A stretch of DNA of 64,000 nt, taken from a virus. Every line of letters begins with the position of its first letter. Within the stretch, counting starts at the first letter, position 1. Both the position numbers and the translations under genes were made by a program. The stretch covers positions 1 to 64,000 of the IMG/VR virus record IMGVR_UViG_3300036768_001501; one strand, 5' to 3'. Of this stretch, positions 1 to 64,000 are shown one piece after another. The notes beneath the pieces are model-generated. The model was not told where the DNA came from. It worked only from the letters and a program-made list of their open reading frames with translations, and did not search any database.

Positions 1-117
1 GCTTGTTAATCCCAAGCGCTCGACCAGCTCCTGCTCAAGAAGCTGCACTTGATACGACGGTAACTCACGACCTTCTAGCTTCGAGCATTGAATAATCAAA
101 TCAGAAATATCAGACAT
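1..117 (-). CDS. N-terminal part (runs off window) of a paralog of the 143..610 protein
   Basis: Not in the ORF track. ATG at 117 with GGAGG RBS at 123-127 (minus strand). Translates MSDISDLIIQCSKLEGRELPSYQVQLLEQELVERLGLTS, which aligns with [29 protein letters not shown] of the neighbouring ORF. Confidence 0.8.
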   Translation of the reverse strand, partial: MSDISDLIIQCSKLEGRELPSYQVQLLEQELVERLGLTS

Positions 118-142
118 GGTAACCTCCTGCTCGTGGTTTTCG

Positions 143-610
143 CTAGGCTTCTCTTTTCAAAGCACGCTCTGCTCTTTTTACATCAATACGCCTCTGTAAT
201 TCCTTTACTAACTCGTCTCTAGTTACCCATTTCGCGCGCACCTCGCCATTTGCCCAAGCCCGCAAAACAAGCTTTTCGTAACTTTCTATAAATGCCTGAT
301 CTGCATCCCTCCCAAAGAGGCCATATATGTCACCAACTTCGACAGCCAGCGTTGGGATTTTGTCTGCATAGAATAACATAGCCTTTGCTTCTTCAGGGCG
401 AGGCCATGCATCAGGGATTGCAAACAAGATGTTCTTAAGCGTCAATTCTTTGCCACTGTACGCAACATGCCTACATGCGTGGGCAATGTCATTCAACCCG
501 AGCTGCAATCTGCCGACCAGCTCATCTTCAATCAGCCGAATCTGGTAAGATGGCAGTTCATACCCAGTCATCTTTGCGTACGCCTCGATCAAGCCAGACA
601 CTCTCAACAT
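143..610 (-). CDS. Phage replication-associated protein, possibly helicase loader/inhibitor-like
   Basis: [29 protein letters not shown] resembles a phage family found next to replication genes (recalled, not searched). Overlaps the recA stop. Confidence 0.45.
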
Positions 611-1632
611 AGTTCATTCTCCTCCTGTACTGCATTAAAAATGCCAGTAGAGCCAACTACACTACGAGCCAGCTCGATAAACTCTGGCTCATGATCCATT
701 ACGAACCGAATAGCCTCTTCACGCCCCTGCCCAATTTGCTTGTCTTGATACGAATACCATGAACCAGATTTCTTGATAGCGCCAGAGTTCACAAGCAAAT
801 CGAGCAGCTCACCGCCCCTGTAGATGCCACGTCCGTAGATAATGTCAAACTCGGCTTCAAGAAATGGCGGAGCTACCTTGTTCTTTACAACTTTTACCTT
901 AGTGCGTGCGCCGACCTGCTTCTCGCCCTGCTTGATCGGCGCAACGCGCTTGACCTCAAGTCGCACTGAAGCATAGAACTTGAGGGCGTTGCCACCTGTC
1001 GTTGTCTCCGGATTGCCGTAGAAGACGCCAATCTTCATTCTCGTCTGATTGATAAATACCAGCACTGTCTTCGACTTTGAAACAATCGAAGTGAGCTTGC
1101 GTAGCGCCTGGGACATGAGCCTTGCCTGGAGACCGACCTGCGGCTCGCCCATTTCTCCTTCTACCTCAGCCTTGGGCACCAGCGCAGCAACCGAATCGAC
1201 TACAATCATATCGACAGCGCCGCTACGCACCAAAGCCTCGGCAATTTCCAATGCTTGCTCGCCGTAGTCAGGCTGCGAAACAAGCAAATCCCTGGTGTTC
1301 ACGCCAAGGCGAGAGGCGTACTGAACATCAAGCGCATGCTCAGCATCGATAAACGCAGCAACGCCACCAAGTTTCTGCGTTTCGGCGATCATATGCAATG
1401 CCAGCGTAGTCTTTCCTGACGCCTCCTGCCCATAAATCTCGATCACCCGACCGCGCGGCACCCCTCCCACCCCTAGTGCCTTATCTAATCCAATAGAGCC
1501 AGTAGGAATCACTTCAATGCCGCGCTGATCGGCTTTGCTACCAAGGCGCATAACTGCGCCCTTGCCGAAGCTCTTTTCGATCTGCTTAATCGCAGAATCC
1601 AGCACGCTTTCTCTATCTTTGTTTTCTGCCAC
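604..1632 (-). CDS. recA: RecA recombinase
   Basis: [27 protein letters not shown] (Walker A), [42 protein letters not shown]. Confidence 0.99.
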
Positions 1633-1852
1633 TTTTGACTCCTTTGATTGCTTGAGAGCTCACACAAACATCTTCCGTCCTGTGACACGCATCGCGCACG
1701 CCGGACAATGTATTGACAACACGCTCAAGGGCAACTGTGCCATCGATTTCGCAGCGCAGCTCGCGGCTTTGGTGAAGCGCAAAGTAGGCGCCAGAGAAAA
1801 AGCCACAAGCAATCGCAGCAACGAAAAGTGATAGAAACACTATCTTGCCCAC
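1613..1852 (-). CDS. Small membrane-anchored hypothetical protein
   Basis: 79 aa with an N-terminal hydrophobic helix. Fits the operon between the clamp-like gene and recA. Confidence 0.6.
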
Positions 1853-1862
1853 GTTAATACCC

Positions 1863-3164
1863 TCAGCATCGACTCCAATCTGGGTTGATTGGAGAAATCA
1901 GCGACCGGTACTCACCGAGCTCATCTTTGTGCTTGATAAGGTACGGATTCACTGGCAACTCTTCATCAGCCTTGAACAGAATTGCGCACTCGTTGCCACG
2001 AACCAGCGAAAGAGCATCAGCCGTCATTCTCGCATTCATGCCGACATTAAACTCGCGCTGGTTCTGCTTGATAGTCTCAATCTCATCTTCGGCAATCATA
2101 CCATTGTAATCTAAAAGCAGGCGAATGCGATTCGAGTTCTGCAAGCAATAGAAATCGACCGGAATCACATCCTTCTTTTTCCCATGTCGCGCAGCTTTAT
2201 TAAAAAACGCCAGCGCCTTCTGAACGGCTTTCTTGTCCAGGCGAACAGGAACATGGTCACGCGCGTACAGCACCCAATTGAGGGAGTTATTGTAATTGAT
2301 CCACGGTTCGTCCGGAAATGCAATATACATAACAAGCCTGTTTTCTGTATCAGCTAATTGGACACAAGAATACTGCAGGTCATTACTATACTTGACGACG
2401 CCCCTGGATACTCGAACCTTCGGTGGGACAGGTCCTTGTGGCTTTTTAGTAAGAACGGAAAACGCATGCATCATAATGTTTGCTGCATATGGAGCAAGAA
2501 CAACGCTCTTGTCTTGCGGAGCCATTTTCTTGCTACACATGCCCATGTCGGCAAAGTGAATGCGCTTGCCATCGGTGCCAACTACACGAAAACAGCCATG
2601 CCCATGAAATTCCCAGAGCATGCGCCCACGCACCGTGCTTGGGTCAGGACCAACTGCTGGCAGGACAAACTCGAACGCCCGCTCAAGCTCACTTACGCCC
2701 AGCTCATCAAGAAATTTGAGGTCCGAAACCTTGCGGTGCTCAGTAATAACAATGTTTTCTGACAAATCCTGCCCCAAAAGCATTCTGACAACGCGCTCAC
2801 CTTGCGGCTCCAAATGAAATCTCGTGCCGTCAGCCAAAATCTGAGCACCGCCATTGGGCAAAATCTCAAAAGCAATTGTGCCACTTGGTTTTGCTCTAGA
2901 TACAGCGTTTACGAACTCGCTAATAAGAAAATACGCACTCTTGCGTTCGTGAAGATTACTTACTTCACTGGACGGCTTCAGTGCAAACCGCACATGAAAC
3001 ATCGCGTGCGGGTTAACGTAATCCAGGTCGCAGACAAACAAGACGCGACCATCCTCTAGATAGCAAACCCCTCCGAATAGAGACCTCTTGCGGGCGACTG
3101 TCTGCATAGCTTTAAACGCGCTGGCAACAGCTTTCAGTTCCTTTGAATCGAATTCAGTCATCAT
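1863..3164 (-). CDS. Divergent DNA polymerase III beta sliding clamp-like protein
   Basis: VVGTDGKRIHF matches the clamp VATDGHRL motif. C-terminal FNVGMNARMTADAL..YRSLISPI matches IGFNxxYLLDAL..LxMP. AGGAGG RBS. Confidence 0.75.
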   Translation of the reverse strand: MMTEFDSKELKAVASAFKAMQTVARKRSLFGGVCYLEDGRVLFVCDLDYVNPHAMFHVRFALKPSSEVSNLHERKSAYFLISEFVNAVSRAKPSGTIAFEILPNGGAQILADGTRFHLEPQGERVVRMLLGQDLSENIVITEHRKVSDLKFLDELGVSELERAFEFVLPAVGPDPSTVRGRMLWEFHGHGCFRVVGTDGKRIHFADMGMCSKKMAPQDKSVVLAPYAANIMMHAFSVLTKKPQGPVPPKVRVSRGVVKYSNDLQYSCVQLADTENRLVMYIAFPDEPWINYNNSLNWVLYARDHVPVRLDKKAVQKALAFFNKAARHGKKKDVIPVDFYCLQNSNRIRLLLDYNGMIAEDEIETIKQNQREFNVGMNARMTADALSLVRGNECAILFKADEELPVNPYLIKHKDELGEYRSLISPINPDWSRC

Positions 3165-3189
3165 AAACTCGCCTCCTATGTATGGGCAT

Positions 3190-3218
3190 ACATTATATCA
3201 TGCCGGCGCCATAGTCAA
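3190..3218 (-). promoter_or_regulatory. Sigma70-type promoter for the clamp-recA operon
   Basis: Minus strand TTGACT (3213-3218) and extended -10 TGaTATAAT (3192-3200), upstream of the RBS and ATG at 3164. Confidence 0.7.
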
Positions 3219-3239
3219 CGCATATAATATACTATCTAG

Positions 3240-3500
3240 TTAGAGTCGATGCCGCTGCCTGAGCCCGTATTTCACTTCCGGCACAACGGCCTGTTTCCTG
3301 GCAAAGCGATAGGCAGCCTGGCGCACAAGCCTATAATTCACGCCAATAATTTCACAGATTTCTCGACAGTGGTCGCTATCAATCCACTGGATAGCGCCTG
3401 TTCCAATTCCGCCACCACAAGAGGCATCGCGCAACGCTTGCAAAACCACCCCACGCCACAAACTTATCAACGCCTGACGATCAATTCTTTCGTTTAGCAT
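3240..3500 (-). CDS. Small phage protein of the LWxxVxxQAxxD type
   Basis: LWRGVVLQALRDA..AIQWI..ICEIIGVNY is a pattern recalled from small phage proteins of unknown function. Confidence 0.65.
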   Translation of the reverse strand: MLNERIDRQALISLWRGVVLQALRDASCGGGIGTGAIQWIDSDHCREICEIIGVNYRLVRQAAYRFARKQAVVPEVKYGLRQRHRL

Positions 3501-4260
3501 TGCTCTTCTTTGCTCCTTTAGATTTTTGCTTAGCTAATTCTCTGAGCATCTTACTTTCCGTCTTGTGGTCGTCTGTTGCTGCACGCAGTGTACCATCTTC
3601 ACACACAAGAGCCCATTCTGGAGCAAAAGGGTAAGGGATAAGACCATGCTGCGTATTGGCTGGACGTGCGAGAACAACAAGACCATCAGCCTTCTCTCCT
3701 GTATCATGTTTACGGAACGACACAACAACCATATTGACCCGCAAAGATATGGAATAAAACGGCTCCAATTTGCCGAGCTTAGCAAGAGCAACAATCTTAT
3801 CTAACGCATCAACGTTCGGAACAGAGCTCTGCGGACAAAACTCAGGCATCTCGATGCGCTCGCTGAGCTTAGGGATTCCCAGCCCACGAGCAAGCGTCAA
3901 ACTTGACTTGCCGATCGTCAGTGTGCCATCATTCATAATGCAAACATCAGCATGCTGGCTCTTGAGGCTTCTTGCCACCCTAGAGAACTTATTGGCATCA
4001 ATTGAGCGTACAAGCGGCGCGCCATTGCCAATAGGACCAGCGCCAGAAGAACTTAAGCGTACAATGCACGCGGCGTTACGCCCCCAGGTTGAGAGCGTGA
4101 TGCCGGCACTGCCTTGCTCGAACCAAACCTTGCTTGCCCAGTCACGCTTGTTATCTTTCTCTAGGAAAAGCAGGAGCGCTTTGAGATAGATAACTGGGAA
4201 CTTTTCGCATTTAAGGACAACTTTATCCACATGGGCTACTTTGTGTTTTACATTCGGCAT
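3481..4260 (-). CDS. Hypothetical protein, possibly a degenerate beta-clamp-like fold
   Basis: ALLLFLEKDNKRDWASKVWFE..ITLSTWG resembles the clamp middle-domain start, and LRAATDDHK resembles ATDGHR. Weak similarity. Confidence 0.5.
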   Translation of the reverse strand: MPNVKHKVAHVDKVVLKCEKFPVIYLKALLLFLEKDNKRDWASKVWFEQGSAGITLSTWGRNAACIVRLSSSGAGPIGNGAPLVRSIDANKFSRVARSLKSQHADVCIMNDGTLTIGKSSLTLARGLGIPKLSERIEMPEFCPQSSVPNVDALDKIVALAKLGKLEPFYSISLRVNMVVVSFRKHDTGEKADGLVVLARPANTQHGLIPYPFAPEWALVCEDGTLRAATDDHKTESKMLRELAKQKSKGAKKSNAKRKN

Positions 4261-4268
4261 ACGCGCAA

Positions 4269-4297
4269 AAACTAACGATCATACCCGATCGGTTCAA
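4269..4297 (-). promoter_or_regulatory. Sigma70-type promoter giving a near-leaderless mRNA
   Basis: TTGAAC (4292-4297), 17-nt spacer, TAGTTT (4269-4274). ATG at 4260 has no RBS. Confidence 0.5.
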
Positions 4298-4365
4298 GGG
4301 CAAATGGCACTTTCGGGCAAGCATTGTGCTATCCTGTTTAGGCTTCTTGGCAAGGAGGAAATGCG

Positions 4366-4623
4366 ATGAATAGCCAGGCGACAAACAGCCAGGATCGACA
4401 ATGGATGCACGACCTAATCAAAGAATTCATCAAAGAAATCCAGCAGTACGGAGGACCAACATATCAGCAAGTTACACAAGCGCAGTACGTATACAACAAG
4501 TTCCTTGCCTCACCGGACTACAGCGAGGCTGGCATTTGGCGCATTGCGAGAGCAGTTGCAATTTTATCATTTAGACCTATGGGTATTACTTATGACGGAA
4601 AACACTACCATCAAATCTTCTGA
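4366..4623 (+). CDS. Hypothetical protein
   Basis: AAGGAGG RBS before ATG, and TGcTATCCT extended -10 at about 4328-4336. Confidence 0.75.
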   Translation: MNSQATNSQDRQWMHDLIKEFIKEIQQYGGPTYQQVTQAQYVYNKFLASPDYSEAGIWRIARAVAILSFRPMGITYDGKHYHQIF

Positions 4624-4945
4624 CTTAAGAAAGGCATTTCGGTTCCTAAAAACCATCTTTGGCAGTACGGAAACGCCGAAAGGCGAAAAGCGCAATGTTC
4701 TGCCCGTAGAGAGGAACGTACTGGCAATCGCTCAGCGCAAAATACTTACAGCCATCGGCAAAGCACGCAGTGACGGGCTGAACGTACCGTACTACTATGA
4801 GCTGAAACCGACAAGAAGGGTCAATAACATTATCTGGGACGGGCTATCTATCTACTACAACCCTGACTATGTGACGATCATGCAGCAGGGGACAGTCGAT
4901 GCCGCTGTCAAAGCAGCAATAAGAAAAGAGCAGCAAGCTGAGTGA
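4592..4945 (+). CDS. Hypothetical protein (likely start ATG 4592)
   Basis: Overlaps the upstream gene. Contains WDGLSIYYNPDYV, reminiscent of the DUF2201 N-terminal motif but without HEXXH. Confidence 0.6.
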   Translation: MTENTTIKSSDLRKAFRFLKTIFGSTETPKGEKRNVLPVERNVLAIAQRKILTAIGKARSDGLNVPYYYELKPTRRVNNIIWDGLSIYYNPDYVTIMQQGTVDAAVKAAIRKEQQAE

Positions 4946-5109
4946 GGGCTTCTCGCACTGTCTTTGTGGGAGTGAATCGACAACCAACGAAAGGAGGCAG
5001 GGTTGTGTTGCCTACGACGTTTCCCAGCTTGCTGCTCTGTGCCCAAGAATACCATTTTCTGCAGTGAAGTCAACAGCGCAATCGCAAAATGCAAACTTAC
5101 TAGTTATCG

Positions 5110-5589
5110 CTAATCCTTTGGTCTTCGCCCTCGCACTGACCTTACGTACCATGATGGGCTTACGGTGGACGCAAGTTTGTTCCAGAAGTCGAAGCAAACC
5201 GGCTGAAACCCAATCTGCTTCGATAATTCCACTGATGCCAGATAGCGCCGCTTGCGCTCTGGGATAGACGCCGGAATCTTATCCAATTCTTGCCGATAGC
5301 GCTTTTCTAGATTCAAAAGCCGCCTTCTGAACATTTCGCACGGGACATCTAGGGCAAATGCCATAGCGTCACCAATCCAGGAATCGATAATTTCGTTAAT
5401 ATCTTCGCGCGAAAGTAACCCGAACATGACATCTTCGATCAGCGAATAAGCCATCGCGGTCCATAGACCTGGGATGCCACGAAAGTAAACCCGCTCTTGG
5501 TTAAAAAAAGAGCCGCCCGTGGCTTTTTTCTTGCCACGAGCGGCTCCCGCTAAGCTACTGACACCTCCAACAGGTAGCCTAGCAAGCAT
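5110..5589 (-). CDS. Hypothetical protein (true start probably downstream of about 5500)
   Basis: GLWTAMAYSLIEDV..IIDSWI resembles ORF 3240..3500. The 5' part overlaps a terminator-like hairpin. Confidence 0.55.
   Translation of the reverse strand: MLARLPVGGVSSLAGAARGKKKATGGSFFNQERVYFRGIPGLWTAMAYSLIEDVMFGLLSREDINEIIDSWIGDAMAFALDVPCEMFRRRLLNLEKRYRQELDKIPASIPERKRRYLASVELSKQIGFQPVCFDFWNKLASTVSPSWYVRSVRGRRPKD
5503..5529 (-). terminator. Intrinsic terminator after the SSB gene, potentially bidirectional
   Basis: Plus strand AAAAAAAGAGCC-gcccgt-GGCTTTTTT: a short stem flanked by A and T tracts. Confidence 0.55.
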
Positions 5590-6380
5590 TAAAACCAGTT
5601 CGTTCCGCCAGTGTCCTCCCCGGCTTGCAAATGACCCTTTGGCGCAAAACCGTCATCTTTCTGCGACTCAAGCGTAGCAGCCAGATCGATAGAATCAAGC
5701 GTCTGGCGCTTGAATGCCTCGTTCAAGATTGACTCAACGGACTGAATGCTCCTAAGGAACGTCAGCGGATGCGGCACAGCTAGCTTGGTTTTCTCCGGCT
5801 GAGCCATGAGACGCCAGCGGTCGTACCTGTTCGCCGGTCGCACCATAGATATATGGCGTCCAGTGAATGGGTGAGTAATATCACCAACGCCAAACTGACC
5901 GGTCATCATGGTCAGAATATCGTCAAAGATGCGCCTGGAGATTAGCATGATGCGTACTTCTGGCGTACCAGATTCGTTTGTAATGACCTTGCCAACCTGC
6001 CCAGATGCGCGGGTAATTACATAGGCGTTCACTGCCATGCGCCGATCGATGCGCACGCCAGCAGTACACAACTGGCAGTCACGCGCTACGGACTGGTCAA
6101 CCCAGTCAGGCAATGCCCTCGTACACAATGCCCGGCGGCGAAATCCAGTCGTCGTAGTGTACCAATGCATATTGGCGTGCACGAACGGGCACGGAGCCTC
6201 CTCTTCGTAGTTGCGAATCTCAGTGCCGTCAGGAGCAAAGAAATCGGCAACTACAGGATTGGGCAGAAACCGAACAACGATCGTTTCCCCTGGCTTTGCA
6301 ATTGCATCCTTCCCGGACAACTGCCATTCAGGAAAGACATAATTGCCACTACCCTGTTGAACCTTATCGTACCATGCCAT
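5589..6380 (-). CDS. T4 gp32-like single-stranded DNA-binding protein
   Basis: VVRFLP, H..C..CQLC zinc site, AVNAYV, IFDDI, GDITHPFTG, acidic and aromatic C-terminus. AAGGAGG RBS. Confidence 0.8.
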   Translation of the reverse strand: MAWYDKVQQGSGNYVFPEWQLSGKDAIAKPGETIVVRFLPNPVVADFFAPDGTEIRNYEEEAPCPFVHANMHWYTTTTGFRRRALCTRALPDWVDQSVARDCQLCTAGVRIDRRMAVNAYVITRASGQVGKVITNESGTPEVRIMLISRRIFDDILTMMTGQFGVGDITHPFTGRHISMVRPANRYDRWRLMAQPEKTKLAVPHPLTFLRSIQSVESILNEAFKRQTLDSIDLAATLESQKDDGFAPKGHLQAGEDTGGTNWF

Positions 6381-6434
6381 AGCGACCTCCTTGGTGTGAA
6401 CTTAGACTCGCGATTTGAGATTGCAAGAGAAGAT

Positions 6435-6626
6435 TTAGCTTAAATTAATAGTCTGAATCCCATAGACCCTGCCAAAACCGACAACAATATCGCCAGCGCG
6501 AATCGAGCTTGCCGTAACGGTGCTCTTTTCGTTGCTACAGCGGTCATTGAAGACATCCAGCTTATCTGCTGGGTCCAGCAAGATTGCACGATCATTCTTT
6601 CCAATCACTAGAATTCGCCTTTTCAT
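6435..6626 (-). CDS. Hypothetical protein
   Basis: 63 aa with AGGAG RBS, coupled within the minus-strand operon. Confidence 0.6.
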   Translation of the reverse strand: MKRRILVIGKNDRAILLDPADKLDVFNDRCSNEKSTVTASSIRAGDIVVGFGRVYGIQTINLS

Positions 6627-7041
6627 CTGACGCTCCTACTATTTCTTTATGATGCTTGAGAATCATGTCAGCAATCTGATCATTGCCAACAATCCGACTG
6701 GCTTTTGCAACATCGATTGCGACATCTAAGATTACTTTTCCGTCGCGCTCGAAAACTTTGTGAAACTCGTCATGCATAATATCGAATACTAAATCTCTAT
6801 TAGTAGACGAAACGGTCGAGTACAAAACAGCAAACCCAGTCAGCCTATTAATCTTCTTATTTAACTTCTGAAGCCTATCCCACCTCTCCGCAACAATACG
6901 CGGGCTTGGCTGTCCTGCCGATGGTAGCAGCTCATCAATAACAGCCCTAATGCCAAGCCACAAAAACGCCATGTGGTAGCATGTATTACATTGAACCGTC
7001 ATTGCGCATATTCTCCGGTTGCCCAATACGCCTTCGTGCAC
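6592..7041 (-). CDS. Hypothetical protein
   Basis: Overlapping member of the minus-strand operon. Start uncertain. Confidence 0.6.
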   Translation of the reverse strand: MHEGVLGNRRICAMTVQCNTCYHMAFLWLGIRAVIDELLPSAGQPSPRIVAERWDRLQKLNKKINRLTGFAVLYSTVSSTNRDLVFDIMHDEFHKVFERDGKVILDVAIDVAKASRIVGNDQIADMILKHHKEIVGASDEKANSSDWKE

Positions 7042-7793
7042 CCTGGGTCCATAGACTTCCTGACAGCAGCAATCGCTACATTCTCAGGAAACTCTACTCT
7101 CGTCTTGCTCAACCTAGTCACATCTTCAACCTTAGGTGTTTCACTGAGATTATACTGAGGGTCAAATTTGAAGAAGTACAGCACGCGCTTACGCACGCCA
7201 ATGTCATAAGCAGCATCTTCATCGATCGAAATCAACAATACACGCCCTTGCCCATGCTTCATACTTGGGTCGTGGCGCACCTGAACGGCAAGGGCGACCT
7301 CTACCCAGAAAAATGCGTGCGGACCGAACGGTCTCAGGTTGTAGTGATATGAGCGTAGCTTTTCTTGTCGCAAGCCGCAAATAACAGTTGCGATACCGCC
7401 GTCCTTGCGATTATTGAACCCGCCACTTTCATACAACGGGATATTGATCGACGCAATATCATCATAATCGATGCCATTATTGGCACACCACTGGTTCAGC
7501 TCATCCAAATACTGAATCAACTCCGCGCTAGCAGTGCCATGCACGACCTTACGAATAGCCGGAATGCCGATAATAACGCCGTTGCCCTGGCAACGAACGC
7601 ACTTCCTACCAAGGAACTTTCCCTCTCCACCACACACACCGCATTTGAGCGGCTGTCCGCCGTCAAGCTTGCATACAACCTTGCGGAAGTTCAAGCTTTC
7701 TGGCGGTAGCGGCATCCCGTCCTGCACTACGATCTGCAGCGATACCTCATCAAAATGATTACTTTTATTTTTCATAAAACCTCCTAAATGCAC
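6999..7793 (-). CDS. Hypothetical protein with DnaJ-type CxxCxGxG zinc finger
   Basis: CGVCGGEG..CVRCQGNG. Likely start at MKNKSN (7775) after AGGAGG. Confidence 0.7.
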   Translation of the reverse strand: MHLGGFMKNKSNHFDEVSLQIVVQDGMPLPPESLNFRKVVCKLDGGQPLKCGVCGGEGKFLGRKCVRCQGNGVIIGIPAIRKVVHGTASAELIQYLDELNQWCANNGIDYDDIASINIPLYESGGFNNRKDGGIATVICGLRQEKLRSYHYNLRPFGPHAFFWVEVALAVQVRHDPSMKHGQGRVLLISIDEDAAYDIGVRKRVLYFFKFDPQYNLSETPKVEDVTRLSKTRVEFPENVAIAAVRKSMDPGCTKAYWATGEYAQ

Positions 7794-9082
7794 TCCATAG
7801 TAATGCCATCATACGATGGCTTGTAGTAGCCAACATCGATCTCGTCTTCAAAACGCCGACCGGCAATGATACGCAATTTGTAGTGATTGCCAACTTGCTT
7901 GCGCTCTTCTTCTGGCAGTGGGCAAATGGCAATCGCAGCATCGACTACAGCAATGACTTCGTAGGACTCTGATATATCAGTCTTTGAGATATGCGCTGGG
8001 TCCTTCAGGGCTTCGCGCCTAAGTAGATGAGCGCTAATTACACCAGTCTTGGTTAACTTAGCCAAGCGTACGCAATCACGCGCAATCTCAGCCAACTCAT
8101 GGCGCTTTTCGCTCTTCTTGTTCGTTGGCTGCATAAATATCATGTAGTCTAAGAATATCACGTCTGGAGCAAATCCTTGCGCTGTGAGTTTCTTTACGAG
8201 CCTATACACATTGCTAATGCTTGTTCCAGGCGGCTCATAAGCAAGATAGAGCCGCTTGTCAAGCCCAAGATATTGCACAACATCTCGCCTATCGCCATTG
8301 CCTTGGTAGCCGTTTGCAATTGCAATCGTACGAAGCGTATTAGCAAAACGATCACGCATTGATTCGATTGTCATCTCGAAAGACACGAACAGGACACGAG
8401 ATTCTGTATTATTAATGAGAACACCAGCAGCCGACGTTACTAAGAATGATGTTTTTCGACCCTTGGGAGCGCCAAGAAACAGGAAAAACTCGCCCTTTTT
8501 GATGCCGCTGATATGCTGGTCCAAATCGCGCAAGCCTAACGGATAAGCGATGTTCGTATTTGGCGGATCGTCTGGTAGACACTCGATAAAATCACCACGA
8601 GCACTGCGATCTACGGAATCTATCTTAGAATGAACTTCGTCTAGGACAGTTCTGACTTTTTCAATCTTGTTCTTACCAGGCGCACTGACTGTCGTGTACG
8701 CCTCGCGAATTGCGTTATAGGCAACCCAGTCCCGAATGAAGTTCGCAAATTCCTCTGCAATTGTATCGAACGCTGAAGCATCAATTGATTCGATTTCATC
8801 TATCTCGCGCAGTACGTCAGATTGACGAAAGGCGTCCGTGTCTGGCGGCTCTGACTCTATGTGGGCACGGACAATATCGAACCCAGGAACTTCGTTCCTG
8901 TCTGTATAGTACTGGACAATCTCCGCAATGTATGCGTGAATATCTACTTGCGGATGCCCGAAATAAGATGCCATGAATCTTAGATTGTGTGCTTCTAGTG
9001 CATTTGTAGAAATTGCAGTCTTGAGAACGATGCGCCGAATACGTGGATCATCAAGAAACTTATTACCAAATGCACTGCCCAC
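7784..9082 (-). CDS. DnaB/gp41-like replicative helicase
   Basis: GLRDLD, Walker A-like GAPKGRKTS, VLFVSFEMT, VIFLDYM (Walker B), DISES. Confidence 0.88.
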   Translation of the reverse strand: MGSAFGNKFLDDPRIRRIVLKTAISTNALEAHNLRFMASYFGHPQVDIHAYIAEIVQYYTDRNEVPGFDIVRAHIESEPPDTDAFRQSDVLREIDEIESIDASAFDTIAEEFANFIRDWVAYNAIREAYTTVSAPGKNKIEKVRTVLDEVHSKIDSVDRSARGDFIECLPDDPPNTNIAYPLGLRDLDQHISGIKKGEFFLFLGAPKGRKTSFLVTSAAGVLINNTESRVLFVSFEMTIESMRDRFANTLRTIAIANGYQGNGDRRDVVQYLGLDKRLYLAYEPPGTSISNVYRLVKKLTAQGFAPDVIFLDYMIFMQPTNKKSEKRHELAEIARDCVRLAKLTKTGVISAHLLRREALKDPAHISKTDISESYEVIAVVDAAIAICPLPEEERKQVGNHYKLRIIAGRRFEDEIDVGYYKPSYDGITMECI

Positions 9083-9109
9083 AACAGCCTCCGCAGATAC
9101 GTATAAAAC

Positions 9110-9997
9110 TTACAGAACCTTAAGCGTTCCGCCAGATGCTGCGTCCTTTGCGCCGACCCAGGTACCAATCCTGACGACGGGCAAGAATCTTATCAGTTCG
9201 TTTGCAAGCATTGCCGACTTGCCTTCCGCATCGGCATCAAGAGCCACGATTACTGTTCTTGGCTTAAGCCTAACAATCATAGACCTTTGGATTTGCGTCA
9301 TTGCAGAGCCAAGTAGCGCTACGGCTGGAATTCTTTCTGACTCCATCAGCGTGACTGCATCTTGCGCGCTCTCTACAATAGCAAGTTGTTCAAGGTTTCT
9401 GGGCAAAAAGTCGTGACCAAAAAGGCATTCGCCTTTCGAGTGAGACGACTCCGCCCTTGACGCCGCCATGTAGCCGCCTTCACTCAACCTGACTGTATAA
9501 AAACATGGCAGAAACCGGTACGTCACCGGAATCAGAATACCATTCCCGAAAACCAAATCAGCCCAGCAGAAACCAAAACGTTTCAGCCATTCTAGCTTGA
9601 CCTTAGACCAGGTCGGCGGCAAGTCTCCTTCACGCAACGGTCGAATCGAGCCATTGATACGGATAAACGGCTTCTTGTTCGGCAACTCCAATTGCCGCTC
9701 GCTCAGCGGCAGCATGGTCGGAGCGCCGAAAATGGCTGTCATAATGTTGGCAGCCGTCTGCCTTGTAATAATTCCCTTTGTAATTAGCGCGTCCAGCCAT
9801 TCTTTGATTGGTCTGCCTGTCCCCAGATCGCATTTCGCCCTGAAACAGCCAGCGCGCCGGCTAGACACGCTAATATAACCGCGCCCCTTCTTGTCGCCGC
9901 AAGCTGGGCAGTCGAATACTAAAACGCCGTTTTCAAACCCACGACCACCACCAAAGTTCAACACCCTAAACGGCAATACTTTGACGAGCTCAAGCAT
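9110..9997 (-). CDS. DnaG-type (TOPRIM) primase
   Basis: Zinc finger CPAC..CFRAKC, TOPRIM IVESAQDA, VALLGS, ALDADAEG, KDA. Start taken at ATG 9997 because the longer ORF overlaps the divergent gene. Confidence 0.88.
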   Translation of the reverse strand: MLELVKVLPFRVLNFGGGRGFENGVLVFDCPACGDKKGRGYISVSSRRAGCFRAKCDLGTGRPIKEWLDALITKGIITRQTAANIMTAIFGAPTMLPLSERQLELPNKKPFIRINGSIRPLREGDLPPTWSKVKLEWLKRFGFCWADLVFGNGILIPVTYRFLPCFYTVRLSEGGYMAASRAESSHSKGECLFGHDFLPRNLEQLAIVESAQDAVTLMESERIPAVALLGSAMTQIQRSMIVRLKPRTVIVALDADAEGKSAMLANELIRFLPVVRIGTWVGAKDAASGGTLKVL

Positions 9998-10103
9998 ATC
10001 GCCCGCATAGATACAACCAGACGCAACGAAAGGCAAGAATCTCCCGCTCTTAATTTTTAGAATGCTTGCAGATGCGGCAACTTTGGATAGAATAACAGGC
10101 GCC

Positions 10104-10766
10104 ATGAGTTCGCGTTTTATATTTGTTGCCAAGCTATCGCCATCCCGGCTCGCTCACTACCTAATTGAGAACCGCAAGGCATACGGCATCCTAACGCAGA
10201 TCAACTCCAACTATGAGCTGCCGGTCGTTACTGAGCTGCGCTACGAGCATGGCATCATCGTCAGCGTCAGCAACAGGCGCCGAGAATACTTGCACAAAAT
10301 TGTCGATCTGCCATGCGTACATATCGACATCAAAGCTGCCATGCTGCAGGCGCGTCTCATCTGGATTCCCAAAGAGATTGGCATAGAGAGCGAACGAGCA
10401 AAGCAATTGATGGCAACCGAGTCACCTCATGTGACATTTGCCAGCATAATGGAAATCGAGAAGAGCAAGTCGGCATCGATCCGGCTGCTTACGAACTACG
10501 ATTTGCAGCACAAGATTGACTACATTGACGACGGTTTAGGGCGCAAGACGCTTGAATGGCTTAAGCGCAAGTACGGAGTCCAGACATCCCACGACTTGGC
10601 TAGAGTCTTGAACCACTACGTTGCCGAAGCTACGCTCAAGATCGTGAGCGAAAACCTTGGCAACGTCGTTAGCTTTGCCCTAGACGACGTACTGGTAATG
10701 GGCAAGGAAAACGATATTTCCGTGCCGGAAAACATCTTTGTGCGACTGAAACCAGTTGACTCATAA
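10104..10766 (+). CDS. Small protein with weak family-A polymerase palm-like motifs
   Basis: CVHIDIKAA (motif A-like Asp) and SFALDDVLV (motif C-like). TAGAAT -10 at about 10087. Confidence 0.4.
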   Translation: MSSRFIFVAKLSPSRLAHYLIENRKAYGILTQINSNYELPVVTELRYEHGIIVSVSNRRREYLHKIVDLPCVHIDIKAAMLQARLIWIPKEIGIESERAKQLMATESPHVTFASIMEIEKSKSASIRLLTNYDLQHKIDYIDDGLGRKTLEWLKRKYGVQTSHDLARVLNHYVAEATLKIVSENLGNVVSFALDDVLVMGKENDISVPENIFVRLKPVDS

Positions 10767-10858
10767 CGCTTTTTGTGGTATGCTCATATGGTGTGCACGA
10801 AGACACACCACAGCTCGTATCGTGCGGGCTACCAGTTAGGAGGAACGAATACGCAGCC

Positions 10859-12949
10859 ATGAGAACACCTCCAATGACGTACGAAGTAGAGGACAAATCG
10901 CAAGCTGCATGGATTACCACTCGGTTCGTTATCCTAGCCGGCAACTCGAAAGTGCCGCTACCCAAAGATCAAGCGGCAGAGATTGCCAAAGAAGATTTCG
11001 GTGCCACGTTCGATTACGAACGCAATGATGCGGGAACTACCGACCTGCTTGTTGAAACGCTGATTCTCAAGAACGTCGCACCAAGACTAACGGAGTTCAC
11101 GTATCCGAACAGCAAGTTCCCTGTAGACAAGCTTGCGGCAGGCAAGTACGGCTTAGGCATCAAATGCGGCGAGCCGTCAACGCTTCTCGGACCGGACTAT
11201 CGTATCTATGTGTTCGATGCTGATTCAGAGGAATCAGCCAAGTTTCTCGAAGATAACCTGTTCAGTGGCGACAAGCATACCTTCATGGTCAAGACCGCCA
11301 GAGGCATGCACTTCTACGTCGCCTCCAAGCATAAGCTACCGACGCAGAAGATTTCCGAGATTGACGGCGTCAAGGTGCAGGTAGATTTCCGCGGCCGCGG
11401 CTCGTACGTGGTCGCGCCTGGCATGAATATCAACGGTCATGAATATATCTCATGTCATAGGCATAACTTGCATACCCTGTACGAGCTGACTGATGAAGAC
11501 ATCAAGCGGCTCAAGCTCAAGACGAATTCCGGACGTGCATATGACCACGATGATGATGACGATGATGATAAAAATACAGCCAGCAACACAGTTAAAATCG
11601 AGCCGACCATTGACCTTGGCTGGGTCACAATGTCCCAGTCGCATTTCGTCAACATGTACCTGGACCAATCGCTCCAATATATCGATCAGAAGCTAGATAC
11701 ACACGCGACAAGCATTGGCGACAAAGATGGCATCATGCTTTCGACGGCAGCACGGCTGCCCAAGAAAATCATTGCGCTGATCAACCCAGACTATGACTTC
11801 AGGAAGCAATACCCGTCCAGAAGCGAGGCAGCGCATGCAATCATCAACACTGCGCTGCTGAACGGTGGCATACCAATAGAAGAGATCGTTTATCTCGTTA
11901 CCGCCAACCCAAGAATCGCCTCGCACTACCTTGACGGCAAGATCAAGGAAAAGCTGAAGAGCAAGAAGGCAGAAATGCCTAAGCTCAACCATCGCCAAAC
12001 GAAAAAGCTGGTCCAGAATATTTTAGCAGACATCTACCGCTGCATTGTCAAACAATCAGATTATATTTGCGAACGGGCAAAAAACCGTGAATGGCAGTAC
12101 ATGCTACACGTCATGAAGCCTTTCATTGTCATGAACATTCAGAGGATTCTCAGAGATAGGAAAGGAGACCGATATGCCAACCAACGCACTGGTCTCCCAA
12201 TCGTATTCGACACCTTGGCGAACATTTATTGCGGCGCGAAAACTCCAGACCCGTACCCTATCAATATCAGCCGCATCCAGCGTATGGCTGGCGTACACCG
12301 CACTACGGTCCGCAAGGCTCTCGACACACTCAAGGAGCTGGGGCTTATTACCATCTTCCATGAGGAGAAGGTAAACAAGCACGGTGAGGTTGCTGAATAT
12401 AAGTCCTTCAAGTTCAACATGACCGAACTCTGCAAGCTACTACCTGAATGCGGTGTGAACGGCTTGTCGGAAGCAATCAAGGGCTATCGGGCGGAGCGGT
12501 TCAAGTACCTGCGCCTGTTCCAGACGAACACAGCGATCCGAACCTCGTGCATCAACCCGAGCGCACTGCACCATAACCGTGTCCTCACCAACGACACGCT
12601 CCGTGGAATCGACTCGTTCATGCAGCCCAAGGAGTACGCCCTTACCGCCGGTGTCACCCTCAAGACAGCACGGCGGCGCAGAAAGAAGCTGACCGCACTG
12701 GTGTCCAGTGTGCTGCCCAAGAAGGAGCAGTACGGCTTGAACGATGCTGTAGCGTACCTGACGAGGCAGCACTTCGATCTGTGCATCGAAGCATCGAAAC
12801 GCTGCTTCGAGTCCCTGACCAAGTCGATCCTCTACTATGAGGGACTCAGGTACCACGGTCAGATCACCGAAGAGGAATACGAGCAGAAGCTGAAAGCGTA
12901 TCAGAGACAACTGGTACCGAAAGAGCGGTTCGCTTACCTGAGCGCCTAG
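10859..12949 (+). CDS. Prim-Pol (bifunctional primase-polymerase) domain protein with C-terminal HTH motifs; candidate replication initiator
   Basis: GLGIKCG, YVFDAD, VKTARGMHFY and DFRGRGSYVVAPG are Prim-Pol motifs. Poly-Asp linker, then winged HTH-like ISRIQRMAGVHRTTVRKALDTLKELGLI. Start uncertain (10775, 10859 or 10874). Confidence 0.85.
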   Translation: MRTPPMTYEVEDKSQAAWITTRFVILAGNSKVPLPKDQAAEIAKEDFGATFDYERNDAGTTDLLVETLILKNVAPRLTEFTYPNSKFPVDKLAAGKYGLGIKCGEPSTLLGPDYRIYVFDADSEESAKFLEDNLFSGDKHTFMVKTARGMHFYVASKHKLPTQKISEIDGVKVQVDFRGRGSYVVAPGMNINGHEYISCHRHNLHTLYELTDEDIKRLKLKTNSGRAYDHDDDDDDDKNTASNTVKIEPTIDLGWVTMSQSHFVNMYLDQSLQYIDQKLDTHATSIGDKDGIMLSTAARLPKKIIALINPDYDFRKQYPSRSEAAHAIINTALLNGGIPIEEIVYLVTANPRIASHYLDGKIKEKLKSKKAEMPKLNHRQTKKLVQNILADIYRCIVKQSDYICERAKNREWQYMLHVMKPFIVMNIQRILRDRKGDRYANQRTGLPIVFDTLANIYCGAKTPDPYPINISRIQRMAGVHRTTVRKALDTLKELGLITIFHEEKVNKHGEVAEYKSFKFNMTELCKLLPECGVNGLSEAIKGYRAERFKYLRLFQTNTAIRTSCINPSALHHNRVLTNDTLRGIDSFMQPKEYALTAGVTLKTARRRRKKLTALVSSVLPKKEQYGLNDAVAYLTRQHFDLCIEASKRCFESLTKSILYYEGLRYHGQITEEEYEQKLKAYQRQLVPKERFAYLSA

Positions 12950-13420
12950 CAGCAAGCTGGACACTCAGAAAACCCTGCAGCAGAAGAAAGCAGTACGGTG
13001 GAGGTGTGTACCCGTACTGCTGCTCTGCGTCCTGGAAGCAGGTCTGGTGGCTAGAAGAAGGCTTGCTCCGGTCTGTGGAAGCACCTGTACGGCTATGGTT
13101 GGCACAAGGCGGGGCTGCCCGGAGGGTGTTGCAGAGCTGGTTGGATGGGGTACGGAGGTCACCTATAGCCCTATTATGCACACTCTAATGGCTGGTAGGC
13201 TGGACACAGGTGGGCTCTCCGGCTTACGTCCCCTGCCTGGCACGCCCAGGCTGCTGTGACTAAGGGGCTGGGAGCTAACTAACCCTAACCTCCCACCTCC
13301 ACCTCCACCTCCAGCTCCAGCTCCAGCTCCCACCTCCAGCTCCCAGCCACCGTACTGCAGCAGACCGTACCTTGGGTTCCCCTGTTGCATTCTGGGTTCG
13401 GTTCTGGTAAGAAGTTCAGC
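12950..13420. other. Candidate replication origin or structured non-coding region
   Basis: Hairpin GCAGTACGG/CCGTACTGC (12990-13020), repeated CCGTAC/GTACGG hexamers, a C-rich tandem tract and an apparent strand-composition switch. Confidence 0.6.
13276..13350 (+). repeat. C-rich tandem hexamer tract (CTCCAC/CTCCAG)n
   Basis: ctcccac-ctccac-ctccac-ctccag-ctccag-ctccag-ctcccac-ctccag-ctcccag. An 11-bp inverted repeat (GGCTGGGAGCT/AGCTCCCAGCC) brackets it. Confidence 0.9.
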
Positions 13421-14551
13421 ATGGAGACGTTCAGGTTTCTGCATGTTGGAGACGTTCATTTGTCTGACAGGTATCAGGCTGAGTTGGGTCCGATTCTGGA
13501 TGCAGTTCGTGATGCAGCGTACAAGCTCCGGAACGACCTGGACCTGATTGTGTTCACCGGGGACTTGTTCCACAAGCCGGTCATGACTGGGTCGTATGCT
13601 GCCAGGCGGCTGTGCGAGTTCTTCTTCGAGCTGAACGGTTTCGGTGTTCCGATTGTTGTTGTTCGTGGCACGCCGTCTCATGACGGTATCGGTGGTTTGG
13701 AGTTCCTGAAACCGTTCGCCATTGTGGTGGATGCCGAGCCGGAGAAGCAGATGTACTGGGACATGCTACCTGCATCCGGCAATGCGAAGGACTTCGTTCC
13801 GCACTATCATCGTGAGAGTGGGGTGTTTTTCCTGGAGCGGGGCAATGTTCGTGCTGCGTTCTTGGCTTCTATGCCTCGGCACAGGCAGGAAGATGTGAAG
13901 GCTCGTGTCAGGGATTGCTTCCGTCATGTTGCTACGCCGGACTTGTTCTTCACCCATGCGATGGTTTCGAGTGCCAAGACGGAGCACGGTGTGCCTACGG
14001 ACCTGTTCGATGTGGAATGGACCCTAGAGGAGCTGAAAGACCTGGGCGTGCCATTGATCGGGCTCGGTCATGTGCATAAGCCGCAAGTGCTCAGCACGGA
14101 GCCGTTGATTTACTATGCTGGGAGCGTGGGGCGGCTGCATATAGGCGAGGCTGGTGACAAGTCCATTGTGCACGGCTTCAGCGACGGCAAGTCGATTGTG
14201 CTTGAGCAAATTCCCATGCCGGCATCGAAGACGCACTACGTAAAGCCGGACAGGTATGAGGACATCTTGTCTGTGTTCGAGCATATGACAGCACGGGACG
14301 CTCTTCTGATCAACAACTACCGCAATCTGGATTTGGCGCCGGTATACGGCGAGCTGGAGCGGCGGTTCGGGTATCAGTTCTTGCGGAACGTGCGGGTGGA
14401 GTACCCGGAGGAAAAGAGGCAGACGCATGTCGTGGAGCGGTGGCGTCGTGCCAGTGTAGAGGACTTGGTTGTCGAACATGTTGTGAATGAAAACAAGGAT
14501 GCCGATGTCCAATATGTCAGGAGTCGCTTTAGGGAAATAGCGAGTGCTTAG
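13421..14551 (+). CDS. sbcD: SbcD/Mre11-like metallophosphoesterase nuclease
   Basis: FLHVGDVHL, TGDLFH, RGTPSHD, FTHAMV, LGHVHK, YAGS. Confidence 0.9.
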   Translation: METFRFLHVGDVHLSDRYQAELGPILDAVRDAAYKLRNDLDLIVFTGDLFHKPVMTGSYAARRLCEFFFELNGFGVPIVVVRGTPSHDGIGGLEFLKPFAIVVDAEPEKQMYWDMLPASGNAKDFVPHYHRESGVFFLERGNVRAAFLASMPRHRQEDVKARVRDCFRHVATPDLFFTHAMVSSAKTEHGVPTDLFDVEWTLEELKDLGVPLIGLGHVHKPQVLSTEPLIYYAGSVGRLHIGEAGDKSIVHGFSDGKSIVLEQIPMPASKTHYVKPDRYEDILSVFEHMTARDALLINNYRNLDLAPVYGELERRFGYQFLRNVRVEYPEEKRQTHVVERWRRASVEDLVVEHVVNENKDADVQYVRSRFREIASA

Positions 14552-15086
14552 CACGTACCAGGTAGATGTTCTCAAGAAGGCATCGACAAGCCCGGAGATT
14601 CGTCTCTGGTACGCAGTCCTTTTCTTGGCTTTGCACGACTGCAAAGCGCGTGTCACTTCCCGCAAGGCACAGACGGCAATCTACTTCATCTGGACGTTGA
14701 TTACTGCTGAGGACCATCTTCTGAAAGTCATCTTGCCGCAAACGCCAGAGCGCAAGCTGTTCATGATGCGCCAGATCATGTCCTGCTATATGGGCGTCGG
14801 CAAGATACGCATGAAATATCTTGTTCTTAAGTTCTCTTTGCATTTGTACCAGAATTATGGTAATGTTGTTCACAACGTGCTTGGTGTTCTTGCCGACATT
14901 GGGATCGTGCCTACGATGGAGCCGGACCTGCGCTTGTCTTTCGTGCATGCGAGGGCAATCAAGCACGCGCATAAGTTCAAGTACGACGAACAGATGCGCA
15001 TTTACTACATAGACCGTACAAAGCTCTGGAAGATGATTTCCAGGCATTTGAGTTTGCTAGATCAAGTCAAGGAGGAGGAAACATGA
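14544..15086 (+). CDS. Hypothetical protein with LWxAVxxxAxxD motif
   Basis: SPEIRLWYAVLFLALHDC. Overlaps the sbcD stop. Confidence 0.7.
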   Translation: MLSTYQVDVLKKASTSPEIRLWYAVLFLALHDCKARVTSRKAQTAIYFIWTLITAEDHLLKVILPQTPERKLFMMRQIMSCYMGVGKIRMKYLVLKFSLHLYQNYGNVVHNVLGVLADIGIVPTMEPDLRLSFVHARAIKHAHKFKYDEQMRIYYIDRTKLWKMISRHLSLLDQVKEEET

Positions 15087-15313
15087 CAAACGGAGTTCGT
15101 AGGACCGCATTGTTGTACGAGGACGTGGACAATTACGTTCACGAGCTGCTGCAAAAGGCACGCAACAATCAGGCGCCAGCCTGGCTGGACACCTGCCTCG
15201 ATGTAGATGCGCACAATTACTCGAATCTGTATACGTATTCGACCGTCTTGCGTGCGATTATCCGCAGGAGCATGAAGCTAGATGCCCAGGAAGCGCGCTA
15301 TAACAGCAAGTGA
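15083..15313 (+). CDS. Small hypothetical protein, possibly ribbon-helix-helix DNA-binding
   Basis: Strong AGGAGG RBS. Short beta-like RRTALL, then helices ending YSTVLRAII. Confidence 0.6.
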   Translation: MTNGVRRTALLYEDVDNYVHELLQKARNNQAPAWLDTCLDVDAHNYSNLYTYSTVLRAIIRRSMKLDAQEARYNSK

Positions 15314-15773
15314 CGTGATCGCCATCGCCGACAAGGCGCTGGCAAAGCCAAGCACGGTCGATGAGCTTGTCGATAATCTCGATAAGCACGAATCTTCAAA
15401 AATCGACCGGAAGATTGCCTTGCGGGCGATCTCGTCATACATCTTGCGGAAAATCCTGCACCGTGTCGAATTGGACGGCGATACGGGCGGCTTGCTCCCG
15501 ATGGATATGGCGCTCCGGTACATGCGCTTCATTATGGAGCTGGATTCGCAAGATACGACAAATTACAACGATGTTGATCCTGTAGAATTGCTGTCCAAGC
15601 TCACAGGCTTGCCGCGCGATGTGATCGTGTCCATGTACTACTCCAGCAGCCAGGACAAGTTCAAAGAAGTGACATTGAGGAAGCGTACGGTGGATGCGGA
15701 AATCAAGATTTCTAATAATTCTGAACAGGAAGATGAAGATAATATTGAAGATTTCGATATTGAAGTTGAATGA
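15282..15773 (+). CDS. Putative terminase small subunit
   Basis: Directly upstream of and overlapping terL. Helical, with basic N-terminus and acidic C-terminus. Positional call. Confidence 0.5.
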   Translation: MPRKRAITASDVIAIADKALAKPSTVDELVDNLDKHESSKIDRKIALRAISSYILRKILHRVELDGDTGGLLPMDMALRYMRFIMELDSQDTTNYNDVDPVELLSKLTGLPRDVIVSMYYSSSQDKFKEVTLRKRTVDAEIKISNNSEQEDEDNIEDFDIEVE

Positions 15774-17344
15774 GAAGGAAGAAGCCGAGCAAGCTCACGG
15801 ACGATGTTCGCCTCAAAATTGCCGAGGCGATTCTTCGCCTGCCTGGAGATTTGCGCCATGCGGTCGCTTCCGTTGCAATGGAAGCGTTCGGCTCGGCTGC
15901 GTTCGATGACTATGAGAACATTTTAACGTTCAAGGAGTTCGTCAAGCAGGCTTGGCACTTAGTCGAGCCGGAAACGCCGTTCCTTGAGTCGTACGCTATC
16001 GATGCCATTATCGAGCACCTGGAAGCCGTAGCGCGCGGGGACATTCGCCGTCTCGTTATCTGCATTCCGCGCCGGATGGGTAAGAGCCTAATTTGCAGCG
16101 TGCTCTACCCAGCCTGGCTCTTCTCTGTCGATCCGGCAATTCGGCTCATTTGCTGCTCGTACTCCTTGGCGTTCGTGCGCCGTGACGCCGTCAAGACGCG
16201 CGATTTGATGCGCTCGAATTGGTACAAGTCGCGCTACGGCAAGCGGGTGCAAATCCGTATGGACCAGGAGCAGGCGCACTGGTTCTATACAACGAAGGGT
16301 GGATTTCGCCTGGCAACATCGCCTGGCGGTATCGGCGTCGGTGAAGGTGCCGACATTCAGATTGTAGACGACCCGCACAAGCCGCAAGATGTCGGCTCGA
16401 TGGCAAAGCGGCAGGCGGTGATCGACTGGTGGGAAGGCACCATGTCCGGATCGGCAAGGGACCCGAACACGCTTCGCCGAATTGTTGTGCAGCAAAGGCT
16501 GCATCCGGCAGATTTGGCTGGCGTGTGCATTGCCAAGGGGTACGATGCTCTCATTTTGCCAATGGAGTACGATGGCGTGCGCCGGTCTACGTCTCTTGGT
16601 AATTATGACTGGCGCAAAGAGCCAGGCGAGCTTCTCTGGCCGGAACGGTTCAGCCAGGAAGATGTCGAGATGCTCAAACTTGAGCTTGGTCCGCGTGGCT
16701 ATGCAGCACAATGCCAGCAGCAGCCGCGTGGTGACGAACTTAAGCTGTTCATGGAAGAGGATTGGATGTTCTGGCAGTCGGTTGACTCGCTACCCATGAT
16801 TGCCGACGTGCCACTGATCGGACAGGTGACTGCAGTGCCGCTACCAAGCACTTTTGATAGGATGGTGATTAGCTGGGACGTCGGTCTGACTGAATCAGAA
16901 GGCAGCAACTGGACCGTTGGTCAGGTTTGGGGCGAAGCGAACGGGATGTATTACCTGATTGACGAGTTCAGGTTCCGTGGCGGGTACATTACGTTCTCTG
17001 AGCAATTCCGCATGGCGTACACGCAGTACAGCTACATCTTGACGCATCTCATTGAAGAGACATCCGTAACAAAAACTCTGCTAGACATTTTGGCTTCTTC
17101 TTATGACGGCATTGTGCGCGTGCCTCCGGTCGGCGACAAGGAATTACGCGCCCAAGTAGCCTCACAGCTACAGAAAGAGCATCGGCTGGTGATACCGCTC
17201 CCGTCCGAGAAATCTTGGGTGAACTCGTTCATACAGGAGTTTGCTGCTTTCGGGGGTAGTCAGAAGCGTGACGACGACCGCGTGGACGCCTGCTCGCAGG
17301 CCATTATTTACATGCGCAAAAATGCACCTTTAGCGTACGTATAA
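15770..17344 (+). CDS. terL: Terminase large subunit
   Basis: IPRRMGKS (Walker A), IVDDPHK (Walker B), QQRLH..DL, SWDVG, DDRVDACSQA nuclease motifs. Confidence 0.96.
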   Translation: MRRKKPSKLTDDVRLKIAEAILRLPGDLRHAVASVAMEAFGSAAFDDYENILTFKEFVKQAWHLVEPETPFLESYAIDAIIEHLEAVARGDIRRLVICIPRRMGKSLICSVLYPAWLFSVDPAIRLICCSYSLAFVRRDAVKTRDLMRSNWYKSRYGKRVQIRMDQEQAHWFYTTKGGFRLATSPGGIGVGEGADIQIVDDPHKPQDVGSMAKRQAVIDWWEGTMSGSARDPNTLRRIVVQQRLHPADLAGVCIAKGYDALILPMEYDGVRRSTSLGNYDWRKEPGELLWPERFSQEDVEMLKLELGPRGYAAQCQQQPRGDELKLFMEEDWMFWQSVDSLPMIADVPLIGQVTAVPLPSTFDRMVISWDVGLTESEGSNWTVGQVWGEANGMYYLIDEFRFRGGYITFSEQFRMAYTQYSYILTHLIEETSVTKTLLDILASSYDGIVRVPPVGDKELRAQVASQLQKEHRLVIPLPSEKSWVNSFIQEFAAFGGSQKRDDDRVDACSQAIIYMRKNAPLAYV

Positions 17345-17353
17345 TATGTTATA

Positions 17354-18760
17354 ATGCTTGGTATGCAGAAACCTGGGTTTTTCTCTAGATTAAGACGTGC
17401 CTTGAGGCTGGCCCCAAGGGAAGAGAGGCCGCCGTTTGGTGTGCCGTTCGTCTCTCCAATGAATGCCGTAGACTGGCCAGAGATTCTTAGCGCATACAGG
17501 AACGATTCGCCGTGGCTTCGGTCGATTGTCAGTACTATTGCCATGTCCGTTGCTATGGCGGAAATGCGCGTGTACAGGCCGAGAAGGCAAGATGACGACA
17601 GCCTAATGGAGGTTGCACGTCGTGGGCTGTCAGCAAGGCAACCTGTTCTTAAAACAGCGTTTGTAAACAACGAGCTCGAAGAGGTGTCTAGCCTGCATCC
17701 GGTGGTTCAGCTTCTGAACGGCGTTAATACGACCATGTCCGGGTTCATGTTGATGTATATTACGCAGGTGTACCAGGAGCTTGTCGGTGAAGCATTTTGG
17801 TACTTGGAACGGAACCGTGTCGGGTCGCCTGTTTCTGCCATTCCTGTCCCGCCATCGACGGTGATCCAGGTGCCAGTTCAGAAGGGCGACAAATATGTTA
17901 TGAACGTTCGTGGCAAGCTGTACGAAGCAAACTATGAAGACATGTTGTACTTCAAATGGCCAGACCCGCTTGCCCCACTAGGTCGCGGCTCTGGAATTGG
18001 CGATGCGCTGCGCATGGAGGTGTCTTCTGATCGTAGTGCCGGCAAGATGATTGCTCGCCGGTTTGCCTCACAAGCAGTGCCGCCGGTGATCATGTCCATC
18101 AGTGGCACGTCCGATTCGGAGCTTAGGAACCTAAAGCGCTACTGGCTTGAAGAGGCGCATTCGCTCTGGGTGGCTGGCGTGCCGTTCCTGATCAATAAGG
18201 ACTTCAATGCAGTCGAAGTTGGTGGGAATTTCCAAAGCCTGCAATTTGCCGAATTGCGGCAAATTCAGCGCGACGTGTTCATTAATGCATTTGGAATTCC
18301 GCCAGAAATTATTGGTCACCAGAAGAACGCGAACCGCTCGACGATTTCGGCGGCTGAGTACCTGTACAATAAGCTCAGAATTCTCCCTCGCCTGGAAGCT
18401 AACCGCCAGGTGCTTCAGAACCAGCTTGCTACCCAATATGGTAGGGCGAAGTTGATTATCGATTATGAGAATCCAGTAGATGAAGATAAGGAGTTCCAAT
18501 TGCGCGCACTGGCTCAGAACCCAGATAGCGTAACGATTGACGAGTGGCGCACGCGCGTTCAGGGCTTGCCGCCTCTTGGCGGTCGGCTCGGGGCCTCGCT
18601 GCTTCTGCGCAACAATCGTGCAGTTATGAATATTGATGATCTGGAATCAGGGCAGGCTCAGCAGGCAAATGGCTCTGGCAAGATCAATGGCAACAGCGTT
18701 GATGATGAATGGGTTATTGGCGATGAAGAAGGCGATACGCCTTCTGTACGCATAAATTAA
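17354..18760 (+). CDS. Portal protein (HK97-like)
   Basis: Follows terL. LVGEAFWY, FAELR..INAFGIPPEIIG, TIDEWR..GLPPL. Confidence 0.92.
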   Translation: MLGMQKPGFFSRLRRALRLAPREERPPFGVPFVSPMNAVDWPEILSAYRNDSPWLRSIVSTIAMSVAMAEMRVYRPRRQDDDSLMEVARRGLSARQPVLKTAFVNNELEEVSSLHPVVQLLNGVNTTMSGFMLMYITQVYQELVGEAFWYLERNRVGSPVSAIPVPPSTVIQVPVQKGDKYVMNVRGKLYEANYEDMLYFKWPDPLAPLGRGSGIGDALRMEVSSDRSAGKMIARRFASQAVPPVIMSISGTSDSELRNLKRYWLEEAHSLWVAGVPFLINKDFNAVEVGGNFQSLQFAELRQIQRDVFINAFGIPPEIIGHQKNANRSTISAAEYLYNKLRILPRLEANRQVLQNQLATQYGRAKLIIDYENPVDEDKEFQLRALAQNPDSVTIDEWRTRVQGLPPLGGRLGASLLLRNNRAVMNIDDLESGQAQQANGSGKINGNSVDDEWVIGDEEGDTPSVRIN

Positions 18761-18817
18761 GTGCTGCTAGATTGTTGATTTTAGAACATGATTTGTGTAC
18801 TTTGTTAGAAAGAGAGA

Positions 18818-20182
18818 GTGGCCATGTTGGAAGTTGAGATGGAAACTGGTGGGCTAACTGCTCTGCAATCTGCTTTTACGTCCATGCGCGTAGATCGAGA
18901 AAACCGCGTGATCTACGACGTTTCTATCATTACTGCCGGTGAGGCGCTCGGGCACGGCTTGTGGATCGATGAAGTGATGTTGCATCAGGTCATTCGGGCT
19001 GCTTCCGGCAGGCGGAACGGCATTCCGATGCGGTGGACGCATCCTTCCCTGTGCAACGATACAATGGGGAAGCAGATTGCCCGTGCGACTAACTTCCGGT
19101 ACGACCCGGAGTCGCGGTCAGTCCGAGCTGATGTGCATTTCTATAAGAAAACCAGCGGGCAGCGTGCCGAAATGGTCGATACGATTCTCGATTTGGCAGA
19201 AGAAGACCCGGAAGTACTCGGCTTGAGCATTGTGTTCGAGCGTGACCTTGAGGCTGAAGATGCGTTTGTAGAATCGCATCGGAACGAAAATGGCGAGTTC
19301 GTAAGTCCAGACCCAGCCAATAAGGAGAATTATCCTCACACGAGGCTGGCAAAGCTAGACTGGGTCGATTTCGTCAATGAGCCGGCAGCGAATCCACGCG
19401 GCCTGTTCCAGGCGGCGAGCACAAACGATGTTCTATTCGAGCTGTTCGATGCTTTCGTAAGCGGCAAGCCGAACGCTTTCTTGGCAAGCCGGTTCTATGA
19501 CGTGTTTGGCATTTCGTTCGAGACGGCGCTTCGTATTTTCCTTGAGTACGTCCGCGACCGCGATTTGGTCATTGCGAAGCGCGACCAGATTTTTAAGAAA
19601 GAAGTATTGCGGGCTATTTCGTACGATGCCGCTCACCCGAACGGCACGCCAAAGGCTCCAGAAGACGAGCCGTGGGACGGTCCAGGCGAAGTTGCCAAGG
19701 CCGATGTTTCCGATCTCAAGATTATGTGCGCCTGGGTCGAGGATGGTAAGGAAGATTTGAAGACTGCGTACAAATTCCCGCACCATAAGGCCGAAGGACG
19801 CCATCCTGTGGTTTGGCGAGCTGTGGCGAATGCCGCCGCACGCTTGCCGCAGGCGAATATCCCTGAAGATGACGTTCCTGGGGTGAAGCGTCATCTTGCG
19901 CGACATTATCGTGAATTTGACAAAGAGCCGCCGTTCGAGCGCGAAGGAGCTGATTGGCTTGGGTATGAGAAGGAGCTGAAACTGTACAGTTATCCGCTTT
20001 CCGATCAGGAGCTTTGCTCGCTGCTAGACAAATATGGTCTTCATGAGGAGAGCGAAGCTCTTCGCGGTAAGGTAAATGAAAAGAAAGAAGATAAAGTCGA
20101 GTCCGCACAATCTATTGAAGAGTTAAAGAAAATTTTAGAAGATAGTATCAAGAGGTTTAAAACACTGATTGGCAAGGAGTAA
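18818..20182 (+). CDS. Capsid maturation protease with C-terminal extension
   Basis: Between portal and capsid genes. GEALGHG, WTHP, GLSIV, VDFVNEPAANP; extra domain YKFPHH..VVWRAV..RHLARHY. Confidence 0.8.
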   Translation: MAMLEVEMETGGLTALQSAFTSMRVDRENRVIYDVSIITAGEALGHGLWIDEVMLHQVIRAASGRRNGIPMRWTHPSLCNDTMGKQIARATNFRYDPESRSVRADVHFYKKTSGQRAEMVDTILDLAEEDPEVLGLSIVFERDLEAEDAFVESHRNENGEFVSPDPANKENYPHTRLAKLDWVDFVNEPAANPRGLFQAASTNDVLFELFDAFVSGKPNAFLASRFYDVFGISFETALRIFLEYVRDRDLVIAKRDQIFKKEVLRAISYDAAHPNGTPKAPEDEPWDGPGEVAKADVSDLKIMCAWVEDGKEDLKTAYKFPHHKAEGRHPVVWRAVANAAARLPQANIPEDDVPGVKRHLARHYREFDKEPPFEREGADWLGYEKELKLYSYPLSDQELCSLLDKYGLHEESEALRGKVNEKKEDKVESAQSIEELKKILEDSIKRFKTLIGKE

Positions 20183-20185
20183 CCG

Positions 20186-21358
20186 ATGGAGTCGGCATTG
20201 AAAGAGTACATTGACAAAAAGTTTGAAGAGCTGGCCGATGTTGTGAACCAGCCGGTTCGCACGCAGGCAACCGTAACGCCGAGCGCTCACTATGATGCGA
20301 GCCTTTTCGCAAAGGTTGCGCTCACGCGGGCGGCAAAGGCGTTGAATCTCAACGTTGACGAGTACTGGCATCGACTGACCGGTACTCGGTTCGAGCCTTG
20401 GGTCATTGCTGGCGAGGTTGACTTTTCCAAGGTTGCTCTGCAGACCTCGTTCGCTCAATCCACCCTGGCGCCCGAACTTGGTGGCAACCTGGTATTTCCG
20501 GATTTCTCTGGGCTGCAGGTCGATGCGTTTCTGCGACCGGTTTCGGTTGTACGCCGCAATGTCCAGAACGTAGTTCAGAGCGAGCGCCCGATTCCGTTTG
20601 CTCGTGTGAGCGAAGGTGTTAACTTCAAGGCGTTCGGCGAAGGGCAGCCGATCCCTGCAACTGGCTACAAGACTGAAGTCTTTACGCTGACTCCAAAGAA
20701 ACTCGGCGGCCTGGTGTCGTTGACCTCTGAATCGGTGGCCGCGCCGGTTGTTGGCGTCTTGCAGATGCTGCAGAATGATATGCAAAGCGAAATGCAGAAA
20801 GTGCAAGACTACATGATGCTGCTTGGTACCGGTACCCAGCACGAGCCGAAGGGGCTGCGTAACTGGTCCGGTACGGACATTGCTGCGAACGGTACGATTA
20901 ACGTTGACAACACGATTCGCGATCTTACCAAAGTCATTCTCGCGTTGCGTTCGGCGAATATCCCGATGGCAAAGCCGGTTTGGTTCATTTCGCCGCGCAC
21001 CGAGCACTTCCTGGTGAACCTGAACAATGGCGTGCTCTACATCTTCAAAGAGGAGATGTTGCAGCAGAAGAAGATTCTCGGGATTCCCTATGAAGTTACC
21101 ACGCTGATTCCCGAGAACCTTGGCGCTGGCAATGACGAGTCCTTCGTGATCCTGGCTGACATGTCCTATGCGGTGATTGTCGATTCGCCGACTGTGGACT
21201 TCAAGGTATCGTCTGAAGCCAGCTACACTGATGGTTCGCAAATCTTCAGCGCTTTCCAGAATGACCTCCTGCTGGTGCGCATGTTTACGAAAGTCGATTT
21301 CGGCGTGCGTCACCCGAAGGCGGTTGCGACCCTGACTGGTGTTAAGTGGGGAGCGTAA
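20186..21358 (+). CDS. Major capsid protein (HK97 fold)
   Basis: GGNLVFP, GEGQPIP, LTPKKLGGLV, GTGTQHEPKGL, ILGIPY, FQNDLLLVR..DFGVRHPKAV. Confidence 0.95.
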   Translation: MESALKEYIDKKFEELADVVNQPVRTQATVTPSAHYDASLFAKVALTRAAKALNLNVDEYWHRLTGTRFEPWVIAGEVDFSKVALQTSFAQSTLAPELGGNLVFPDFSGLQVDAFLRPVSVVRRNVQNVVQSERPIPFARVSEGVNFKAFGEGQPIPATGYKTEVFTLTPKKLGGLVSLTSESVAAPVVGVLQMLQNDMQSEMQKVQDYMMLLGTGTQHEPKGLRNWSGTDIAANGTINVDNTIRDLTKVILALRSANIPMAKPVWFISPRTEHFLVNLNNGVLYIFKEEMLQQKKILGIPYEVTTLIPENLGAGNDESFVILADMSYAVIVDSPTVDFKVSSEASYTDGSQIFSAFQNDLLLVRMFTKVDFGVRHPKAVATLTGVKWGA

Positions 21359-21383
21359 TAGCGTAGGCTAGAGGAGCTTAGAG

Positions 21384-21794
21384 ATGGCAAAGCACATTTA
21401 CGAAGTAGTCAGCAAGGCAGTTAAGGTCGGGGGCCAAGTGGCCCCCGCCTCTCGCGCTAATGGGGCGTCGGCAAATACGATTGCGGCTAATCGTGTTGAT
21501 TTTACTGAAGCGATTGTTGTCCTGAACACGGGAGCAACGACCGGTAGCCCGACTAGCGTTAACGTTTCGGTTGACCTACAGCACTCTGACGATGGTACCA
21601 CCTGGAGCGCCCTGGCGTCTGGTGTTGTGTCCGCGAACGGCGCTAACCAGGCTAAGCATGCCGGTGTTGACCTGCTCGGGGCTAAGAAATTCGTGCGTGC
21701 TGTTGTGAGCGTGTCGCTGAGTGGTGGCACCAATCCTGAGGTGCAGTGCGCGGCTACGCTGATTCTTGCCGGCTCGTCTAAAATTCCTGCCTAA
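21384..21794 (+). CDS. Capsid decoration/cement protein
   Basis: Ala/Gly/Val-rich beta protein right after the capsid gene. LQHSDDGTTW, KKFVRAV. Confidence 0.7.
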   Translation: MAKHIYEVVSKAVKVGGQVAPASRANGASANTIAANRVDFTEAIVVLNTGATTGSPTSVNVSVDLQHSDDGTTWSALASGVVSANGANQAKHAGVDLLGAKKFVRAVVSVSLSGGTNPEVQCAATLILAGSSKIPA

Positions 21795-21807
21795 TTCATA
21801 AACGAAT

Positions 21808-22812
21808 GTGTTGCTTAGCTCCTCAGCTCTTTGCTCGATCGACGACGTCCGAGCGTACCTGTACGGCACTACAGGTAACGAAAAACTAGATCGTGTCATT
21901 GCGCTGATGATCAACGGCCTGTCTGTTGCCTTCGAGGCGGCGACAGGCCGTAAAATTTTGCGCACGCAGCGCGTGGAGGAGTTCAATTCCCCACAGCATG
22001 TCGTGCAGTTGTCTTATCGCGTCGAAGCTCCGCCAATTGTTCCTGGGTCGGTTACGTTGAAATATAGTCCAACGCGGGATTTCGTTGGTAACGTAACGGC
22101 CTATACAGAGAACAAGGAGTATGTTGTTGATTATAACAACGGCATCATTTCTGTTGTGATGCCTTCTTTCTGGGGTGTTGGCTGGGGCGATCCAATGCAT
22201 CCGATTGCTTACAATGCTTCTAGCGACCTGTACGGCTTTCCGCGCGAAACTCACTCTCTGCAAGTCACTTACGTTGGCGGGCTGGTTGTTCCGCGTCCGG
22301 CACAGCCGCAGTTGCCGTTGCACTCGCTCAGTGCCGGCAGCCTTTCAGGCAAGTACTTGTATTCGTTTAGCGTTGTCGATGCTAGCAATGTCGAGACAGC
22401 ATCGACACGTCCATTTTTGCAGCTTGATTTGGCTAACCAGCAAGTGACTTTTACTTTCCCCGACCCTGGGGCTGGCAAGAAGTACGTTATCTACCGTAGT
22501 CCAGCCAATACAGATGATCTGTTCTTCTTGGCAGAAGTGAATGGCCCGTGGCCAGCCACGTACGTAGACAATAATGCGGACAGCGCCTTGAACAGTACGC
22601 GATTGCCATTTTCTCCAGGCCCGCTCGAAGTTCCTGACGACCTGCGTCTAGCCGCCGCACAGCAGGTGGCTGACTGGGTGAATCGCGGTGGTTCAGTGAC
22701 TACGGTGGCAGTTTCTGGCCCGCTTGGGCTTGGCTCGCGTCAATACGATGGCAGCAAGTTTACTTCGTTTATGCAAGAGATGATTGTTGCTTATCGTATC
22801 CTAAGAACCTAA
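21808..22812 (+). CDS. Head-tail adaptor (gp6/gp15-like) with an inserted Ig/FN3-like domain
   Basis: LCSIDDVRAYL, VTYVGG, VPDDLRLAA..YR. The insert GKYLYSFSVVD..ETAS..YVIYRS..TYVDN lies between the last two motifs. Confidence 0.8.
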   Translation: MLLSSSALCSIDDVRAYLYGTTGNEKLDRVIALMINGLSVAFEAATGRKILRTQRVEEFNSPQHVVQLSYRVEAPPIVPGSVTLKYSPTRDFVGNVTAYTENKEYVVDYNNGIISVVMPSFWGVGWGDPMHPIAYNASSDLYGFPRETHSLQVTYVGGLVVPRPAQPQLPLHSLSAGSLSGKYLYSFSVVDASNVETASTRPFLQLDLANQQVTFTFPDPGAGKKYVIYRSPANTDDLFFLAEVNGPWPATYVDNNADSALNSTRLPFSPGPLEVPDDLRLAAAQQVADWVNRGGSVTTVAVSGPLGLGSRQYDGSKFTSFMQEMIVAYRILRT

Positions 22813-22869
22813 GCACTTAAGTTGCAATTTCTGTTGCATGGCTCAGCTTTTGAGCTATGCAACAGTGCC

Positions 22870-25044
22870 ATGCTGATTGAAAAGCTAACGCTTCGTGGCT
22901 TTAATGGTCTTAGGCATATCGGTGGTACCGTTGAAGTAGAATTTCCGTCGTCTGGGCTGATTGCTATTGTCGGCCCGAACGGGTCTGGCAAGACGACGCT
23001 GATTGATAATGTTCACCCGTATAGATTGATGCCGTCTAAGGTTTCCAGCTTTACCCCTAGGGCATTTTCCTTCTACGATCACACATACGGCAAGGCAGTC
23101 AAGGAGCTGTTCTTTTCTTACCAAGGCAAGCGTTACCGCTCTCTGGTCGAGATTGACTCTGATCGCAGCAAGCAATCTGCTTACTTGTTTGAAATTACTC
23201 AGTCTGGTGAGGAACCTGTTGCGATTGGTGGCTATGTCTCCGATGGTAACGTTTCAACATATGATACGCTGGTCGAGCTGTTGTTTGGTCCTCCGTCGGT
23301 CTTCTTTTCTGCTGCTTTCGTTCCGCAGGGTAGACGCTTAGCAAGCACGCTCTCGCCTACGGCATTGCGTTCTATCTTTGTACTGTCGCTTGAGCTGGAC
23401 AAGATTCAATCTTGGCATGAGAAGGCAAAAGAATATGTCAGGCTTGGCGAGCGCGAGGTCGATACTCTCTATGCCAAGATAGAGACTGGCTTGGATTGGG
23501 TGCGTAAGGCTATCGAGGAGCAGCGTGCATCAGTTTTGTCACTAGATCAAGAGGCGAAAGGATGCATTGAGCAGATTGGTAATATCGATGCGTTGCGTGC
23601 AGAGGTCGAGCGTCTTGAGAAGCTGAGCGCCGAGCTGCGTAATGCTCTGGAGGCTAAGAAGGTAGAGCTTGCTCGCGCCAAGGCTGCTCATGATGCGGCA
23701 GCGAAGTCCGGCATTCAGCTTGTTGCGCAACTAGAGAGCAGGATTCGCCTGATTGACCAGTCGATGAATTCCATCAAGAGCAATATCCAGGCAGCCGAAA
23801 GAGCCGTTCAACTTGAGTGCAACGTTGCGTATTTGAACGGCAAGATCGAGAGCTTGTTGTTGGGGCTTAATGATAAGATTGGATTTGCATCTTCTGATGA
23901 GGTAGTGCAGTGGATGCTTAAAGATATTGGTGCTTCCCTGGATGAACCGACGCTTCGTGTACTGGGGCGAAAACTGAGTGCATTGAGTGAGCAATATAGT
24001 TCTGGAAGATATGATCCTGTGAAAGTTCCGTGTGACGAGTCGCTGTTTTCTCGATGCCCACTTTACAAAGAGCAGCCAAGATGGACGCATAGCCAGGTCG
24101 TGACTGCGCACGAGCGTGTTGCGGCGTGCCTGGATGTGATTGCTCAGATTGACAAATGCCAAAAGGAGCTTGATCTTGCTAAGGCTTCGCTTGAGTCGAT
24201 TCGGATGCGCGCTGGTAACGTTGACGCTCTTAGGGGAGAATTATCTAGCCTTGAAAAGCAGAAGGCTGAATTAGAGAACGAGCTAAAGCAGGCAAGGCAG
24301 AGTGCAGTCGGTAATTTTGTTGATAATGGTCTGCAGTCAGATGTCGAGCAGCTTGCCGCTGAGCTAGCTCATGTCGGCGCGAAGCTGGCAGAGTACTCAC
24401 GGAAATTGCGCGATGCAGAACTTCATGCCGCTCGCTTGGATTCTATTTGCCTGTCTCTGGATCGTGCCTTGTCATCTATTGATGGCATTGGAAAACATTG
24501 TGATGAGATCGAGGCAGACATCTTGGCGCTTGGTGCGGCGAAACATCGGCTAGACCACGATTACCTTCTGCGTAGTGCATTGAGCGAGCGTGGCGTTCAG
24601 ACAATGCTACTTACGCGAGGCATCCAGGACGTGGAGCGCATTGCTAATGAGCTGCTCGGCTTAGCTCTCGGCGGGCGCTACAAGATTTCGTTCAGCTTCA
24701 TTCGTGAGCTGAAATCAGGCGATAGCAAGATGGAGTTTTCTTTGTCTTTGATTGATTCCGTGCTCGATACTAAGCGCGATTTGTCTACGCTTAGCGGCGG
24801 CGAATCTGTAATGGTCATGGAGGCAGTTTCGCGTGCGCTTGCCATCTGCTGCATGCCTGGCATTCGTACGATTGTCGAAGACGAAGCCGATGGCGCGCTT
24901 GATACTGAAAGACGCGGAGAAATCTTGCAACTGAAACGTGCTGCGCTAAGTGCTGGGCATATTGTGAAGGATATTTTTGTAACTCACAGCAGTGAGATCG
25001 TTGCCGGTGCCGATCATGTACTAGAAGCGCCGCTGTTTTGCTAG
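22870..25044 (+). CDS. sbcC: SbcC/Rad50-like SMC ATPase
   Basis: IEKLTLRGF, GPNGSGKTT, long coiled coils with a central Cys pair, LSGGE, EDEADGALD, FVTH. Confidence 0.92.
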   Translation: MLIEKLTLRGFNGLRHIGGTVEVEFPSSGLIAIVGPNGSGKTTLIDNVHPYRLMPSKVSSFTPRAFSFYDHTYGKAVKELFFSYQGKRYRSLVEIDSDRSKQSAYLFEITQSGEEPVAIGGYVSDGNVSTYDTLVELLFGPPSVFFSAAFVPQGRRLASTLSPTALRSIFVLSLELDKIQSWHEKAKEYVRLGEREVDTLYAKIETGLDWVRKAIEEQRASVLSLDQEAKGCIEQIGNIDALRAEVERLEKLSAELRNALEAKKVELARAKAAHDAAAKSGIQLVAQLESRIRLIDQSMNSIKSNIQAAERAVQLECNVAYLNGKIESLLLGLNDKIGFASSDEVVQWMLKDIGASLDEPTLRVLGRKLSALSEQYSSGRYDPVKVPCDESLFSRCPLYKEQPRWTHSQVVTAHERVAACLDVIAQIDKCQKELDLAKASLESIRMRAGNVDALRGELSSLEKQKAELENELKQARQSAVGNFVDNGLQSDVEQLAAELAHVGAKLAEYSRKLRDAELHAARLDSICLSLDRALSSIDGIGKHCDEIEADILALGAAKHRLDHDYLLRSALSERGVQTMLLTRGIQDVERIANELLGLALGGRYKISFSFIRELKSGDSKMEFSLSLIDSVLDTKRDLSTLSGGESVMVMEAVSRALAICCMPGIRTIVEDEADGALDTERRGEILQLKRAALSAGHIVKDIFVTHSSEIVAGADHVLEAPLFC

Positions 25045-25506
25045 CTTTTCTCTTAGCTCCATATTGACTTTTAGCCTTTTCTCCTCCATGAGCTGGGCGA
25101 GTTTCTCTGGCTCAAGCAGGCTTCTGGTGAAGTACCTGTGATATGGGCTAATGATGCGATCCCCAGTGTTCAGGAACTCGTTCATTGGCACGAGGGCGAA
25201 TTGCCGCTTGCCATTAACGATTGCTGGCAGAATTGCGTAATCTGCTTCCTTGGTTGTTTGGTTTTTGCATGCAGACTTGGTGTACTTAAGAACCTTGAAC
25301 TTGTCCTCTGTGAAAAAGAACGCAGACGGAAGATATAAAACCAGAAGTCCAACTTCGATTATGTAGAATCTTTCTGCGCGCACGCTGATAATTCCAGGCA
25401 GCGAGTGTGCATATAGGATTTCCAGGAGATAGTTCGCTGCGACCTTGACCGGCATTGGTCTTATGCGTCCTTTCGTCGCTGGTAATAGTTCATGTATGTA
25501 CTTCAT
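25021..25506 (-). CDS. Hypothetical protein, antisense within the structural operon
   Basis: Likely start MKYIHELL at 25506. Fills the gap between sbcC and the neck gene. Confidence 0.55.
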   Translation of the reverse strand: MKYIHELLPATKGRIRPMPVKVAANYLLEILYAHSLPGIISVRAERFYIIEVGLLVLYLPSAFFFTEDKFKVLKYTKSACKNQTTKEADYAILPAIVNGKRQFALVPMNEFLNTGDRIISPYHRYFTRSLLEPEKLAQLMEEKRLKVNMELREKLAKQRRF

Positions 25507-26262
25507 TTGTGCTATTATGATAATGTGAAGCGAGACGAAAAGCAACAGTACAAAGAGATGGCTGGTGATTTCCTGGAGCGCCTTGGAAGGAAGGCCGTAC
25601 GCTACATCACCACTGTGCGCATGAGGGCGTACCCGGGCGCTGGCCCAGACGAGCTGAATATTCGCAGCGGCTCTCTTGCTGCATCGATTCAAGATCGGAT
25701 TCATAATACACGCAATGGTGTTAGCCTTGAGATTGGCAGCGTTGGCGCTGACGAAGGGTCGCGAATCGGATGGTATCAACAGGAGGACCCAGAGAAGAAT
25801 ATAACCCCAAGTGGTTCTATGTATCTGGCTGTTCCGTTAGCAGCAGCGATGAATGCCAGGGGTGTGGTATACTCACCTGGGCCGCGCGAGTTGCGTGACG
25901 AATTGGGCGTCGAGCTGTTTGTATTAACGGCAGGTAGGGAGTTGTTTCTGGCTGAGAGAGAATCACGCGATGAAACGCCTATTTTGTACTATATGCTCAA
26001 GCCTGTGGTAAAAACGAAACACATTGGGATTATGCAGAAAACTGTTGAAGATGTGATTATCCCAGAGCTTAAGAACAATTCTGATCTATTTAAGAAGGCT
26101 CGCGTTTATGTTAGGGGGAAGCTAGTGGCTACTATTGATGGTAGCCTTGGCTCTGAAGATGATGAATCTGATCAGCCCAAGCCTTCGCGAAAAGGCGGAG
26201 CGAAGTCGCAGAACAAACCTCAGGAAAAGAAAGTTGTTCGTGTGAAGGTAAAGCGGAGGTAA
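25492..26262 (+). CDS. Neck/tail completion protein (HK97 gp10-like)
   Basis: LNIRSGSLAASI, NITP..YLAVPL, basic C-terminus. True start possibly GTG 25525. Confidence 0.65.
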   Translation: MYVLHLCYYDNVKRDEKQQYKEMAGDFLERLGRKAVRYITTVRMRAYPGAGPDELNIRSGSLAASIQDRIHNTRNGVSLEIGSVGADEGSRIGWYQQEDPEKNITPSGSMYLAVPLAAAMNARGVVYSPGPRELRDELGVELFVLTAGRELFLAERESRDETPILYYMLKPVVKTKHIGIMQKTVEDVIIPELKNNSDLFKKARVYVRGKLVATIDGSLGSEDDESDQPKPSRKGGAKSQNKPQEKKVVRVKVKRR

Positions 26263-26263
26263 C

Positions 26264-26857
26264 ATGCCGATTCAGACAAAATTGCCGTTACCAGTAGATG
26301 AGCGGGCGATTCGTGCGTTGCAAGAGCGGCTTGAGACGATCAAGTTCGCCAATGGGTACAGCGTAGAGTTTGACGCTGTCAAGCGCCTTTGGGCACCAGC
26401 ACAGGTAGCTCAAGTGCGTAGCAGCGCTGAATTGCATTTGATTTCCGGTCACGTTGGTGCTGGCTCAGGTGCGCGCGGGCAGCGGGAGCTGATCTACCGC
26501 CGTTCAAGTGCTTTTGAACTGTGGATTGGCATTCCGATTAGCCTTATGTTTTTCGTGAGAATTCAAAGGGTTACCATGAACCCTGATGTTATATACAGGG
26601 TGACACGCGCGGAGATTCTGCGTTGCATTCTGTCGCAGCCTATTACGGATGCAACTAACGAGTACCCGATTCAGGTTGGCGCTGGACCATTCTATTTTGC
26701 TGAGCAGCAAGAAATTCCGATTACGTCTCAGCCTTTGTACTTTGGCGAAGCGCCAGATTATTCTGCTGGATTGATTGAGCTTGTGATGCTTGCTAGCTTT
26801 TCCGAGCAAACGCCGTTTCTTGCGCATCAGGGCGATTCGATCATTTTTGGTCCGTAG
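26264..26857 (+). CDS. Putative tail terminator protein
   Basis: ALQERLETIKFANGY N-terminus, and position before the tail tube gene. Confidence 0.65.
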   Translation: MPIQTKLPLPVDERAIRALQERLETIKFANGYSVEFDAVKRLWAPAQVAQVRSSAELHLISGHVGAGSGARGQRELIYRRSSAFELWIGIPISLMFFVRIQRVTMNPDVIYRVTRAEILRCILSQPITDATNEYPIQVGAGPFYFAEQQEIPITSQPLYFGEAPDYSAGLIELVMLASFSEQTPFLAHQGDSIIFGP

Positions 26858-26911
26858 TTTTTATAGCTCTTTACCTCTTGTGTATGTAAACTTAATGCAA
26901 GAGGTGAAGAG

Positions 26912-28282
26912 ATGCCTACAGCAAAGACTACGTACTCGATTGTAGATTTTACCGTTGCTCAGGCGGCCATTGAAGACAATGGGTATGGCCAGCTTGCGGT
27001 TGGTACGCAACTTGAGTTTTTACCGGTTTACAACGCAACCGAGCCGCTGGTTCAGCACGTTCAAGGCTCGGACCCGATCGAGCTAGCTGATTCGCAGCTC
27101 GGTCCTGCTGCATTTTATGTGACTGAGCCGACTTACCGGATGTCGGCAACGACATATGTTTATTGTAGCGATCCCGACAATCCGCCCCCTTGGGCCAGCA
27201 TTTTGCTTCAGTGCAGCGGTTTCAAGAAATCCGTTTGGACCGGCACTGCGCCGTCTGGGACTTTTACTGCCGGCGCGCTTCAGACTCCGGGCAAACTGGC
27301 CAACGGAACTTACAAATATGTATTTTCTGAAGTTGACAATGTGCAACTTTCTGGTGGCAATCCAAGCCCGACTTACCGAAACGAGACCCCAGCATCTAGC
27401 TCGTTGACGGTAAACGTGACTGGTGGCCCCGCTAATGTTCCTCTTAACTTGCCAGCAGCAACTGCTGGCAAGGTGTTTCGTATTTATCGTACGAAGGCTG
27501 GTGGTAGTGATTACTATTTTGTTGCTGAGATGATTAATGGCGCTGCGCAGACGTATGTCGATTCTACTCCTGATAGTGATTTGGATATTTCTCGTTCCCC
27601 AGTTACTGCTACTGGTGGCACGTTCTTTTATCCACTGTCGGAGCATTTCCCCAGCGCCCAAATTAAGGTTTTCATGCACTCGCATAGCCGGACGCTGATT
27701 GGTGCACGTGGTACGTGGACTCTCGACGCAGAGGCTGGCCGGGCTATGCCAATGCGTTGGGACATTAATGGTCTATATAACCCAGCGGTTGCTGAGGCCA
27801 ATCCATCGATTGGCGTACTGAATCCTGGAATTCCGTTTATTTTCCGCAACGCAGTTCTTACTCTTGCTAAGACTACTCGTGGAAAGACATCTGGTAGCGG
27901 TGCGACGATTACGGCGATTGTGAAGTCCATTTCGATTACCCCAGGTACTCCGCTGGATAATAGACGTGATGCTTCTACGTCTACTGGCCTTAAGGAAATT
28001 GGTATTCATCGCCGGTTCGACCCTCGGTTTGAGGTGGTTTTCGAGGTTGATCGCAGTTTCGCATTTGATGCGGTTGAAGAGTACAATAGCATGACTCTGT
28101 TCTCTGCGGTTTTGAAAGTCGGGTCTGGTCCTGTTGTCCGGTTCCATTTCCCGAACATGCAGATCATGGATGCTCCAGCGCTTGTGAATCAAGACGGCGG
28201 CATTCTCTGCTGGCGAGTCGCATTTCGACCGCGTCCTTATCAACGAGACGATTTCATGAAGATTTCGTTCCTGCCTAGCTAA
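26912..28282 (+). CDS. Major tail (tube) protein with an inserted Ig/FN3-like domain
   Basis: Position, ILLQCSGF, LIGARGTWTL..AG, FHFPNMQI. Followed by a terminator and the chaperone genes. Confidence 0.8.
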   Translation: MPTAKTTYSIVDFTVAQAAIEDNGYGQLAVGTQLEFLPVYNATEPLVQHVQGSDPIELADSQLGPAAFYVTEPTYRMSATTYVYCSDPDNPPPWASILLQCSGFKKSVWTGTAPSGTFTAGALQTPGKLANGTYKYVFSEVDNVQLSGGNPSPTYRNETPASSSLTVNVTGGPANVPLNLPAATAGKVFRIYRTKAGGSDYYFVAEMINGAAQTYVDSTPDSDLDISRSPVTATGGTFFYPLSEHFPSAQIKVFMHSHSRTLIGARGTWTLDAEAGRAMPMRWDINGLYNPAVAEANPSIGVLNPGIPFIFRNAVLTLAKTTRGKTSGSGATITAIVKSISITPGTPLDNRRDASTSTGLKEIGIHRRFDPRFEVVFEVDRSFAFDAVEEYNSMTLFSAVLKVGSGPVVRFHFPNMQIMDAPALVNQDGGILCWRVAFRPRPYQRDDFMKISFLPS

Positions 28283-28308
28283 TTTGGTTGCGTCCACTCC
28301 CCTGGTAG

Positions 28309-28352
28309 CGGTGCCGCAGGCTGGATTTATCTGGTCTGCGGCACTGTTTTTT
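28309..28352 (+). terminator. Rho-independent terminator after the tail tube gene
   Basis: GTGCCGCAGGCTGGAT-tt-ATCTGGTCTGCGGCAC followed by TGTTTTTT. Confidence 0.85.
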
Positions 28353-28400
28353 GTTGACTTGTATCTCGTTTGATGCTATGAAGATGGCGCGGAGGTTCAG

Positions 28401-28985
28401 ATGGGAAAACTAGCAAGCACTATCGAGAAATATGTTAACCAGTCAGCGCGGCCAGTACGAAGCGTGGAAATTATCGATATGTCACGTATCGACCCGGACC
28501 TGAAGCGTAAGGTTTGCGCTGTTGTGCGGTACGTGGATCAAATGGAGTACCGCGCTGACGAAACGCAGATGTCCGACCCGGATTTCCGAAAGCAGTTTGC
28601 TAGTGAGGCTCTGCTTGCAATTTATGATGACGGGTTTTTGCCCTTCCCAGCGGATAAGGTGACAGAACGCGCGGTTGCTGGCTGGAGGGGCGCGCTTGGC
28701 GAACTAGCTCTCAAGGTACTCTGTCCGAAAATTTTTGAAGCCGATCTTGGCGATGCCGGTAATCAATCTGGCGCTGAGCGTGTTTTCGAGATTTCAGATA
28801 ACGACGACCTCCTGGCGATTACGAAGCTCATGGACAGTGCCTTTTTCACTGCAATGTATTTTGGCGCTATTTCCTTGAGGGAGTTTGTCGTCAAGGAGGT
28901 TGATCGCGTAAAAAACTCATCACAGCCTACGTCCACTTCGCCCACGCAATCAACACCCCAAGATTCTGTCGTGGAAAAGGCGTAG
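28401..28985 (+). CDS. Tail assembly chaperone (gpG-like)
   Basis: Between the tail tube and tape measure genes. GGAGG RBS, and a slippery site near the 3' end. Confidence 0.8.
   Translation: MGKLASTIEKYVNQSARPVRSVEIIDMSRIDPDLKRKVCAVVRYVDQMEYRADETQMSDPDFRKQFASEALLAIYDDGFLPFPADKVTERAVAGWRGALGELALKVLCPKIFEADLGDAGNQSGAERVFEISDNDDLLAITKLMDSAFFTAMYFGAISLREFVVKEVDRVKNSSQPTSTSPTQSTPQDSVVEKA
28910..28916 (+). other. Programmed -1 ribosomal frameshift site A AAA AAC
   Basis: In-phase X XXY YYZ heptamer (GTA AAA AAC). The -1 frame is open from here to the stop at 29329. Confidence 0.85.
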
Positions 28986-29329
28986 GCTGTTCCGAGAAGG
29001 CGTTTCATACTTGTCGGTGCTGCGAACACTCCGTGTTTCGCGGATGGGATCGCAGCCTATGTGAGGAGAAGTGCGTTTTCGACAACTTCCCTCCAATTGT
29101 TAGGGCGGTTGTCGATCTGGTAGGCTCTTGCCTGCATGTGCAGGCAGGCGACAGCGGCGTACTGTTTGTTGACCTGAACGACCTGCGCTATGACCGGATG
29201 CTTAAGGCGCATGGCGTTCAGCCAAGGCTCGAATTAGAGGAGCTTGTGCTGCATACCCTTGCCGTGTTCCGCGAAGTCATCGGCAAGGAGGGTATCATGT
29301 TCACGAAGGAAATGCTTGACGTATCTTAA
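28913..29329 (+). CDS. Tail assembly chaperone frameshift extension (gpT-like)
   Basis: The -1 frame reads KLITAYVHFAHAINTPRFCRGKGVGCSEKAFHTCRCCEHSVFRGWD.. and continues into ORF 29033..29329. Confidence 0.8.
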   Translation, partial: KLITAYVHFAHAINTPRFCRGKGVGCSEKAFHTCRCCEHSVFRGWDRSLCEEKCVFDNFPPIVRAVVDLVGSCLHVQAGDSGVLFVDLNDLRYDRMLKAHGVQPRLELEELVLHTLAVFREVIGKEGIMFTKEMLDVS

Positions 29330-29416
29330 AATTCTTAATATAGTTAGTTACCTGTCAAGCAATTAAGTACTTGATTTTTTGTTGTTTTCTCGCGCTGCGT
29401 ACTGTATCATATAGGC

Positions 29417-32400
29417 GTGGCAAAGCGCGAGGATATTAGCGTCGAGTTAGACGTATCGGTTACAGAGGAGCTTAATAAGCAAGCTACCAGTGTAACCAAA
29501 ATCTCCAGCGCCATATCGTCTATCAAGTCTGGCGCTCAGGAGGCTGCCGGTCCGATTAAGCAAATCGCGACCGACATGAAGTCTATTGCTACGAGCTCTT
29601 CTGATTTTGTCAAAAGCTTCGGCGATCTGCGCAAGGCTTTTGACGAGCTGAAAAAGCTCAATGTTAGTGCCGCCACGGAGAAGCTCAAAAAGGGACAGGA
29701 GAAGATTGAGGAGTTCACATCCAAGGTACGCGGCGCTGCGAGTGAGCTTGCCGATCTAACAAATAAGATCAGCAGCGCCACGTCAGGTATTGTATCTGCG
29801 TCTGAAGGAATCAAGTCTGTATCAACTGCTGTTTCTTCTCTTTCTACATCTATCGAGCGGGCCAATGCTGTTATCGATGCGTTTGCTTCGCGCGCTCGCC
29901 AATTGAGCGAGGCTGTTCAGTCAGTTGCTAATTCAGTAGCAAGAATCAGTGAATTAGAAGCCAAGACGCAGAGCGCCGAGACGCGGGCAAAGACTGAAAC
30001 CGCAAAGCGGCGCGCTGCTCGTCGGCGGCAGCCAGAACCAGAGCCAGAGCCGACGCCAGAGCCTTCTCGTGGTGGCAGGAGAATTGTTAGTCGCATATCA
30101 GCCGTCGGTCAATATGTTCGTACCGAGCCCGAGCCTCCTCCTCGACCGCGTCGTGGCGGTGCGCGCGCTTCTGCTGTGCAGCAATATTGGCATACCGCGC
30201 CAATGGTTACAAATGTATTACCGTCTGATGGCAATGAAAAGCCAGAGCCACCTCCTCGATCGCGTCGTGGAGGTTCGCATGCGCATACATATGTTGTGCG
30301 GCAATATGGGTACACAGCGCCAATGGCTACAAATGTAGCCCCGTCTTATAAGCGTACAAAGCAACATGGTGCTCATGAGTCAACTATTGGGCCTGGGCAT
30401 TATGTCCATGTGCCGGCTGTTATTTATCCATCAGAAAAGGAGCCTCCGCGAGGGTACAGATACGGTTTTGGGTTTGGCGAAGACCCAACAAAGTTGTATC
30501 CGATTATGTCCGAGTATGCCACAGAGATTATGAGTCATGGTTTGCGCAGGCGTATTGGATTTCAGCCTGGTGGAAGCGAGTTTGTTGTAAGAGAAGATGC
30601 ACCGTTGCAGATGAAGCAGCGACTTGCTTCGCCAAAATATAGGGCTCAGCTTGCTCAATTTCTGAGTCGTCTTGAATCTGGGCGTGCTCCGAGCGCAGCC
30701 AGCGGAACTAGACTTTATCCGACAGCATCGGCTAGCTTATCAACCCCTATCAGCATGCAAGCTGCTAGCTTATCAACCCCTATCAGCATGCAAGCTGGCG
30801 GTGTGTATGCCGGACCTAGTGATAGTGGCAGTGGCGGCGGGACCATTATGGGTCATGCGTCTGTGATCACGACCGAAACCCCGCGTCGCCGTCGTGGCGG
30901 TCGTCGCCCAAGCCTCTATCGTTGGATGGATGTTCGTGAGGCAAAACGTCGTTTTGCTGATTTGTCGGATCGACCGCTTGATGAGATTCTTGATCTTCTA
31001 AAAACAAAAGAAGAACGCGAAGCTCTGAAGAAGAAAACGCAGGCCGTTCAGACGGGGCAGTTCCGTATTCTTGACTTAACGAATGAGGTAGAGGATTTCT
31101 TTAGGGCTAAGCGCGAAGAGGAGCTTAAGAAGCTACCTAAGAAGGAACGTGAGTTTCGTTCGCCTTTCTATATCCCTGAGGAAATTGACATCACTGAAGA
31201 CCCAGTGATGCACGCGATGCTCAAGGTTTATAAGGACCTTAAGAAAGTGCCCGAAGCTATGCACTTCGTTGCGACTAGGGCACGTGAGAAGTTGTCCGGT
31301 GAGCGCGTACGGCAGTTCCGCGAGGTACTTAGTCAAGCTGGATTTAGCGAAGAGGACATAGAAAAGGGCCGGTTCCATGTGCCCTTTGTTCCTTTGTCGC
31401 TTGCTGCCGATATGTCCGATCGTGCTGCGTTGGCTAATATTATGCTCGGCGGCGGCGGCAGAAAGCAGGCTGTAATTAGCTATGCGTTGAAGCATGCTCC
31501 GCATGCTCTTACGCCAGCAGGTTCGGCGTTCACTACTGCCATTTTTGAGCGTGGTTTAGGTTCCGAGCTGTTTAGTGAAGCATATTTGCAGGCGTTTGCG
31601 CAGGCAAGGCCAGAGACTCAGACTTATATTATGAAGCGTCTTAGCTCATTGCCGCGCTCTAAGGAGTATCAGTACGCCCAGAGGATGCGCTTATTCTTTG
31701 CAGATTTGTACAAGCGCAGCCCAGAGCCGGCAGTAAAATTGATGCGTGAGCTTGGCCCAGCAGTTGAATCGCTGTCTTTTAGTCCGCAAGATATTGTTTC
31801 GCTTTGGAGGGGGATACGCTCTGCTGTTCCTGGCGGGCTGGAGAAAGTTAGGACGTTTACGGATTTCTTGAAATTCGTTGCTCCAGCGCAGCAGAAGGTT
31901 TGGTCTGGTACATTTGTCGGTAGAACATTAGTGCTTTCATCTGCTATCCGCGATTTAAAGGAACAGTACGAGAAAGGTGAGCTCTCGAAAGGTAATATTG
32001 AGGACCTGAAAAGCCTGGCGGCTTCTGTTCGGCTTCTAAGTCGGTCATTTAGAACGCCAAAAGAGCGCCAACTTTCGCAGCTTGAGGTTGGGAAGAGAAT
32101 CAATGATTTGATTGGCAAAATTACAGGCAGCAAATTCTACAAAGTGCTGCCAGCGAATGTGCAGCGAGACATTGATCACCTGATTAGCAATACTGTTGCG
32201 CCAATGCTTGGAGAGCCTGAGCATGCGGATATTCAGCAGCTATTTGATGTGGCTAGTGATATAAGGATCAAGTTGTTTGGCAGGCAGGCAGAAACTGTTG
32301 GCCAAATGCTCAGGCGATTATCAGATCATGCCAGGAAGGTTCTGCCGAAAGGTGAATTCAGGGCTTTTGAGAAGACTCTTGAGGAATACAGGCCAGCTAA

Positions 32401-35400
32401 GGGGCAGAAAGTTTCGTCTGATGTTGTCTTTAAGAAGATTTATCAAGATGTCATGTATGGCAGGTTCGGCAGTGAAGAGCTTTCCCAAAAGGTTCGTGGA
32501 GTTATGTCATCTGAATGGCACCGTGTGCGCACTGCGCATGATCCATTCGAGCATGCAAGGAAACACACTGGGGCCGATATTGTTGGTGACGAATTGAAGG
32601 ATGCATATATCAAGCAACGGTCATTGCATGCAATGACTCAGGATATATTCGACATCCTTCCTGGCCCAAGCCCGTACAAGTACTATGGAGTGCGTGCACC
32701 TCTATTTGTGAGTGCTGAGCCGTACGAAGAGCAAGCAAAGATTGCTCTAGTGACTCGGGCCAAGATGAAATATTTGCCAGCTTTCAAGGATAAGAATTTT
32801 ATATCCGGCATTGCCCGCTTGTACGAGATTTTCGGTGGCGTAAATCCGGCAAAGCTGATTGAAAAGGCAGAAAGCGGCAATGCGATCGCTGCGCTTGAGG
32901 CCAAGATGCTCTTGCCGAAGAAGGGCGAGGATTGGTTGCAGCACCTTGGCAAACTTATTCTTTCCCATCGCGTTGGAACATCGTTGGATATATTCGGTCG
33001 CAACATCAATGAAGCCATTCGGCGCCAACGCGAGGAGGCGCGTGCGATGCGCCGACGCATGCGCATGATGAAGAAGATTGAACAGGAAGCCAGGCGCAAT
33101 GATCCATTCGCAGATAAAAAGCTAGAGGCTGCTCTAGAGGCAGAAGAGCCGTTGAAGCGTGTTTTCTCGACAATGTATGGGCGCGCTGGCGTTAAGCTTC
33201 AAGAAAAGCAGCTAGAAAGACTTGTTGACCTGACCCTTGGTAGCGATTTCTGGGCTGCGCTACGTTACCAAGACGCGCTGGAAGTTCAGAAGAAACCAGA
33301 GCGTTTTGTTATGACCATGATGGAATTGCTCGGGTTTCCCAGCGCCTCCGTTGTTGGCATGGGTAAGCTGCCTTCGTACGAGCAGCTTGTTGAGAGCTTG
33401 GCCAAGCATGGTGATGCTTTCGTTTCTAATGCAATCGGGATTAGCAGAGATGTTGAGCGCGAGCTTCAAATGCTTGGTCTCGGTAATATTATTGCAAATG
33501 AGGTCTCTAAGGCTTCCGGCACGGAAGAGGCGGCTAAGAAGGATCGAAGCCGCAAGAAGGAAGTTGGCGCTGCGGAACTTACGCCGTCTGAGAGTGATGC
33601 CAGCAAGATTAAGAGAGCTCTGCGCAACAAGGGTACAAAGCTTAGTAAAAAGACTGCAAACATTCCGCTCACTGCCCAAGAGCTTATCGAGATGGCAGCT
33701 AATCTTGGTAAGGGGCGGCGGTCTATCCCTGAAGGCGTAGATATTGAGTCTGCATTTGAACAAAGGAAAAAGAATATCGCTGAGTTTGCGTCCTTGCTTG
33801 GTATTGATCCTAAGTCCCAAGCCGGTCAGAAGCGCTTGAAGGGCTGGGAGGAGTACCTTGAGAAGCTGAAGGAATCTGGCAACATATCTCAGCTAGTATT
33901 TCCGAACGTCGCTGAATGGCTTTTAGCAAGCGGTGTACGCGGAAGGCCGACGCCAGAAGTGGAGGAAATGAATCTGCGCATTGCCTCCTGGCTTCATGAG
34001 CACGGTCTGCTGGCTGGTACAAGCAATACGATTCTCAGGTGGCGGAAATTTTTTGAAGAGCAAGGTGGCCAGGTCACCAATGCTATTGCAAGCCAGATGA
34101 TTAAGCCTAGCAAGCCAAGCGGCCCGCAGGCGTCTGCTGTATTTACGCCAATGATGGCCGGCGGCATGTATTCTGGAATGCCGAGTGGCGGCATGTCAAT
34201 GGTTGGCGAAGGTACTTATTCGACTGGCCCGACGATGCAGTTTGGGCAATATAGCTTTACTCCGTACGCCGAGTCCGGAAGTCCGCGAGCTATGGCTGCA
34301 GGTGGTGGCGGTGGCAAGGGCGGCGGTGGCAAGGGCGGCGGAAAGAAAGGTGGTGGCTTCTTTGGATTTTTTGGTGGCGGCGGCGGCGATGACGATGGTG
34401 GAGACGATGAGGAAGAAAAGGAGCCACCTAAGAAGCAAAAGCGCGGACGCAAGAAGAAATCGAGTGAAGAAGAGATAGATTGGACTGCTCCGCGTAGCGC
34501 GACTGGCGATAAGACCATTGATTTTATTGTCGATCGCGTCACCAAGATGGTCAGCGCAATTCGTAAGCCAGAGCTTACGATGCCAGGATCGCAGGAGTCG
34601 TTTTTCCGTGAAATTGTGATGCCTGCGATCGAGGTGCTGAACGCACTTGGTGTTTCAGGGAAGCCTGTTTCCGGCCCATTGAAAGGTCGTGCTGGCAAGA
34701 AGCTGAAGAACCAGCTCAAGCAGATGGGGATCGATGTCGAGAAGATGAGTGACATCGATTTGGGCATTATTGCCGGCATGCCCAAAGATTTGTTTGATTA
34801 TCTCAAGTATCTTTTCAAGACTACGCCAGCAACGCCACGCCAACGGTCTCGTGCCAGCGAGTCGTTGGAGCATATTACCGAGACTGCGATTTTGCAGGGC
34901 AAAGTTGCTGGTGGCGAGGTAGACCTGTACCCGTGGCAAATGCAGACCATCAAGCGCCTTGCGTCTTTGCTTGGCCCAGAGGTTGGGCAATTTGCGTACG
35001 GTCTGTTCCAGATGGGCAACATGTTCAAGACGCTGACGCAGGCAAGCCAGTTGGCTGCATCGAGCCCGTCGCCATACCTGTACGAAAAGCGCGTTACGAC
35101 AGGCCCAGCTAAGCAAACTTATATAAAGGCTCGGCGCGGGAAGGCGATGGCTTCGGCTGCAGATTTGATTGCCAAGGCGGAGTCTCAGGCCGAAGCATTC
35201 AGAATGATTTCAGAAGGTGCGTCACTGCTGCCGCCTAAAGACCTAGCAAAGGCCATAGAAACATACATGAAGACAGGTGATGAGGAGGTCTTCAAGCAGA
35301 CAGTCGATTCCATGTTACGTCGTGAATCGGCTAAGACGCAGTACGAGCAGAAGATTCTACAGAAGCGCAATGTTGTTGATGAGCTTAAGCGAATCGAATT

Positions 35401-38400
35401 GACCAAAAAGGCTGTAGAGATGATTCGCAGCGGCAAAACCAAGCTGCGCGATGTTGATGATGTTGTGAAATATCTAGAAATCAAAGAGGAGTACGGAAAA
35501 GAGGTTGGGAAGCAGTTCTACGATGAATTAGTGAAACAACAGGAAGCACTAGATGCCCTTACCAAGGAGCGCAAGCAGCGCCTTGAGGCGCAGAAAAAGG
35601 TAGATGAACAGAAGCGCAAGACTAAGGAAGCAATCGAGAAGGCTAAGCGTGCGCGCGAAGAGGAAATCCTACCATCCGAGGCGGCTCGTCAATGGCAAGA
35701 GCTGGCTCAGTTTGGGAAGCCTCTTTATTTCGGTCGCCGTAGATTTACTCGGCAGTACTTCGAGCGCGAGTTTGGCGTAGATTTTGCTCGGTTTATCCCA
35801 ACTGAAGAACACATTGATGCGCTTGTGCGATTGCGCAAGTTGCAGGCCGAGGCCGGATCTGTTGCTGCTGCTCGGGAGGCGGAGAAGACATTCAGTGCTC
35901 TTTTTGCCACGCAGCGGCAGCGCGAAATGATGGTTGATTGGAAACGGCGTCGGCGCGAAATTGAGCGTGAGCAGCTTGAGGCGGATCGCTTGCAGCGGGA
36001 GATGGAAATCAACCGGCAAGCAATGGAAAACATCCGCCTCCGCAAGACTCCGCTAAAAGATTTGCGCCTAGAGACGCAAGCTGTGCGCATCGAGATGGCT
36101 GCAAGGCGTGCCGGCTATTCTGAGGAAGAAGTGCGTCAGAGAGGCGCAAGTTTTCGCCAGACAGCTATTCAGTACGAGCGTGAGCAAACGCACTTCCGTC
36201 GCTTGAAAATCTCTTGGGAAGAATTGCTCCGGTACATGGGCCGCGTGTTTATTGGCTTGCAAGCATTCGACATGCTCCGTCGGGCCATCGATGTGGCAAC
36301 AAACGTAACATTTGGATTTGCGCGGCAAATGCAAGATTTGCGCATTGGTGTTGTTAGTTCAGTTACTGCACTGAATAGATTTACAGTCGGCGGTCGCGGT
36401 GCCGAATTCGGTATGCGCGAACAGGTGCAGCTAGCAGCCAGCGAAACGCAGGGAACTATCATGTTAATGAAGCAATATGCTTTGAAGTTCGGCGTACCGC
36501 TGGATCAATTGCTTGAGGGCTACCAAACGGCAGCCGGCGTGGCAAGGCAAGCTGGGTTCACTGGCCCAAATGTGGTCAAGGCTATCAGCTCCTTGGTTGC
36601 GTTCTCCCAAGCGATGAACATCAGTATGAGCACGTTGGCCCGCACGATCGATAACGTGTTCACTGGCCAGCGTGTTGCTCAGGTAACGCTTGGTCGCATG
36701 CTCGGCTTGTCCGAGAGGAAAGTGCGCGAGCTTGTCGCCAAGGGCACTTTCCGTGAAGAACTTATGCGCCGCTTGGAGCCGGTAGCAGAAGCTGTTCAGC
36801 AGATGGGTGATACGAGCATTCGTGTGCAATCTGCTCGTACGCTGTCTGCTATGATGATTTACTTCAATCAATTTACTCAGCCGGTTATGGATGTGGTTGC
36901 GCGTGGTATTGGCATTGCCGGTGCGCCGTTCAAGAGCCTTGCTAATGAGATGATTCTGAAGGAGGCGCTATATCCTGATCGTAGTTTCTTGTCGAAATCG
37001 TTTGACTACGGGCGGGATTTCATGCTCCCGATGGGAGCTACGATTGGTAGCATTGTGATTTCGCGCGTTATTACCCACGCCATGCGCAATGCCGCTATGG
37101 AGGCCGCAAAGCAGGTTGGTGGAGCAGCAACTGGCGGCTTGATGTCTAGGCTTATAGCTTATGTACTTGGCGCCGGTGCTGGTGCTGCTGGTGGTGGTAT
37201 TTTGCGAAGCGCGATGGCGCGCATTGCTGGGTTCTCTTTGACTAGATTTATTGCTTCAAGGCCGCTGTTGGCGCTGCTTAGTGGAGCACTAACCAGTGGT
37301 GGCGTTCTTATGCCGCAGATTCTGTTAACGATGCTGCTTACCGGCGGGACGCTCGGGTTGACGTACTTGCTATCAAGGTCGCGATCGCAGAAACTGAGCG
37401 GTGAAAATTTGGCTGAAGCTGTATCGATTGCTCTGAATGAGGAAGCCCGTAAGGCCGTGTTGGAGAATCGCGGGATGGACGTTGTTCGGAGCAAGATGGG
37501 CATTTACGGCCCCACTCAGGGTGCGCCCGAAGCTCGGCCTTCGTCTTCTGCCCTATATGGGCTTTTGCCGCTCCCTGGGCCTGGGTATTTGCACCCGTCG
37601 CCGACGCCTACCCCAACTCCCGCCATTACAGCTACCAGTACTCCTACTGTTACCCCTACTGCTACCCCTACTGTTACGCCGACGTCGCCACCTGGTGGTA
37701 CTGCGGTTGATTTGTCAGCCGAGGGCGGTGAACCAAGCAAAGAAGTAAAGTCTGTGTCGCAACTGCTCGATAGCGCGGGGAAGATTAAAGAGAAGCTTGA
37801 AGGAGACAGGGAGCAGTACGAGCAATCTGTTTTACGTGGGCTAGCGATACCTGTTGAAGTTATGAAGGTAACGCAGCAACATATTCAGGAGGGTCAGAAT
37901 AAACTTGCTGCATTGAATGCCCTCTTGGAGCGCTTGCGGGAAAGCAGTGATGCAAATGCCCAGGCTACTGCGAACAAGCTAGAAGGAATTGTTGGCAGCC
38001 TGTCTACAGCGCTTTCGCAGTTCAGCGATACGATCTATGACGCTGAGGAGCTGGTTAAGCTTGAAACAGAGGCTCTTAGGTCTAGAGCCGCTGCCGCTAA
38101 GGCGCGTGGGCAGCTTGCCATTGCTCGTGCTCAGTACAAGGCACAGCGCGGGTTTGCTGTTAGCCCAGAGGAGTGGAGACAGGCAATTGAAACAGGCCGT
38201 CTGGCTGAAATTCCTCTTGTGGAAGAGGAGTTGAGGCGTACGCTTGAGGCTCTGCCTGATGAATTCAAGTCACTTAGCGCGCCTCCGTCTATGGAGCAGA
38301 TGAGAGATTACATTCAGAGGAGAGAAGAAGCAAAAAAAGCTGCCCAGGCCGGCGGCAATCTCTCTCGTGAATATATCGATCGAGAGGCAAGGAGGCTGTA

Positions 38401-41140
38401 TAGTCAATATCTGAAGGCGTACGAATTGAAGCAAGATATTGAGGCCAGCAGGGGTAGTGCGTCTCTTGAAGCAGAGAGGGTTATTCTAGAGTCAGATATT
38501 GCAAGAAGGCGCCAGATGCTTGCGTACACTTCTGAGTCTAAAAAGAACCTTGCCCAGCTATCTGGTGACCTGTTGAGCGCAGTGTTGGGCGTGCAGCGCC
38601 CTGGTGATTTGCCTGGTGGGATAAAGAGATTTCGCGAGCTGCTTTTTGGTCTAGCCGGTGAAAGGCTAGAGCATGAAATGGCTTTGATTAGCAGCCAGTA
38701 CGAGAGCCGGCTTATGGAAGCCGAGCTTATGCCTGGGATGGCCGACGCCATTAAGCAATCAGCAGAATCTTTTCTTTTGAGCGCCGAAACGCAGGCTCGT
38801 TTATCGGCAATCGGGACTCTAGGAGGGATTGCTACTAGGCAAGCTGACGAAGCTAGCAGGCGCATTGCTGTTCGTCTTGAAAAATCTCAGTCTGAGGCAC
38901 GTTTGGGCGCAAGCGCTTTGACGCTGGTCAATCCACTTAGCGAGACGACAGATGTAGCGGCTCGTATCTACGGTTCGATGTTGTCGCGTAGTGCCATTCA
39001 GGAGGCCGTTGCGTCTTTGGATCAGCAAATTAGTGAGTATGACGCTACTGCTCAAGAGGTGCGCAAGAGAATTCAAAGCATTGCCAGTACAGATGCAGAG
39101 CGCATTGCTGCACGTGCAGAGTTGCAACGAATTGAAGAAAAGCGCAATGAGCTTGAGCGGCAACGAATTAATTTGCTCGCAGAAGGCAATGAGCGCTTAA
39201 TTGAAGAGATTCAGCTTCGCATGGAGCTGTACCGTCGATCGTTTGCTGGCAGCATATTGTCAGGCCTCATTTCCGGTGGCCCGTTTGGGATGCTTCAGCC
39301 TCTTGCGCAGCGCGGTGAAGAGGCTTTGAATAAAGCCTTTGCTAGGCTTCTTGGTTACATTCCTGGCCCGCGCCGTGGAGTACAAGAACAGCGGGTAGAG
39401 GCCGAAAAGGTGCAGATCAATGTTTCTGGCGGCGATAGAAGGTACTCAATTGGCGGGCAGTTGATGGAAGATTTTAAGAACCTGCTTTCGCAGAATGTTG
39501 AGGAATCGAAAGCCGCTGAGGCAACTGGAAAGCAAGTTACTCAGGATGCCAAATCTCTTGGGAAAATGATCGCTGAAAAGCTTGGCATTTCTGACGCAGT
39601 TACCGCTTCTGTTGGTGCTTCTTATCAGGCATTTCGCATTATATCTGGTACTATTGAGACAGTGGATGAGATTCAAGATCGTATTCGCGCCCTGCGTAAC
39701 CAGGTCGGCTGGACGCTGAACCCAGATAAGTACGCGCAGCGTGCTATGGCCGAAGTGTTGAGGCCGTTTGGGCTGGGTGGTTTTGGCAAGATTATTGGCA
39801 TGAGTAATTTGGGCAAGGGCCTTTCCGCCGCAGGACTAACTGGAGTTGGAGCTGGTGTTGGCTTTTTGGTTGGTGGACCAGTTGGAGCTGCTATCGGGGC
39901 AGGGCTTGGAGCTCTCTTAGGCGCGTTTGGGGCATCTGGGTTTGGCTTGTTTAGGCCGCCAACTCCAGCTTCGCGTTTGCGTCGCGGATTGCAGCGTGTT
40001 TTCGATGAGCTTGGCATTCCGCGTGATGCTCGTGGCGGACGTGGAATTTCGTTTATGCCGACGGAGTACAGCGAGATTACCGGAGAAGTTGGCGCAGCCA
40101 CTGGTTTGTACTTGCGCAAGCGTTATCCTGGGCTTGGCGACTTGGGCCTTTTGCCGATTCGTATGATCTATGCAACCGCACAGGCCGGCAAGGCTCTTGG
40201 GTTGGCGCGTGAAGATACTGAGTACTTGGCCCGCTCTGTATCGAAGAAGCTCGTTCCATCGCTTGAGGCCGCTGCTATGGCGCTCGCTTCTCTCTATCGG
40301 AAGGGCGCTATCGGGCAGAAAGATTTCCTAAATGGCGCTGCTGGTATTGCTAGGATTTTTGGTGAGCTTCCGCCAGCGATTAATGCAGCCGCATTAGCTG
40401 TGAATGCATTTGCCCGCGACGGAAGCATTAGCTTCGAGCGCCTGAAACGTACAATCCAGGATGCGCAACAGGTTGTCTCTCGTGGCATTGCTGACGCCGT
40501 ACGGCTCGGTGTTGAGTCAGGTGGAAGCGTTGCGCTGACTGGGCAGGCGATCGGTGACGCATTTTCTGATGCTTTCTTGCAGCGCGTGACCGAGCGCCTG
40601 ATGCAGCGAAAGGACATTGGTGACGCTTTGACGCGGGCTGTAGCTGAGGCTGAATCTGCTGCCGAGCTGCTTGCCGAGGGGCGTACTCAGGAATACGCAG
40701 TTCAGATTCAGAAAGTTATGTCCTTAATAGCCGAGTCGCAAACAAAAGTGGCTCAGATCATTTCTCCAGTGACGCAAGCACTCTATAGTGTTCGCACGAC
40801 TCTTGGCATCGGTGCTCCAGGCGTTTATGCCCAGATTGGGTTCGGTGCATACAACTCCCAGTATATTGCCAATCAGCCCGCTAGGTACTTGTACAAAGAT
40901 ACTGGAGAAAGCGCTACTGCGTATGCGCCAAGGGCCTTCAGGCATGAAGACATTGAGAAAATGGGCCAGGTGATTGCTGGTGCTGTAGCAACAGCAATTG
41001 AACGTAGCAGTAGCGGCCAAAGGGTTACGATTAATGTCGATGGTGGAGAGTTCGGTACCGCTGTCAGCGGTGTTATGTACAAGCAGTCAAAGACTAGGGG
41101 AATTCAAGTTTCTACACCACAGATGTTTGGGTTGGAGTAA
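29417..41140 (+). CDS. Giant tape measure protein (3907 aa)
   Basis: Directly after the G/GT chaperones. Ala/Ser-rich helical N-terminus, coiled coils, hydrophobic Gly/Ala segments (GAAIGAGLGALLG), C-terminal VTINVDG. Confidence 0.88.
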   Translation: MAKREDISVELDVSVTEELNKQATSVTKISSAISSIKSGAQEAAGPIKQIATDMKSIATSSSDFVKSFGDLRKAFDELKKLNVSAATEKLKKGQEKIEEFTSKVRGAASELADLTNKISSATSGIVSASEGIKSVSTAVSSLSTSIERANAVIDAFASRARQLSEAVQSVANSVARISELEAKTQSAETRAKTETAKRRAARRRQPEPEPEPTPEPSRGGRRIVSRISAVGQYVRTEPEPPPRPRRGGARASAVQQYWHTAPMVTNVLPSDGNEKPEPPPRSRRGGSHAHTYVVRQYGYTAPMATNVAPSYKRTKQHGAHESTIGPGHYVHVPAVIYPSEKEPPRGYRYGFGFGEDPTKLYPIMSEYATEIMSHGLRRRIGFQPGGSEFVVREDAPLQMKQRLASPKYRAQLAQFLSRLESGRAPSAASGTRLYPTASASLSTPISMQAASLSTPISMQAGGVYAGPSDSGSGGGTIMGHASVITTETPRRRRGGRRPSLYRWMDVREAKRRFADLSDRPLDEILDLLKTKEEREALKKKTQAVQTGQFRILDLTNEVEDFFRAKREEELKKLPKKEREFRSPFYIPEEIDITEDPVMHAMLKVYKDLKKVPEAMHFVATRAREKLSGERVRQFREVLSQAGFSEEDIEKGRFHVPFVPLSLAADMSDRAALANIMLGGGGRKQAVISYALKHAPHALTPAGSAFTTAIFERGLGSELFSEAYLQAFAQARPETQTYIMKRLSSLPRSKEYQYAQRMRLFFADLYKRSPEPAVKLMRELGPAVESLSFSPQDIVSLWRGIRSAVPGGLEKVRTFTDFLKFVAPAQQKVWSGTFVGRTLVLSSAIRDLKEQYEKGELSKGNIEDLKSLAASVRLLSRSFRTPKERQLSQLEVGKRINDLIGKITGSKFYKVLPANVQRDIDHLISNTVAPMLGEPEHADIQQLFDVASDIRIKLFGRQAETVGQMLRRLSDHARKVLPKGEFRAFEKTLEEYRPAKGQKVSSDVVFKKIYQDVMYGRFGSEELSQKVRGVMSSEWHRVRTAHDPFEHARKHTGADIVGDELKDAYIKQRSLHAMTQDIFDILPGPSPYKYYGVRAPLFVSAEPYEEQAKIALVTRAKMKYLPAFKDKNFISGIARLYEIFGGVNPAKLIEKAESGNAIAALEAKMLLPKKGEDWLQHLGKLILSHRVGTSLDIFGRNINEAIRRQREEARAMRRRMRMMKKIEQEARRNDPFADKKLEAALEAEEPLKRVFSTMYGRAGVKLQEKQLERLVDLTLGSDFWAALRYQDALEVQKKPERFVMTMMELLGFPSASVVGMGKLPSYEQLVESLAKHGDAFVSNAIGISRDVERELQMLGLGNIIANEVSKASGTEEAAKKDRSRKKEVGAAELTPSESDASKIKRALRNKGTKLSKKTANIPLTAQELIEMAANLGKGRRSIPEGVDIESAFEQRKKNIAEFASLLGIDPKSQAGQKRLKGWEEYLEKLKESGNISQLVFPNVAEWLLASGVRGRPTPEVEEMNLRIASWLHEHGLLAGTSNTILRWRKFFEEQGGQVTNAIASQMIKPSKPSGPQASAVFTPMMAGGMYSGMPSGGMSMVGEGTYSTGPTMQFGQYSFTPYAESGSPRAMAAGGGGGKGGGGKGGGKKGGGFFGFFGGGGGDDDGGDDEEEKEPPKKQKRGRKKKSSEEEIDWTAPRSATGDKTIDFIVDRVTKMVSAIRKPELTMPGSQESFFREIVMPAIEVLNALGVSGKPVSGPLKGRAGKKLKNQLKQMGIDVEKMSDIDLGIIAGMPKDLFDYLKYLFKTTPATPRQRSRASESLEHITETAILQGKVAGGEVDLYPWQMQTIKRLASLLGPEVGQFAYGLFQMGNMFKTLTQASQLAASSPSPYLYEKRVTTGPAKQTYIKARRGKAMASAADLIAKAESQAEAFRMISEGASLLPPKDLAKAIETYMKTGDEEVFKQTVDSMLRRESAKTQYEQKILQKRNVVDELKRIELTKKAVEMIRSGKTKLRDVDDVVKYLEIKEEYGKEVGKQFYDELVKQQEALDALTKERKQRLEAQKKVDEQKRKTKEAIEKAKRAREEEILPSEAARQWQELAQFGKPLYFGRRRFTRQYFEREFGVDFARFIPTEEHIDALVRLRKLQAEAGSVAAAREAEKTFSALFATQRQREMMVDWKRRRREIEREQLEADRLQREMEINRQAMENIRLRKTPLKDLRLETQAVRIEMAARRAGYSEEEVRQRGASFRQTAIQYEREQTHFRRLKISWEELLRYMGRVFIGLQAFDMLRRAIDVATNVTFGFARQMQDLRIGVVSSVTALNRFTVGGRGAEFGMREQVQLAASETQGTIMLMKQYALKFGVPLDQLLEGYQTAAGVARQAGFTGPNVVKAISSLVAFSQAMNISMSTLARTIDNVFTGQRVAQVTLGRMLGLSERKVRELVAKGTFREELMRRLEPVAEAVQQMGDTSIRVQSARTLSAMMIYFNQFTQPVMDVVARGIGIAGAPFKSLANEMILKEALYPDRSFLSKSFDYGRDFMLPMGATIGSIVISRVITHAMRNAAMEAAKQVGGAATGGLMSRLIAYVLGAGAGAAGGGILRSAMARIAGFSLTRFIASRPLLALLSGALTSGGVLMPQILLTMLLTGGTLGLTYLLSRSRSQKLSGENLAEAVSIALNEEARKAVLENRGMDVVRSKMGIYGPTQGAPEARPSSSALYGLLPLPGPGYLHPSPTPTPTPAITATSTPTVTPTATPTVTPTSPPGGTAVDLSAEGGEPSKEVKSVSQLLDSAGKIKEKLEGDREQYEQSVLRGLAIPVEVMKVTQQHIQEGQNKLAALNALLERLRESSDANAQATANKLEGIVGSLSTALSQFSDTIYDAEELVKLETEALRSRAAAAKARGQLAIARAQYKAQRGFAVSPEEWRQAIETGRLAEIPLVEEELRRTLEALPDEFKSLSAPPSMEQMRDYIQRREEAKKAAQAGGNLSREYIDREARRLYSQYLKAYELKQDIEASRGSASLEAERVILESDIARRRQMLAYTSESKKNLAQLSGDLLSAVLGVQRPGDLPGGIKRFRELLFGLAGERLEHEMALISSQYESRLMEAELMPGMADAIKQSAESFLLSAETQARLSAIGTLGGIATRQADEASRRIAVRLEKSQSEARLGASALTLVNPLSETTDVAARIYGSMLSRSAIQEAVASLDQQISEYDATAQEVRKRIQSIASTDAERIAARAELQRIEEKRNELERQRINLLAEGNERLIEEIQLRMELYRRSFAGSILSGLISGGPFGMLQPLAQRGEEALNKAFARLLGYIPGPRRGVQEQRVEAEKVQINVSGGDRRYSIGGQLMEDFKNLLSQNVEESKAAEATGKQVTQDAKSLGKMIAEKLGISDAVTASVGASYQAFRIISGTIETVDEIQDRIRALRNQVGWTLNPDKYAQRAMAEVLRPFGLGGFGKIIGMSNLGKGLSAAGLTGVGAGVGFLVGGPVGAAIGAGLGALLGAFGASGFGLFRPPTPASRLRRGLQRVFDELGIPRDARGGRGISFMPTEYSEITGEVGAATGLYLRKRYPGLGDLGLLPIRMIYATAQAGKALGLAREDTEYLARSVSKKLVPSLEAAAMALASLYRKGAIGQKDFLNGAAGIARIFGELPPAINAAALAVNAFARDGSISFERLKRTIQDAQQVVSRGIADAVRLGVESGGSVALTGQAIGDAFSDAFLQRVTERLMQRKDIGDALTRAVAEAESAAELLAEGRTQEYAVQIQKVMSLIAESQTKVAQIISPVTQALYSVRTTLGIGAPGVYAQIGFGAYNSQYIANQPARYLYKDTGESATAYAPRAFRHEDIEKMGQVIAGAVATAIERSSSGQRVTINVDGGEFGTAVSGVMYKQSKTRGIQVSTPQMFGLE
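30731..30796 (+). repeat. Perfect 33-bp tandem duplication in the tape measure gene
   Basis: gctagcttatcaacccctatcagcatgcaagct occurs twice (ASLSTPISMQA x2). Confidence 0.95.
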
Positions 41141-41143
41141 GGA

Positions 41144-44100
41144 ATGAAAACGATTCGTGCAGGCAGTGCTGGGTCAACAGAGATTATTGTTGTAACGAAC
41201 GAGCTTGAGCCGTCGTCTATTTCTTTCGGCTCAAACCAGTCCGGCGACGGACTGCGCGTGATGCGCGTTCGTGGATCAAGCACGAATCTCGGGCGGTCGT
41301 GGCTAAGGGCGTACGGCAAGTTGTCCGGCATGAACATTACGCCGCAGTCGGTCACCATCGATGTTTCTGGTAGCTCATCTGTTGTTCAATCAGGAAAGAT
41401 TCCGACAATCGATACTATTATCAAAATGGTTAACCTTATCATGCAGGGCGATGATACATTTACAATTTCAGATGTTATAAAGCTGGTTAATGCCGCCCTA
41501 ACTGATACGCCAATGGATATGATGCACGGCGATACTGACAATATGCAGTCCCAGTTGGCATATCCTGTCTGGTACGCTGTGCGCGGCGGTACGCGCTATG
41601 GTGTTAGCCGTAGCTTTGCTGATCCATCTTTTGTTGGTCTGAATGACTTTTTCCCCAGCTCGGTGACGGCCCGCCAGCCTGGGTGCATTAATGATGTAAA
41701 CGGCGGAAACAAATGGACTATTAAATGCTTGGATATGATTCGCTGGAACGATCATATTTTCGTTGCTGTTGGGGCGGTGTACGGGCCATCGTCTGGCGGC
41801 AATAGCAACGATACATGCGCCGTGATGGTTTATGATGTTGACATTAAGCGTGGTTCACCTATGGCATTGATTGGTGGTGTGTATGATGTATATCGGTACT
41901 TGTTCCCATCAAATTATTCCCGCTCTGGGACAAGGACAGCATCTCTGATTGATGTTTCATTGGCTGTAGTTGATGGCGTCATCTATGTTGGTGTGCTTGG
42001 TCAGCTACAGCAGGGTACAAATGATGAGAGATTTGCAAATATCTTTTCATTGCCAGTCGCTCTGTATCCTGTGCTGTGTAAGTCCAGCCAATTTCAGGTT
42101 GGGTCTGATGGTGTTATTACATTTACGGTTGATGTTCCGATTTTCAAGAATGTAATTAGTGGAGACGAGGTATGTATTACTCGCGGTGCTTTGTCATCTT
42201 ACCAGAGCGCAACTGGTGTGTTTGTTGTCCAGAGTCGTCTTTCTGATTATAGTGTTACGCTTGTAGCAAAGGATAAGAGCGGCACATTTTTTGGCGGTAG
42301 TAGCGCTACGCCAAGGGAGACACTTACCAGCGCAAATAGCTCTAGTTTTTCATGTTATGTTGCAATTTCTAAGATGTTGAATCCGTCCAGGCCGCGTGGC
42401 CATGCTAGGCGGTCCGAGCTCTTCGCCGGCTGCCCGAATGTTATTGATATTGCTGACAACCAGTCTGGCGGTTTGATTATAGCTCATGATTCAAGAGAGA
42501 CGTTTAATATTTTTGGATACTCTAATACGCGCACTTACACTTATGTCTTGCAGGCCAATGATCATGACAGCATTGGCAGAAAGATTCGCTTTGTATTGCC
42601 GCCGACGTATTCTGGCGTTGAGGATATAAGTGGACTTGGGAAAGCCATTTACCTCAAGAAGATTTCCGGTCTTTCGCTTCCTGGAGTACTGCCAGGGTCG
42701 TCCATTCGTATCTTGAGCGGTATTAGCAATGCCCCAAAGACATTTATGATTCAATCGCGCTATCAGTACGGGGATAGTGCGAATGAGAACAAGAGCTATT
42801 ATGTCATCGGAAATACTAGCGACTTGGACGCAACGTCAAACGCAGTCTTTAGCCAATATGTCGAAGTTGAGGTTGAGGTTCCGGTAGCTAATGCTCTATC
42901 TGGACATGTTGCGGCAAACATTGATTTGAAAAACGGCGAAACAATTACAGCTATGCATGTTCCGTTTACGTGGAGTGCATATCCGATCAAGTCTGAGAAA
43001 GTAATTTATGTTGGTACAAATATGGGTCGTATTTTCCGTACGATTGATGGCGGGGCGTCGTGGGATGAAATATATTCACCGCTTTATGGGCAGAATAACC
43101 GCGCGGGGAAGAATTTCCCTGTTTTGTCAATCTTTTGTTTTCATATGGATGATCCGCGCGATATTACATTTTCGTCTATTCAGCGTGTTGGTGCTGCCGG
43201 ATCAAGGCAGTATAAACTTAGCGTGTCTGGCACAGGGAAAATATATTGGTGGCCGTACCAAGCGTTTGAGCTGCGGATTGGGTCTGCTCGGTTAGTTTGT
43301 GTGCGCTCCGAGCTGATAAAGGGGAAGAGCGGAACATTTCAAATTTCTAATGGTTCGCAGGAATTTGATTTTATTGTTAGCAATGAGTCGGATACTACTG
43401 TTCTTGATGGTTACGTTGGTCAGACAAATAAAACATTTACATTTGTTCCTTTGCCAGATGTAATTGCTACCAGCAGAAACGGCATTGTTGTGCGGGCGCA
43501 TCACTATGACCTGAAGAATGGTTTTATGGTTCTTTCTGCGCCTGCGCAAAGCGGCAGTAATCCTGCCGTTCCGGCTGATTTTAATGTTGAAGATAAGGAC
43601 CCTGATTATGGCCAAAAAGTAATGCTTGATACATCAGTTGATTTGATTGATCAGTCTTGGGACGTTCTCGGGCCGATTGGTAGCGGGAATGCCCCGATGA
43701 CCAACAATGGCGGTGTTTACAATTCAACGCAAATTGCCGGCTGTATCGTCGAGTCCGGTGGAACAGTCCGTTATGTTACCGGTGGATCAACTCATGTTAG
43801 TTGGCCTAGGTTGAATTTTACGAATAGCAACAATGAGCCTATTTCTAGCGTTTCTGTTTGCCGTGCAGTGTATGGTAGTTCTGACTCTAGCAATAAAGTT
43901 ATGATAATATTTGGTGGCGGTGGAAAGTTTTCTGGCTATGTCGGGACCAATCAAACTACAATCAATGTTTCATGGAATTATGTCGGAATTGGTGCCATTG
44001 GCAGCACGGTGTCAGTTAAAGATACAGTTGCGACAAACAATGTGAATCTCTCATCGGCTGTATCTGAGACTGTTCCTGGATTGAATGCTGGCTCTACCAT

Positions 44101-46231
44101 TACTGCCACAGGCGGACTTTATATTGCTGAAGTGAATGAGAATTCAACGAATGTTCAGTACGGTATGGCGTTCTTTATGGCCGACTCACAAGGCAATGTT
44201 TATGCCTGCTCCCCTATGGTTAGCAACTTTGAGGCGCAGGCCCTGAAGTTCAATTACGTGACCAGTGTGCCCGGATCAATCAATGCAATTGATGTCTCTT
44301 TTGATGATGCGAACGGTACGTTAAAGACGAATCTGTTTCTCGCCGGAGTTGCGCGCGACGGTACGCCTACAGTATGGTTGCTGACCTGGACCGGAAATGA
44401 CCCAATAAATGCTTGGCCTTATGCAGTAAGACAGATTGATAATAATAACATAAAGGAGGCCGCTCGTTCTCCAAAAGATGTGATCCAGGCAGCATTGCCG
44501 GATGTACCAAAGGAGATCGTTGCGTCACCTCGTATATTAGTTGCAGGCCAGAATCATCTTATGATTGCGCGGCAGGGGATTTTTTCTGGAGTTCAACTAT
44601 CAAAGCCATGCCTACTGAGCTTGTCTGGTGGCTCTCTTTTGTTGGCCGTTGTGAATGAAACAGGCAGGGCAATTGATATTTACTCCGCGAGTGCTCCTGG
44701 GCTTGTATTTTCATTGATCAGTTCATATAAGCCGTCAAAGACTTCATTCGCATCTTGGGCTGATGCGCCAAGGCCGCGCTTAATGGAGACTGAGTTTGGC
44801 GAGATTATCTTGTTCTTTGATAATGATATTCGCGTCAGCGTTGACGGCGGGCGGAGCTGGCATACTGGTTTGTCGGACAAGATTCCGCTGCCTGTCAGCT
44901 TTAGTAAACCGAGCGATCAGCACGCAACTGATCCTGCAGCAGTGCTTGCGCCGGTCTTTGGTACCGTTGGATATTTATACAAGAAGAATACAAGTACCGA
45001 TGCTGCTTTTAGGTTTGCCAGATCAATGACCGACAGTGCTGCAGATGCGGTTGGTTGTCCGGCTATTCCGAACAAGGAGCTGCTGGTCGGGCTTAAAAAT
45101 CTAGTGATCAGTTTCTCCGGTGAGCCACAGGGAGGCGATAGGTTCTCCATTGACCTGGACTATGCAAATGGCGCAAGCCTTCTCGGTGCCAAGTCTCCGT
45201 CTGTGGCATTGGAGGTTGATATTTCTAGTTCCGATGCGGAGCTCGTATGGGACAGAATGTCTCAAAAGTATGATAGCAACAGAAAAATATGGAATGTTGA
45301 TGCCATTGGTCTGTTTGGGATTAACTTTTCAAAGGCGGAGATTAAATTAAGCAAAGCAAGTGACTTGGGCAGTAACCCGACTTTTTATTCTGCTACACTG
45401 CACTCGTTTGTTATGCCGGACGGGTCTTTCGCCGATGGATATTCAGATGGCTACTCAATTAGTGGATGTAAGGCTTTTGCGGACATGATCTATGTGCCTA
45501 GCGCTACGCTTAATCATGGCGTATTTCGGCCTGGGAGAAGGCAATACTATGTGGTTGTAATTACCAGCGGACCTAATTCTCAAACTTATGTAGCAAAGAT
45601 TCTAGATAACACAAAGAATACCCTTGTTGTTGAGTACGGCAGTAATCCTAATTTTAGTAGCGCTACTAATGTTCAGATCAAGATTTTTTCTGACAGGATG
45701 TTTTCTGTTCTGAAAAATGTCGAAGGTCATGATTACACGAAGGATGTTGATGGAGATTATCCTTATCGGTACTGCCGGTTTGTGAGGGTTAGGGTTCCCA
45801 GCGTCGCAACATCTGGCCAATATGTTTATGGCTCAAAAGCGCGCATTGGTGTCGTTGCCCACGGTGTTGCAACGCCGTACGGCAATCTAACGTACCGAGG
45901 TGAATCTAAACATAAATTCTCGCGTGGCTTCAGTTACCGCGAGCGCCACTTCCGCACTGTCCGTGAAACGGAGACAGGGCAGGTGAGTGTTGTTGAGCTC
46001 AGCTCCAAGCCGCGCCTTGAGCTGACGCTGGAGTATGACGACGCGCTCTGGGAAGACCGTGATATGACAATGGCCTCCATGCTGCCTGCGCTTAAGAAGC
46101 CCGTGATCCTTGTGCTGGACTCCAATGATCCGCAATCAGCCGAGTGGATGGAGCTCGCAGAAGAGCCGGTTGTTAAAAATACATTTGCCGACCGGTACAC
46201 ATGGGAAGTCACTTGGCGTGAGGTCGTATAG
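41144..46231 (+). CDS. Large tail-tip protein with Asp-box repeats and a distal-tail-like C-terminus
   Basis: Follows the tape measure gene. Beta-rich, with RTIDGGASW and VSVDGGRSW Asp-boxes. C-terminal RETETGQ..LTLEYD..EVTWREV resembles distal tail proteins. Confidence 0.7.
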   Translation: MKTIRAGSAGSTEIIVVTNELEPSSISFGSNQSGDGLRVMRVRGSSTNLGRSWLRAYGKLSGMNITPQSVTIDVSGSSSVVQSGKIPTIDTIIKMVNLIMQGDDTFTISDVIKLVNAALTDTPMDMMHGDTDNMQSQLAYPVWYAVRGGTRYGVSRSFADPSFVGLNDFFPSSVTARQPGCINDVNGGNKWTIKCLDMIRWNDHIFVAVGAVYGPSSGGNSNDTCAVMVYDVDIKRGSPMALIGGVYDVYRYLFPSNYSRSGTRTASLIDVSLAVVDGVIYVGVLGQLQQGTNDERFANIFSLPVALYPVLCKSSQFQVGSDGVITFTVDVPIFKNVISGDEVCITRGALSSYQSATGVFVVQSRLSDYSVTLVAKDKSGTFFGGSSATPRETLTSANSSSFSCYVAISKMLNPSRPRGHARRSELFAGCPNVIDIADNQSGGLIIAHDSRETFNIFGYSNTRTYTYVLQANDHDSIGRKIRFVLPPTYSGVEDISGLGKAIYLKKISGLSLPGVLPGSSIRILSGISNAPKTFMIQSRYQYGDSANENKSYYVIGNTSDLDATSNAVFSQYVEVEVEVPVANALSGHVAANIDLKNGETITAMHVPFTWSAYPIKSEKVIYVGTNMGRIFRTIDGGASWDEIYSPLYGQNNRAGKNFPVLSIFCFHMDDPRDITFSSIQRVGAAGSRQYKLSVSGTGKIYWWPYQAFELRIGSARLVCVRSELIKGKSGTFQISNGSQEFDFIVSNESDTTVLDGYVGQTNKTFTFVPLPDVIATSRNGIVVRAHHYDLKNGFMVLSAPAQSGSNPAVPADFNVEDKDPDYGQKVMLDTSVDLIDQSWDVLGPIGSGNAPMTNNGGVYNSTQIAGCIVESGGTVRYVTGGSTHVSWPRLNFTNSNNEPISSVSVCRAVYGSSDSSNKVMIIFGGGGKFSGYVGTNQTTINVSWNYVGIGAIGSTVSVKDTVATNNVNLSSAVSETVPGLNAGSTITATGGLYIAEVNENSTNVQYGMAFFMADSQGNVYACSPMVSNFEAQALKFNYVTSVPGSINAIDVSFDDANGTLKTNLFLAGVARDGTPTVWLLTWTGNDPINAWPYAVRQIDNNNIKEAARSPKDVIQAALPDVPKEIVASPRILVAGQNHLMIARQGIFSGVQLSKPCLLSLSGGSLLLAVVNETGRAIDIYSASAPGLVFSLISSYKPSKTSFASWADAPRPRLMETEFGEIILFFDNDIRVSVDGGRSWHTGLSDKIPLPVSFSKPSDQHATDPAAVLAPVFGTVGYLYKKNTSTDAAFRFARSMTDSAADAVGCPAIPNKELLVGLKNLVISFSGEPQGGDRFSIDLDYANGASLLGAKSPSVALEVDISSSDAELVWDRMSQKYDSNRKIWNVDAIGLFGINFSKAEIKLSKASDLGSNPTFYSATLHSFVMPDGSFADGYSDGYSISGCKAFADMIYVPSATLNHGVFRPGRRQYYVVVITSGPNSQTYVAKILDNTKNTLVVEYGSNPNFSSATNVQIKIFSDRMFSVLKNVEGHDYTKDVDGDYPYRYCRFVRVRVPSVATSGQYVYGSKARIGVVAHGVATPYGNLTYRGESKHKFSRGFSYRERHFRTVRETETGQVSVVELSSKPRLELTLEYDDALWEDRDMTMASMLPALKKPVILVLDSNDPQSAEWMELAEEPVVKNTFADRYTWEVTWREVV

Positions 46232-46233
46232 TT

Positions 46234-47748
46234 ATGCAGTTTGTGGTTTCCCTGTACTCCAGCCGAGCGATCGCTATGCCCGCAATGCGGGCGTATGAGG
46301 ATATTGAGACGTATGGCACCGTCCTGGCTGGGGTATCCCCAGGGAAACTGAAGACCGGCGAGCCAGTGCTTCCAATTCTAGCCGCGAATCCGGTCATTGT
46401 GCGTGAGATTAGTGTTTCAAGAAGGCAATCAATTGATGCCTCTGTGTCTATAGACATCTATCACACTGGGCTTGAGATTATAGATAAAGCGCGCGATGAC
46501 TATCTACGTGTGCGCATCTATGCTGCCAAGTATGATGGGACAGACGTTACGCTCCTAGACCCAGTTTTTGATGGGAGCGTTATCAATATAGCATCATCTA
46601 GGGGGCGCGGAATCATCACAATCGATGCCTCCGAGTACGATGACCGCATCGGCTCTATGTTCCCGCCAGAGCTGATTACTCGTGCCGACTTCCCCGACGC
46701 CCCAGACCTTGTTGCTGGAACCCTGAATAGGCAGATTGTGATCGGCCCGTTCCAGTACCCGATACCGGCAAGGCAAGTGGATCGCGATGGGCGTGTATTC
46801 TACATTTGCGACCCGCCGCTTTCTACTCCGCCTGCAATTGTATACGCCGACGGTAGGCTTGTGCCATCTAACAGTTACAGCTTTTTCGCTGGTCGGATGC
46901 AGAACAGCGGACTTGAGTACACTGGTCTGTTGTTCTCTCGCCCAGTGTCCGAAGTTGTTGGCAAGCCAGTGCAGTACGTGACCGTTTCGCATGGGCAAGG
47001 TATGCGCGCATCTAACGCGATTGAAGCACTGGCGCGCGTCTCTGGTATTGGTATTACGAGGCGGTTGACTGCGCTTGCGAAGGATATGGAAAGCGATTTT
47101 CCGATGTCCATCCTTCTCAATAAGCGCGATAATGCCTTCTCGATTCTCACCAAGCGCATTCTTCCGCAAACTCCATACATTACGCGCATGTACCTGGGCC
47201 TAGTTGATATTGTAGATGCGAATTTCAACAACTCACCAGTGGCTGAAATTCAGCCAGGAAATGGTTGGATTTCAGGACAGATTGGCGTTAGCCGCGCTGG
47301 TTTCGGCGATGTTGTCAATAACCTGCAGGTGAACGTTGGTATGACGCATCATGGCGGTCCGGCTCTGAGAAGGCCGCTCATGCAGATTGTCCGCAATGCG
47401 ACAAACGGACCGTACAATTTGCGCTCCATTGCAAGCCGCTCTCAATCAATCTACGGCCCGCGCGCACTCACAATTGATGCTGGTGATCTCATAGTGTACT
47501 GGGGACCTAATGGGCAGCCAATCAGTCCATCGGGGGAGCGACTGGCGAATTATATCATTCAGCACAGCGCCTTTGAGGGCGTGCGGTACACATACGCATG
47601 TTCAGATGATGCCCTTACAGTACTTAGTCTCGGTGACGTAGTGGAGTTAACAGACCCGCTGGTTGCCGAATCGACCGTGCGGGCCATAGTTGTAAGACAG
47701 GAGTTCAGCAGTGCTCCGACGATTACTTTTGAGCATATTTTTGCTTAG
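46234..47748 (+). CDS. Baseplate hub/tail tip protein
   Basis: VFDGSV, ITRADFPDAP, SQSIYG, LSLGDVVELTD pattern, and position. Confidence 0.7.
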   Translation: MQFVVSLYSSRAIAMPAMRAYEDIETYGTVLAGVSPGKLKTGEPVLPILAANPVIVREISVSRRQSIDASVSIDIYHTGLEIIDKARDDYLRVRIYAAKYDGTDVTLLDPVFDGSVINIASSRGRGIITIDASEYDDRIGSMFPPELITRADFPDAPDLVAGTLNRQIVIGPFQYPIPARQVDRDGRVFYICDPPLSTPPAIVYADGRLVPSNSYSFFAGRMQNSGLEYTGLLFSRPVSEVVGKPVQYVTVSHGQGMRASNAIEALARVSGIGITRRLTALAKDMESDFPMSILLNKRDNAFSILTKRILPQTPYITRMYLGLVDIVDANFNNSPVAEIQPGNGWISGQIGVSRAGFGDVVNNLQVNVGMTHHGGPALRRPLMQIVRNATNGPYNLRSIASRSQSIYGPRALTIDAGDLIVYWGPNGQPISPSGERLANYIIQHSAFEGVRYTYACSDDALTVLSLGDVVELTDPLVAESTVRAIVVRQEFSSAPTITFEHIFA

Positions 47749-48097
47749 TTTGCCGGCGCACGCGCAGGTCAAGCCGCCAGCTATTGGCGACATTATGATG
47801 TCGTCGCCGGATGTCAGGAATTTGACAGAATCCTGCGTGCTGGCATTTTCCAAGCAAAAGAGGCAGTTTATCTGCGCGATCCGGATAGATGTTCAACTTT
47901 CTCCAGGGCGTGAAACACTTGTGTTCAATCCTTATGTTACTCAAGATAAGAAAGTCCTATGCGGTTGTGCGTACGGCTGTAACCCACAGGGTATGGTGCT
48001 CGGGTACTATTCGGTGTCCAATGTAGATAATGGCGGATTCAAAATTGACCACGCCTATGCAATTGGGAACGAAAAGATTAGTTGTATTGTGTATTAG
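47711..48097 (+). CDS. Exported small Cys-containing protein
   Basis: Signal peptide MLRRLLLSIFLLSLPAHA|Q. C-terminal beta domain ends GFKI..ISCIVY. Confidence 0.7.
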   Translation: MLRRLLLSIFLLSLPAHAQVKPPAIGDIMMSSPDVRNLTESCVLAFSKQKRQFICAIRIDVQLSPGRETLVFNPYVTQDKKVLCGCAYGCNPQGMVLGYYSVSNVDNGGFKIDHAYAIGNEKISCIVY

Positions 48098-48136
48098 CAG
48101 CATGGTAAAATAGCGGCACTAAGAGAGAGGTAATCG

Positions 48137-48445
48137 ATGGCACCCGAAACCCGCGACGCAATTGCTATCGCAATTATCTGGTTGCTGATGCAGCTTCTTA
48201 AGGTTGCCAAGCGAAAGTTTGGGGATCGTGTGCCTGTCCTGAAGGGCATTGATGAGGATCAGCTTAAGAAGTTAATTCCTATTCTCTCCCTACTTTTGGC
48301 TGGTGGTGGGTACGCGGCTGGCGCACTAGACGACCCACAGAGTGCAGTGGCTGTTGGTGGTTTGGCTGTAGCGGCCAACGAGGTTGGCAAGGCGACGGGT
48401 CGTCTAGTGCGCTCTATTGCTGGGAAGCCAAATGACCAACAATGA
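48137..48445 (+). CDS. Putative holin
   Basis: 102 aa with 2-3 hydrophobic segments, immediately before the endolysin. Confidence 0.7.
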   Translation: MAPETRDAIAIAIIWLLMQLLKVAKRKFGDRVPVLKGIDEDQLKKLIPILSLLLAGGGYAAGALDDPQSAVAVGGLAVAANEVGKATGRLVRSIAGKPNDQQ

Positions 48446-48878
48446 ATACCTGCTCCTTCTCACCCTTGATGAGCTTGCTTTACTGCGCGGCCTTATCGCT
48501 GGCGAGGCCGAGGGGGAGCCGTACGTCGGCCAGGTGGCTGTGGCGTACGTCGCAAAAAACCGTGTCAAATATTCAAAGCAGGCCCTGGTTCCCTGGTGGC
48601 CCAGGAGCCTTAAGCAAGTCATTCTCCAGAAGCACCAGTTTTCCTGTTTTTGGGAAGACTGGGACAAAAGACGCAAAATCATTCTTGAGGCCATTCATTC
48701 GCCGGAGAAGTACCAGAGGATCGATATGGCCGCGAAGGATGCTTACTATGAGCGGCTTCCTGACCCGACCCTGGGGGCGGATCATTACTTTTCCATCAAT
48801 ATTAAGCTGCCAAAGTGGGTAAAGTCAATGACGAAAACAGTGAGAATTGGGCGCCATGAATTCTACAAGTCAATCTAG
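48432..48878 (+). CDS. Endolysin, SleB/Hydrolase_2-family cell wall hydrolase
   Basis: GEAEGEPYVGQVAVAYVAKNRV, VILQKHQFSCF, GADHYF, IGRHEFY. Confidence 0.92.
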   Translation: MTNNEYLLLLTLDELALLRGLIAGEAEGEPYVGQVAVAYVAKNRVKYSKQALVPWWPRSLKQVILQKHQFSCFWEDWDKRRKIILEAIHSPEKYQRIDMAAKDAYYERLPDPTLGADHYFSINIKLPKWVKSMTKTVRIGRHEFYKSI

Positions 48879-49266
48879 TGGTACTAAGACAAGGAAGAGG
48901 GGAAACGGCAGGTCCTGCGCCGAGATTGAGGTGCTAGCTAACCGCCTTGACATGCTAGAGAAGACTGTTGAGGGGCTGGCGCACTTGTCTCAGCAGATTG
49001 CCGAGATGTCGGCACAGATGAACGGCATCAAGGCGGATTTGTCGCGGCTGATTCTCCATGTGGAGAATCCAGCAAGCGCTGATCGTTCTCTGATTGTTCG
49101 GATCAAGAGCGTGGAAGATAAACTGTCATCTATTGAAGATACCATTGGGAAAGCTAGTGATTTTGCTCGTCAGGTTGGCGTTAGACTGCTTGTGTACTTT
49201 ATTGCTGGCATGGTGAGCGGCGGGGCTACGATTGCTGCCGTCCTGAAAGTACTTGCGGAGCACTGA
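48847..49266 (+). CDS. Coiled-coil protein with C-terminal transmembrane helix (lysis accessory-like)
   Basis: Heptad coiled coil followed by LLVYFIAGMVSGGATIAAVL, directly after the endolysin. Confidence 0.65.
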   Translation: MGAMNSTSQSSGTKTRKRGNGRSCAEIEVLANRLDMLEKTVEGLAHLSQQIAEMSAQMNGIKADLSRLILHVENPASADRSLIVRIKSVEDKLSSIEDTIGKASDFARQVGVRLLVYFIAGMVSGGATIAAVLKVLAEH

Positions 49267-49268
49267 GC

Positions 49269-50084
49269 ATGAGGAGAATCCTGGGATTAGCTCTAGGCGT
49301 ATTTCTTTTGCTTACCACGCGGGTGGCAAGTGCGCAGATTTATTATTTGATGCCTGGGGACTTGGTTCCTGCTTCTAGTGTTGCGCCAATTAATTTTCAA
49401 ATTGTTGATCCAACATTCAATGGCGTAACGGTGAATGGGCGGAGTCGTTGGCCGTATGCGCAAACAGGGTTTATGGCAAATGCATATCAGTCTGGATCGC
49501 CGAATTTTGATGACGCGACCAACTACGATTACGGTGTTATGTTCGTGGTGCATCCTGAATTTGTTGGTCGTGATGATTCTTCAACCTTCCCGACAGTCGT
49601 GATTAAAGAAAGAGTGGTTTTCTTTTCGCTGGGAAACGCTGCAAGCTCATTTTCCCCACAGTATGTGTGTTTTAAGTTTCGCTACCAATGGATCAATGAC
49701 GGCTCCTCTATTAATGAAGCAAACAACTTTCGACCTGCGTCTGGATGGGGAGATAGCACTAATTGCGTGGATATAACAAATAAGCCTGCGCGTGAAATGA
49801 TTAAAAGCGTGGTGACTATTCCAACTACAGTGATTGATGCAGCAACCAGTGGCAGTTGTACGCCTGGTACTACGCGGTGTCCACGCGGGACGTTAATCGG
49901 ACACATTTATCGTATACGCGCTAACGACATGTGTGGAGGTTCTGGTACACCATTTACCTGTTGCACTGGCAATGGCACTGGAAACTGTTGCGATGGGCCA
50001 TCTAACAGCGCAACAGCATGTAACATTCAACAAGAAAGCGTGCCAATCTGGGGCGTGAAGCTAGTTGTTGATGGTGGCCTATGA
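49269..50084 (+). CDS. Exported Cys-rich beta-sandwich protein
   Basis: Signal peptide ending VASA|Q. CGGSGTPFTCCTGNGTGNCC; ends VPIWGVKLVVD. Confidence 0.8.
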   Translation: MRRILGLALGVFLLLTTRVASAQIYYLMPGDLVPASSVAPINFQIVDPTFNGVTVNGRSRWPYAQTGFMANAYQSGSPNFDDATNYDYGVMFVVHPEFVGRDDSSTFPTVVIKERVVFFSLGNAASSFSPQYVCFKFRYQWINDGSSINEANNFRPASGWGDSTNCVDITNKPAREMIKSVVTIPTTVIDAATSGSCTPGTTRCPRGTLIGHIYRIRANDMCGGSGTPFTCCTGNGTGNCCDGPSNSATACNIQQESVPIWGVKLVVDGGL

Positions 50085-50770
50085 CTACGGTGCGTGCTTT
50101 TGCAATTTTACTTTGTATATTTCTGTTGCCAGCCGGAGTTAATGCGCAGCTTGCTTACGGCAAGGGCTTCGTGCCGGCGACTGCTCTTTTCCCCTCTTCC
50201 GGAACATCGTGTACTCTACAGAGTTCCATTGGGGACAATACGGTTAAGAACAGAACATACTGGTGGAGCTGCACTGTCGGTAGCTCAACCACGGCGCGGT
50301 TCTCCTTTGTATCACCAGCGCTTGGGGCGACTTATGGGCAAGCTGCCGTTGCTGTGCGGATTATGAACTCCAACACGGCAGCGAAGGACATTTGCGCGGT
50401 TTTTTCTAGCCATGCCTACTTTTCGGCTGGCGCATTGCAAGTGAACCAGACGGGTTCAAACTGGCGTAATACCGCATGGACCGGCGGCTCATTGGGGAAC
50501 GCCCAACAGGTAACAATTTCTGCAAACACAACTCCGTGGTTGCTAATGGCAGCGCCGTCTGCGTCTGCCGCTGGCCCATCAATCATTGATGTTATGAACG
50601 CTTCCCCATCCCCAGCTTCGTCGGCAAATGAAATTGTTGTTCGTGAGGTAATCATTGGTGGGTGCAGCAACTTTTGTAGCGGGACAACACCGCCTACATG
50701 CTGTAACCCTAGTAGTTGCTCTTCAGACTATTCAGGTACGGTGAGAATCTATGGGGTTCATTTTTACTAA
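50081..50770 (+). CDS. Exported Cys-rich beta-sandwich protein (paralog)
   Basis: Signal peptide ending GVNA|Q. GCSNFCS..TCC..SSC; ends GTVRIYGVHFY. Confidence 0.8.
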   Translation: MTTVRAFAILLCIFLLPAGVNAQLAYGKGFVPATALFPSSGTSCTLQSSIGDNTVKNRTYWWSCTVGSSTTARFSFVSPALGATYGQAAVAVRIMNSNTAAKDICAVFSSHAYFSAGALQVNQTGSNWRNTAWTGGSLGNAQQVTISANTTPWLLMAAPSASAAGPSIIDVMNASPSPASSANEIVVREVIIGGCSNFCSGTTPPTCCNPSSCSSDYSGTVRIYGVHFY

Positions 50771-51470
50771 TGCAGTTGCGTTGCTGTTTTTGGCCAGCGT
50801 GGCTCAGGCCATCAGCTATACGTACACTTATGGCCCACAGTCTCTGATTGTGCAGCCAATGCTGGACGGCTCTACGGACGCTCCGAGTGATTGCGTATTG
50901 ATCAATGACACTTTAGTTGCTGGCACGACCAGCCCTCATGCGCGCGTTCTGTACTGTAGGAATAATGAGGACCAGAACAATGAAGGTGTTTTTGGCATTC
51001 ATGGGATTGTGCCAGTAGGGGCTACGCGCTTTGATATTATCGTTGATGTATACTCAGAGAGTGCTTCTAGTGGAAATCTTTGCGCTGTGGTGAACAATAC
51101 GGTCATTGCGCAGTGGGCTTTTACCGACGCTGGTATAAAGCAGGGGGTGCGATACGATAGTGGGCCGGATGACTCTTTTGTGTCTGGCCTTTCTGGTGTT
51201 CTTGGCCCAGTTGCGGTGTCTGGAGCCAAAAGGCGCGTAAAGTTGAGCGCTAATAATGTGCAGTTGGCTTACATTGATAGTATTGGCAATCGCCAATACT
51301 GCGGTGGTACGATATGCAATGAGCAGTACTTCCGCATGGAAGTGTACATTCAGGGATGCCAGAGGCTTTGTTCGTTTGTATCCCCGCAATTTTCATGTTG
51401 CGGCACTAGCTCATGTACCGATATTGGCAAAGTAAAAGTCCTTGGCGTGACCCTGAATTTACATGACTAA
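50751..51470 (+). CDS. Exported Cys-rich beta-sandwich protein (paralog)
   Basis: Signal peptide ending VAQA|I. GCQRLCS..SCC..SSC; ends GKVKVLGVTLNL. Confidence 0.8.
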   Translation: MGFIFTNAVALLFLASVAQAISYTYTYGPQSLIVQPMLDGSTDAPSDCVLINDTLVAGTTSPHARVLYCRNNEDQNNEGVFGIHGIVPVGATRFDIIVDVYSESASSGNLCAVVNNTVIAQWAFTDAGIKQGVRYDSGPDDSFVSGLSGVLGPVAVSGAKRRVKLSANNVQLAYIDSIGNRQYCGGTICNEQYFRMEVYIQGCQRLCSFVSPQFSCCGTSSCTDIGKVKVLGVTLNLHD

Positions 51471-51488
51471 GGTTTACGGGGATGCGGT

Positions 51489-54400
51489 TTGTGGCTTGGT
51501 GTAGCAACACTATTGGCGATTTTCTCGTTGGCAACCAGTGCGCTTGCGCAGCAAGCGCAAACTGCCGTTCAATTATCTGGGGGTCCAAACACTCAATCTT
51601 ATATTGAACTTCCTGGTAGCGTCACCTACCATAGCAGTACAGGGATTTCGCTTTCCGCCTGGATCAAGTGGGATGGGAAGCGCTATTCTGGAGCTAGCGA
51701 GGCCGACTGGATGTCGGTCATATTCAAGGGGAATTTTAGCTCCGGTGCTTATGGTATTCTAATTAGCCGCTCCGACAGCAATAGCTCCAACGAGATTCGC
51801 TGTTACTACGGCTCTGGTGCTTATGTATCTTACGCTGTAACAAGTGGTCTTGATACTAACTGGCACCATATCGCGTGTACCATTGCGCCAAGTCCTAGTA
51901 ATAACGTCAAGATATACCTAGACGGCTCTGTTGTTGCGAACCAGGCCGTTACTTTTTCCATTACTGACAATACTGCTTGGCCACTCCGCATTGGTGGTCA
52001 TAACGGTTCACAGTACTATTATTTCGGCGGCCTGATTGATGATGTACGTATCCACAGTTCTGCTGTAGCGTCGACCGAGATTTCCGGCTTTTACAATAGC
52101 GGCAATGGTACGTGCCAAAATACAGGCGCTTTGTCTTTCTATTATCCTCTGGACGGTCATGGCACGAACATGGTTGGGACAAGCGGGGATTATACAAATA
52201 TTGTCAATGCGTCCTGGTCACCGAGCGGGAAACTTGATTGTCGTGGCGGTAAGTTCGGTCGCGATTCGGCTGGCACAGAGACAACAACATACTTGGAGTT
52301 AGCCGATTCCACTTCGCTTGACCCGTCCACGACCATGACCGTTGAGGCGTGGTTCAAGTGGGACGGCGCTACGGCAGGTGCGCCAAACGACTGGATGTCG
52401 ATTGTCTCCAAGGGGACATATAGCAGCGGCGAGTATGTCATTCTCATGAACCGCGCATCTAATACGTCTCAGCGCGAGCTGCGTTGTTATTTCACCAACA
52501 GCTATGTAAGTACTTATGTTCCTGTTGATCTGCTGACGAGCTGGAACTACGTTGCCTGCACTCGCAACTCCTCCCAGATGAAGATTTATCTAAACGGGCA
52601 GCTTATGAGCACAGTGACGGCCCCGGCCTCGCAAGCAAACAATACGTCGCCATTGCGTATTGGCGTCCAGTCCGATGGCGGGTATCGGTTTGTCGGCCTG
52701 ATTGACGATGTGCGCGTTTATAATTCCGAGCTCAGTGCTTATGATATTTACCGTAGGTACAACATGGGTGGTGGTCCATGCGACGTATCTACGTCAGCAA
52801 ATCCGTTCTTTGTTGCCACGCTAAATGGCGGGCGTAGAGTAGCGGTTGGTACTAGTGGCACGCCGACGCTTGCAACTCTGTCTTCAACATCACCGCTTTG
52901 GGATACTGGTATTGTGCCGTGCGCCGATATTCCAGACCAGATTGCTGGCGGGCAGGAGATTCAGTTTACCCCAACGCCGACCAGAACACCAACGAACACG
53001 CATACACCTAGCCGTACTCCAACCAATACCCCCACGAACACACCAACTAACACCCCGACATTTACACCAACGAGAACCAATACTCCGACAAACACACCAA
53101 CTAGTACTCCAACCCCAACCGTAACTCCACTCGGCGGCGGTCAGGAAGTGCAATTCACTAGCACGCCAACTAGGACCCCGACTAACACACCGACTAACAC
53201 GCCTACATTCACGCACACGCATACACCAACCAACACCCCTACGAATACACCAACTAATACTCACACAAATACACCAACTAATACTCCCACAAGGACGCCG
53301 ACGAACACACCTACGAACACGCCAACAAGCACTCCTACTCCCACGGTGACTCCACTTGGTGGTGGACAAGAGGTTCAATTCACTAGTACCCCGACAAGAA
53401 CACCAACTAATACGTCCACTCAAACACCAACTAACACGCCCACTCGCACGCCAACCCACACGCCAACTAACACACCAACATTTACATTTACAAATACTCC
53501 AACCAGAACACCAACGAATACACCTACGAACACTCCGACAAACACACCAACTAGTACTCCAACCCCAACCGTAACTCCACTCGGCGGCGGTCAGGAAGTG
53601 CAATTCACTAGCACGCCAACTAGGACCCCGACTAACACACCGACTCGCACGCCGACTAACACGCCAACTAGGACATCAACAAGCACTCCAACCAATACTC
53701 CAACCAGCACGCCGACTTCAACCTCAACGCGAACTTATACCCCGACTAACACGCCGACCAGTACGCCGACCCCTACGGTTACCCCGCTCGGCGGCGGGCA
53801 GGAGGTTCAGTTCACAGCTACTCCCACACGTACCCCGACCGGGACGCCGACTAACACGCCGACCGGTACACCGACTTACACCCCAACGCGGACGCCCACA
53901 AACACGCCAACAAATACTCCAACAAATACGCCCACCCAGACATCGACGCAGACACCAACGCCGACCGTAACCCCACTAGGTGGCGGGCAGGAGATTCAGT
54001 TCACAGCTACCCCTACCAGGACTTATACCAGAACCCAGACCATGACGCCGACCGTGACTAATACCGTAACTCCAACCAGGACCAGTACGCCAACCATTAC
54101 GCCAACTAGTACTCCAACCCCAACCGTAACCCCACTCGGTGGTGGTCAGGAAGTGCAGTTCACCAGCACCCCGACAAGGACCCCGACAAATACGCCCACT
54201 CGAACACCAACAAACACTAGCACCGTTACACCGACACGAACGCCTACCCCAACATCAAGCCCAACTACTACGGTAACCAGTACTAGTACGCCAACAGTTA
54301 CCCCGACGCCAACGGCGACTCCACTAGGTGGTGGTCAGGAAATTCAGTTTACCGCTACGCCTACGCGCACTTTCACCCCAAGCATTACACCTACCGGAAC

Positions 54401-55313
54401 CATTCCGCCCTCAAGCACACCAACCAGGACACAAACACCGAGCAATACTCCAACGGTAACACCTACGCCCACCCAAACACCGCTCGGTGGCGGGCAGGAG
54501 ATTCAGTTCACAGCTACCCCTACCAGGACTTATACGTTTACTCCAAGCCCATCTCACACTGCTACATTTACCCCGACAGATACTCCAACTGGTCAACCCA
54601 CAAGTACGCCCACACGCACGCCAACGTCGACTGTTACCGGACTGCCAACGAATACACCAACTGCAACTCCAACTCCGACAGTTACGCCGCTCGGCGGTGG
54701 GCAAGAGGTGCAGTTTACCCCAACTCGTACAGCAACTGGCACACCTACGCCTACATCTACGCTAACGCCGACTGGCACTCCAACTGATACGGCAACGCCA
54801 ACGCCCACCCCGCTTTATTCTTATACACCTACGCCGCTCGCTACCCCAACACCATCGCCTTTAGGTGGCGGTCAAGAGGTGCAGTTTACGCCAACCAGAA
54901 CCGTTACGCCCACGCCTACAATGACCAACACAATGACCCCAACCCCAACGAATGTGCCGACCAGGACTCCGACTCCGACATTGCCTGGCACTTATACACC
55001 TACGCCCATCACGACGCCGACCCCGAAGCGCGAAGAGAAGGTCACCACGCACAGGCTGTTTGCGGACTGCGCTGACTTCACTACTCAGACCGGAGCCTGG
55101 GTGACTAGATATTTGACTTTCTCAAGACAGCCGTACGACGGTAGCGTTGCGTACTGCTGGCTACCTGGTGGCGGTGGTAGGATTATGTCAATGGATACCC
55201 GAATTACTTCCGCGCATGCATTCCTAACTATCGGAATTTACGCAACTAGGCCAGGCAATCCGCGATTACGGGCTTGCTGTCTGATTTACAGTTCCGAGCA
55301 GAGGTTTGAATGA
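51489..55313 (+). CDS. Exported adhesin-like protein: two LamG domains, mucin-like Thr-Pro stalk and Cys-containing C-terminal domain
   Basis: Signal peptide ending SALA|Q. Two LamG repeats ([33 protein letters not shown]), then about 700 aa of Thr/Pro repeats. Confidence 0.9.
52940..55030 (+). repeat. Coding Thr-Pro repeat region with 11 GG(G)QE(V/I)QFT nodes
   Basis: Direct count in the translation. Includes an identical 114-bp copy at 53082-53195 and 53532-53645. Confidence 0.95.
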
Positions 55314-55328
55314 TTTTGGTTGCCTTTA

Positions 55329-55337
55329 TGATATAAT
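55329..55337 (+). promoter_or_regulatory. Extended -10 promoter inside the exported-protein cluster
   Basis: TGaTATAAT in the intergenic gap, upstream of AGGAG and ATG 55359. Confidence 0.6.
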
Positions 55338-55358
55338 CAAATGCAACAGGAGAGTACC

Positions 55359-56429
55359 ATGAAGAGAGCAATTTTGGCCCTAGCTCTTATGTTTGTAGCT
55401 TCTATTTCTCGTGCTGCCTGGCGCGAGGAGGTGAACGGCATCAATGGCGTGCCGATGCCGTCGCGCATGACGCAGTTTGACGTAGATGACAATGGTGATA
55501 TTTATGTAGCCCAAACGTCGTTTACCGCTGACCGGCACGGCCTTGCTGTTGTGAGGCGCATCCACAACCGTATCTCCGACGTTGTGTTTGCCTATGAAAC
55601 CAGGGCAACGGGAATTGGTTGCACCGTGTTACTGGATATTCGGAACGGCCATAAGCTTGTCTATTTCATGTGCAGTAGCAGCGAACGTGGGGTTTACGAC
55701 ATTGACGCAGGTACGACTAACCCAGTTCCGTACCTGAATCAGCCAATGCGCATGCTGGCACTGAACGACGGACTGTATTTTTCGCCATACGCCCAGCTTG
55801 TGAAGTTGGCGGACGGAACGTTGTCAACAGTGTTTGGTAGCGGGACTCGGTTCGCTTGCGATTCCTCCGGTACCGATGCTCCACTCATCAGCTCTATGGC
55901 CTATCTAAATAAGTGGTATTTTGCTGAAACTGCTTGTTATGGGATCGGATCGCTTTGGCGCCTGAACGGCAGGGGCGCGGAGCGGATTACCAGCTTTACC
56001 GGCGCACAACCAAGTGTTGGACAAAGTATAATCGGAAGCAAAGTGCAGTCACCCGCTCTTGATGGTCGCGGCAATCTCTTGGCCGTACTGGATCGCGCTA
56101 CGTCAACAGTTTATCTTTTGGGCGAAGACCTGGTTGTGACAGGAGCCGTTGACTCTGTGCCGGTTTCTTCTGGTTCGTTTGCGCGCGTAATTCTCGGGCC
56201 ACGTCGTGTGTACGTGCTGGACGTGCAGCGGGAGACTATCTATTCGGAACAGATTCCTGGCATGCCGGAGCCGACCAACACGCCTGAGGTTCCTACGGCC
56301 ACGCCGACAAGTCCACCGGTTCCAACGAACACGCCAGAGCCAACCGCGACAGTGCCTGCACCTGTGTGTCCGGCTGCGGTTTGTGATGCACTAAGATCAG
56401 CCGCAACGCTTTGCGGGTGTAACTTGTAA
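55359..56429 (+). CDS. Exported beta-propeller-like protein with Pro/Thr tail
   Basis: Signal peptide MKRAILALALMFVASISRA|A. NHL-like FDVDDNGDIYVA and RVYVLD; PT linker and Cys-rich end. Confidence 0.75.
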   Translation: MKRAILALALMFVASISRAAWREEVNGINGVPMPSRMTQFDVDDNGDIYVAQTSFTADRHGLAVVRRIHNRISDVVFAYETRATGIGCTVLLDIRNGHKLVYFMCSSSERGVYDIDAGTTNPVPYLNQPMRMLALNDGLYFSPYAQLVKLADGTLSTVFGSGTRFACDSSGTDAPLISSMAYLNKWYFAETACYGIGSLWRLNGRGAERITSFTGAQPSVGQSIIGSKVQSPALDGRGNLLAVLDRATSTVYLLGEDLVVTGAVDSVPVSSGSFARVILGPRRVYVLDVQRETIYSEQIPGMPEPTNTPEVPTATPTSPPVPTNTPEPTATVPAPVCPAAVCDALRSAATLCGCNL

Positions 56430-56448
56430 GTCAAGAAGGAGCTCAGGC

Positions 56449-56940
56449 ATGGTGTACGTGCTTCTCGTGTGTTCGTGGCTGTTCACTAGCGTTGCTTATG
56501 CACAAGCAGATCGTGGCCTCGGGATTCAGACAGCGGCTACGCCAACCGCCGTGATTGATGCGCATTGTTATAACTATAACGGGGAACAAAGGTGCGCTGA
56601 CAAGATTATTGATTCCCCACGCTGGAACCGCATCTACCAAGGCCCATTTGTAGGCGGTACTCCTGGTACGCCTACACCGGCGATACCACCAACACCGACG
56701 GTTGGGGCTGGTACGCCAACGCCTATTCCTGCTTCCTGGTGCTACTGTTGCGCTAGGGGTCCGACACCTAATACGGGGCGAGTCTTGGTGTCCGTTGGTC
56801 CACAACCGTGGGGTGGCCCTGGTATTTATTTATCGGACTCGGATTGCGTGCGCTATCCCGCTCCGGCAACAGGTGATTGTTCCAACTTGTACGTAACCAG
56901 GCAGAACGTAGGAGACTACGTACGATGCGACATGCAGTAA
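56449..56940 (+). CDS. Exported Pro/Thr/Cys-rich protein
   Basis: AAGGAG RBS. Signal peptide ending VAYA|Q, PT linker, paired Cys. Confidence 0.75.
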   Translation: MVYVLLVCSWLFTSVAYAQADRGLGIQTAATPTAVIDAHCYNYNGEQRCADKIIDSPRWNRIYQGPFVGGTPGTPTPAIPPTPTVGAGTPTPIPASWCYCCARGPTPNTGRVLVSVGPQPWGGPGIYLSDSDCVRYPAPATGDCSNLYVTRQNVGDYVRCDMQ

Positions 56941-59900
56941 TCTCAATTGGGCTTGTCGGCCTAATGTGCGCGCTTGTTGTCAACGCGCAGCCGCGCGTAG
57001 ATGATGCCTACTCAGATAGCGAAGCACGCAGATCGATTCAGGCCTCTCCACCACTATCTTATGATTCTTCCACTGGCACAATGTCATTACCGCAAACCGT
57101 ATGGCCGCTTACTTGGGGCGGCACGAATAACGGGGCACTTACAGATAGCCCAACTGGACAGGTTCTGCGTGTAGTTGGCGGCCAGGTCGTTAATGCACCA
57201 GTTCCGCAAGCTGATATTGCGAGTGCGTTCGCCCTGTATGTTGACCCAGCCGGTACCGATGGCCCCGAGTGTGGCCCAATCAACAAACCGTGTAAAACGA
57301 TTACAGGGCCGCAGGGTGTGCATGCGCGGATTCTGGCGAATAATGACAATGGGGCTTTTACATGTTCTAACGACAATGCCAAAAGTTGCATGCGCTGTGC
57401 TGGCGGTACGAATTCAGGGGCGACATGCAACGAGCATCGCGATTGTACCGGAGGCGGTGTGTGTTCAACGCTTGTGTGCAGTGGTACGGATACACCATGC
57501 ATGAAATACTGTTCAACGAGCGATATTGGCTGCTCAATTGACAATGATTGCCCATCGAATGAAACATGTTCCCGTACTCATCCGTCGTCACCGTGTGCAG
57601 CGGCATCATGTGTCAATGGCCCCAGGAGTTGGTGCGGTGGTGGTGCATGTAATATATTCGCAACTAAGACCTATGCGATTAACTTAGCTGTAGGCCAGTA
57701 CAATGAATGGATTGGCTTTGCGTGCCAAGGAAATCAGAATATCCAATGCCACACCGATGCGGACTGCGGAGCGAACGGTCCATGTATTGATACAACAGTA
57801 AAATCTATTCCATCCCCTGGCTGGCTTACGTACATTGGGCCAGATCGGCAATCGGCGGCAATTATTTCTGGATCAAGCATTGCAACGATGTATGTTTCCA
57901 ACAGGCTTACCCTCGCGTTTCGGCGTTTGCAAATAATAAATGTCGGCAACGGAAACGCGTTATGGTTTGCTGGTGATGTGTGGGGCGCGGGCGTAACACA
58001 TAGCGGGCTAGTTCACTGGGGTGACGGATACGATGCCATTATTTCTGGCCCAGGCAATGTTACAGTAGGTTTTGACGATATTTGGACGTACGGTTTTAGC
58101 TCAAATGCTTCATTTCGCTCTATTCGCATTGAGCACGACAGCGCACTGGTATGTGCTAATAACACGCAATTTTCATGTTTGTCCGATGCTGATTGTCCGG
58201 GGTCATCGTGTGTTAAGAATAGGCGTTTTGGGTCAAGCGGCGCGATCCAATCTGTTATATCTCCACGTGCATCCGGTGGATCTGGTGACTCTATAATTGA
58301 TTTTGCATTTATTCAGGGAGGATCTAAAGTAACAGCAGATTATCAAGGGCAAGTTGAGTTTGTGTTTAATCGTTGTGCTAGTGGCTTTAACACTGGCATT
58401 GTGCGCAGCTTGATTAATGGATTCTCGTTCCCATCGCCGTACAAACATGCCGCTTTGGTAGCTATTCGTGGTCCATGCCAGTCAAACAATGCTTTCATAT
58501 CTGGAGGTATATCCCAGGTGTCAGTACGAGATACAACTTTTGCGAAGTTGCGTTCGATTCCAGATAGGTCGCCGTTGTACGATATGATTATTGGTGACAA
58601 AGTTGATATGCTCTATGCTGGCAACGTCGCGTATAATGCCTGCCGTCGGCGCTTCGAGGGCACGGGCACGATTAGATATATTGACCCGAACGCCAGGACC
58701 ACTGATCTTGGCCAGCGCTGGGGAGGCAATGCTGGCGGTTATCTTGGGGTGCTTGACTGTGACCAACCGCAGACCACAACGCTTGCTTCGCCGACAGTGA
58801 CACTCTCGCAAACTACGGGCGGTACACTTAGCAATGGGACTTACTGTTATCGCGCGACCGCTGTGAGCGAGTTCGGGGAAACTGTCGCCGGCGATGCTGC
58901 ATGTATCACGCTTAGCGGCTGCAGTTCGAATTGCGCCGTGGCAATTACGGTGAACCAGGTTCATGGTGCCACTGGGTGGAAGATTTACGGACGACCGACT
59001 ACATCCGGAGGCACGTTCGGGCTTTTGCAGACGCTCTCTAGCTGGTCGTCGAATACATGGACGGATACTGGTGGTGGCACACCTGGCGCTGCACCGCCTA
59101 GTACAGATAGCTCTGCGCAACCGAATCCTATCGATGGCGAACTGTGGATGTCCAAGGTTGGCACGCGATATATCCCACGTTACCGTTCCGGTGGCACAAC
59201 TTATTCGATTCCAATCGGGCAAACCGGTGATGGGACTAACAACGGCGGTACGGTTGGATTTTTTACGCCTGACGGAACGCAGTTCGCGTCAATTTTAGAC
59301 GTACCAGCTTTTTCCTTTACGCTATATCAAACTAATCGCGCCACTGTAGGTATTGGTATTAATGGCACCGGCCTGCTGTCATGTAGTACTTTTGATAGTA
59401 ACAGATGCTCAGTTCCCAATGCCCCAATCTCGGCGAACCATATAGCCAACAAGTCGTATGTGGATACGAGCAAGCGTACGCTCCTGCTTTCGCCGATGGC
59501 ATTCACTGCTGCTACGGCCTGCACGCAGGATGTTGTCGCACCAAGTGGGAATACCCCAGGATATAGTTATCTTTCCTGCCCTGATGCCGCCGGGTCGGAA
59601 TTCTCGGTCGTTTTTTCCATGCCAGACGGATGGTCAGGGTCAGCGCTTGCAGTAGCGCCTGTTGCGTTACATCGCGATTCCGCGAGCAACACGCTTGCGA
59701 TTGATTGGAGTTGTAAGTGTGTTTCCTCGGGGTCTGCGATTACCGCTGCCTATGGCACGACGGCTACGACGTCGCAAACGGCATCGAGTGCAGATACTGT
59801 GACGCAGGCCACGTTCACTAATATTACCTGTGCGGGTACATGTAGTGGCACGTCAACTGTGGCGTTGCGTGGAGTTGTGAATACTACCAGCAGTAGCTGG

Positions 59901-59963
59901 ACCAACGATCCGCGCATTCTCGGGGTAGAGGTGCGGTATGATCGGTCGGCGCATTCTGACTAG
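56925..59963 (+). CDS. Exported tail-fibre/tailspike-like protein (beta-helix, Cys-rich repeats, FN3-like domain, C-terminal beta-sandwich)
   Basis: AGGAG RBS and ATG 56925. Signal peptide MRHAVISIGLVGLMCALVVNA|Q. LYVDPAGTD..CG..KPCKTI beta-helix cap, CxxDxDC repeats, fibre-like motifs PLTWGGT and HIANKSYVD. Confidence 0.8.
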   Translation: MRHAVISIGLVGLMCALVVNAQPRVDDAYSDSEARRSIQASPPLSYDSSTGTMSLPQTVWPLTWGGTNNGALTDSPTGQVLRVVGGQVVNAPVPQADIASAFALYVDPAGTDGPECGPINKPCKTITGPQGVHARILANNDNGAFTCSNDNAKSCMRCAGGTNSGATCNEHRDCTGGGVCSTLVCSGTDTPCMKYCSTSDIGCSIDNDCPSNETCSRTHPSSPCAAASCVNGPRSWCGGGACNIFATKTYAINLAVGQYNEWIGFACQGNQNIQCHTDADCGANGPCIDTTVKSIPSPGWLTYIGPDRQSAAIISGSSIATMYVSNRLTLAFRRLQIINVGNGNALWFAGDVWGAGVTHSGLVHWGDGYDAIISGPGNVTVGFDDIWTYGFSSNASFRSIRIEHDSALVCANNTQFSCLSDADCPGSSCVKNRRFGSSGAIQSVISPRASGGSGDSIIDFAFIQGGSKVTADYQGQVEFVFNRCASGFNTGIVRSLINGFSFPSPYKHAALVAIRGPCQSNNAFISGGISQVSVRDTTFAKLRSIPDRSPLYDMIIGDKVDMLYAGNVAYNACRRRFEGTGTIRYIDPNARTTDLGQRWGGNAGGYLGVLDCDQPQTTTLASPTVTLSQTTGGTLSNGTYCYRATAVSEFGETVAGDAACITLSGCSSNCAVAITVNQVHGATGWKIYGRPTTSGGTFGLLQTLSSWSSNTWTDTGGGTPGAAPPSTDSSAQPNPIDGELWMSKVGTRYIPRYRSGGTTYSIPIGQTGDGTNNGGTVGFFTPDGTQFASILDVPAFSFTLYQTNRATVGIGINGTGLLSCSTFDSNRCSVPNAPISANHIANKSYVDTSKRTLLLSPMAFTAATACTQDVVAPSGNTPGYSYLSCPDAAGSEFSVVFSMPDGWSGSALAVAPVALHRDSASNTLAIDWSCKCVSSGSAITAAYGTTATTSQTASSADTVTQATFTNITCAGTCSGTSTVALRGVVNTTSSSWTNDPRILGVEVRYDRSAHSD

Positions 59964-60657
59964 TGTTGCGTGCCTGTCACTCGTGTCCAGCGAGGCACTA
60001 GCCTACACGTACTTGCAGGTCTGCAACGCCGGAAGCACAACCTTTACTACGTCCATAAGTTGTAGTGGCAATGTTCCCGGCATGGGGGCGGTCGTTGTTG
60101 CTCATTCTTCTGATAATACCTCCGGATACAGTATTACATCATCATGGGCAAGCGCCAGCCCCTTGAGTAGTACACTTGAGGTCAACAATGGCGCTAATCT
60201 TGATGGAGTTGGGCGAACATTCAGTGTGCCGTCTGCAGCAACTGGAGCAGCATGGTCAGGTTCTTTTACGGATAGTGTACGTGTCAAAAACATATGCGTT
60301 GCGCATATAGCACACACGAGGGTTTTCAATCTGACTCAAACACAAACAGCGACTGGTAGCGGCACGACTGTCTCTGTGCCTGCAGCCACTACGAGCTGCC
60401 CTTCTGGCTATACTATGGCAACGATTGTGTCTGTAATGACATACTCTGGCTCTGCGCCGACCTTATCGGGCACTGGGACGCAACTCTGCGGCATAGATAA
60501 CTTTGTCTCCTCGACGCATCGCGCCACATTCCAGCACGGGTACGATGGCAGCAATGCATTCAGTGGCACGCTGTCGGTATCTGCAACGTGGGTGGCGATA
60601 GCTTATCGTTTTTGCCCGAAACGCAACATAGCGGGGTGGATTGGGACAACTGACTGA
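59938..60657 (+). CDS. Exported Ser/Thr-rich beta protein
   Basis: Signal peptide ending EALA|Y. Resembles phage accessory beta-sandwich domains (ATWVAIA near the end). Confidence 0.75.
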   Translation: MIGRRILTSVACLSLVSSEALAYTYLQVCNAGSTTFTTSISCSGNVPGMGAVVVAHSSDNTSGYSITSSWASASPLSSTLEVNNGANLDGVGRTFSVPSAATGAAWSGSFTDSVRVKNICVAHIAHTRVFNLTQTQTATGSGTTVSVPAATTSCPSGYTMATIVSVMTYSGSAPTLSGTGTQLCGIDNFVSSTHRATFQHGYDGSNAFSGTLSVSATWVAIAYRFCPKRNIAGWIGTTD

Positions 60658-60668
60658 GGAGCAGATGA

Positions 60669-61751
60669 TTGAAGCGGGCGGTCGGGATACCGATTTGTGT
60701 CGTTGTGGCGCTAGCGATTTATGTTATTGCTACGCGCCCAAGCAAAGTTGGCGCTTATCCTCGTCCATTTTGGTTCGGTGCACCGACAAGTACGCCTACC
60801 CCTACCAATACCCCTACACATACCCCTACGGATACGCCAACGAACACCCCAACGAACACGCCCACCAGCACGCCAACGAACACCTCGACCCATACGCCCA
60901 CCTTGCCCCCCACAAGCACCCCAACCAATACTCCGACAAGCACGCCAACTTCAACACCAACGCGAACTTATACCCCGACCAGCACGCCGACTAATACGCC
61001 GACGAGTATCCCTACAGAGACACCGACTAACACGCCAACAAATACGCCAACACCTACGTCTACGCCGATTGGCGGCGGACAAGAAGTACAGTTTACCGCT
61101 ACACCGACAAGGACACCGACGAGTACAAGCACCAGTACGTCTACAGGAACTCCAACATATTCACCAACGCCTACAGCATCTCCGACATATACTTTTACGC
61201 CTACCGCTACCCCAACAGCCACGCCAACACTCGGGCCGAACGACTGCTGTGAGTGGCTTGAGTCCGGCACATGGCAGGCCTGCGCAATTCCAGTGGCCGG
61301 CATTTGTCCTACAGGGGCAACTGGCGTGTACGGTGCCAGGTGCGTTGACGGCGTATGTTCAACAACGCCAATTGGGAACTGTCCACCGACGCCAACGCGC
61401 ACACCGACACCAACGGAGACACCAATTGAGGTTGGCGGCGGATCAACGTTCGGCAATACATATCCGCGTGAGGAGATTGTTACAACGTATCGGCTGCAGA
61501 ACGGCTGCATAAATATAACAGTAAGCGGTTCGTCTACGGCTGTGTTCTACGTTCCGCCCAACGTCCCTGTTCCAAATTTGTCATCTTATGTAGTACACTG
61601 TAGTGTGTCTGGCAATCAGTATCTAAGCGTTGACGAGATTGCGATGGTAACCGACAGTTACGCAGTGGTTTGGGTTTCGAACGCATCGGCCTCGATGCAG
61701 GGAGGACAACTATGTTGTCTCTTCTACAATCAATCGCAGTTATATCCTTAA
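60669..61751 (+). CDS. Exported or membrane-anchored mucin-like protein, partial paralog of 51489..55313
   Basis: N-terminal hydrophobic signal, Thr-Pro repeats with GGGQEVQFT, Cys module [14 protein letters not shown]-terminal [15 protein letters not shown]. Confidence 0.85.
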
Positions 61752-62134
61752 TGCTTCTTGCCTCCTGCCGCGCTATTGAGTTCAACGATAGCAGCAGGAA
61801 CGTAGTCTACGAGAAGTTCGGTGGTTTTGTCCCCTGCCTGCTTGACCAGGATGCGGACAATCTCAGATGGTGCGAGATGGACATGATTGGTGCTGTCGGG
61901 TTTCATGTCCTGATGGACCCAAGCGGGAACTCCGTGCTCTCCGCAACTGATACTTATAAGATCGAGTACGCGCCAAATCCATCCGAAGGGCGTGCGCCAC
62001 TTTGTCTTGGCAAGCCGTTATCGTGGAAGAATCGTTATATAATTCCTGCCGGGTACGTATTCTCTATTGGCAGCAAGGTTTTTGTGCCGTGTAGCATCGG
62101 CGGTACGCAGCTATATGGGAAAATTGTGGATTAG
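61712..62134 (+). CDS. Putative lipoprotein
   Basis: GGAGG RBS and ATG 61712. Hydrophobic stretch ending in lipobox LLAS|C. Confidence 0.65.
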
Positions 62135-62150
62135 CAATTCTTAGTGAGCC

Positions 62151-62471
62151 ATGAAAAAGGCCGCTGAGTATGTTGTTTGGCTCCTTAAGCTCGCGGCCAT
62201 GATCATTCTGCTAGTGCCTGGAATTTGCCTTGTCTATGTAGGCAAGCAACTTTGCGAAGCCGCTAGATGGCTTGGCAAGGGCAACACAAAACAGATCACC
62301 GGCAAGCATGTAACTAGAACTGTCAAAAAAATATGTACAAAATGCGCAGGATACGGTTACTACGGACAGGAAACGTGCTATAAGTGTGACGGGACCGGCG
62401 AAATCTGGACTTCAGTCAGTTGGTACGTGGTTAACGGGTACGTTGACGATGCTGAGCGCGTTGACATCTAG
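62151..62471 (+). CDS. Membrane protein with DnaJ-type zinc finger
   Basis: N-terminal transmembrane helix; CTKCAGYG..CYKCDGTG. Confidence 0.7.
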   Translation: MKKAAEYVVWLLKLAAMIILLVPGICLVYVGKQLCEAARWLGKGNTKQITGKHVTRTVKKICTKCAGYGYYGQETCYKCDGTGEIWTSVSWYVVNGYVDDAERVDI

Positions 62472-62482
62472 GTTGTGAAGCC

Positions 62483-62743
62483 ATGTTTGGTATGACAAGA
62501 ATTAGGCTTGCTGTTGGAGAGCCAAGTCAGGATAAGCGCTATCTAGTTAACGTCGTCTGGCAACATGACGACGTCATAGCGTTAAAGTCTAACAGCACAG
62601 CCTACTGTATTGATGCCGCTTCAGAATATGCCATGAAGATTATGGAGAAAAACTGCGATGTGGAGCACGGCAAGCACTACTGGCAATGGAGCATTGAGAT
62701 TAACAGTAAGCTCATTGTTCACTCATTGCCTGAGCCCTGGTAG
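62483..62743 (+). CDS. Hypothetical protein
   Basis: 86 aa, last gene of the plus-strand run. Confidence 0.6.
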   Translation: MFGMTRIRLAVGEPSQDKRYLVNVVWQHDDVIALKSNSTAYCIDAASEYAMKIMEKNCDVEHGKHYWQWSIEINSKLIVHSLPEPW

Positions 62744-62746
62744 AGC

Positions 62747-63217
62747 TCAAGAAATCTCTACCAAGCGCACGGAACCATCGTTGCTCATGATCAGCATGCA
62801 GTCGTGGTCCTCGTCGATCCACACGAGCTCCTCGGCGTCTTCTCCGACTTCGATGGGGTTGCCGAACAGCCGTGTAAGTGTCTTTAGTTTTGGGTCGAAC
62901 AGCCCGAAGCGAACCAAGCGAATAATTTCGTAGTCCAATGCCCGGCCAACGAGCGCACAGCCACGCAAGAACAAAAGCTCGAAAGCGAACTCTGCAATTA
63001 GCCCAGAATCCAGGTTCTCCAGCAGCGCAATCGTAATTTGTTTGCGTTCCATTTCGTTAATGAGCGCGCCGGCTTCGGCCTGTAGCATCGGGAACCATAC
63101 ATTATATGCGCGGTCCTGATCATCTACGGCCCATTTGCAGGCTGCGTCGGCATCTTCCATGCTTGCAAGCGCGCGACGGGCAACAATTCCTGCTAATAAT
63201 TCGTTTGGATTGTTCAT
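62747..63217 (-). CDS. Hypothetical protein
   Basis: GGAGG RBS and its own promoter candidate. Confidence 0.75.
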   Translation of the reverse strand: MNNPNELLAGIVARRALASMEDADAACKWAVDDQDRAYNVWFPMLQAEAGALINEMERKQITIALLENLDSGLIAEFAFELLFLRGCALVGRALDYEIIRLVRFGLFDPKLKTLTRLFGNPIEVGEDAEELVWIDEDHDCMLIMSNDGSVRLVEIS

Positions 63218-63245
63218 ATAGCCTCCCTACGTCATGTTGATTATG

Positions 63246-63274
63246 TTTATATAGCGCTACTAGCGCCTGGTCAA
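63246..63274 (-). promoter_or_regulatory. Sigma70-type promoter with a palindrome in the spacer
   Basis: TTGACC (63269-63274), 17 nt, TATAAA (63246-63251). The spacer contains GCGCTA-c-TAGCGC (63254-63266). Confidence 0.6.
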
Positions 63275-63365
63275 GTAGATTGCTGCTTGTGAGGGCAACT
63301 ATCTTGTAAGACGGCTAGCAGCTCACGGTAGGCTCGTTCTCTTGCCGATTGGCTATCCAGAACGG

Positions 63366-63596
63366 CTACTGCGCAGATTGCTTCGTCGTTGCAGTGGATG
63401 CACTTGATTTCTGGCTTATCTTGCTGAACCTGCATAATGTTGGCACCCCGACATCATCTTGGTCGCATACGGAAAAGAACTTCGCATGCTCATTACATAC
63501 ATAAAAGATGGTGTATCCGGCAAAGTTCTTGATTCTCTTCTTGGCGAGCCTGCTGCACTGGACTACGACAAGTTCACCATCGGCATGACGAGGCAT
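63366..63596 (-). CDS. Small Cys-containing hypothetical protein
   Basis: 76 aa, overlapping the end of the upstream clamp-like gene. Confidence 0.4.
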   Translation of the reverse strand: MPRHADGELVVVQCSRLAKKRIKNFAGYTIFYVCNEHAKFFSVCDQDDVGVPTLCRFSKISQKSSASTATTKQSAQ

Positions 63597-64000
63597 GTCT
63601 CGTTGGGGCTAAGCTTGAATACAATCGGCGCGAAGCCGATTTTCTCTGGATTAAAACAAATCTGGCAATTTTCGACAGCCGAGCTAGCAGCCCACGCAAA
63701 GTAAACTGCATTGACGAGAAAGCGCACGTCGGTGCTGTTATCATTGTTTACCGACACATCAAGGTGCTCGGTTGAATCCCCTAGATATGACGACTTACTT
63801 TCCAGAATCATGGCACTGTCCTTGATAGATACAGCAATCTGCTTGATTTTCTCGATACTCGCCGTCTCAGCTAACAATGAAACCCGCTGGATTGCATTGG
63901 ATAGCGCCTTTGCTGGCACGCTAATGCTATGCGTTGAGCCGGCGATGATTGCGTCAATCCCTAGCTCTGGCTTATGAAACACTGAGTTCGGGCATTGTAC
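63563..64000 (-). CDS. C-terminal part of a DNA polymerase III beta clamp-like protein (runs off window)
   Basis: ALSNAIQRVSLLA, MILES, FLVNAVYF and CLVMPM match the clamp third domain. The frame is open to position 64000. Confidence 0.8.
   Translation of the reverse strand, partial: VQCPNSVFHKPELGIDAIIAGSTHSISVPAKALSNAIQRVSLLAETASIEKIKQIAVSIKDSAMILESKSSYLGDSTEHLDVSVNNDNSTDVRFLVNAVYFAWAASSAVENCQICFNPEKIGFAPIVFKLSPNETCLVMPMVNLS

Follow-up and report, generated by a model that had tools for sequence, protein, structure and literature searches.

A block of eleven putatively exported, cysteine-rich proteins around the lysis genes of an uncultured long-tailed phage

An uncultured long-tailed phage from microbial mats encodes, after its tape-measure gene and around its lysis genes, a block of eleven proteins that, judging from their sequences, are almost certainly exported and disulfide-bonded and would therefore mature outside the cytoplasm. 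The best reading of this block, given a rough probability of 0.45, is an exported accessory set that acts outside the cytoplasm; it builds on the leaders of the proteins and their conservation, even cysteine numbers, LamG domains, the mobility of a gene cassette and purifying selection. The window, the whole 64,000-nt stretch that was analysed, belongs to a 91.5-kb record which is about 90% complete. The first-pass annotation had proposed that exported proteins replace the tail fibres of this phage and either join the virion or coat the host cell. The export part of this proposal held, whereas replacement of the fibres and joining of the virion are put in doubt by two signal-less tip candidates ahead of the block, by the occurrence of a cassette of the block together with another tip protein, and by the presence of a lipoprotein. 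The genes from the tape measure to the end of the block are listed below; a slash marks the predicted leader cleavage site, the numbered proteins are those predicted to be exported, and their cysteines are counted in the mature protein.

29417..41140, + strand: tape-measure-like giant protein, 3907 aa, 0 Cys, without leader
41144..46231, + strand: signal-less orphan, 1695 aa, 3' of the tape measure; may form the tail tip or bind the receptor
46234..47748, + strand: signal-less orphan, 504 aa, last gene ahead of the exported block
47711..48097, + strand: protein 1, 128 aa; leader AHA/Q; 6 Cys; 38-nt overlap with the end of the 504-aa gene
48137..48445, + strand: putative holin-like small membrane protein, 2 hydrophobic/TM segments, beside the endolysin
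48417..48878, + strand: endolysin, SleB-type cell-wall hydrolase without leader (PF07486 Hydrolase_2, 67 bits; phrog_938 endolysin, 3.6e-18)
48847..49266, + strand: coiled-coil protein with C-terminal TM (residue 112), weakly XhlA/'hemolysin'-like lysis accessory (phrog_937, 2.5e-4)
49269..50084, + strand: protein 2, 271 aa; ASA/Q; 10 Cys; founder of a small Cys-knot beta-sandwich family
50081..50770, + strand: protein 3, 229 aa; VNA/Q; 8 Cys; paralogous to proteins 2 and 4 in the Cys knot at the C-terminus and the final strand
50751..51470, + strand: protein 4, 239 aa; AQA/I or SVA/Q; 10 Cys; paralog (BLASTP 3e-4 against protein 3)
51489..55313, + strand: protein 5, 1274 aa; ALA/Q; 12 Cys; two LamG, Thr/Pro stalk, Cys-containing C-terminal domain of ~95 aa
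55359..56429, + strand: protein 6, 356 aa; SRA/A; 8 Cys; short PT linker, Cys-rich tail
56449..56940, + strand: protein 7, 163 aa; AYA/Q; 8 Cys; opens the shared cassette
56925..59963, + strand: protein 8, 1012 aa; VNA/Q; 42 Cys; fibre/spike-like
59938..60657, + strand: protein 9, 239 aa; ALA/Y; 6 Cys; centre hypervariable between strains
60669..61751, + strand: protein 10, 360 aa, exported or membrane-anchored; long leader/anchor VGA/Y; 11 Cys; PT stalk with one node
61712..62134, + strand: lipoprotein 11, 140 aa; lipobox L-A-S-C; 4 additional Cys; 40-nt overlap with the 3' end of the protein 10 gene

The 3907-aa protein has weak matches to PHROG tape-measure families (phrog_167, 1.2e-5, and phrog_1538). 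Following it, the 1695-aa orphan contains 2-3 Asp-box-like motifs, among them those at residues 633 and 1232, and has no match in Pfam, PHROG, PDB or the phage collection; the 504-aa orphan has no family match, and its relatives form one cluster only, at 96% identity. These two leaderless proteins are candidates for the tail tip or the receptor binder. The earlier statement that no signal-less fibre gene is visible thus agrees with the other 27.5 kb of the genome, where no large structural ORF was found, but not with this pair of candidates. In the lysis cassette, the endolysin is secured by Hydrolase_2, and the assignments of the holin-like ORF, which has no family match, and of the XhlA-like protein are weaker.

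All eleven ORFs claimed to be exported were found at their proposed starts, with a GGAG/AGGAG-like motif 5-11 nt upstream at most of them; lipoprotein 11 has GGGAGG 5-10 nt 5' of its ATG. Nine leaders are of the SPase-I type, defined by a positive n-region, a hydrophobic core of 7-15 residues and small residues at -3 and -1. The ORF at 61712 closes its leader with L-L-A-S-C, a lipobox of the form [LVI][ASTVI][GAS]C, and that at 60669 has a long leader or anchor with an 18-residue hydrophobic core before the VGA/Y. Leaders were called with a crude hydrophobicity and -3,-1 script and by eye; the script flagged 9 of the 11, and those at 56925 (read by the script from an upstream TTG), 56449 and 61712 (outside its gene list) were called by eye. 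Every one of the eleven non-lysis ORFs at 47.7-62.1 kb has a leader, while the remainder of the 91.5-kb genome has about 3 among 86 ORFs (Fisher p = 4e-12). Distant homologs keep leaders of their own, including P0013 (33% identity), P0020 and three homologs of protein 2 (P0015, 56%; P0016, 32%; P0019), and a 33% identical homolog of protein 6 in the contig L003 has a leader ending in AGA/Q. The mature N-terminus is conserved directly past the predicted cut, for example as Q-(I/T)-Y-Y-L. Gln occupies +1 in 6 of the 9 SPase-I proteins, or 7 of 9 with cleavage of protein 4 behind SVA, an excess with p = 2e-5 assuming an 8% background, and it recurs at +1 in P0015, P0016 and the homologs from L002-L004. 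In Bacteroidota most SPase-I substrates have Gln at +1, which is known as the Q-rule (PMC5837995). The pattern seen here matches this rule. A type IX secretion C-terminal domain (Por_Secre_tail or gliding CTD) was searched for in NCBIfam and Pfam, with no match at E up to 1-5.

The claim that the proteins are Cys-rich was borne out, with 2.4-5.5% Cys in the mature proteins compared with 1.37% for the remaining proteome, except for the long LamG/stalk protein 5 at 1.0%. Recognised virion proteins have 0-1.3%, and the portal, like the tape-measure-like protein, has none. Cys numbers are even in all nine SPase-I proteins (p = 0.002), and lipoprotein 11 has four beyond the lipid Cys; protein 10 has an odd number. 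Because of the clustering, the leaders kept at 32-56% identity, the even Cys numbers and Gln at +1, export of the eleven proteins is very probably real. Together with purifying selection in the annotated frames, the same evidence upholds the claim of export with disulfides. The further suggestion of glycans fared less well, the Bacteroidota O-glycosylation sequon showing no excess.

The content of the block is lectin- or adhesin-like, with a pair of LamG domains, a node-bearing Thr/Pro stalk, small Cys-knot beta-sandwiches and a large fibre/spike-like protein. Among the domains proposed earlier, LamG was confirmed in protein 5 by PF13385 (Laminin_G_3; two copies, 167 bits against a cut-off of 27.6), while the beta-helix, propeller and fibre motifs found no family-model match and are leads only, the beta-helix of protein 8 included. 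No biochemical activity is backed by a family model apart from LamG, and tail-fibre, tailspike and receptor-binding families gave no Pfam or PHROG match at E up to 5. The stalk of protein 5 spans ~700 aa with 40% Thr and 20% Pro, and its nodes are ten exact copies of PLGGGQE(V/I)QFT and one degenerate copy; proteins 5 and 10 share their C-terminal domain (2e-6). Protein 8 consists of Cys-rich modules, a strand-rich middle, an FN3-like domain and a C-terminal beta-sandwich, and its residues 620-709 match a 'baseplate protein' of Xanthomonas jumbo phages through this 88-aa FN3-like domain. The structural comparison proposed earlier, here with AF2 and Foldseek, gave little: two models had pLDDT of 50 and 31, and no Foldseek match fell below 1e-3, the non-significant top row being Bdellovibrio Bd1399. 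The model of TafC, a haloarchaeal fimbrial subunit (PMC11821415), was rejected as a Tat-fimbria assignment (NF052521), scoring 83 bits against a curated cut-off of 410 over the LamG part only. Separately, a distant match, P0022, has a leader, fibre repeats and a CC-T-G-x-G-T-G-x-C knot as in the exported proteins, and its end looks by eye like a candidate chaperone of the endosialidase type.

The genes of proteins 10 and 11 overlap, in the anchor/lipobox order of a spanin pair; such a pair combines a type-II membrane protein that forms a coiled coil in the periplasm with a small Pro-rich lipoprotein of the outer membrane, encoded by overlapping genes. Protein 10, however, is built as a PT stalk plus a Cys domain, and lipoprotein 11, absent from L002-L004, is globular with 122 aa.

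The search for the same synteny in related contigs recovered the segment at 56.5-61.0 kb. This 4.5-kb cassette is ~81% identical at the nucleotide level in an unrelated ~34-kb phage lineage (L002-L004), whose other genes do not match this phage. In that lineage a signal-less LamG/Phage-tail_3 tip protein and an endolysin lie upstream of the cassette, and the tape measure is likewise the lineage's own. The cassette recombines between unrelated phages in one mat community, and its summed contig depth in two mat runs is 3-4x that of its flanks. In this lineage protein 7 is 86-88% identical with its leader and all Cys retained, the N-terminal ~40 aa of protein 10 are conserved and the remainder is replaced, and lipoprotein 11 is missing. 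Substitutions by codon position are 19/13/70 for protein 7 and 106/46/359 for protein 8; changes fall mostly at third positions, showing purifying selection in the annotated frames. Protein 8 is most conserved in its N-terminal 240 residues, and its homolog P0013 aligns across 94%. Proteins 8 and 9 contain segments that are hypervariable at the strain level, and in the protein 9 region a segment (60056-60472) is replaced in mat contigs. A genome self-BLAST for a DGR signature found no repeat that connects the exported block with the RT region at 76-78 kb.

Under the accessory-set reading, late co-expression, compartment and function are inferred as follows. No promoter or terminator signal of the block's own rises above chance, and this, with the common strand and the gene overlaps, suggests late co-transcription. 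The late operon would yield eleven Sec-exported proteins, comprising nine SPase-I substrates, one lipoprotein and one with a long leader or anchor. They would cross the host inner membrane, lose their leaders, most then exposing an N-terminal Gln, and form disulfides outside the cytoplasm; export would be used because such extracellular proteins need disulfides. In the late phase they may gather in the host's periplasm or cell envelope and work in place or once the cell has lysed, staying separate from the virion assembled in the cytoplasm. Such an accessory set might bind or process glycans of the host surface or the matrix (receptor masking or destruction), keep progeny off debris, or serve adhesion in the mat. 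Lipoprotein 11 and the possibly anchored protein 10 count in favour of this reading, and the lack of an integrase or resolvase fits a late, lytic-cycle role.

The main rival, an unlikely one on balance, holds that some or all of the exported proteins are the true fibres or adhesins, receptor-binding gear that matures in the periplasm and docks on a fibre-less tail tip at holin opening or after lysis. Several of the points that suggest it also weigh against the accessory set: the block follows the tape measure and tip candidates and surrounds the lysis genes, the usual place of receptor-binding genes, and no other recognisable fibre is present in the record. Its content is fibre- or lectin-like, including LamG, the beta-helix leads and an FN3-like domain common to phage baseplate proteins, and hypervariable patches and cassette exchange are typical of receptor-binding proteins as well. 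Leader-bearing virion proteins may exist, since in the Cellulophaga phage phi46:3 Q-rule leaders occur on four proteins (gp079-gp082) annotated as structural by similarity to phi18:3 gp85-87. The latter were reportedly found by virion mass spectrometry. Against docking, the set includes a lipoprotein and a possible membrane anchor, and receptor binding may already fall to the leaderless 1695-aa protein. The docking partner is also unclear because the cassette, including the conserved N-terminal 240 residues of protein 8, is common to phages with unrelated tail-tip proteins; the ~34-kb lineage already has a signal-less tip protein, and no docking domain is shared between the exported proteins and the tail genes.

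A lysogenic-conversion or moron block, in which prophage-made proteins remodel the lysogen surface as a coat or for superinfection exclusion or adhesion, is quite improbable. Exported phage proteins are known (lambda Lom and Bor, T5 Llp and Porphyromonas prophage genes), and the end of a late operon beside lysis genes is a common moron site. The lysogen surface coat offered earlier as an alternative is nevertheless weakened, for PF00589 (integrase) and PF00239 (serine recombinase) are absent from the 91.5-kb record and PF00589 from two related records (83% and 29% complete). The phage also has a DnaB-like helicase, primase, RecA and SbcCD of its own, a set that is commoner in virulent phages, and the block lacks the separate promoter or terminator signal noted above. 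It is highly improbable that the leaders are non-functional, whether as N-termini that are hydrophobic by chance, through misplaced starts, or as segments that stay uncleaved and serve assembly in the cytoplasm: the crude calling, the possible anchor of protein 10 and the downstream in-frame starts of several genes are outweighed by leader position and type kept in distant homologs, SD-like sites before the leader-including starts, the conserved residues past the cut, even Cys numbers and enriched Gln at +1.

Among known systems, gp079-gp083 of the Cellulophaga podophage phi46:3 (KC821622) resemble the block as consecutive late genes with Sec leaders followed by Gln (...YS/Q, ...SA/Q, ...NA/Q), located beside virion genes. 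They have no sequence similarity to the exported proteins and 0-4 Cys each, and phi46:3 is short-tailed with a known Bacteroidota host, whereas the phage described here is long-tailed. Lambda Lom and Bor and T5 Llp are exported phage moron or exclusion proteins. Such proteins, like those of the block, have Sec or lipoprotein signals; they act in the host envelope, as the block proteins may, and their genes often lie beside tail-fibre or lysis genes. They are small, come singly or a few at a time and belong mostly to temperate phages, whereas the block comprises eleven lectin/fibre-like Cys-rich proteins over 14 kb (16% of the genome) with no integrase found. The Dit/Tal/receptor-binding proteins of siphoviruses, lambda J with its side fibres, and tailspike depolymerases share the place after the tape measure, and phage receptor-binding modules share LamG and FN3-like domains, mosaic exchange and hypervariable patches. 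Known phage fibres are without signal peptides and are assembled in the cytoplasm, while the block proteins carry leaders. Bacteria have exported fibre-like trimeric adhesins, such as the mosaic adhesive fibre proteins of Bdellovibrio, which likewise combine a signal peptide with a phage-fibre-like architecture outside the cytoplasm; these are cellular genes and not part of a phage late operon, and the likeness is a motif or weak fold lead. Signal-peptide genes of Porphyromonas gingivalis prophages, which also follow the Q-rule, have been read as envelope-related (PMC10367356).

The eleven open reading frames (ORFs) that form the block at 47.7-62.1 kb were all found at the starts given in the first-pass annotation (47711, 49269, 50081, 50751, 51489, 55359, 56449, 56925, 59938, 60669 and 61712; here proteins 1 to 11), most with GGAG/AGGAG-like sites 5-11 nt upstream, and its reading of their N-termini as signal-peptide-like was borne out. 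Nine are of the SPase-I type, with the n-h-c layout and small residues at -3/-1, while ORF 61712 carries the lipobox L-A-S-C. In ORF 60669 the hydrophobic core spans 18 residues and VGA↓Y comes after it, so that this N-terminus is possibly a long leader, possibly a signal anchor. The screen was a crude hydrophobicity and -3,-1 script, which flagged 9 of the 11; it read 56925 from an upstream TTG start and so missed it, 56449 and 61712 lay outside its gene list, and the leaders of these three were assigned by eye. Leader-like N-termini occur on 11/11 non-lysis ORFs of the block vs ~3/86 ORFs elsewhere (Fisher p = 4e-12).

Four independent lines indicate that these leaders are real, namely conservation in distant homologs, cysteine parity, glutamine after the cut and purifying selection. 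P0013, a homolog of protein 8 (1163 aa, 33% identical across 94% of its length), carries a textbook leader of its own, and leaders are present in all of the protein 2 homologs P0015, P0016, P0019 and P0020 (56%, 32% and lower identity), in which the mature N-terminus Q-(I/T)-Y-Y-L directly follows the predicted cut. Mature Cys counts are even in 9/9 SPase-I proteins (6, 10, 8, 10, 12, 8, 8, 42 and 6; p = 0.002) and the lipoprotein (61712) has four Cys beyond the lipid Cys, compared with none in the portal and a mean of 1.37% in the rest of the proteome; this parity and contrast are a signature of disulfide-bonded exported proteins. Gln stands at +1 of the predicted cut in 6-7 of the nine, and likewise in P0015, P0016 and the homologs of a cassette (56.5-61.0 kb) shared with other phages. 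This matches the Q-rule, described as specific to Bacteroidetes SPase-I substrates (PMC5837995), and is therefore also a lead to the host. Substitutions relative to three related loci, counted by codon position in the proposed frames, fall mainly on third positions in protein 7 (19/13/70), protein 8 (106/46/359) and protein 9 (31/16/98), a bias that marks purifying selection. Judged from sequence, the block proteins are very probably exported by functional leaders.

The IMG/VR record is a linear tailed-phage genome of 91,513 bp, estimated to be ~90% complete, and the window covers its first 64 kb. The head and tail genes lie upstream of the block:

15770-17344, large terminase
17354-18760, portal
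20186-21358, HK97-type capsid protein
29417-41140 (+), tape-measure-like ORF of 3907 aa, with weak tape-measure matches

The 3907-aa protein contains 0 Cys; should it be a genuine tape measure, an exceptionally long tail is implied. ARAGORN placed a tRNA-Ile (anticodon aat) inside this ORF at 33390-33484, probably a false call, and an antisense ORF of 392 aa at 20135-21313 (-), which entirely overlaps the capsid gene, is most likely a shadow ORF. The 3907-aa ORF is followed by two orphans without signal peptides, 1695 and 504 aa long, which gave no matches in Pfam, PHROG, PDB and phage-collection searches; the 1695-aa protein carries Asp-box-like motifs and found nothing in the ESM Atlas. The left arm encodes DnaB-like helicase, primase, RecA and SbcCD-like proteins. 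The SbcD-like nuclease lies upstream of the terminase at 13385-14551 (+), the SbcC-like ATPase between the head and tail genes at 22822-25044 (+), and RecA, which is near-bacterial, at 604-1632 (-); with RecA identities of 62-69% to many phyla, the host cannot be inferred from it. The final 27.5 kb of the genome holds no large structural ORF. Two further exported small proteins are encoded in the early region beyond the window, at genome positions 66674-67012 (-) and 67978-68394 (-), one with an SPase-I leader (…AHA↓D) and one with a lipobox (…L-G-C). Promoter and terminator scans stayed at chance level, and no RNA dataset was listed as containing the window stretch.

A lysis cassette is placed between the first and second exported genes. 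Its genes encode a holin-like protein in which two segments are hydrophobic, a leaderless SleB-type endolysin (Hydrolase_2), and a coiled-coil protein that has a membrane segment at the C-terminus and weak likeness to XhlA-type 'hemolysin' lysis proteins.

The block had been described as carrying LamG, beta-helix and propeller-like motifs. LamG is the sole confirmed domain, in two copies in protein 5 (PF13385, 167 bits); the beta-helix and propeller remain leads, with no family match even at E up to 5 and, for protein 8, ESM Atlas hits to pectate-lyase/beta-helix clusters that all score below 0.9. In protein 5, the LamG domains are followed by a stalk of ~700 residues (52940-55030; 40% Thr, 20% Pro) with ten exact PLGGGQE(V/I)QFT nodes, 53-75 residues apart, plus one degenerate copy. 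The 11-residue node is nearly invariant across these 10-11 copies, the Thr/Pro spacers vary, and a Cys-containing domain of ~95 residues closes the protein. Protein 10 has one node (61060-61100) and a C-terminal domain like that of protein 5 (pairwise E = 2e-6). Proteins 2-4 are diverged paralogs that have in common a conserved last strand and a knot, C…P-[FL]-x-C-C-x-G-x-G-[TS]-G-x-C. This knot is also present in further metagenomic proteins with leaders, among them the fibre-repeat protein P0022, whose C-terminal end, judged by eye alone, looked like the chaperone-of-endosialidase type. Protein 8 combines Cys-rich modules with a strand-rich middle part, and its FN3-like domain (88 residues) shares 44% identity with a portion of genes annotated 'baseplate protein' in Xanthomonas jumbo phages.

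Structure prediction added little. The AF2 models were poor (pLDDT 50.5 for protein 2, 31.3 for protein 8), and the proposed Foldseek search, run with the protein 2 model, gave no match below 1e-3 and only non-significant jelly-roll-type rows. PDB sequence searches were empty. The suggestion of glycans likewise gained nothing, as the Bacteroidota O-glycosylation sequon D-[ST]-[AILVMT] was observed 14 times vs 15.4 expected. T9SS cargo was rejected because the exported proteins have no T9SS C-terminal domain, DGR targeting because a template/variable repeat pair is absent, and a match to TafC proved to be LamG similarity only. Directly after the block, a gene at 62151-62471 (+) encodes 106 aa that begin with a hydrophobic segment and include a pair of DnaJ-type CxxCxGxG zinc fingers (PF00684, 3.6e-4), with weak likeness to antiterminator Q (phrog_127). 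The product may help folding while tethered to the membrane, or may be a regulator; positive charges follow the TM segment, which blurs the predicted topology.

Relatives are few. Both metagenome scans, the search of the genome collection with the protein-8 family, the viral scans with the 504-aa protein, P0015 and P0016, and the comparison of the head genes with phage-collection DNA returned no matches, and relatives of the 504-aa protein were found only at 96% identity. The protein-8 family search did yield three IMG/VR loci, L002-L004, mutually ~84-85% identical over their whole length. They represent a ~34-kb phage lineage with a gene order of its own: a tape-measure-like gene, an F5/8-type-C gene, a signal-less 1264-aa LamG/Phage-tail_3 protein, an endolysin and exported genes, followed on the opposite strand by early genes. 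The contig of L003 and L004, IMGVR_UViG_3300036768_000756 (68,186 bp), holds two copies of a ~33.7-kb phage unit, only ~85% identical; it probably represents either an assembly join between two strains or a concatemer that is heterogeneous.

The cassette at 56.5-61.0 kb is shared with L002-L004 at ~81% nucleotide identity, and nothing else is similar between the genomes. It takes in proteins 7-9 plus the N-terminal ~40 residues of protein 10; in these loci the PT stalks of the protein 10 homologs lack nodes, and their C-terminus differs. Protein 6, which adjoins the cassette, is just 33% identical to its L003 homolog, which retains a leader ending AGA↓Q. With an 81% cassette beside a 33% neighbour, both lineages seem to have carried the exported module for long and to have exchanged part of it recently. 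The window DNA is present in two microbial-mat metagenome runs, in which the summed contig depth of the cassette is 3-4 times that of its flanks. Strain variants in these runs replace a 415-nt segment inside protein 9 (60056-60472) and an 87-nt segment in protein 8 (59312-59400) with segments of the same length, diverged beyond alignment, which look like cassette-like hypervariable patches. The most conserved part of protein 8 is its N-terminal 240 residues.

The reading ranked first, with a probability of about 0.45, is a set of exported accessory proteins that act in the envelope or once the cell has lysed. Next comes docking to the virion at lysis, a tentative possibility in which fibres made in the periplasm attach as soon as the membrane is opened by the holin. 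The position of the block, its lectin/fibre-like content, the hypervariable patches, the lack of another recognisable fibre in the genome and the Q-rule leaders on annotated structural proteins of the cultured Cellulophaga phage phi46:3 all point to docking. However, the cassette with its conserved N-termini is also found in phages with unrelated tail-tip proteins, one of which already owns a conventional signal-less tip protein; the set includes a lipoprotein and a possible membrane anchor, and the 1695-aa signal-less protein with its Asp-box-like motifs may already be a receptor binder. A coat on the lysogen, or lysogenic conversion, is unlikely, weakened by the failure to find an integrase or resolvase in three records 90%, 83% and 29% complete (PF00589 in this and two related records, PF00239 in this one). 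Non-functional leaders are very improbable in view of the four lines that favour export.

A more specific form of docking, which we regard as doubtful, is that tailed phages infecting Q-rule hosts (probably Bacteroidota) divide the making of their host-recognition apparatus between two compartments. The cytoplasm would be the site of head and tail assembly, and the fibres, lectins and node-bearing Thr/Pro scaffold would be exported by Sec and disulfide-bonded in the periplasm. These parts would be clipped onto the tail tip only once the holin breaks the inner membrane, and the small Cys-knot proteins would dock at the PLGGGQE(V/I)QFT nodes.

In the textbook account, tailed phages are put together entirely in the cytoplasm, and the proteins that phages export are generally regarded as a few small morons. 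In this case, late proteins that are exported, disulfide-bonded and lectin/fibre-like would take up 16% of the genome of a probably virulent phage, and part of the block moves between unrelated phages. If they are virion parts, fibre assembly has a periplasmic branch, of which no description was found in the literature searched, and the prediction, expression (oxidising folding would be needed) and engineering of receptor-binding proteins would change. If not, they represent a large class of extracellular or envelope factors made by phages, which shape adsorption and contacts with the matrix in microbial mats. Gln at +1 may, in addition, mark the host phylum of uncultured phages, and such questions can be tested readily in cultured Cellulophaga phages.

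Lambda Lom, lambda Bor and T5 Llp are known examples of exported phage proteins. In the cultured Bacteroidota podophage phi46:3 (KC821622), the products of five adjacent genes at 344-8946, gp079-gp083, begin with a Sec leader that has Gln directly after it. The four products gp079-gp082 bear the annotation 'structural protein', assigned for their similarity to gp85-87 of phi18:3. The phi18:3 proteins were reportedly found in virions by mass spectrometry. Porphyromonas prophages also have Q-rule signal-peptide genes, which were read as envelope-related (PMC10367356). Unlike these known cases, the present block is a 14-kb, eleven-gene, Cys-rich, lectin/fibre-like set that occupies the receptor-binding position in a phage with no integrase found, and it is a new variant among known exported phage proteins.

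Follow-up and report, generated by a model that had tools for sequence, protein, structure and literature searches.

A phage protein with tailspike-like parts behind a conserved signal peptide: a candidate exported host-recognition protein

The window analyzed here covers 64,000 nucleotides (positions 1 to 64,000) of IMG/VR virus record IMGVR_UViG_3300036768_001501, a tailed-phage record of 91.5 kb that is about 90% complete and encodes TerL, a portal protein and an HK97 capsid protein. The target open reading frame at 56925-59963 on the + strand belongs to the late region, where it follows the head, giant-protein and lysis genes (endolysin at 48417-48878) and forms part of a run of leader-bearing genes. 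A sequence-only reading had described its product as fibre-type motifs fused behind a signal peptide, together with a beta-helix, an FN3-like module and a terminal beta-sandwich, and all the elements that it listed were found in their places. The protein has no match in Pfam, PHROG, NCBIfam or among PDB sequences. The features of the locus are the following.

56449..56940, + strand: upstream gene for a leader-bearing, cysteine-rich protein of 163 aa; overlaps the target start by 16 nt and travels with the target
56509..60877, + strand: cassette of ~4.4 kb, found by blastn at ~81% nucleotide identity to otherwise unalignable GC-rich phage contigs
56911..56915, + strand: AGGAG ribosome-binding site, 9 nt 5' of ATG 56925, read from the sequence
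56925..59963, + strand: whole target gene, 1012 codons plus stop; 43 cysteines in total, 42 after leader removal
56925..56987, + strand: predicted Sec-type leader covering aa 1-21, made up of MRH, a hydrophobic core and VNA and followed by Gln-Pro
56988..57227, + strand: post-leader segment, aa 22-101, with SPPLSYDSSTGTMSL at aa 41 and the block PLTWGGTNNG...SPTGQVLR...GQVVN..VPQ at aa 61-96
57228..58772, + strand: right-handed parallel beta-helix, aa 102-616, with 30 cysteines and four CxxDxDC knots (AlphaFold2 and fold search)
58773..59129, + strand: FN3-like module, aa 617-735 (tblastn, model, fold search and profile)
59130..59462, + strand: beta-rich linker, aa 736-846, pLDDT 42-71, fold poorly resolved
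59463..59960, + strand: C-terminal tip domain (also "D-domain"), aa 847-1012; jelly roll resembling CBM6/35/36, three putative disulfides
59938..60657, + strand: downstream gene for a leader-bearing protein of 239 aa; overlaps the target end by 26 nt and travels with the target

The ribosome-binding site named in the sequence-only reading is present. In the orthologue on contig L002, the ATG equivalent to 56925 is the first start past the upstream stop; therefore, this ATG was taken as the real start and the alternative TTG at 56877 was rejected. The three orthologues P0006-P0008 are identical to the target in length and start.

The leader shows the n-h-c layout of a secretion signal (MRH, the core AVISIGLVGLMCALV, and VNA followed by QP), with a predicted cut after residue 21, before Gln22. 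Leaders were called by eye and with a hydropathy rule. The target leader has a positively charged n-region, an h-region within 10-15 residues, small residues at -3 and -1 and no proline at +1, as expected for Sec export and signal peptidase I. All full-length homologues, which are 33-87% identical, have a leader, and V-N-A or V-Y-A followed by Gln-Pro is retained in the orthologues. The clean signal peptide that had been claimed is therefore real in layout and conserved in the family. More distant homologues have differing leaders, all of the cleavable type and ending in AQA, AYA, AHA or GAQ; in P0005, P0009, P0010, P0014 and P0017 the leader is kept as a feature, each time with a different sequence. 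Among the hits that could be classified by module, to which these counts are confined, a leader was found in 21 of the 22 carrying knot or helix modules (module A or B) and in 50 of the 57 with the tip domain, as opposed to 6 of the 70 with FN3 only.

Cysteines make up 2.95% of the residues in the leader-bearing cluster and 0.48% in leaderless structural proteins, a six-fold excess, and a manual count gave an even number in the mature chain of all nine proteins of the cluster with a cleavable leader. Enrichment, even number and pairwise covariation are the marks of extracytoplasmic disulfide proteins, and all three were found here. Judged from the sequences of the classifiable hits, leader and cysteines are family traits of these proteins. 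Since the secretion signal is conserved and the mature chain holds 42 cysteines, the protein would very probably fold outside the cytoplasm, the compartment where phage particles are built. That the N-terminal stretch instead serves as an uncleaved inner-membrane anchor until lysis, or is not used for export at all while the cysteines oxidise after release, appears improbable. The cleavage site was predicted by eye, and the next gene but one (60669-61751), in which a Pro-Thr linker comes after what clearly looks like an uncleaved anchor, shows that membrane tethering occurs in the cluster. However, V-N-A or V-Y-A before Gln-Pro is a good signal peptidase I site and is kept in orthologues, the leaders of the distant homologues are all of the cleavable type, and the cysteine excess and its strict pairing are linked to the presence of a leader throughout the family.

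The post-leader segment contains the most conserved stretch of the family, the GGT block at aa 61-96 with invariant columns from G65 to Q95 (alignment A1), although the AlphaFold2 model of the single chain gives the segment a pLDDT below 50. The three motifs that had been likened to phage fibres are all present: SPPLSYDSSTGTMSL at aa 41, PLTWGGT at aa 61 and HIANKSYVD at aa 839-847, the last ending one residue inside the tip domain and retaining its SYVD core in P0010. The proposed equation of PLTWGGT with LPVANGGTG gained support from the homologues, which have LPVANGGTNNG (P0005), LPVNVGGTGAT (P0017), LPLAQGGTNNG (P0010) and LPLGKGGTNNA (P0014) in the same alignment column. With aa 35-104 of the target as query, tblastn found no significant match in 50,697 phage records, and the LPVANGGT stretch of P0005 gave only insignificant matches to GenBank phages; the fibre-motif claim therefore rests on the homologues. 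The interval between leader and helix is only ~80 residues long and poorly modelled, and no head- or tail-docking domain was recognised in the target with Pfam, PHROG, NCBIfam or tblastn. The sequence-only reading had proposed checking whether homologues in other phages begin with a virion-attachment segment where the target has its leader. No such leaderless homologue occurs among the 150 best representatives, in which the knot, helix and tip modules are found almost only together with a leader.

The proposed beta-helix was recovered by structure prediction and fold search. Folding was done with two half-length alignments, while the 62-sequence global alignment A3 was left out because it scattered unrelated segments over the query. 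The helix model has a pLDDT of ~90 over aa 102-581 and a pTM of 0.79, and it matches glycanases and phage tailspikes with Z scores of 17-23.5, among them the glycoside hydrolase BT_1002, ORF18 of Geobacillus virus E2, alginate lyases, Fri1 gp49 and CBA120 TSP2. Foldseek searches against PDB and BFVD concur on the beta-helix. Look-alikes in the ESM Atlas scored below 0.9 and serve as leads only. The helix is interrupted, as had been noticed, by CxxDxDC repeats; with the pattern C-x2-[DNRH]-x-D-C there are four knots, at aa 168, 203, 275 and 418, a number that was reached in none of 20,000 shuffles.

The FN3-like module, with a pLDDT of 70-90 over about aa 617-716, resembles capsid decoration domains of SPO1 and muzzle domains of crAss001 (Z ~10). 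By tblastn it is 38-44% identical to a jumbo-phage "baseplate protein" and to the "tail sheath" of phiRSL1, and through P0005 it also matches major tail proteins of Arthrobacter phages. Its profile detects two leaderless open reading frames of the virion module, 21808-22812 and 26912-28282 (E ~6e-10), in agreement with the earlier observation that the module recurs in two virion proteins.

The terminal beta-sandwich noted earlier corresponds to the tip domain, which is modelled with a pLDDT above 90 and superimposes on CBM6/35/36 with Z scores of 11-12.5 (rmsd 2.6-3.3 A over 120-135 residues); Foldseek matched it to CBM22, CBM35 and CBM11. None of 30 members of the tip family matches a CBM-type Pfam entry, the sole Pfam hit being a weak one to DUF6266 (E 0.0086), and the tip-domain profile has no PDB match. 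We therefore speak of a CBM-like fold rather than of a member of CBM6/35/36. While the jelly roll is common to both, the tip has conserved cysteine pairs and a C-terminal ending, "...LGV..EY....SD", of its own, and it is always the last domain in leader-bearing phage proteins. The pairs 866-885, 932-973 and 930-969 appear and vanish together across 47 sequences. With at least 57 representative clusters, the tip domain forms a well-defined family, for which there is neither a Pfam entry nor a solved structure.

The target and the two genes that overlap it recur as a block. In L002 the upstream 163-aa product is 87% identical, and the downstream 239-aa product is 76-84% identical in L002-L004. 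The cassette has a GC content of 56-57% within flanks of 65-69% in L002-L004 and of 52% here, in a genome of 52%. From these sequence comparisons, the three-gene cassette is seen to move between unrelated phages, as host-range modules do.

Mobility of this kind would also suit a moron or lysogenic-conversion gene, an auxiliary gene whose secreted product, a carbohydrate enzyme or an adhesin, would be of use to the host. Out of 64,678 prophage CAZymes, about 5% have a signal peptide and have been read as metabolic helpers (PMC13507307), and leader-bearing genes of Porphyromonas phages have been read as altering the host surface (PMC10367356). Nevertheless, we consider this explanation very unlikely for the target. 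The ~90%-complete genome yielded neither an integrase nor a resolvase. The gene overlaps its neighbours in a long same-strand late block in which promoter- and terminator-like sites show no excess over shuffles. In addition, neither a Pfam nor an NCBIfam enzyme family is matched, and bacterial genomes contain practically no members of the family, which argues against host-derived metabolism.

The nearest relatives of the target are on viral contigs, and a scan of ~185,000 species genomes yielded a single tip-domain locus, which lies within a lambdoid prophage; the best homologues of the target are thus not ordinary bacterial surface proteins. A first scan of genome contigs with P0038 as query gave no match. 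The tip domain was found at the tail-fibre loci of many uncultured phages, the relative in the lambdoid prophage stands directly after gpJ, and the post-leader segments of tip-domain relatives match "tail fiber protein" PHROGs. In L005, a trio of leader-bearing genes directly follows gpJ homologues, and the tip-domain protein of this trio has, adjacent to its leader, a match to a tail-fibre PHROG; in L010, such a trio lies among tail genes, with leaderless tail-fibre-like genes alongside. The downstream 239-aa gene was considered as a counterpart of the ~250-aa middle gene of the trios, and the third trio gene as a homologue of the target helix; both assignments were rejected, no significant similarity being found by BLASTP, phmmer or profile. 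The parallel between the target cassette and the trios of other phages is one of synteny, size and leader only.

Some family members have shafts of collagen and fibre repeats of up to ~2000 residues before the same modules. Homologue P0014, 29% identical to the target in composite alignment A3, has a leader, then a collagen triple helix (Pfam E 6e-12; matches to tail-fibre PHROGs with E as low as 1.6e-19), and after it the GGT motif and the helix modules that it shares with the target. Because a collagen triple helix precedes the same GGT motif in P0014, the target family probably forms trimers.

Taken together, the claim of fibre parts behind a signal peptide holds for the parts, which are of tailspike or fibre type, for the leader, which is genuine and conserved, and for the FN3 module, which is common to leaderless virion-module proteins. 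The further claim of virion ancestry is plausible and draws mainly on this promiscuous FN3 module and on likeness at the level of fold. We favor, with a little less than even confidence, the reading that the target is an exported, tailspike-like host-recognition protein that joins the virion. The protein would be produced late, cross the inner membrane via Sec and be cut after VNA at residue 21; oxidation in the periplasm would then give a disulfide-locked, probably trimeric spike, whose helix may bind or cleave surface polysaccharide and whose jelly-roll tip may bind glycan. It would join the particle built in the cytoplasm only after holin and endolysin have mixed the compartments, or at lysis, docking through the conserved GGT block and acting as receptor-binding or depolymerase spike of the virion. 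The virion is the likeliest place for the protein to end, a view that we hold tentatively. With more hesitation, we extend this two-compartment assembly to the whole family of spikes with knot-bearing beta-helix and CBM-like tip, which may be Sec-exported, matured in the periplasm with ~21 disulfides and mounted on the tail after holin action or lysis. A periplasmic protein would have to reach a tail in the cytoplasm, which speaks against a place on the virion, and a search of the literature on exported tail fibres and the GGT motif, including the accounts of tailed-phage assembly found, returned no description of such a route.

Leader, beta-helix, FN3 and CBM in this order are also the standard layout of ordinary secreted glycanases, polysaccharide lyases and hydrolases. 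The target could accordingly be a free glycan-active factor that is secreted late and binds, cleaves or modifies capsule, EPS or LPS of the host from the periplasmic or surface side, although we regard this as somewhat unlikely. Such a factor would free progeny from debris as a receptor-destroying enzyme or mask the receptor. Small exclusion lipoproteins are encoded beside the receptor-binding genes of T5-like phages, and a free factor would be their enzymatic counterpart. Among the best structural matches of the target are BT_1002, alginate lyases, VexL, which is a periplasmic depolymerase, and WceF, which is tailspike-like and exported; these fit this role, as do the lack of a recognised docking domain and the position of the gene downstream of the lysis genes rather than among the core tail genes. 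The leaderless fibre-like genes that L010 keeps point the same way, since leader proteins then need not be the only receptor binders. On the other hand, in several phage types the genes of the tip-domain family are found precisely at tail-fibre loci, shafts of up to ~2000 residues are hard to explain for a soluble enzyme, and the conservation of the GGT block above all other parts of the family suggests a protein-protein contact. Moreover, a periplasmic protein would still have to cross the outer membrane to reach the surface.

Exported bacterial enzymes of tailspike-like fold (WceF of Pantoea stewartii, VexL of Salmonella, AlgE-type epimerases and pectin methylesterases) have a comparable beta-helix (Z 16-21). 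They are exported from the cytoplasm and act on the polysaccharide of their producer, and fold and export liken the target to them. In contrast to the target, they are chromosomal, lie in polysaccharide biosynthesis loci and are without fibre motifs, FN3 module or tip domain; no sequence similarity between them and the target was found.

Tailspike and capsule depolymerases (gp49 of Acinetobacter phage Fri1, CBA120 TSP1 and TSP2, Dettilon gp208, Klebsiella Depo32 and the K5A lyase) have a beta-helix that is of the pectin-lyase type, like that of the target, and of similar size (Z 17-21) and share with the target a C-terminal beta-sandwich after the helix, a place in the phage late region and cassette exchange, with no sequence match between them and the target. 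They fold in the cytoplasm, are not known to bear a signal peptide, contain few disulfides if any, and carry a recognisable N-terminal particle-binding domain, whereas the target has a leader, 42 cysteines, four CxxDxDC knots and no recognisable docking domain.

Leader-bearing proteins have a precedent in virions in the cultured podovirus phi18:3 of Cellulophaga (NC_021794), the one checked case of such proteins reaching virions, which by analogy bears on the target. Its consecutive late genes gp085, gp086 and gp087 have Sec-like leaders, and on the basis of MS/MS the record lists their products as structural or tail proteins, with no comment on the leaders in its annotation. The target family has no detectable homology to them, and they differ from the target in being nearly free of cysteines (0, 1 and 3) and in the host, a member of the Bacteroidota.

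A signal peptide followed by a phage-fibre-like trimer and a variable C-terminal binding tip is also found in the MAT fibres of Bdellovibrio bacteriovorus, which are encoded by bacterial chromosomal genes and displayed on the surface of the predator; one MAT tip contains a disulfide (Caulton et al., 2024, PMC10769870). In all MAT fibres the leader is followed by a beta-rich domain of ~130 aa, and in many of them the chain terminates with an S74 chaperone-protease (PMC10769870), whereas the target has neither S74 nor another Pfam match, and a post-leader domain of ~130 aa was not seen in it. The sole link is a weak fold hit of the target tip to MAT Bd1399 (E 1.2e-3).

In textbook accounts, tailed phages are assembled wholly in the cytoplasm. 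Should the proteins described here belong to the virion, phages would possess a second assembly compartment outside the cytoplasm, and receptor binders stabilised by disulfides would become possible, which bears on host-range prediction, on the engineering of robust receptor-binding proteins and on how "secreted" phage genes in metagenomes are read. If they act free, 5-15% of phage genomes is spent on exported glycan-active factors linked to host recognition, a little-studied class. In several phage types, tailspike- and fibre-like proteins encoded at tail-fibre loci have the leader and the paired cysteines as traits of their family.

The protein under study is encoded on the forward strand and is preceded by a ribosome-binding-type sequence:
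56925-59963, + strand: gene for the target protein of 1012 residues, with AGGAG 9 nt before the start

The ATG at 56925 was settled as the start, because it is the first start codon past the upstream stop in the orthologue at L002, one of the loci that carry relatives of the gene. Residues 1-21 form a leader (an N-terminal Sec-type signal peptide) consisting of a positive n-region, a 15-residue hydrophobic core and V-N-A ahead of Gln-Pro. Three fibre-type motifs were located at residues 41, 61 and 839, and four CxxDxDC repeats (knots) at residues 168, 203, 275 and 418, a number reached by none of 20,000 shuffled sequences. The leader, the AGGAG, the motifs and the knots had all been listed in the sequence-only reading, and this observation was borne out in full. 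The target is predicted to be a tailspike-like protein with a leader and many disulfides, ending in a CBM-like tip that is unclassified.

A word-indexed search returned only three near-identical fragments and the homologous protein P0005 (33% identity). Three full-length orthologues with 85-87% identity are present on IMG/VR contigs. When 1.84 billion representatives were searched with a profile, the 2196 matches showed that the target is modular.

Modules of the target protein (residues)
N, 40-101: post-leader segment with the GGT block (61-96)
A, 102-295: knot region
B, 296-616: helix
C, 617-735: FN3
D, 847-1012: tip domain, always C-terminal in matches of 190-1400 residues

The 156 proteins collected, less 7 near-identical copies or fragments of the target, left 149 that were classified by domain profiles and a leader rule.

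Classes of the 149 proteins
FN3 only: 70 proteins, leader in 6, cysteine 0.41%
Tip domain only: 57 proteins, leader in 50, cysteine 2.3%
Any A or B module: 22 proteins, leader in 21, cysteine about 4%

Leaderless tip-domain matches were mostly fragment-like, and the single leaderless protein with an A or B module is a 300-residue fragment. By these class counts, leader and cysteines go with the modules for knots, helix and tip. FN3 is a module that the target has in common with ordinary leaderless phage virion proteins. The helix module is joined to at least two different tips, because the homologues P0017 and P0014 share another C-terminal tip instead of the CBM-like domain, marked by '...ADECVDNN..GCAQ.TG.TLQDD..L...' and '...G.VKLQWAQ...'.

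Two AlphaFold2 models, of residues 22-625 and 617-1012, were built from curated alignments. The former has a pTM of 0.79, with pLDDT of about 90 over residues 102-581 and <50 over 22-101, and is predicted to be a right-handed parallel beta-helix. This fold matches the glycoside hydrolase BT_1002 (Z 23.5), Geobacillus virus E2 ORF18 (21.5), alginate lyases and epimerases (about 21), the tailspike Fri1 gp49 (20.9) and CBA120 TSP2 (20.1), along with many pectin methylesterases and lyases, and Foldseek searches against the PDB and viral models were consistent with it. In the AlphaFold2 model of the C-terminal part, pLDDT is mostly 70-90 over the FN3 module (roughly 617-716) and >90 in the tip domain, and the model resolves the intervening part (736-846) poorly. 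The tip is modelled as a jelly roll; its matches to CBM6/35/36 modules have Z 11-12.5 with an rmsd of 2.6-3.3 A over 120-135 residues, and a sequence search with it returned neither a Pfam family nor a solved chain. Secreted polysaccharide enzymes share this domain layout, among them VexL and WceF, which are exported bacterial look-alikes, and a docking domain was looked for in the target and not found. Both points would suit a free exported glycanase or lectin, a reading that fits the data and that we hold to be somewhat less likely than a virion spike.

Among homologues of 33-37% identity, the most conserved stretch is GGTNNG...SPTGQVLR...GQVVN..VPQ (residues 65-96). As the GGT block is highly conserved yet of low confidence when modelled as a monomer, it suits an oligomer or docking interface. 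The proposed equation of PLTWGGT with LPVANGGTG is supported by the homologues, which have LPVANGGTNNG, LPVNVGGTGAT, LPLAQGGTNNG and LPLGKGGTNNA at the same position. Between leader and GGT block, P0014 carries a collagen triple helix (Pfam E 6e-12) with tail-fibre PHROG matches down to 1.6e-19, one of which extends to residue 355, and P0005 carries 180 residues of cysteine-looped fibre repeats; this same repeat in the tip-domain protein of the viral locus L010 matches a tail-fibre PHROG. The collagen and the repeats argue for a fibre- or spike-like family that is probably trimeric, within which the target has the shortest shaft.

According to a crude hydropathy screen, the target belongs to a near-unbroken same-strand run of leader-bearing genes at 47711-61751, interrupted solely by lysis genes. 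The cysteine content is 2.95% in this cluster as compared to 0.48% in leaderless structural proteins, and a leaderless protein of 3907 residues has zero cysteines. Once the leader is removed, the cysteine count is even in all nine cluster proteins with a cleavable-looking leader (6, 10, 8, 10, 12, 8, 8, 42 and 6), 42 being that of the mature target chain. In the alignment of 47 tip sequences, the cysteines at 932 and 973 occur together in 46 and are jointly missing from 1, those at 866 and 885 occur together in 42, and those at 930 and 969 occur together in 17 and are jointly missing from 26, a co-occurrence that would be expected of disulfide partners. Given the cysteine pattern and the family-wide leader, the simplest reading is that the target folds outside the cytoplasm. 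It seems improbable that its N-terminus is an uncleaved anchor or that the protein is not exported.

A pattern scan detected the tip domain in 16 viral contigs and in only 1 of about 185,000 species genomes. This single case, L005, is a lambdoid prophage in which a trio of adjacent leader-bearing genes (the tip-domain gene, a ~250-residue gene and a 620-residue gene) directly follows the gpJ homologues, the position of the side-tail-fibre genes in lambda. The post-leader segment of the L005 tip-domain protein (GGTNATTEADARTNLG...) matches a tail-fibre PHROG (E 1.5e-8), and the trio recurs among tail genes in most viral loci with the tip domain. Across L005-L019 its members are a tip-domain protein of 340-770 residues, a protein of 230-270 residues, LamG-like in L010, and a protein of 620-920 residues that often begins ...YWV..GG (examples are L010:8828-13404, L013:9482-14000 and L005:9014-13145). 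The present phage has helix and tip fused into one protein; no homology between its small downstream gene and the middle genes of the trios was shown by BLASTP, phmmer or profile searches. L010 retains leaderless fibres beside its trio, which again would favour a free factor.

We tentatively read the target as a virion spike that would mature in the periplasm and be mounted on the particle once the inner membrane has been opened by the holin or when the cell lyses, because relatives sit at tail loci, family members carry fibre shafts and collagen, the GGT block is conserved, and Cellulophaga phage phi18:3 gives a precedent. In the latter, gp085-087 are annotated in RefSeq as structural/tail proteins 'based on experimental MS/MS', and our sequence check placed a Sec-like leader at the start of all three; homology between them and the target was looked for and not found. 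The interpretation of the sequence-only reading, a link between the exported cluster and virion ancestry, is supported in part.

Closest in kind to the target are cytoplasmic phage tailspikes, Bdellovibrio MAT fibres, the Cellulophaga leader-bearing virion proteins and exported bacterial beta-helix enzymes. The tailspikes have the same fold but neither leader nor disulfide load; the MAT fibres combine a leader with a phage-like trimer but are bacterial and have their own N-domain (PMC10769870). Signal peptides on some phage genes have been interpreted as indicating surface modifiers (PMC10367356) or metabolic helpers (PMC13507307); that the target is a host-benefit moron is, in our estimation, a slim prospect. 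A literature search for exported tail fibres found no paper describing them.

With L002-L004, the loci of the orthologues, only about 4.4 kb can be aligned (~81% nucleotide identity). This cassette comprises a 163-residue gene upstream of the target (56449-56940), the target itself, a 239-residue gene downstream of it (59938-60657) and, from the gene that follows, the anchor. Its GC content in L002-L004 is 56-57%, with flanks of 65-69%; in the present phage, cassette and genome are both at 52%, and the cassette GC3 is 0.47, with most tail-side genes at 0.45-0.55. It looks as if GC-rich phages acquired the cassette from a phage resembling the present one, a transfer in keeping with the behaviour of host-range modules. 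L003 and L004 lie on one contig, IMGVR_UViG_3300036768_000756 (68,186 bp), on which a block spanning at least 15-20 kb is found twice in the same orientation; the two copies are ~85% identical and ~33.7 kb apart, and each has its own target cassette. Two strain variants of a ~34-kb genome may have been assembled head to tail, or the duplication may be genuine.

The source record is linear, 91.5 kb long and ~90% complete, the window being its first 64 kb; no integrase or resolvase was found in it. Judged by its predicted genes, it is a tailed phage:
15770-17344: large terminase
17354-18760: portal
20186-21358: HK97-type capsid protein
48417-48878: SleB-type endolysin

Besides the 3907-residue protein, a further large protein has 1695 residues. 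Candidates for leaderless tail proteins are encoded at 41144-46231 and 46234-47748. Within the leader-bearing run, 51489-55313 encodes a 1274-residue leader-bearing protein with two Laminin_G_3 domains (E 3.9e-49) that also partially matches a TafC fimbrial protein model; the LamG type is seen again in the middle member of the L010 trio. The protein at 60669-61751 starts with a membrane anchor that looks uncleaved and leads into a Pro-Thr linker. Conservation in the L002-L004 cassettes (52-80%) is limited to its first ~37 residues, the remainder differing, and the protein may tether the exported set to the membrane. An SbcC/SMC-type ATPase (AAA_23, SMC_N; PHROG 77) is encoded at 22822-25044 amid the head-tail structural block, and the N-terminal sequence of the ORF at 604-1632 is RecA-like in appearance by eye.
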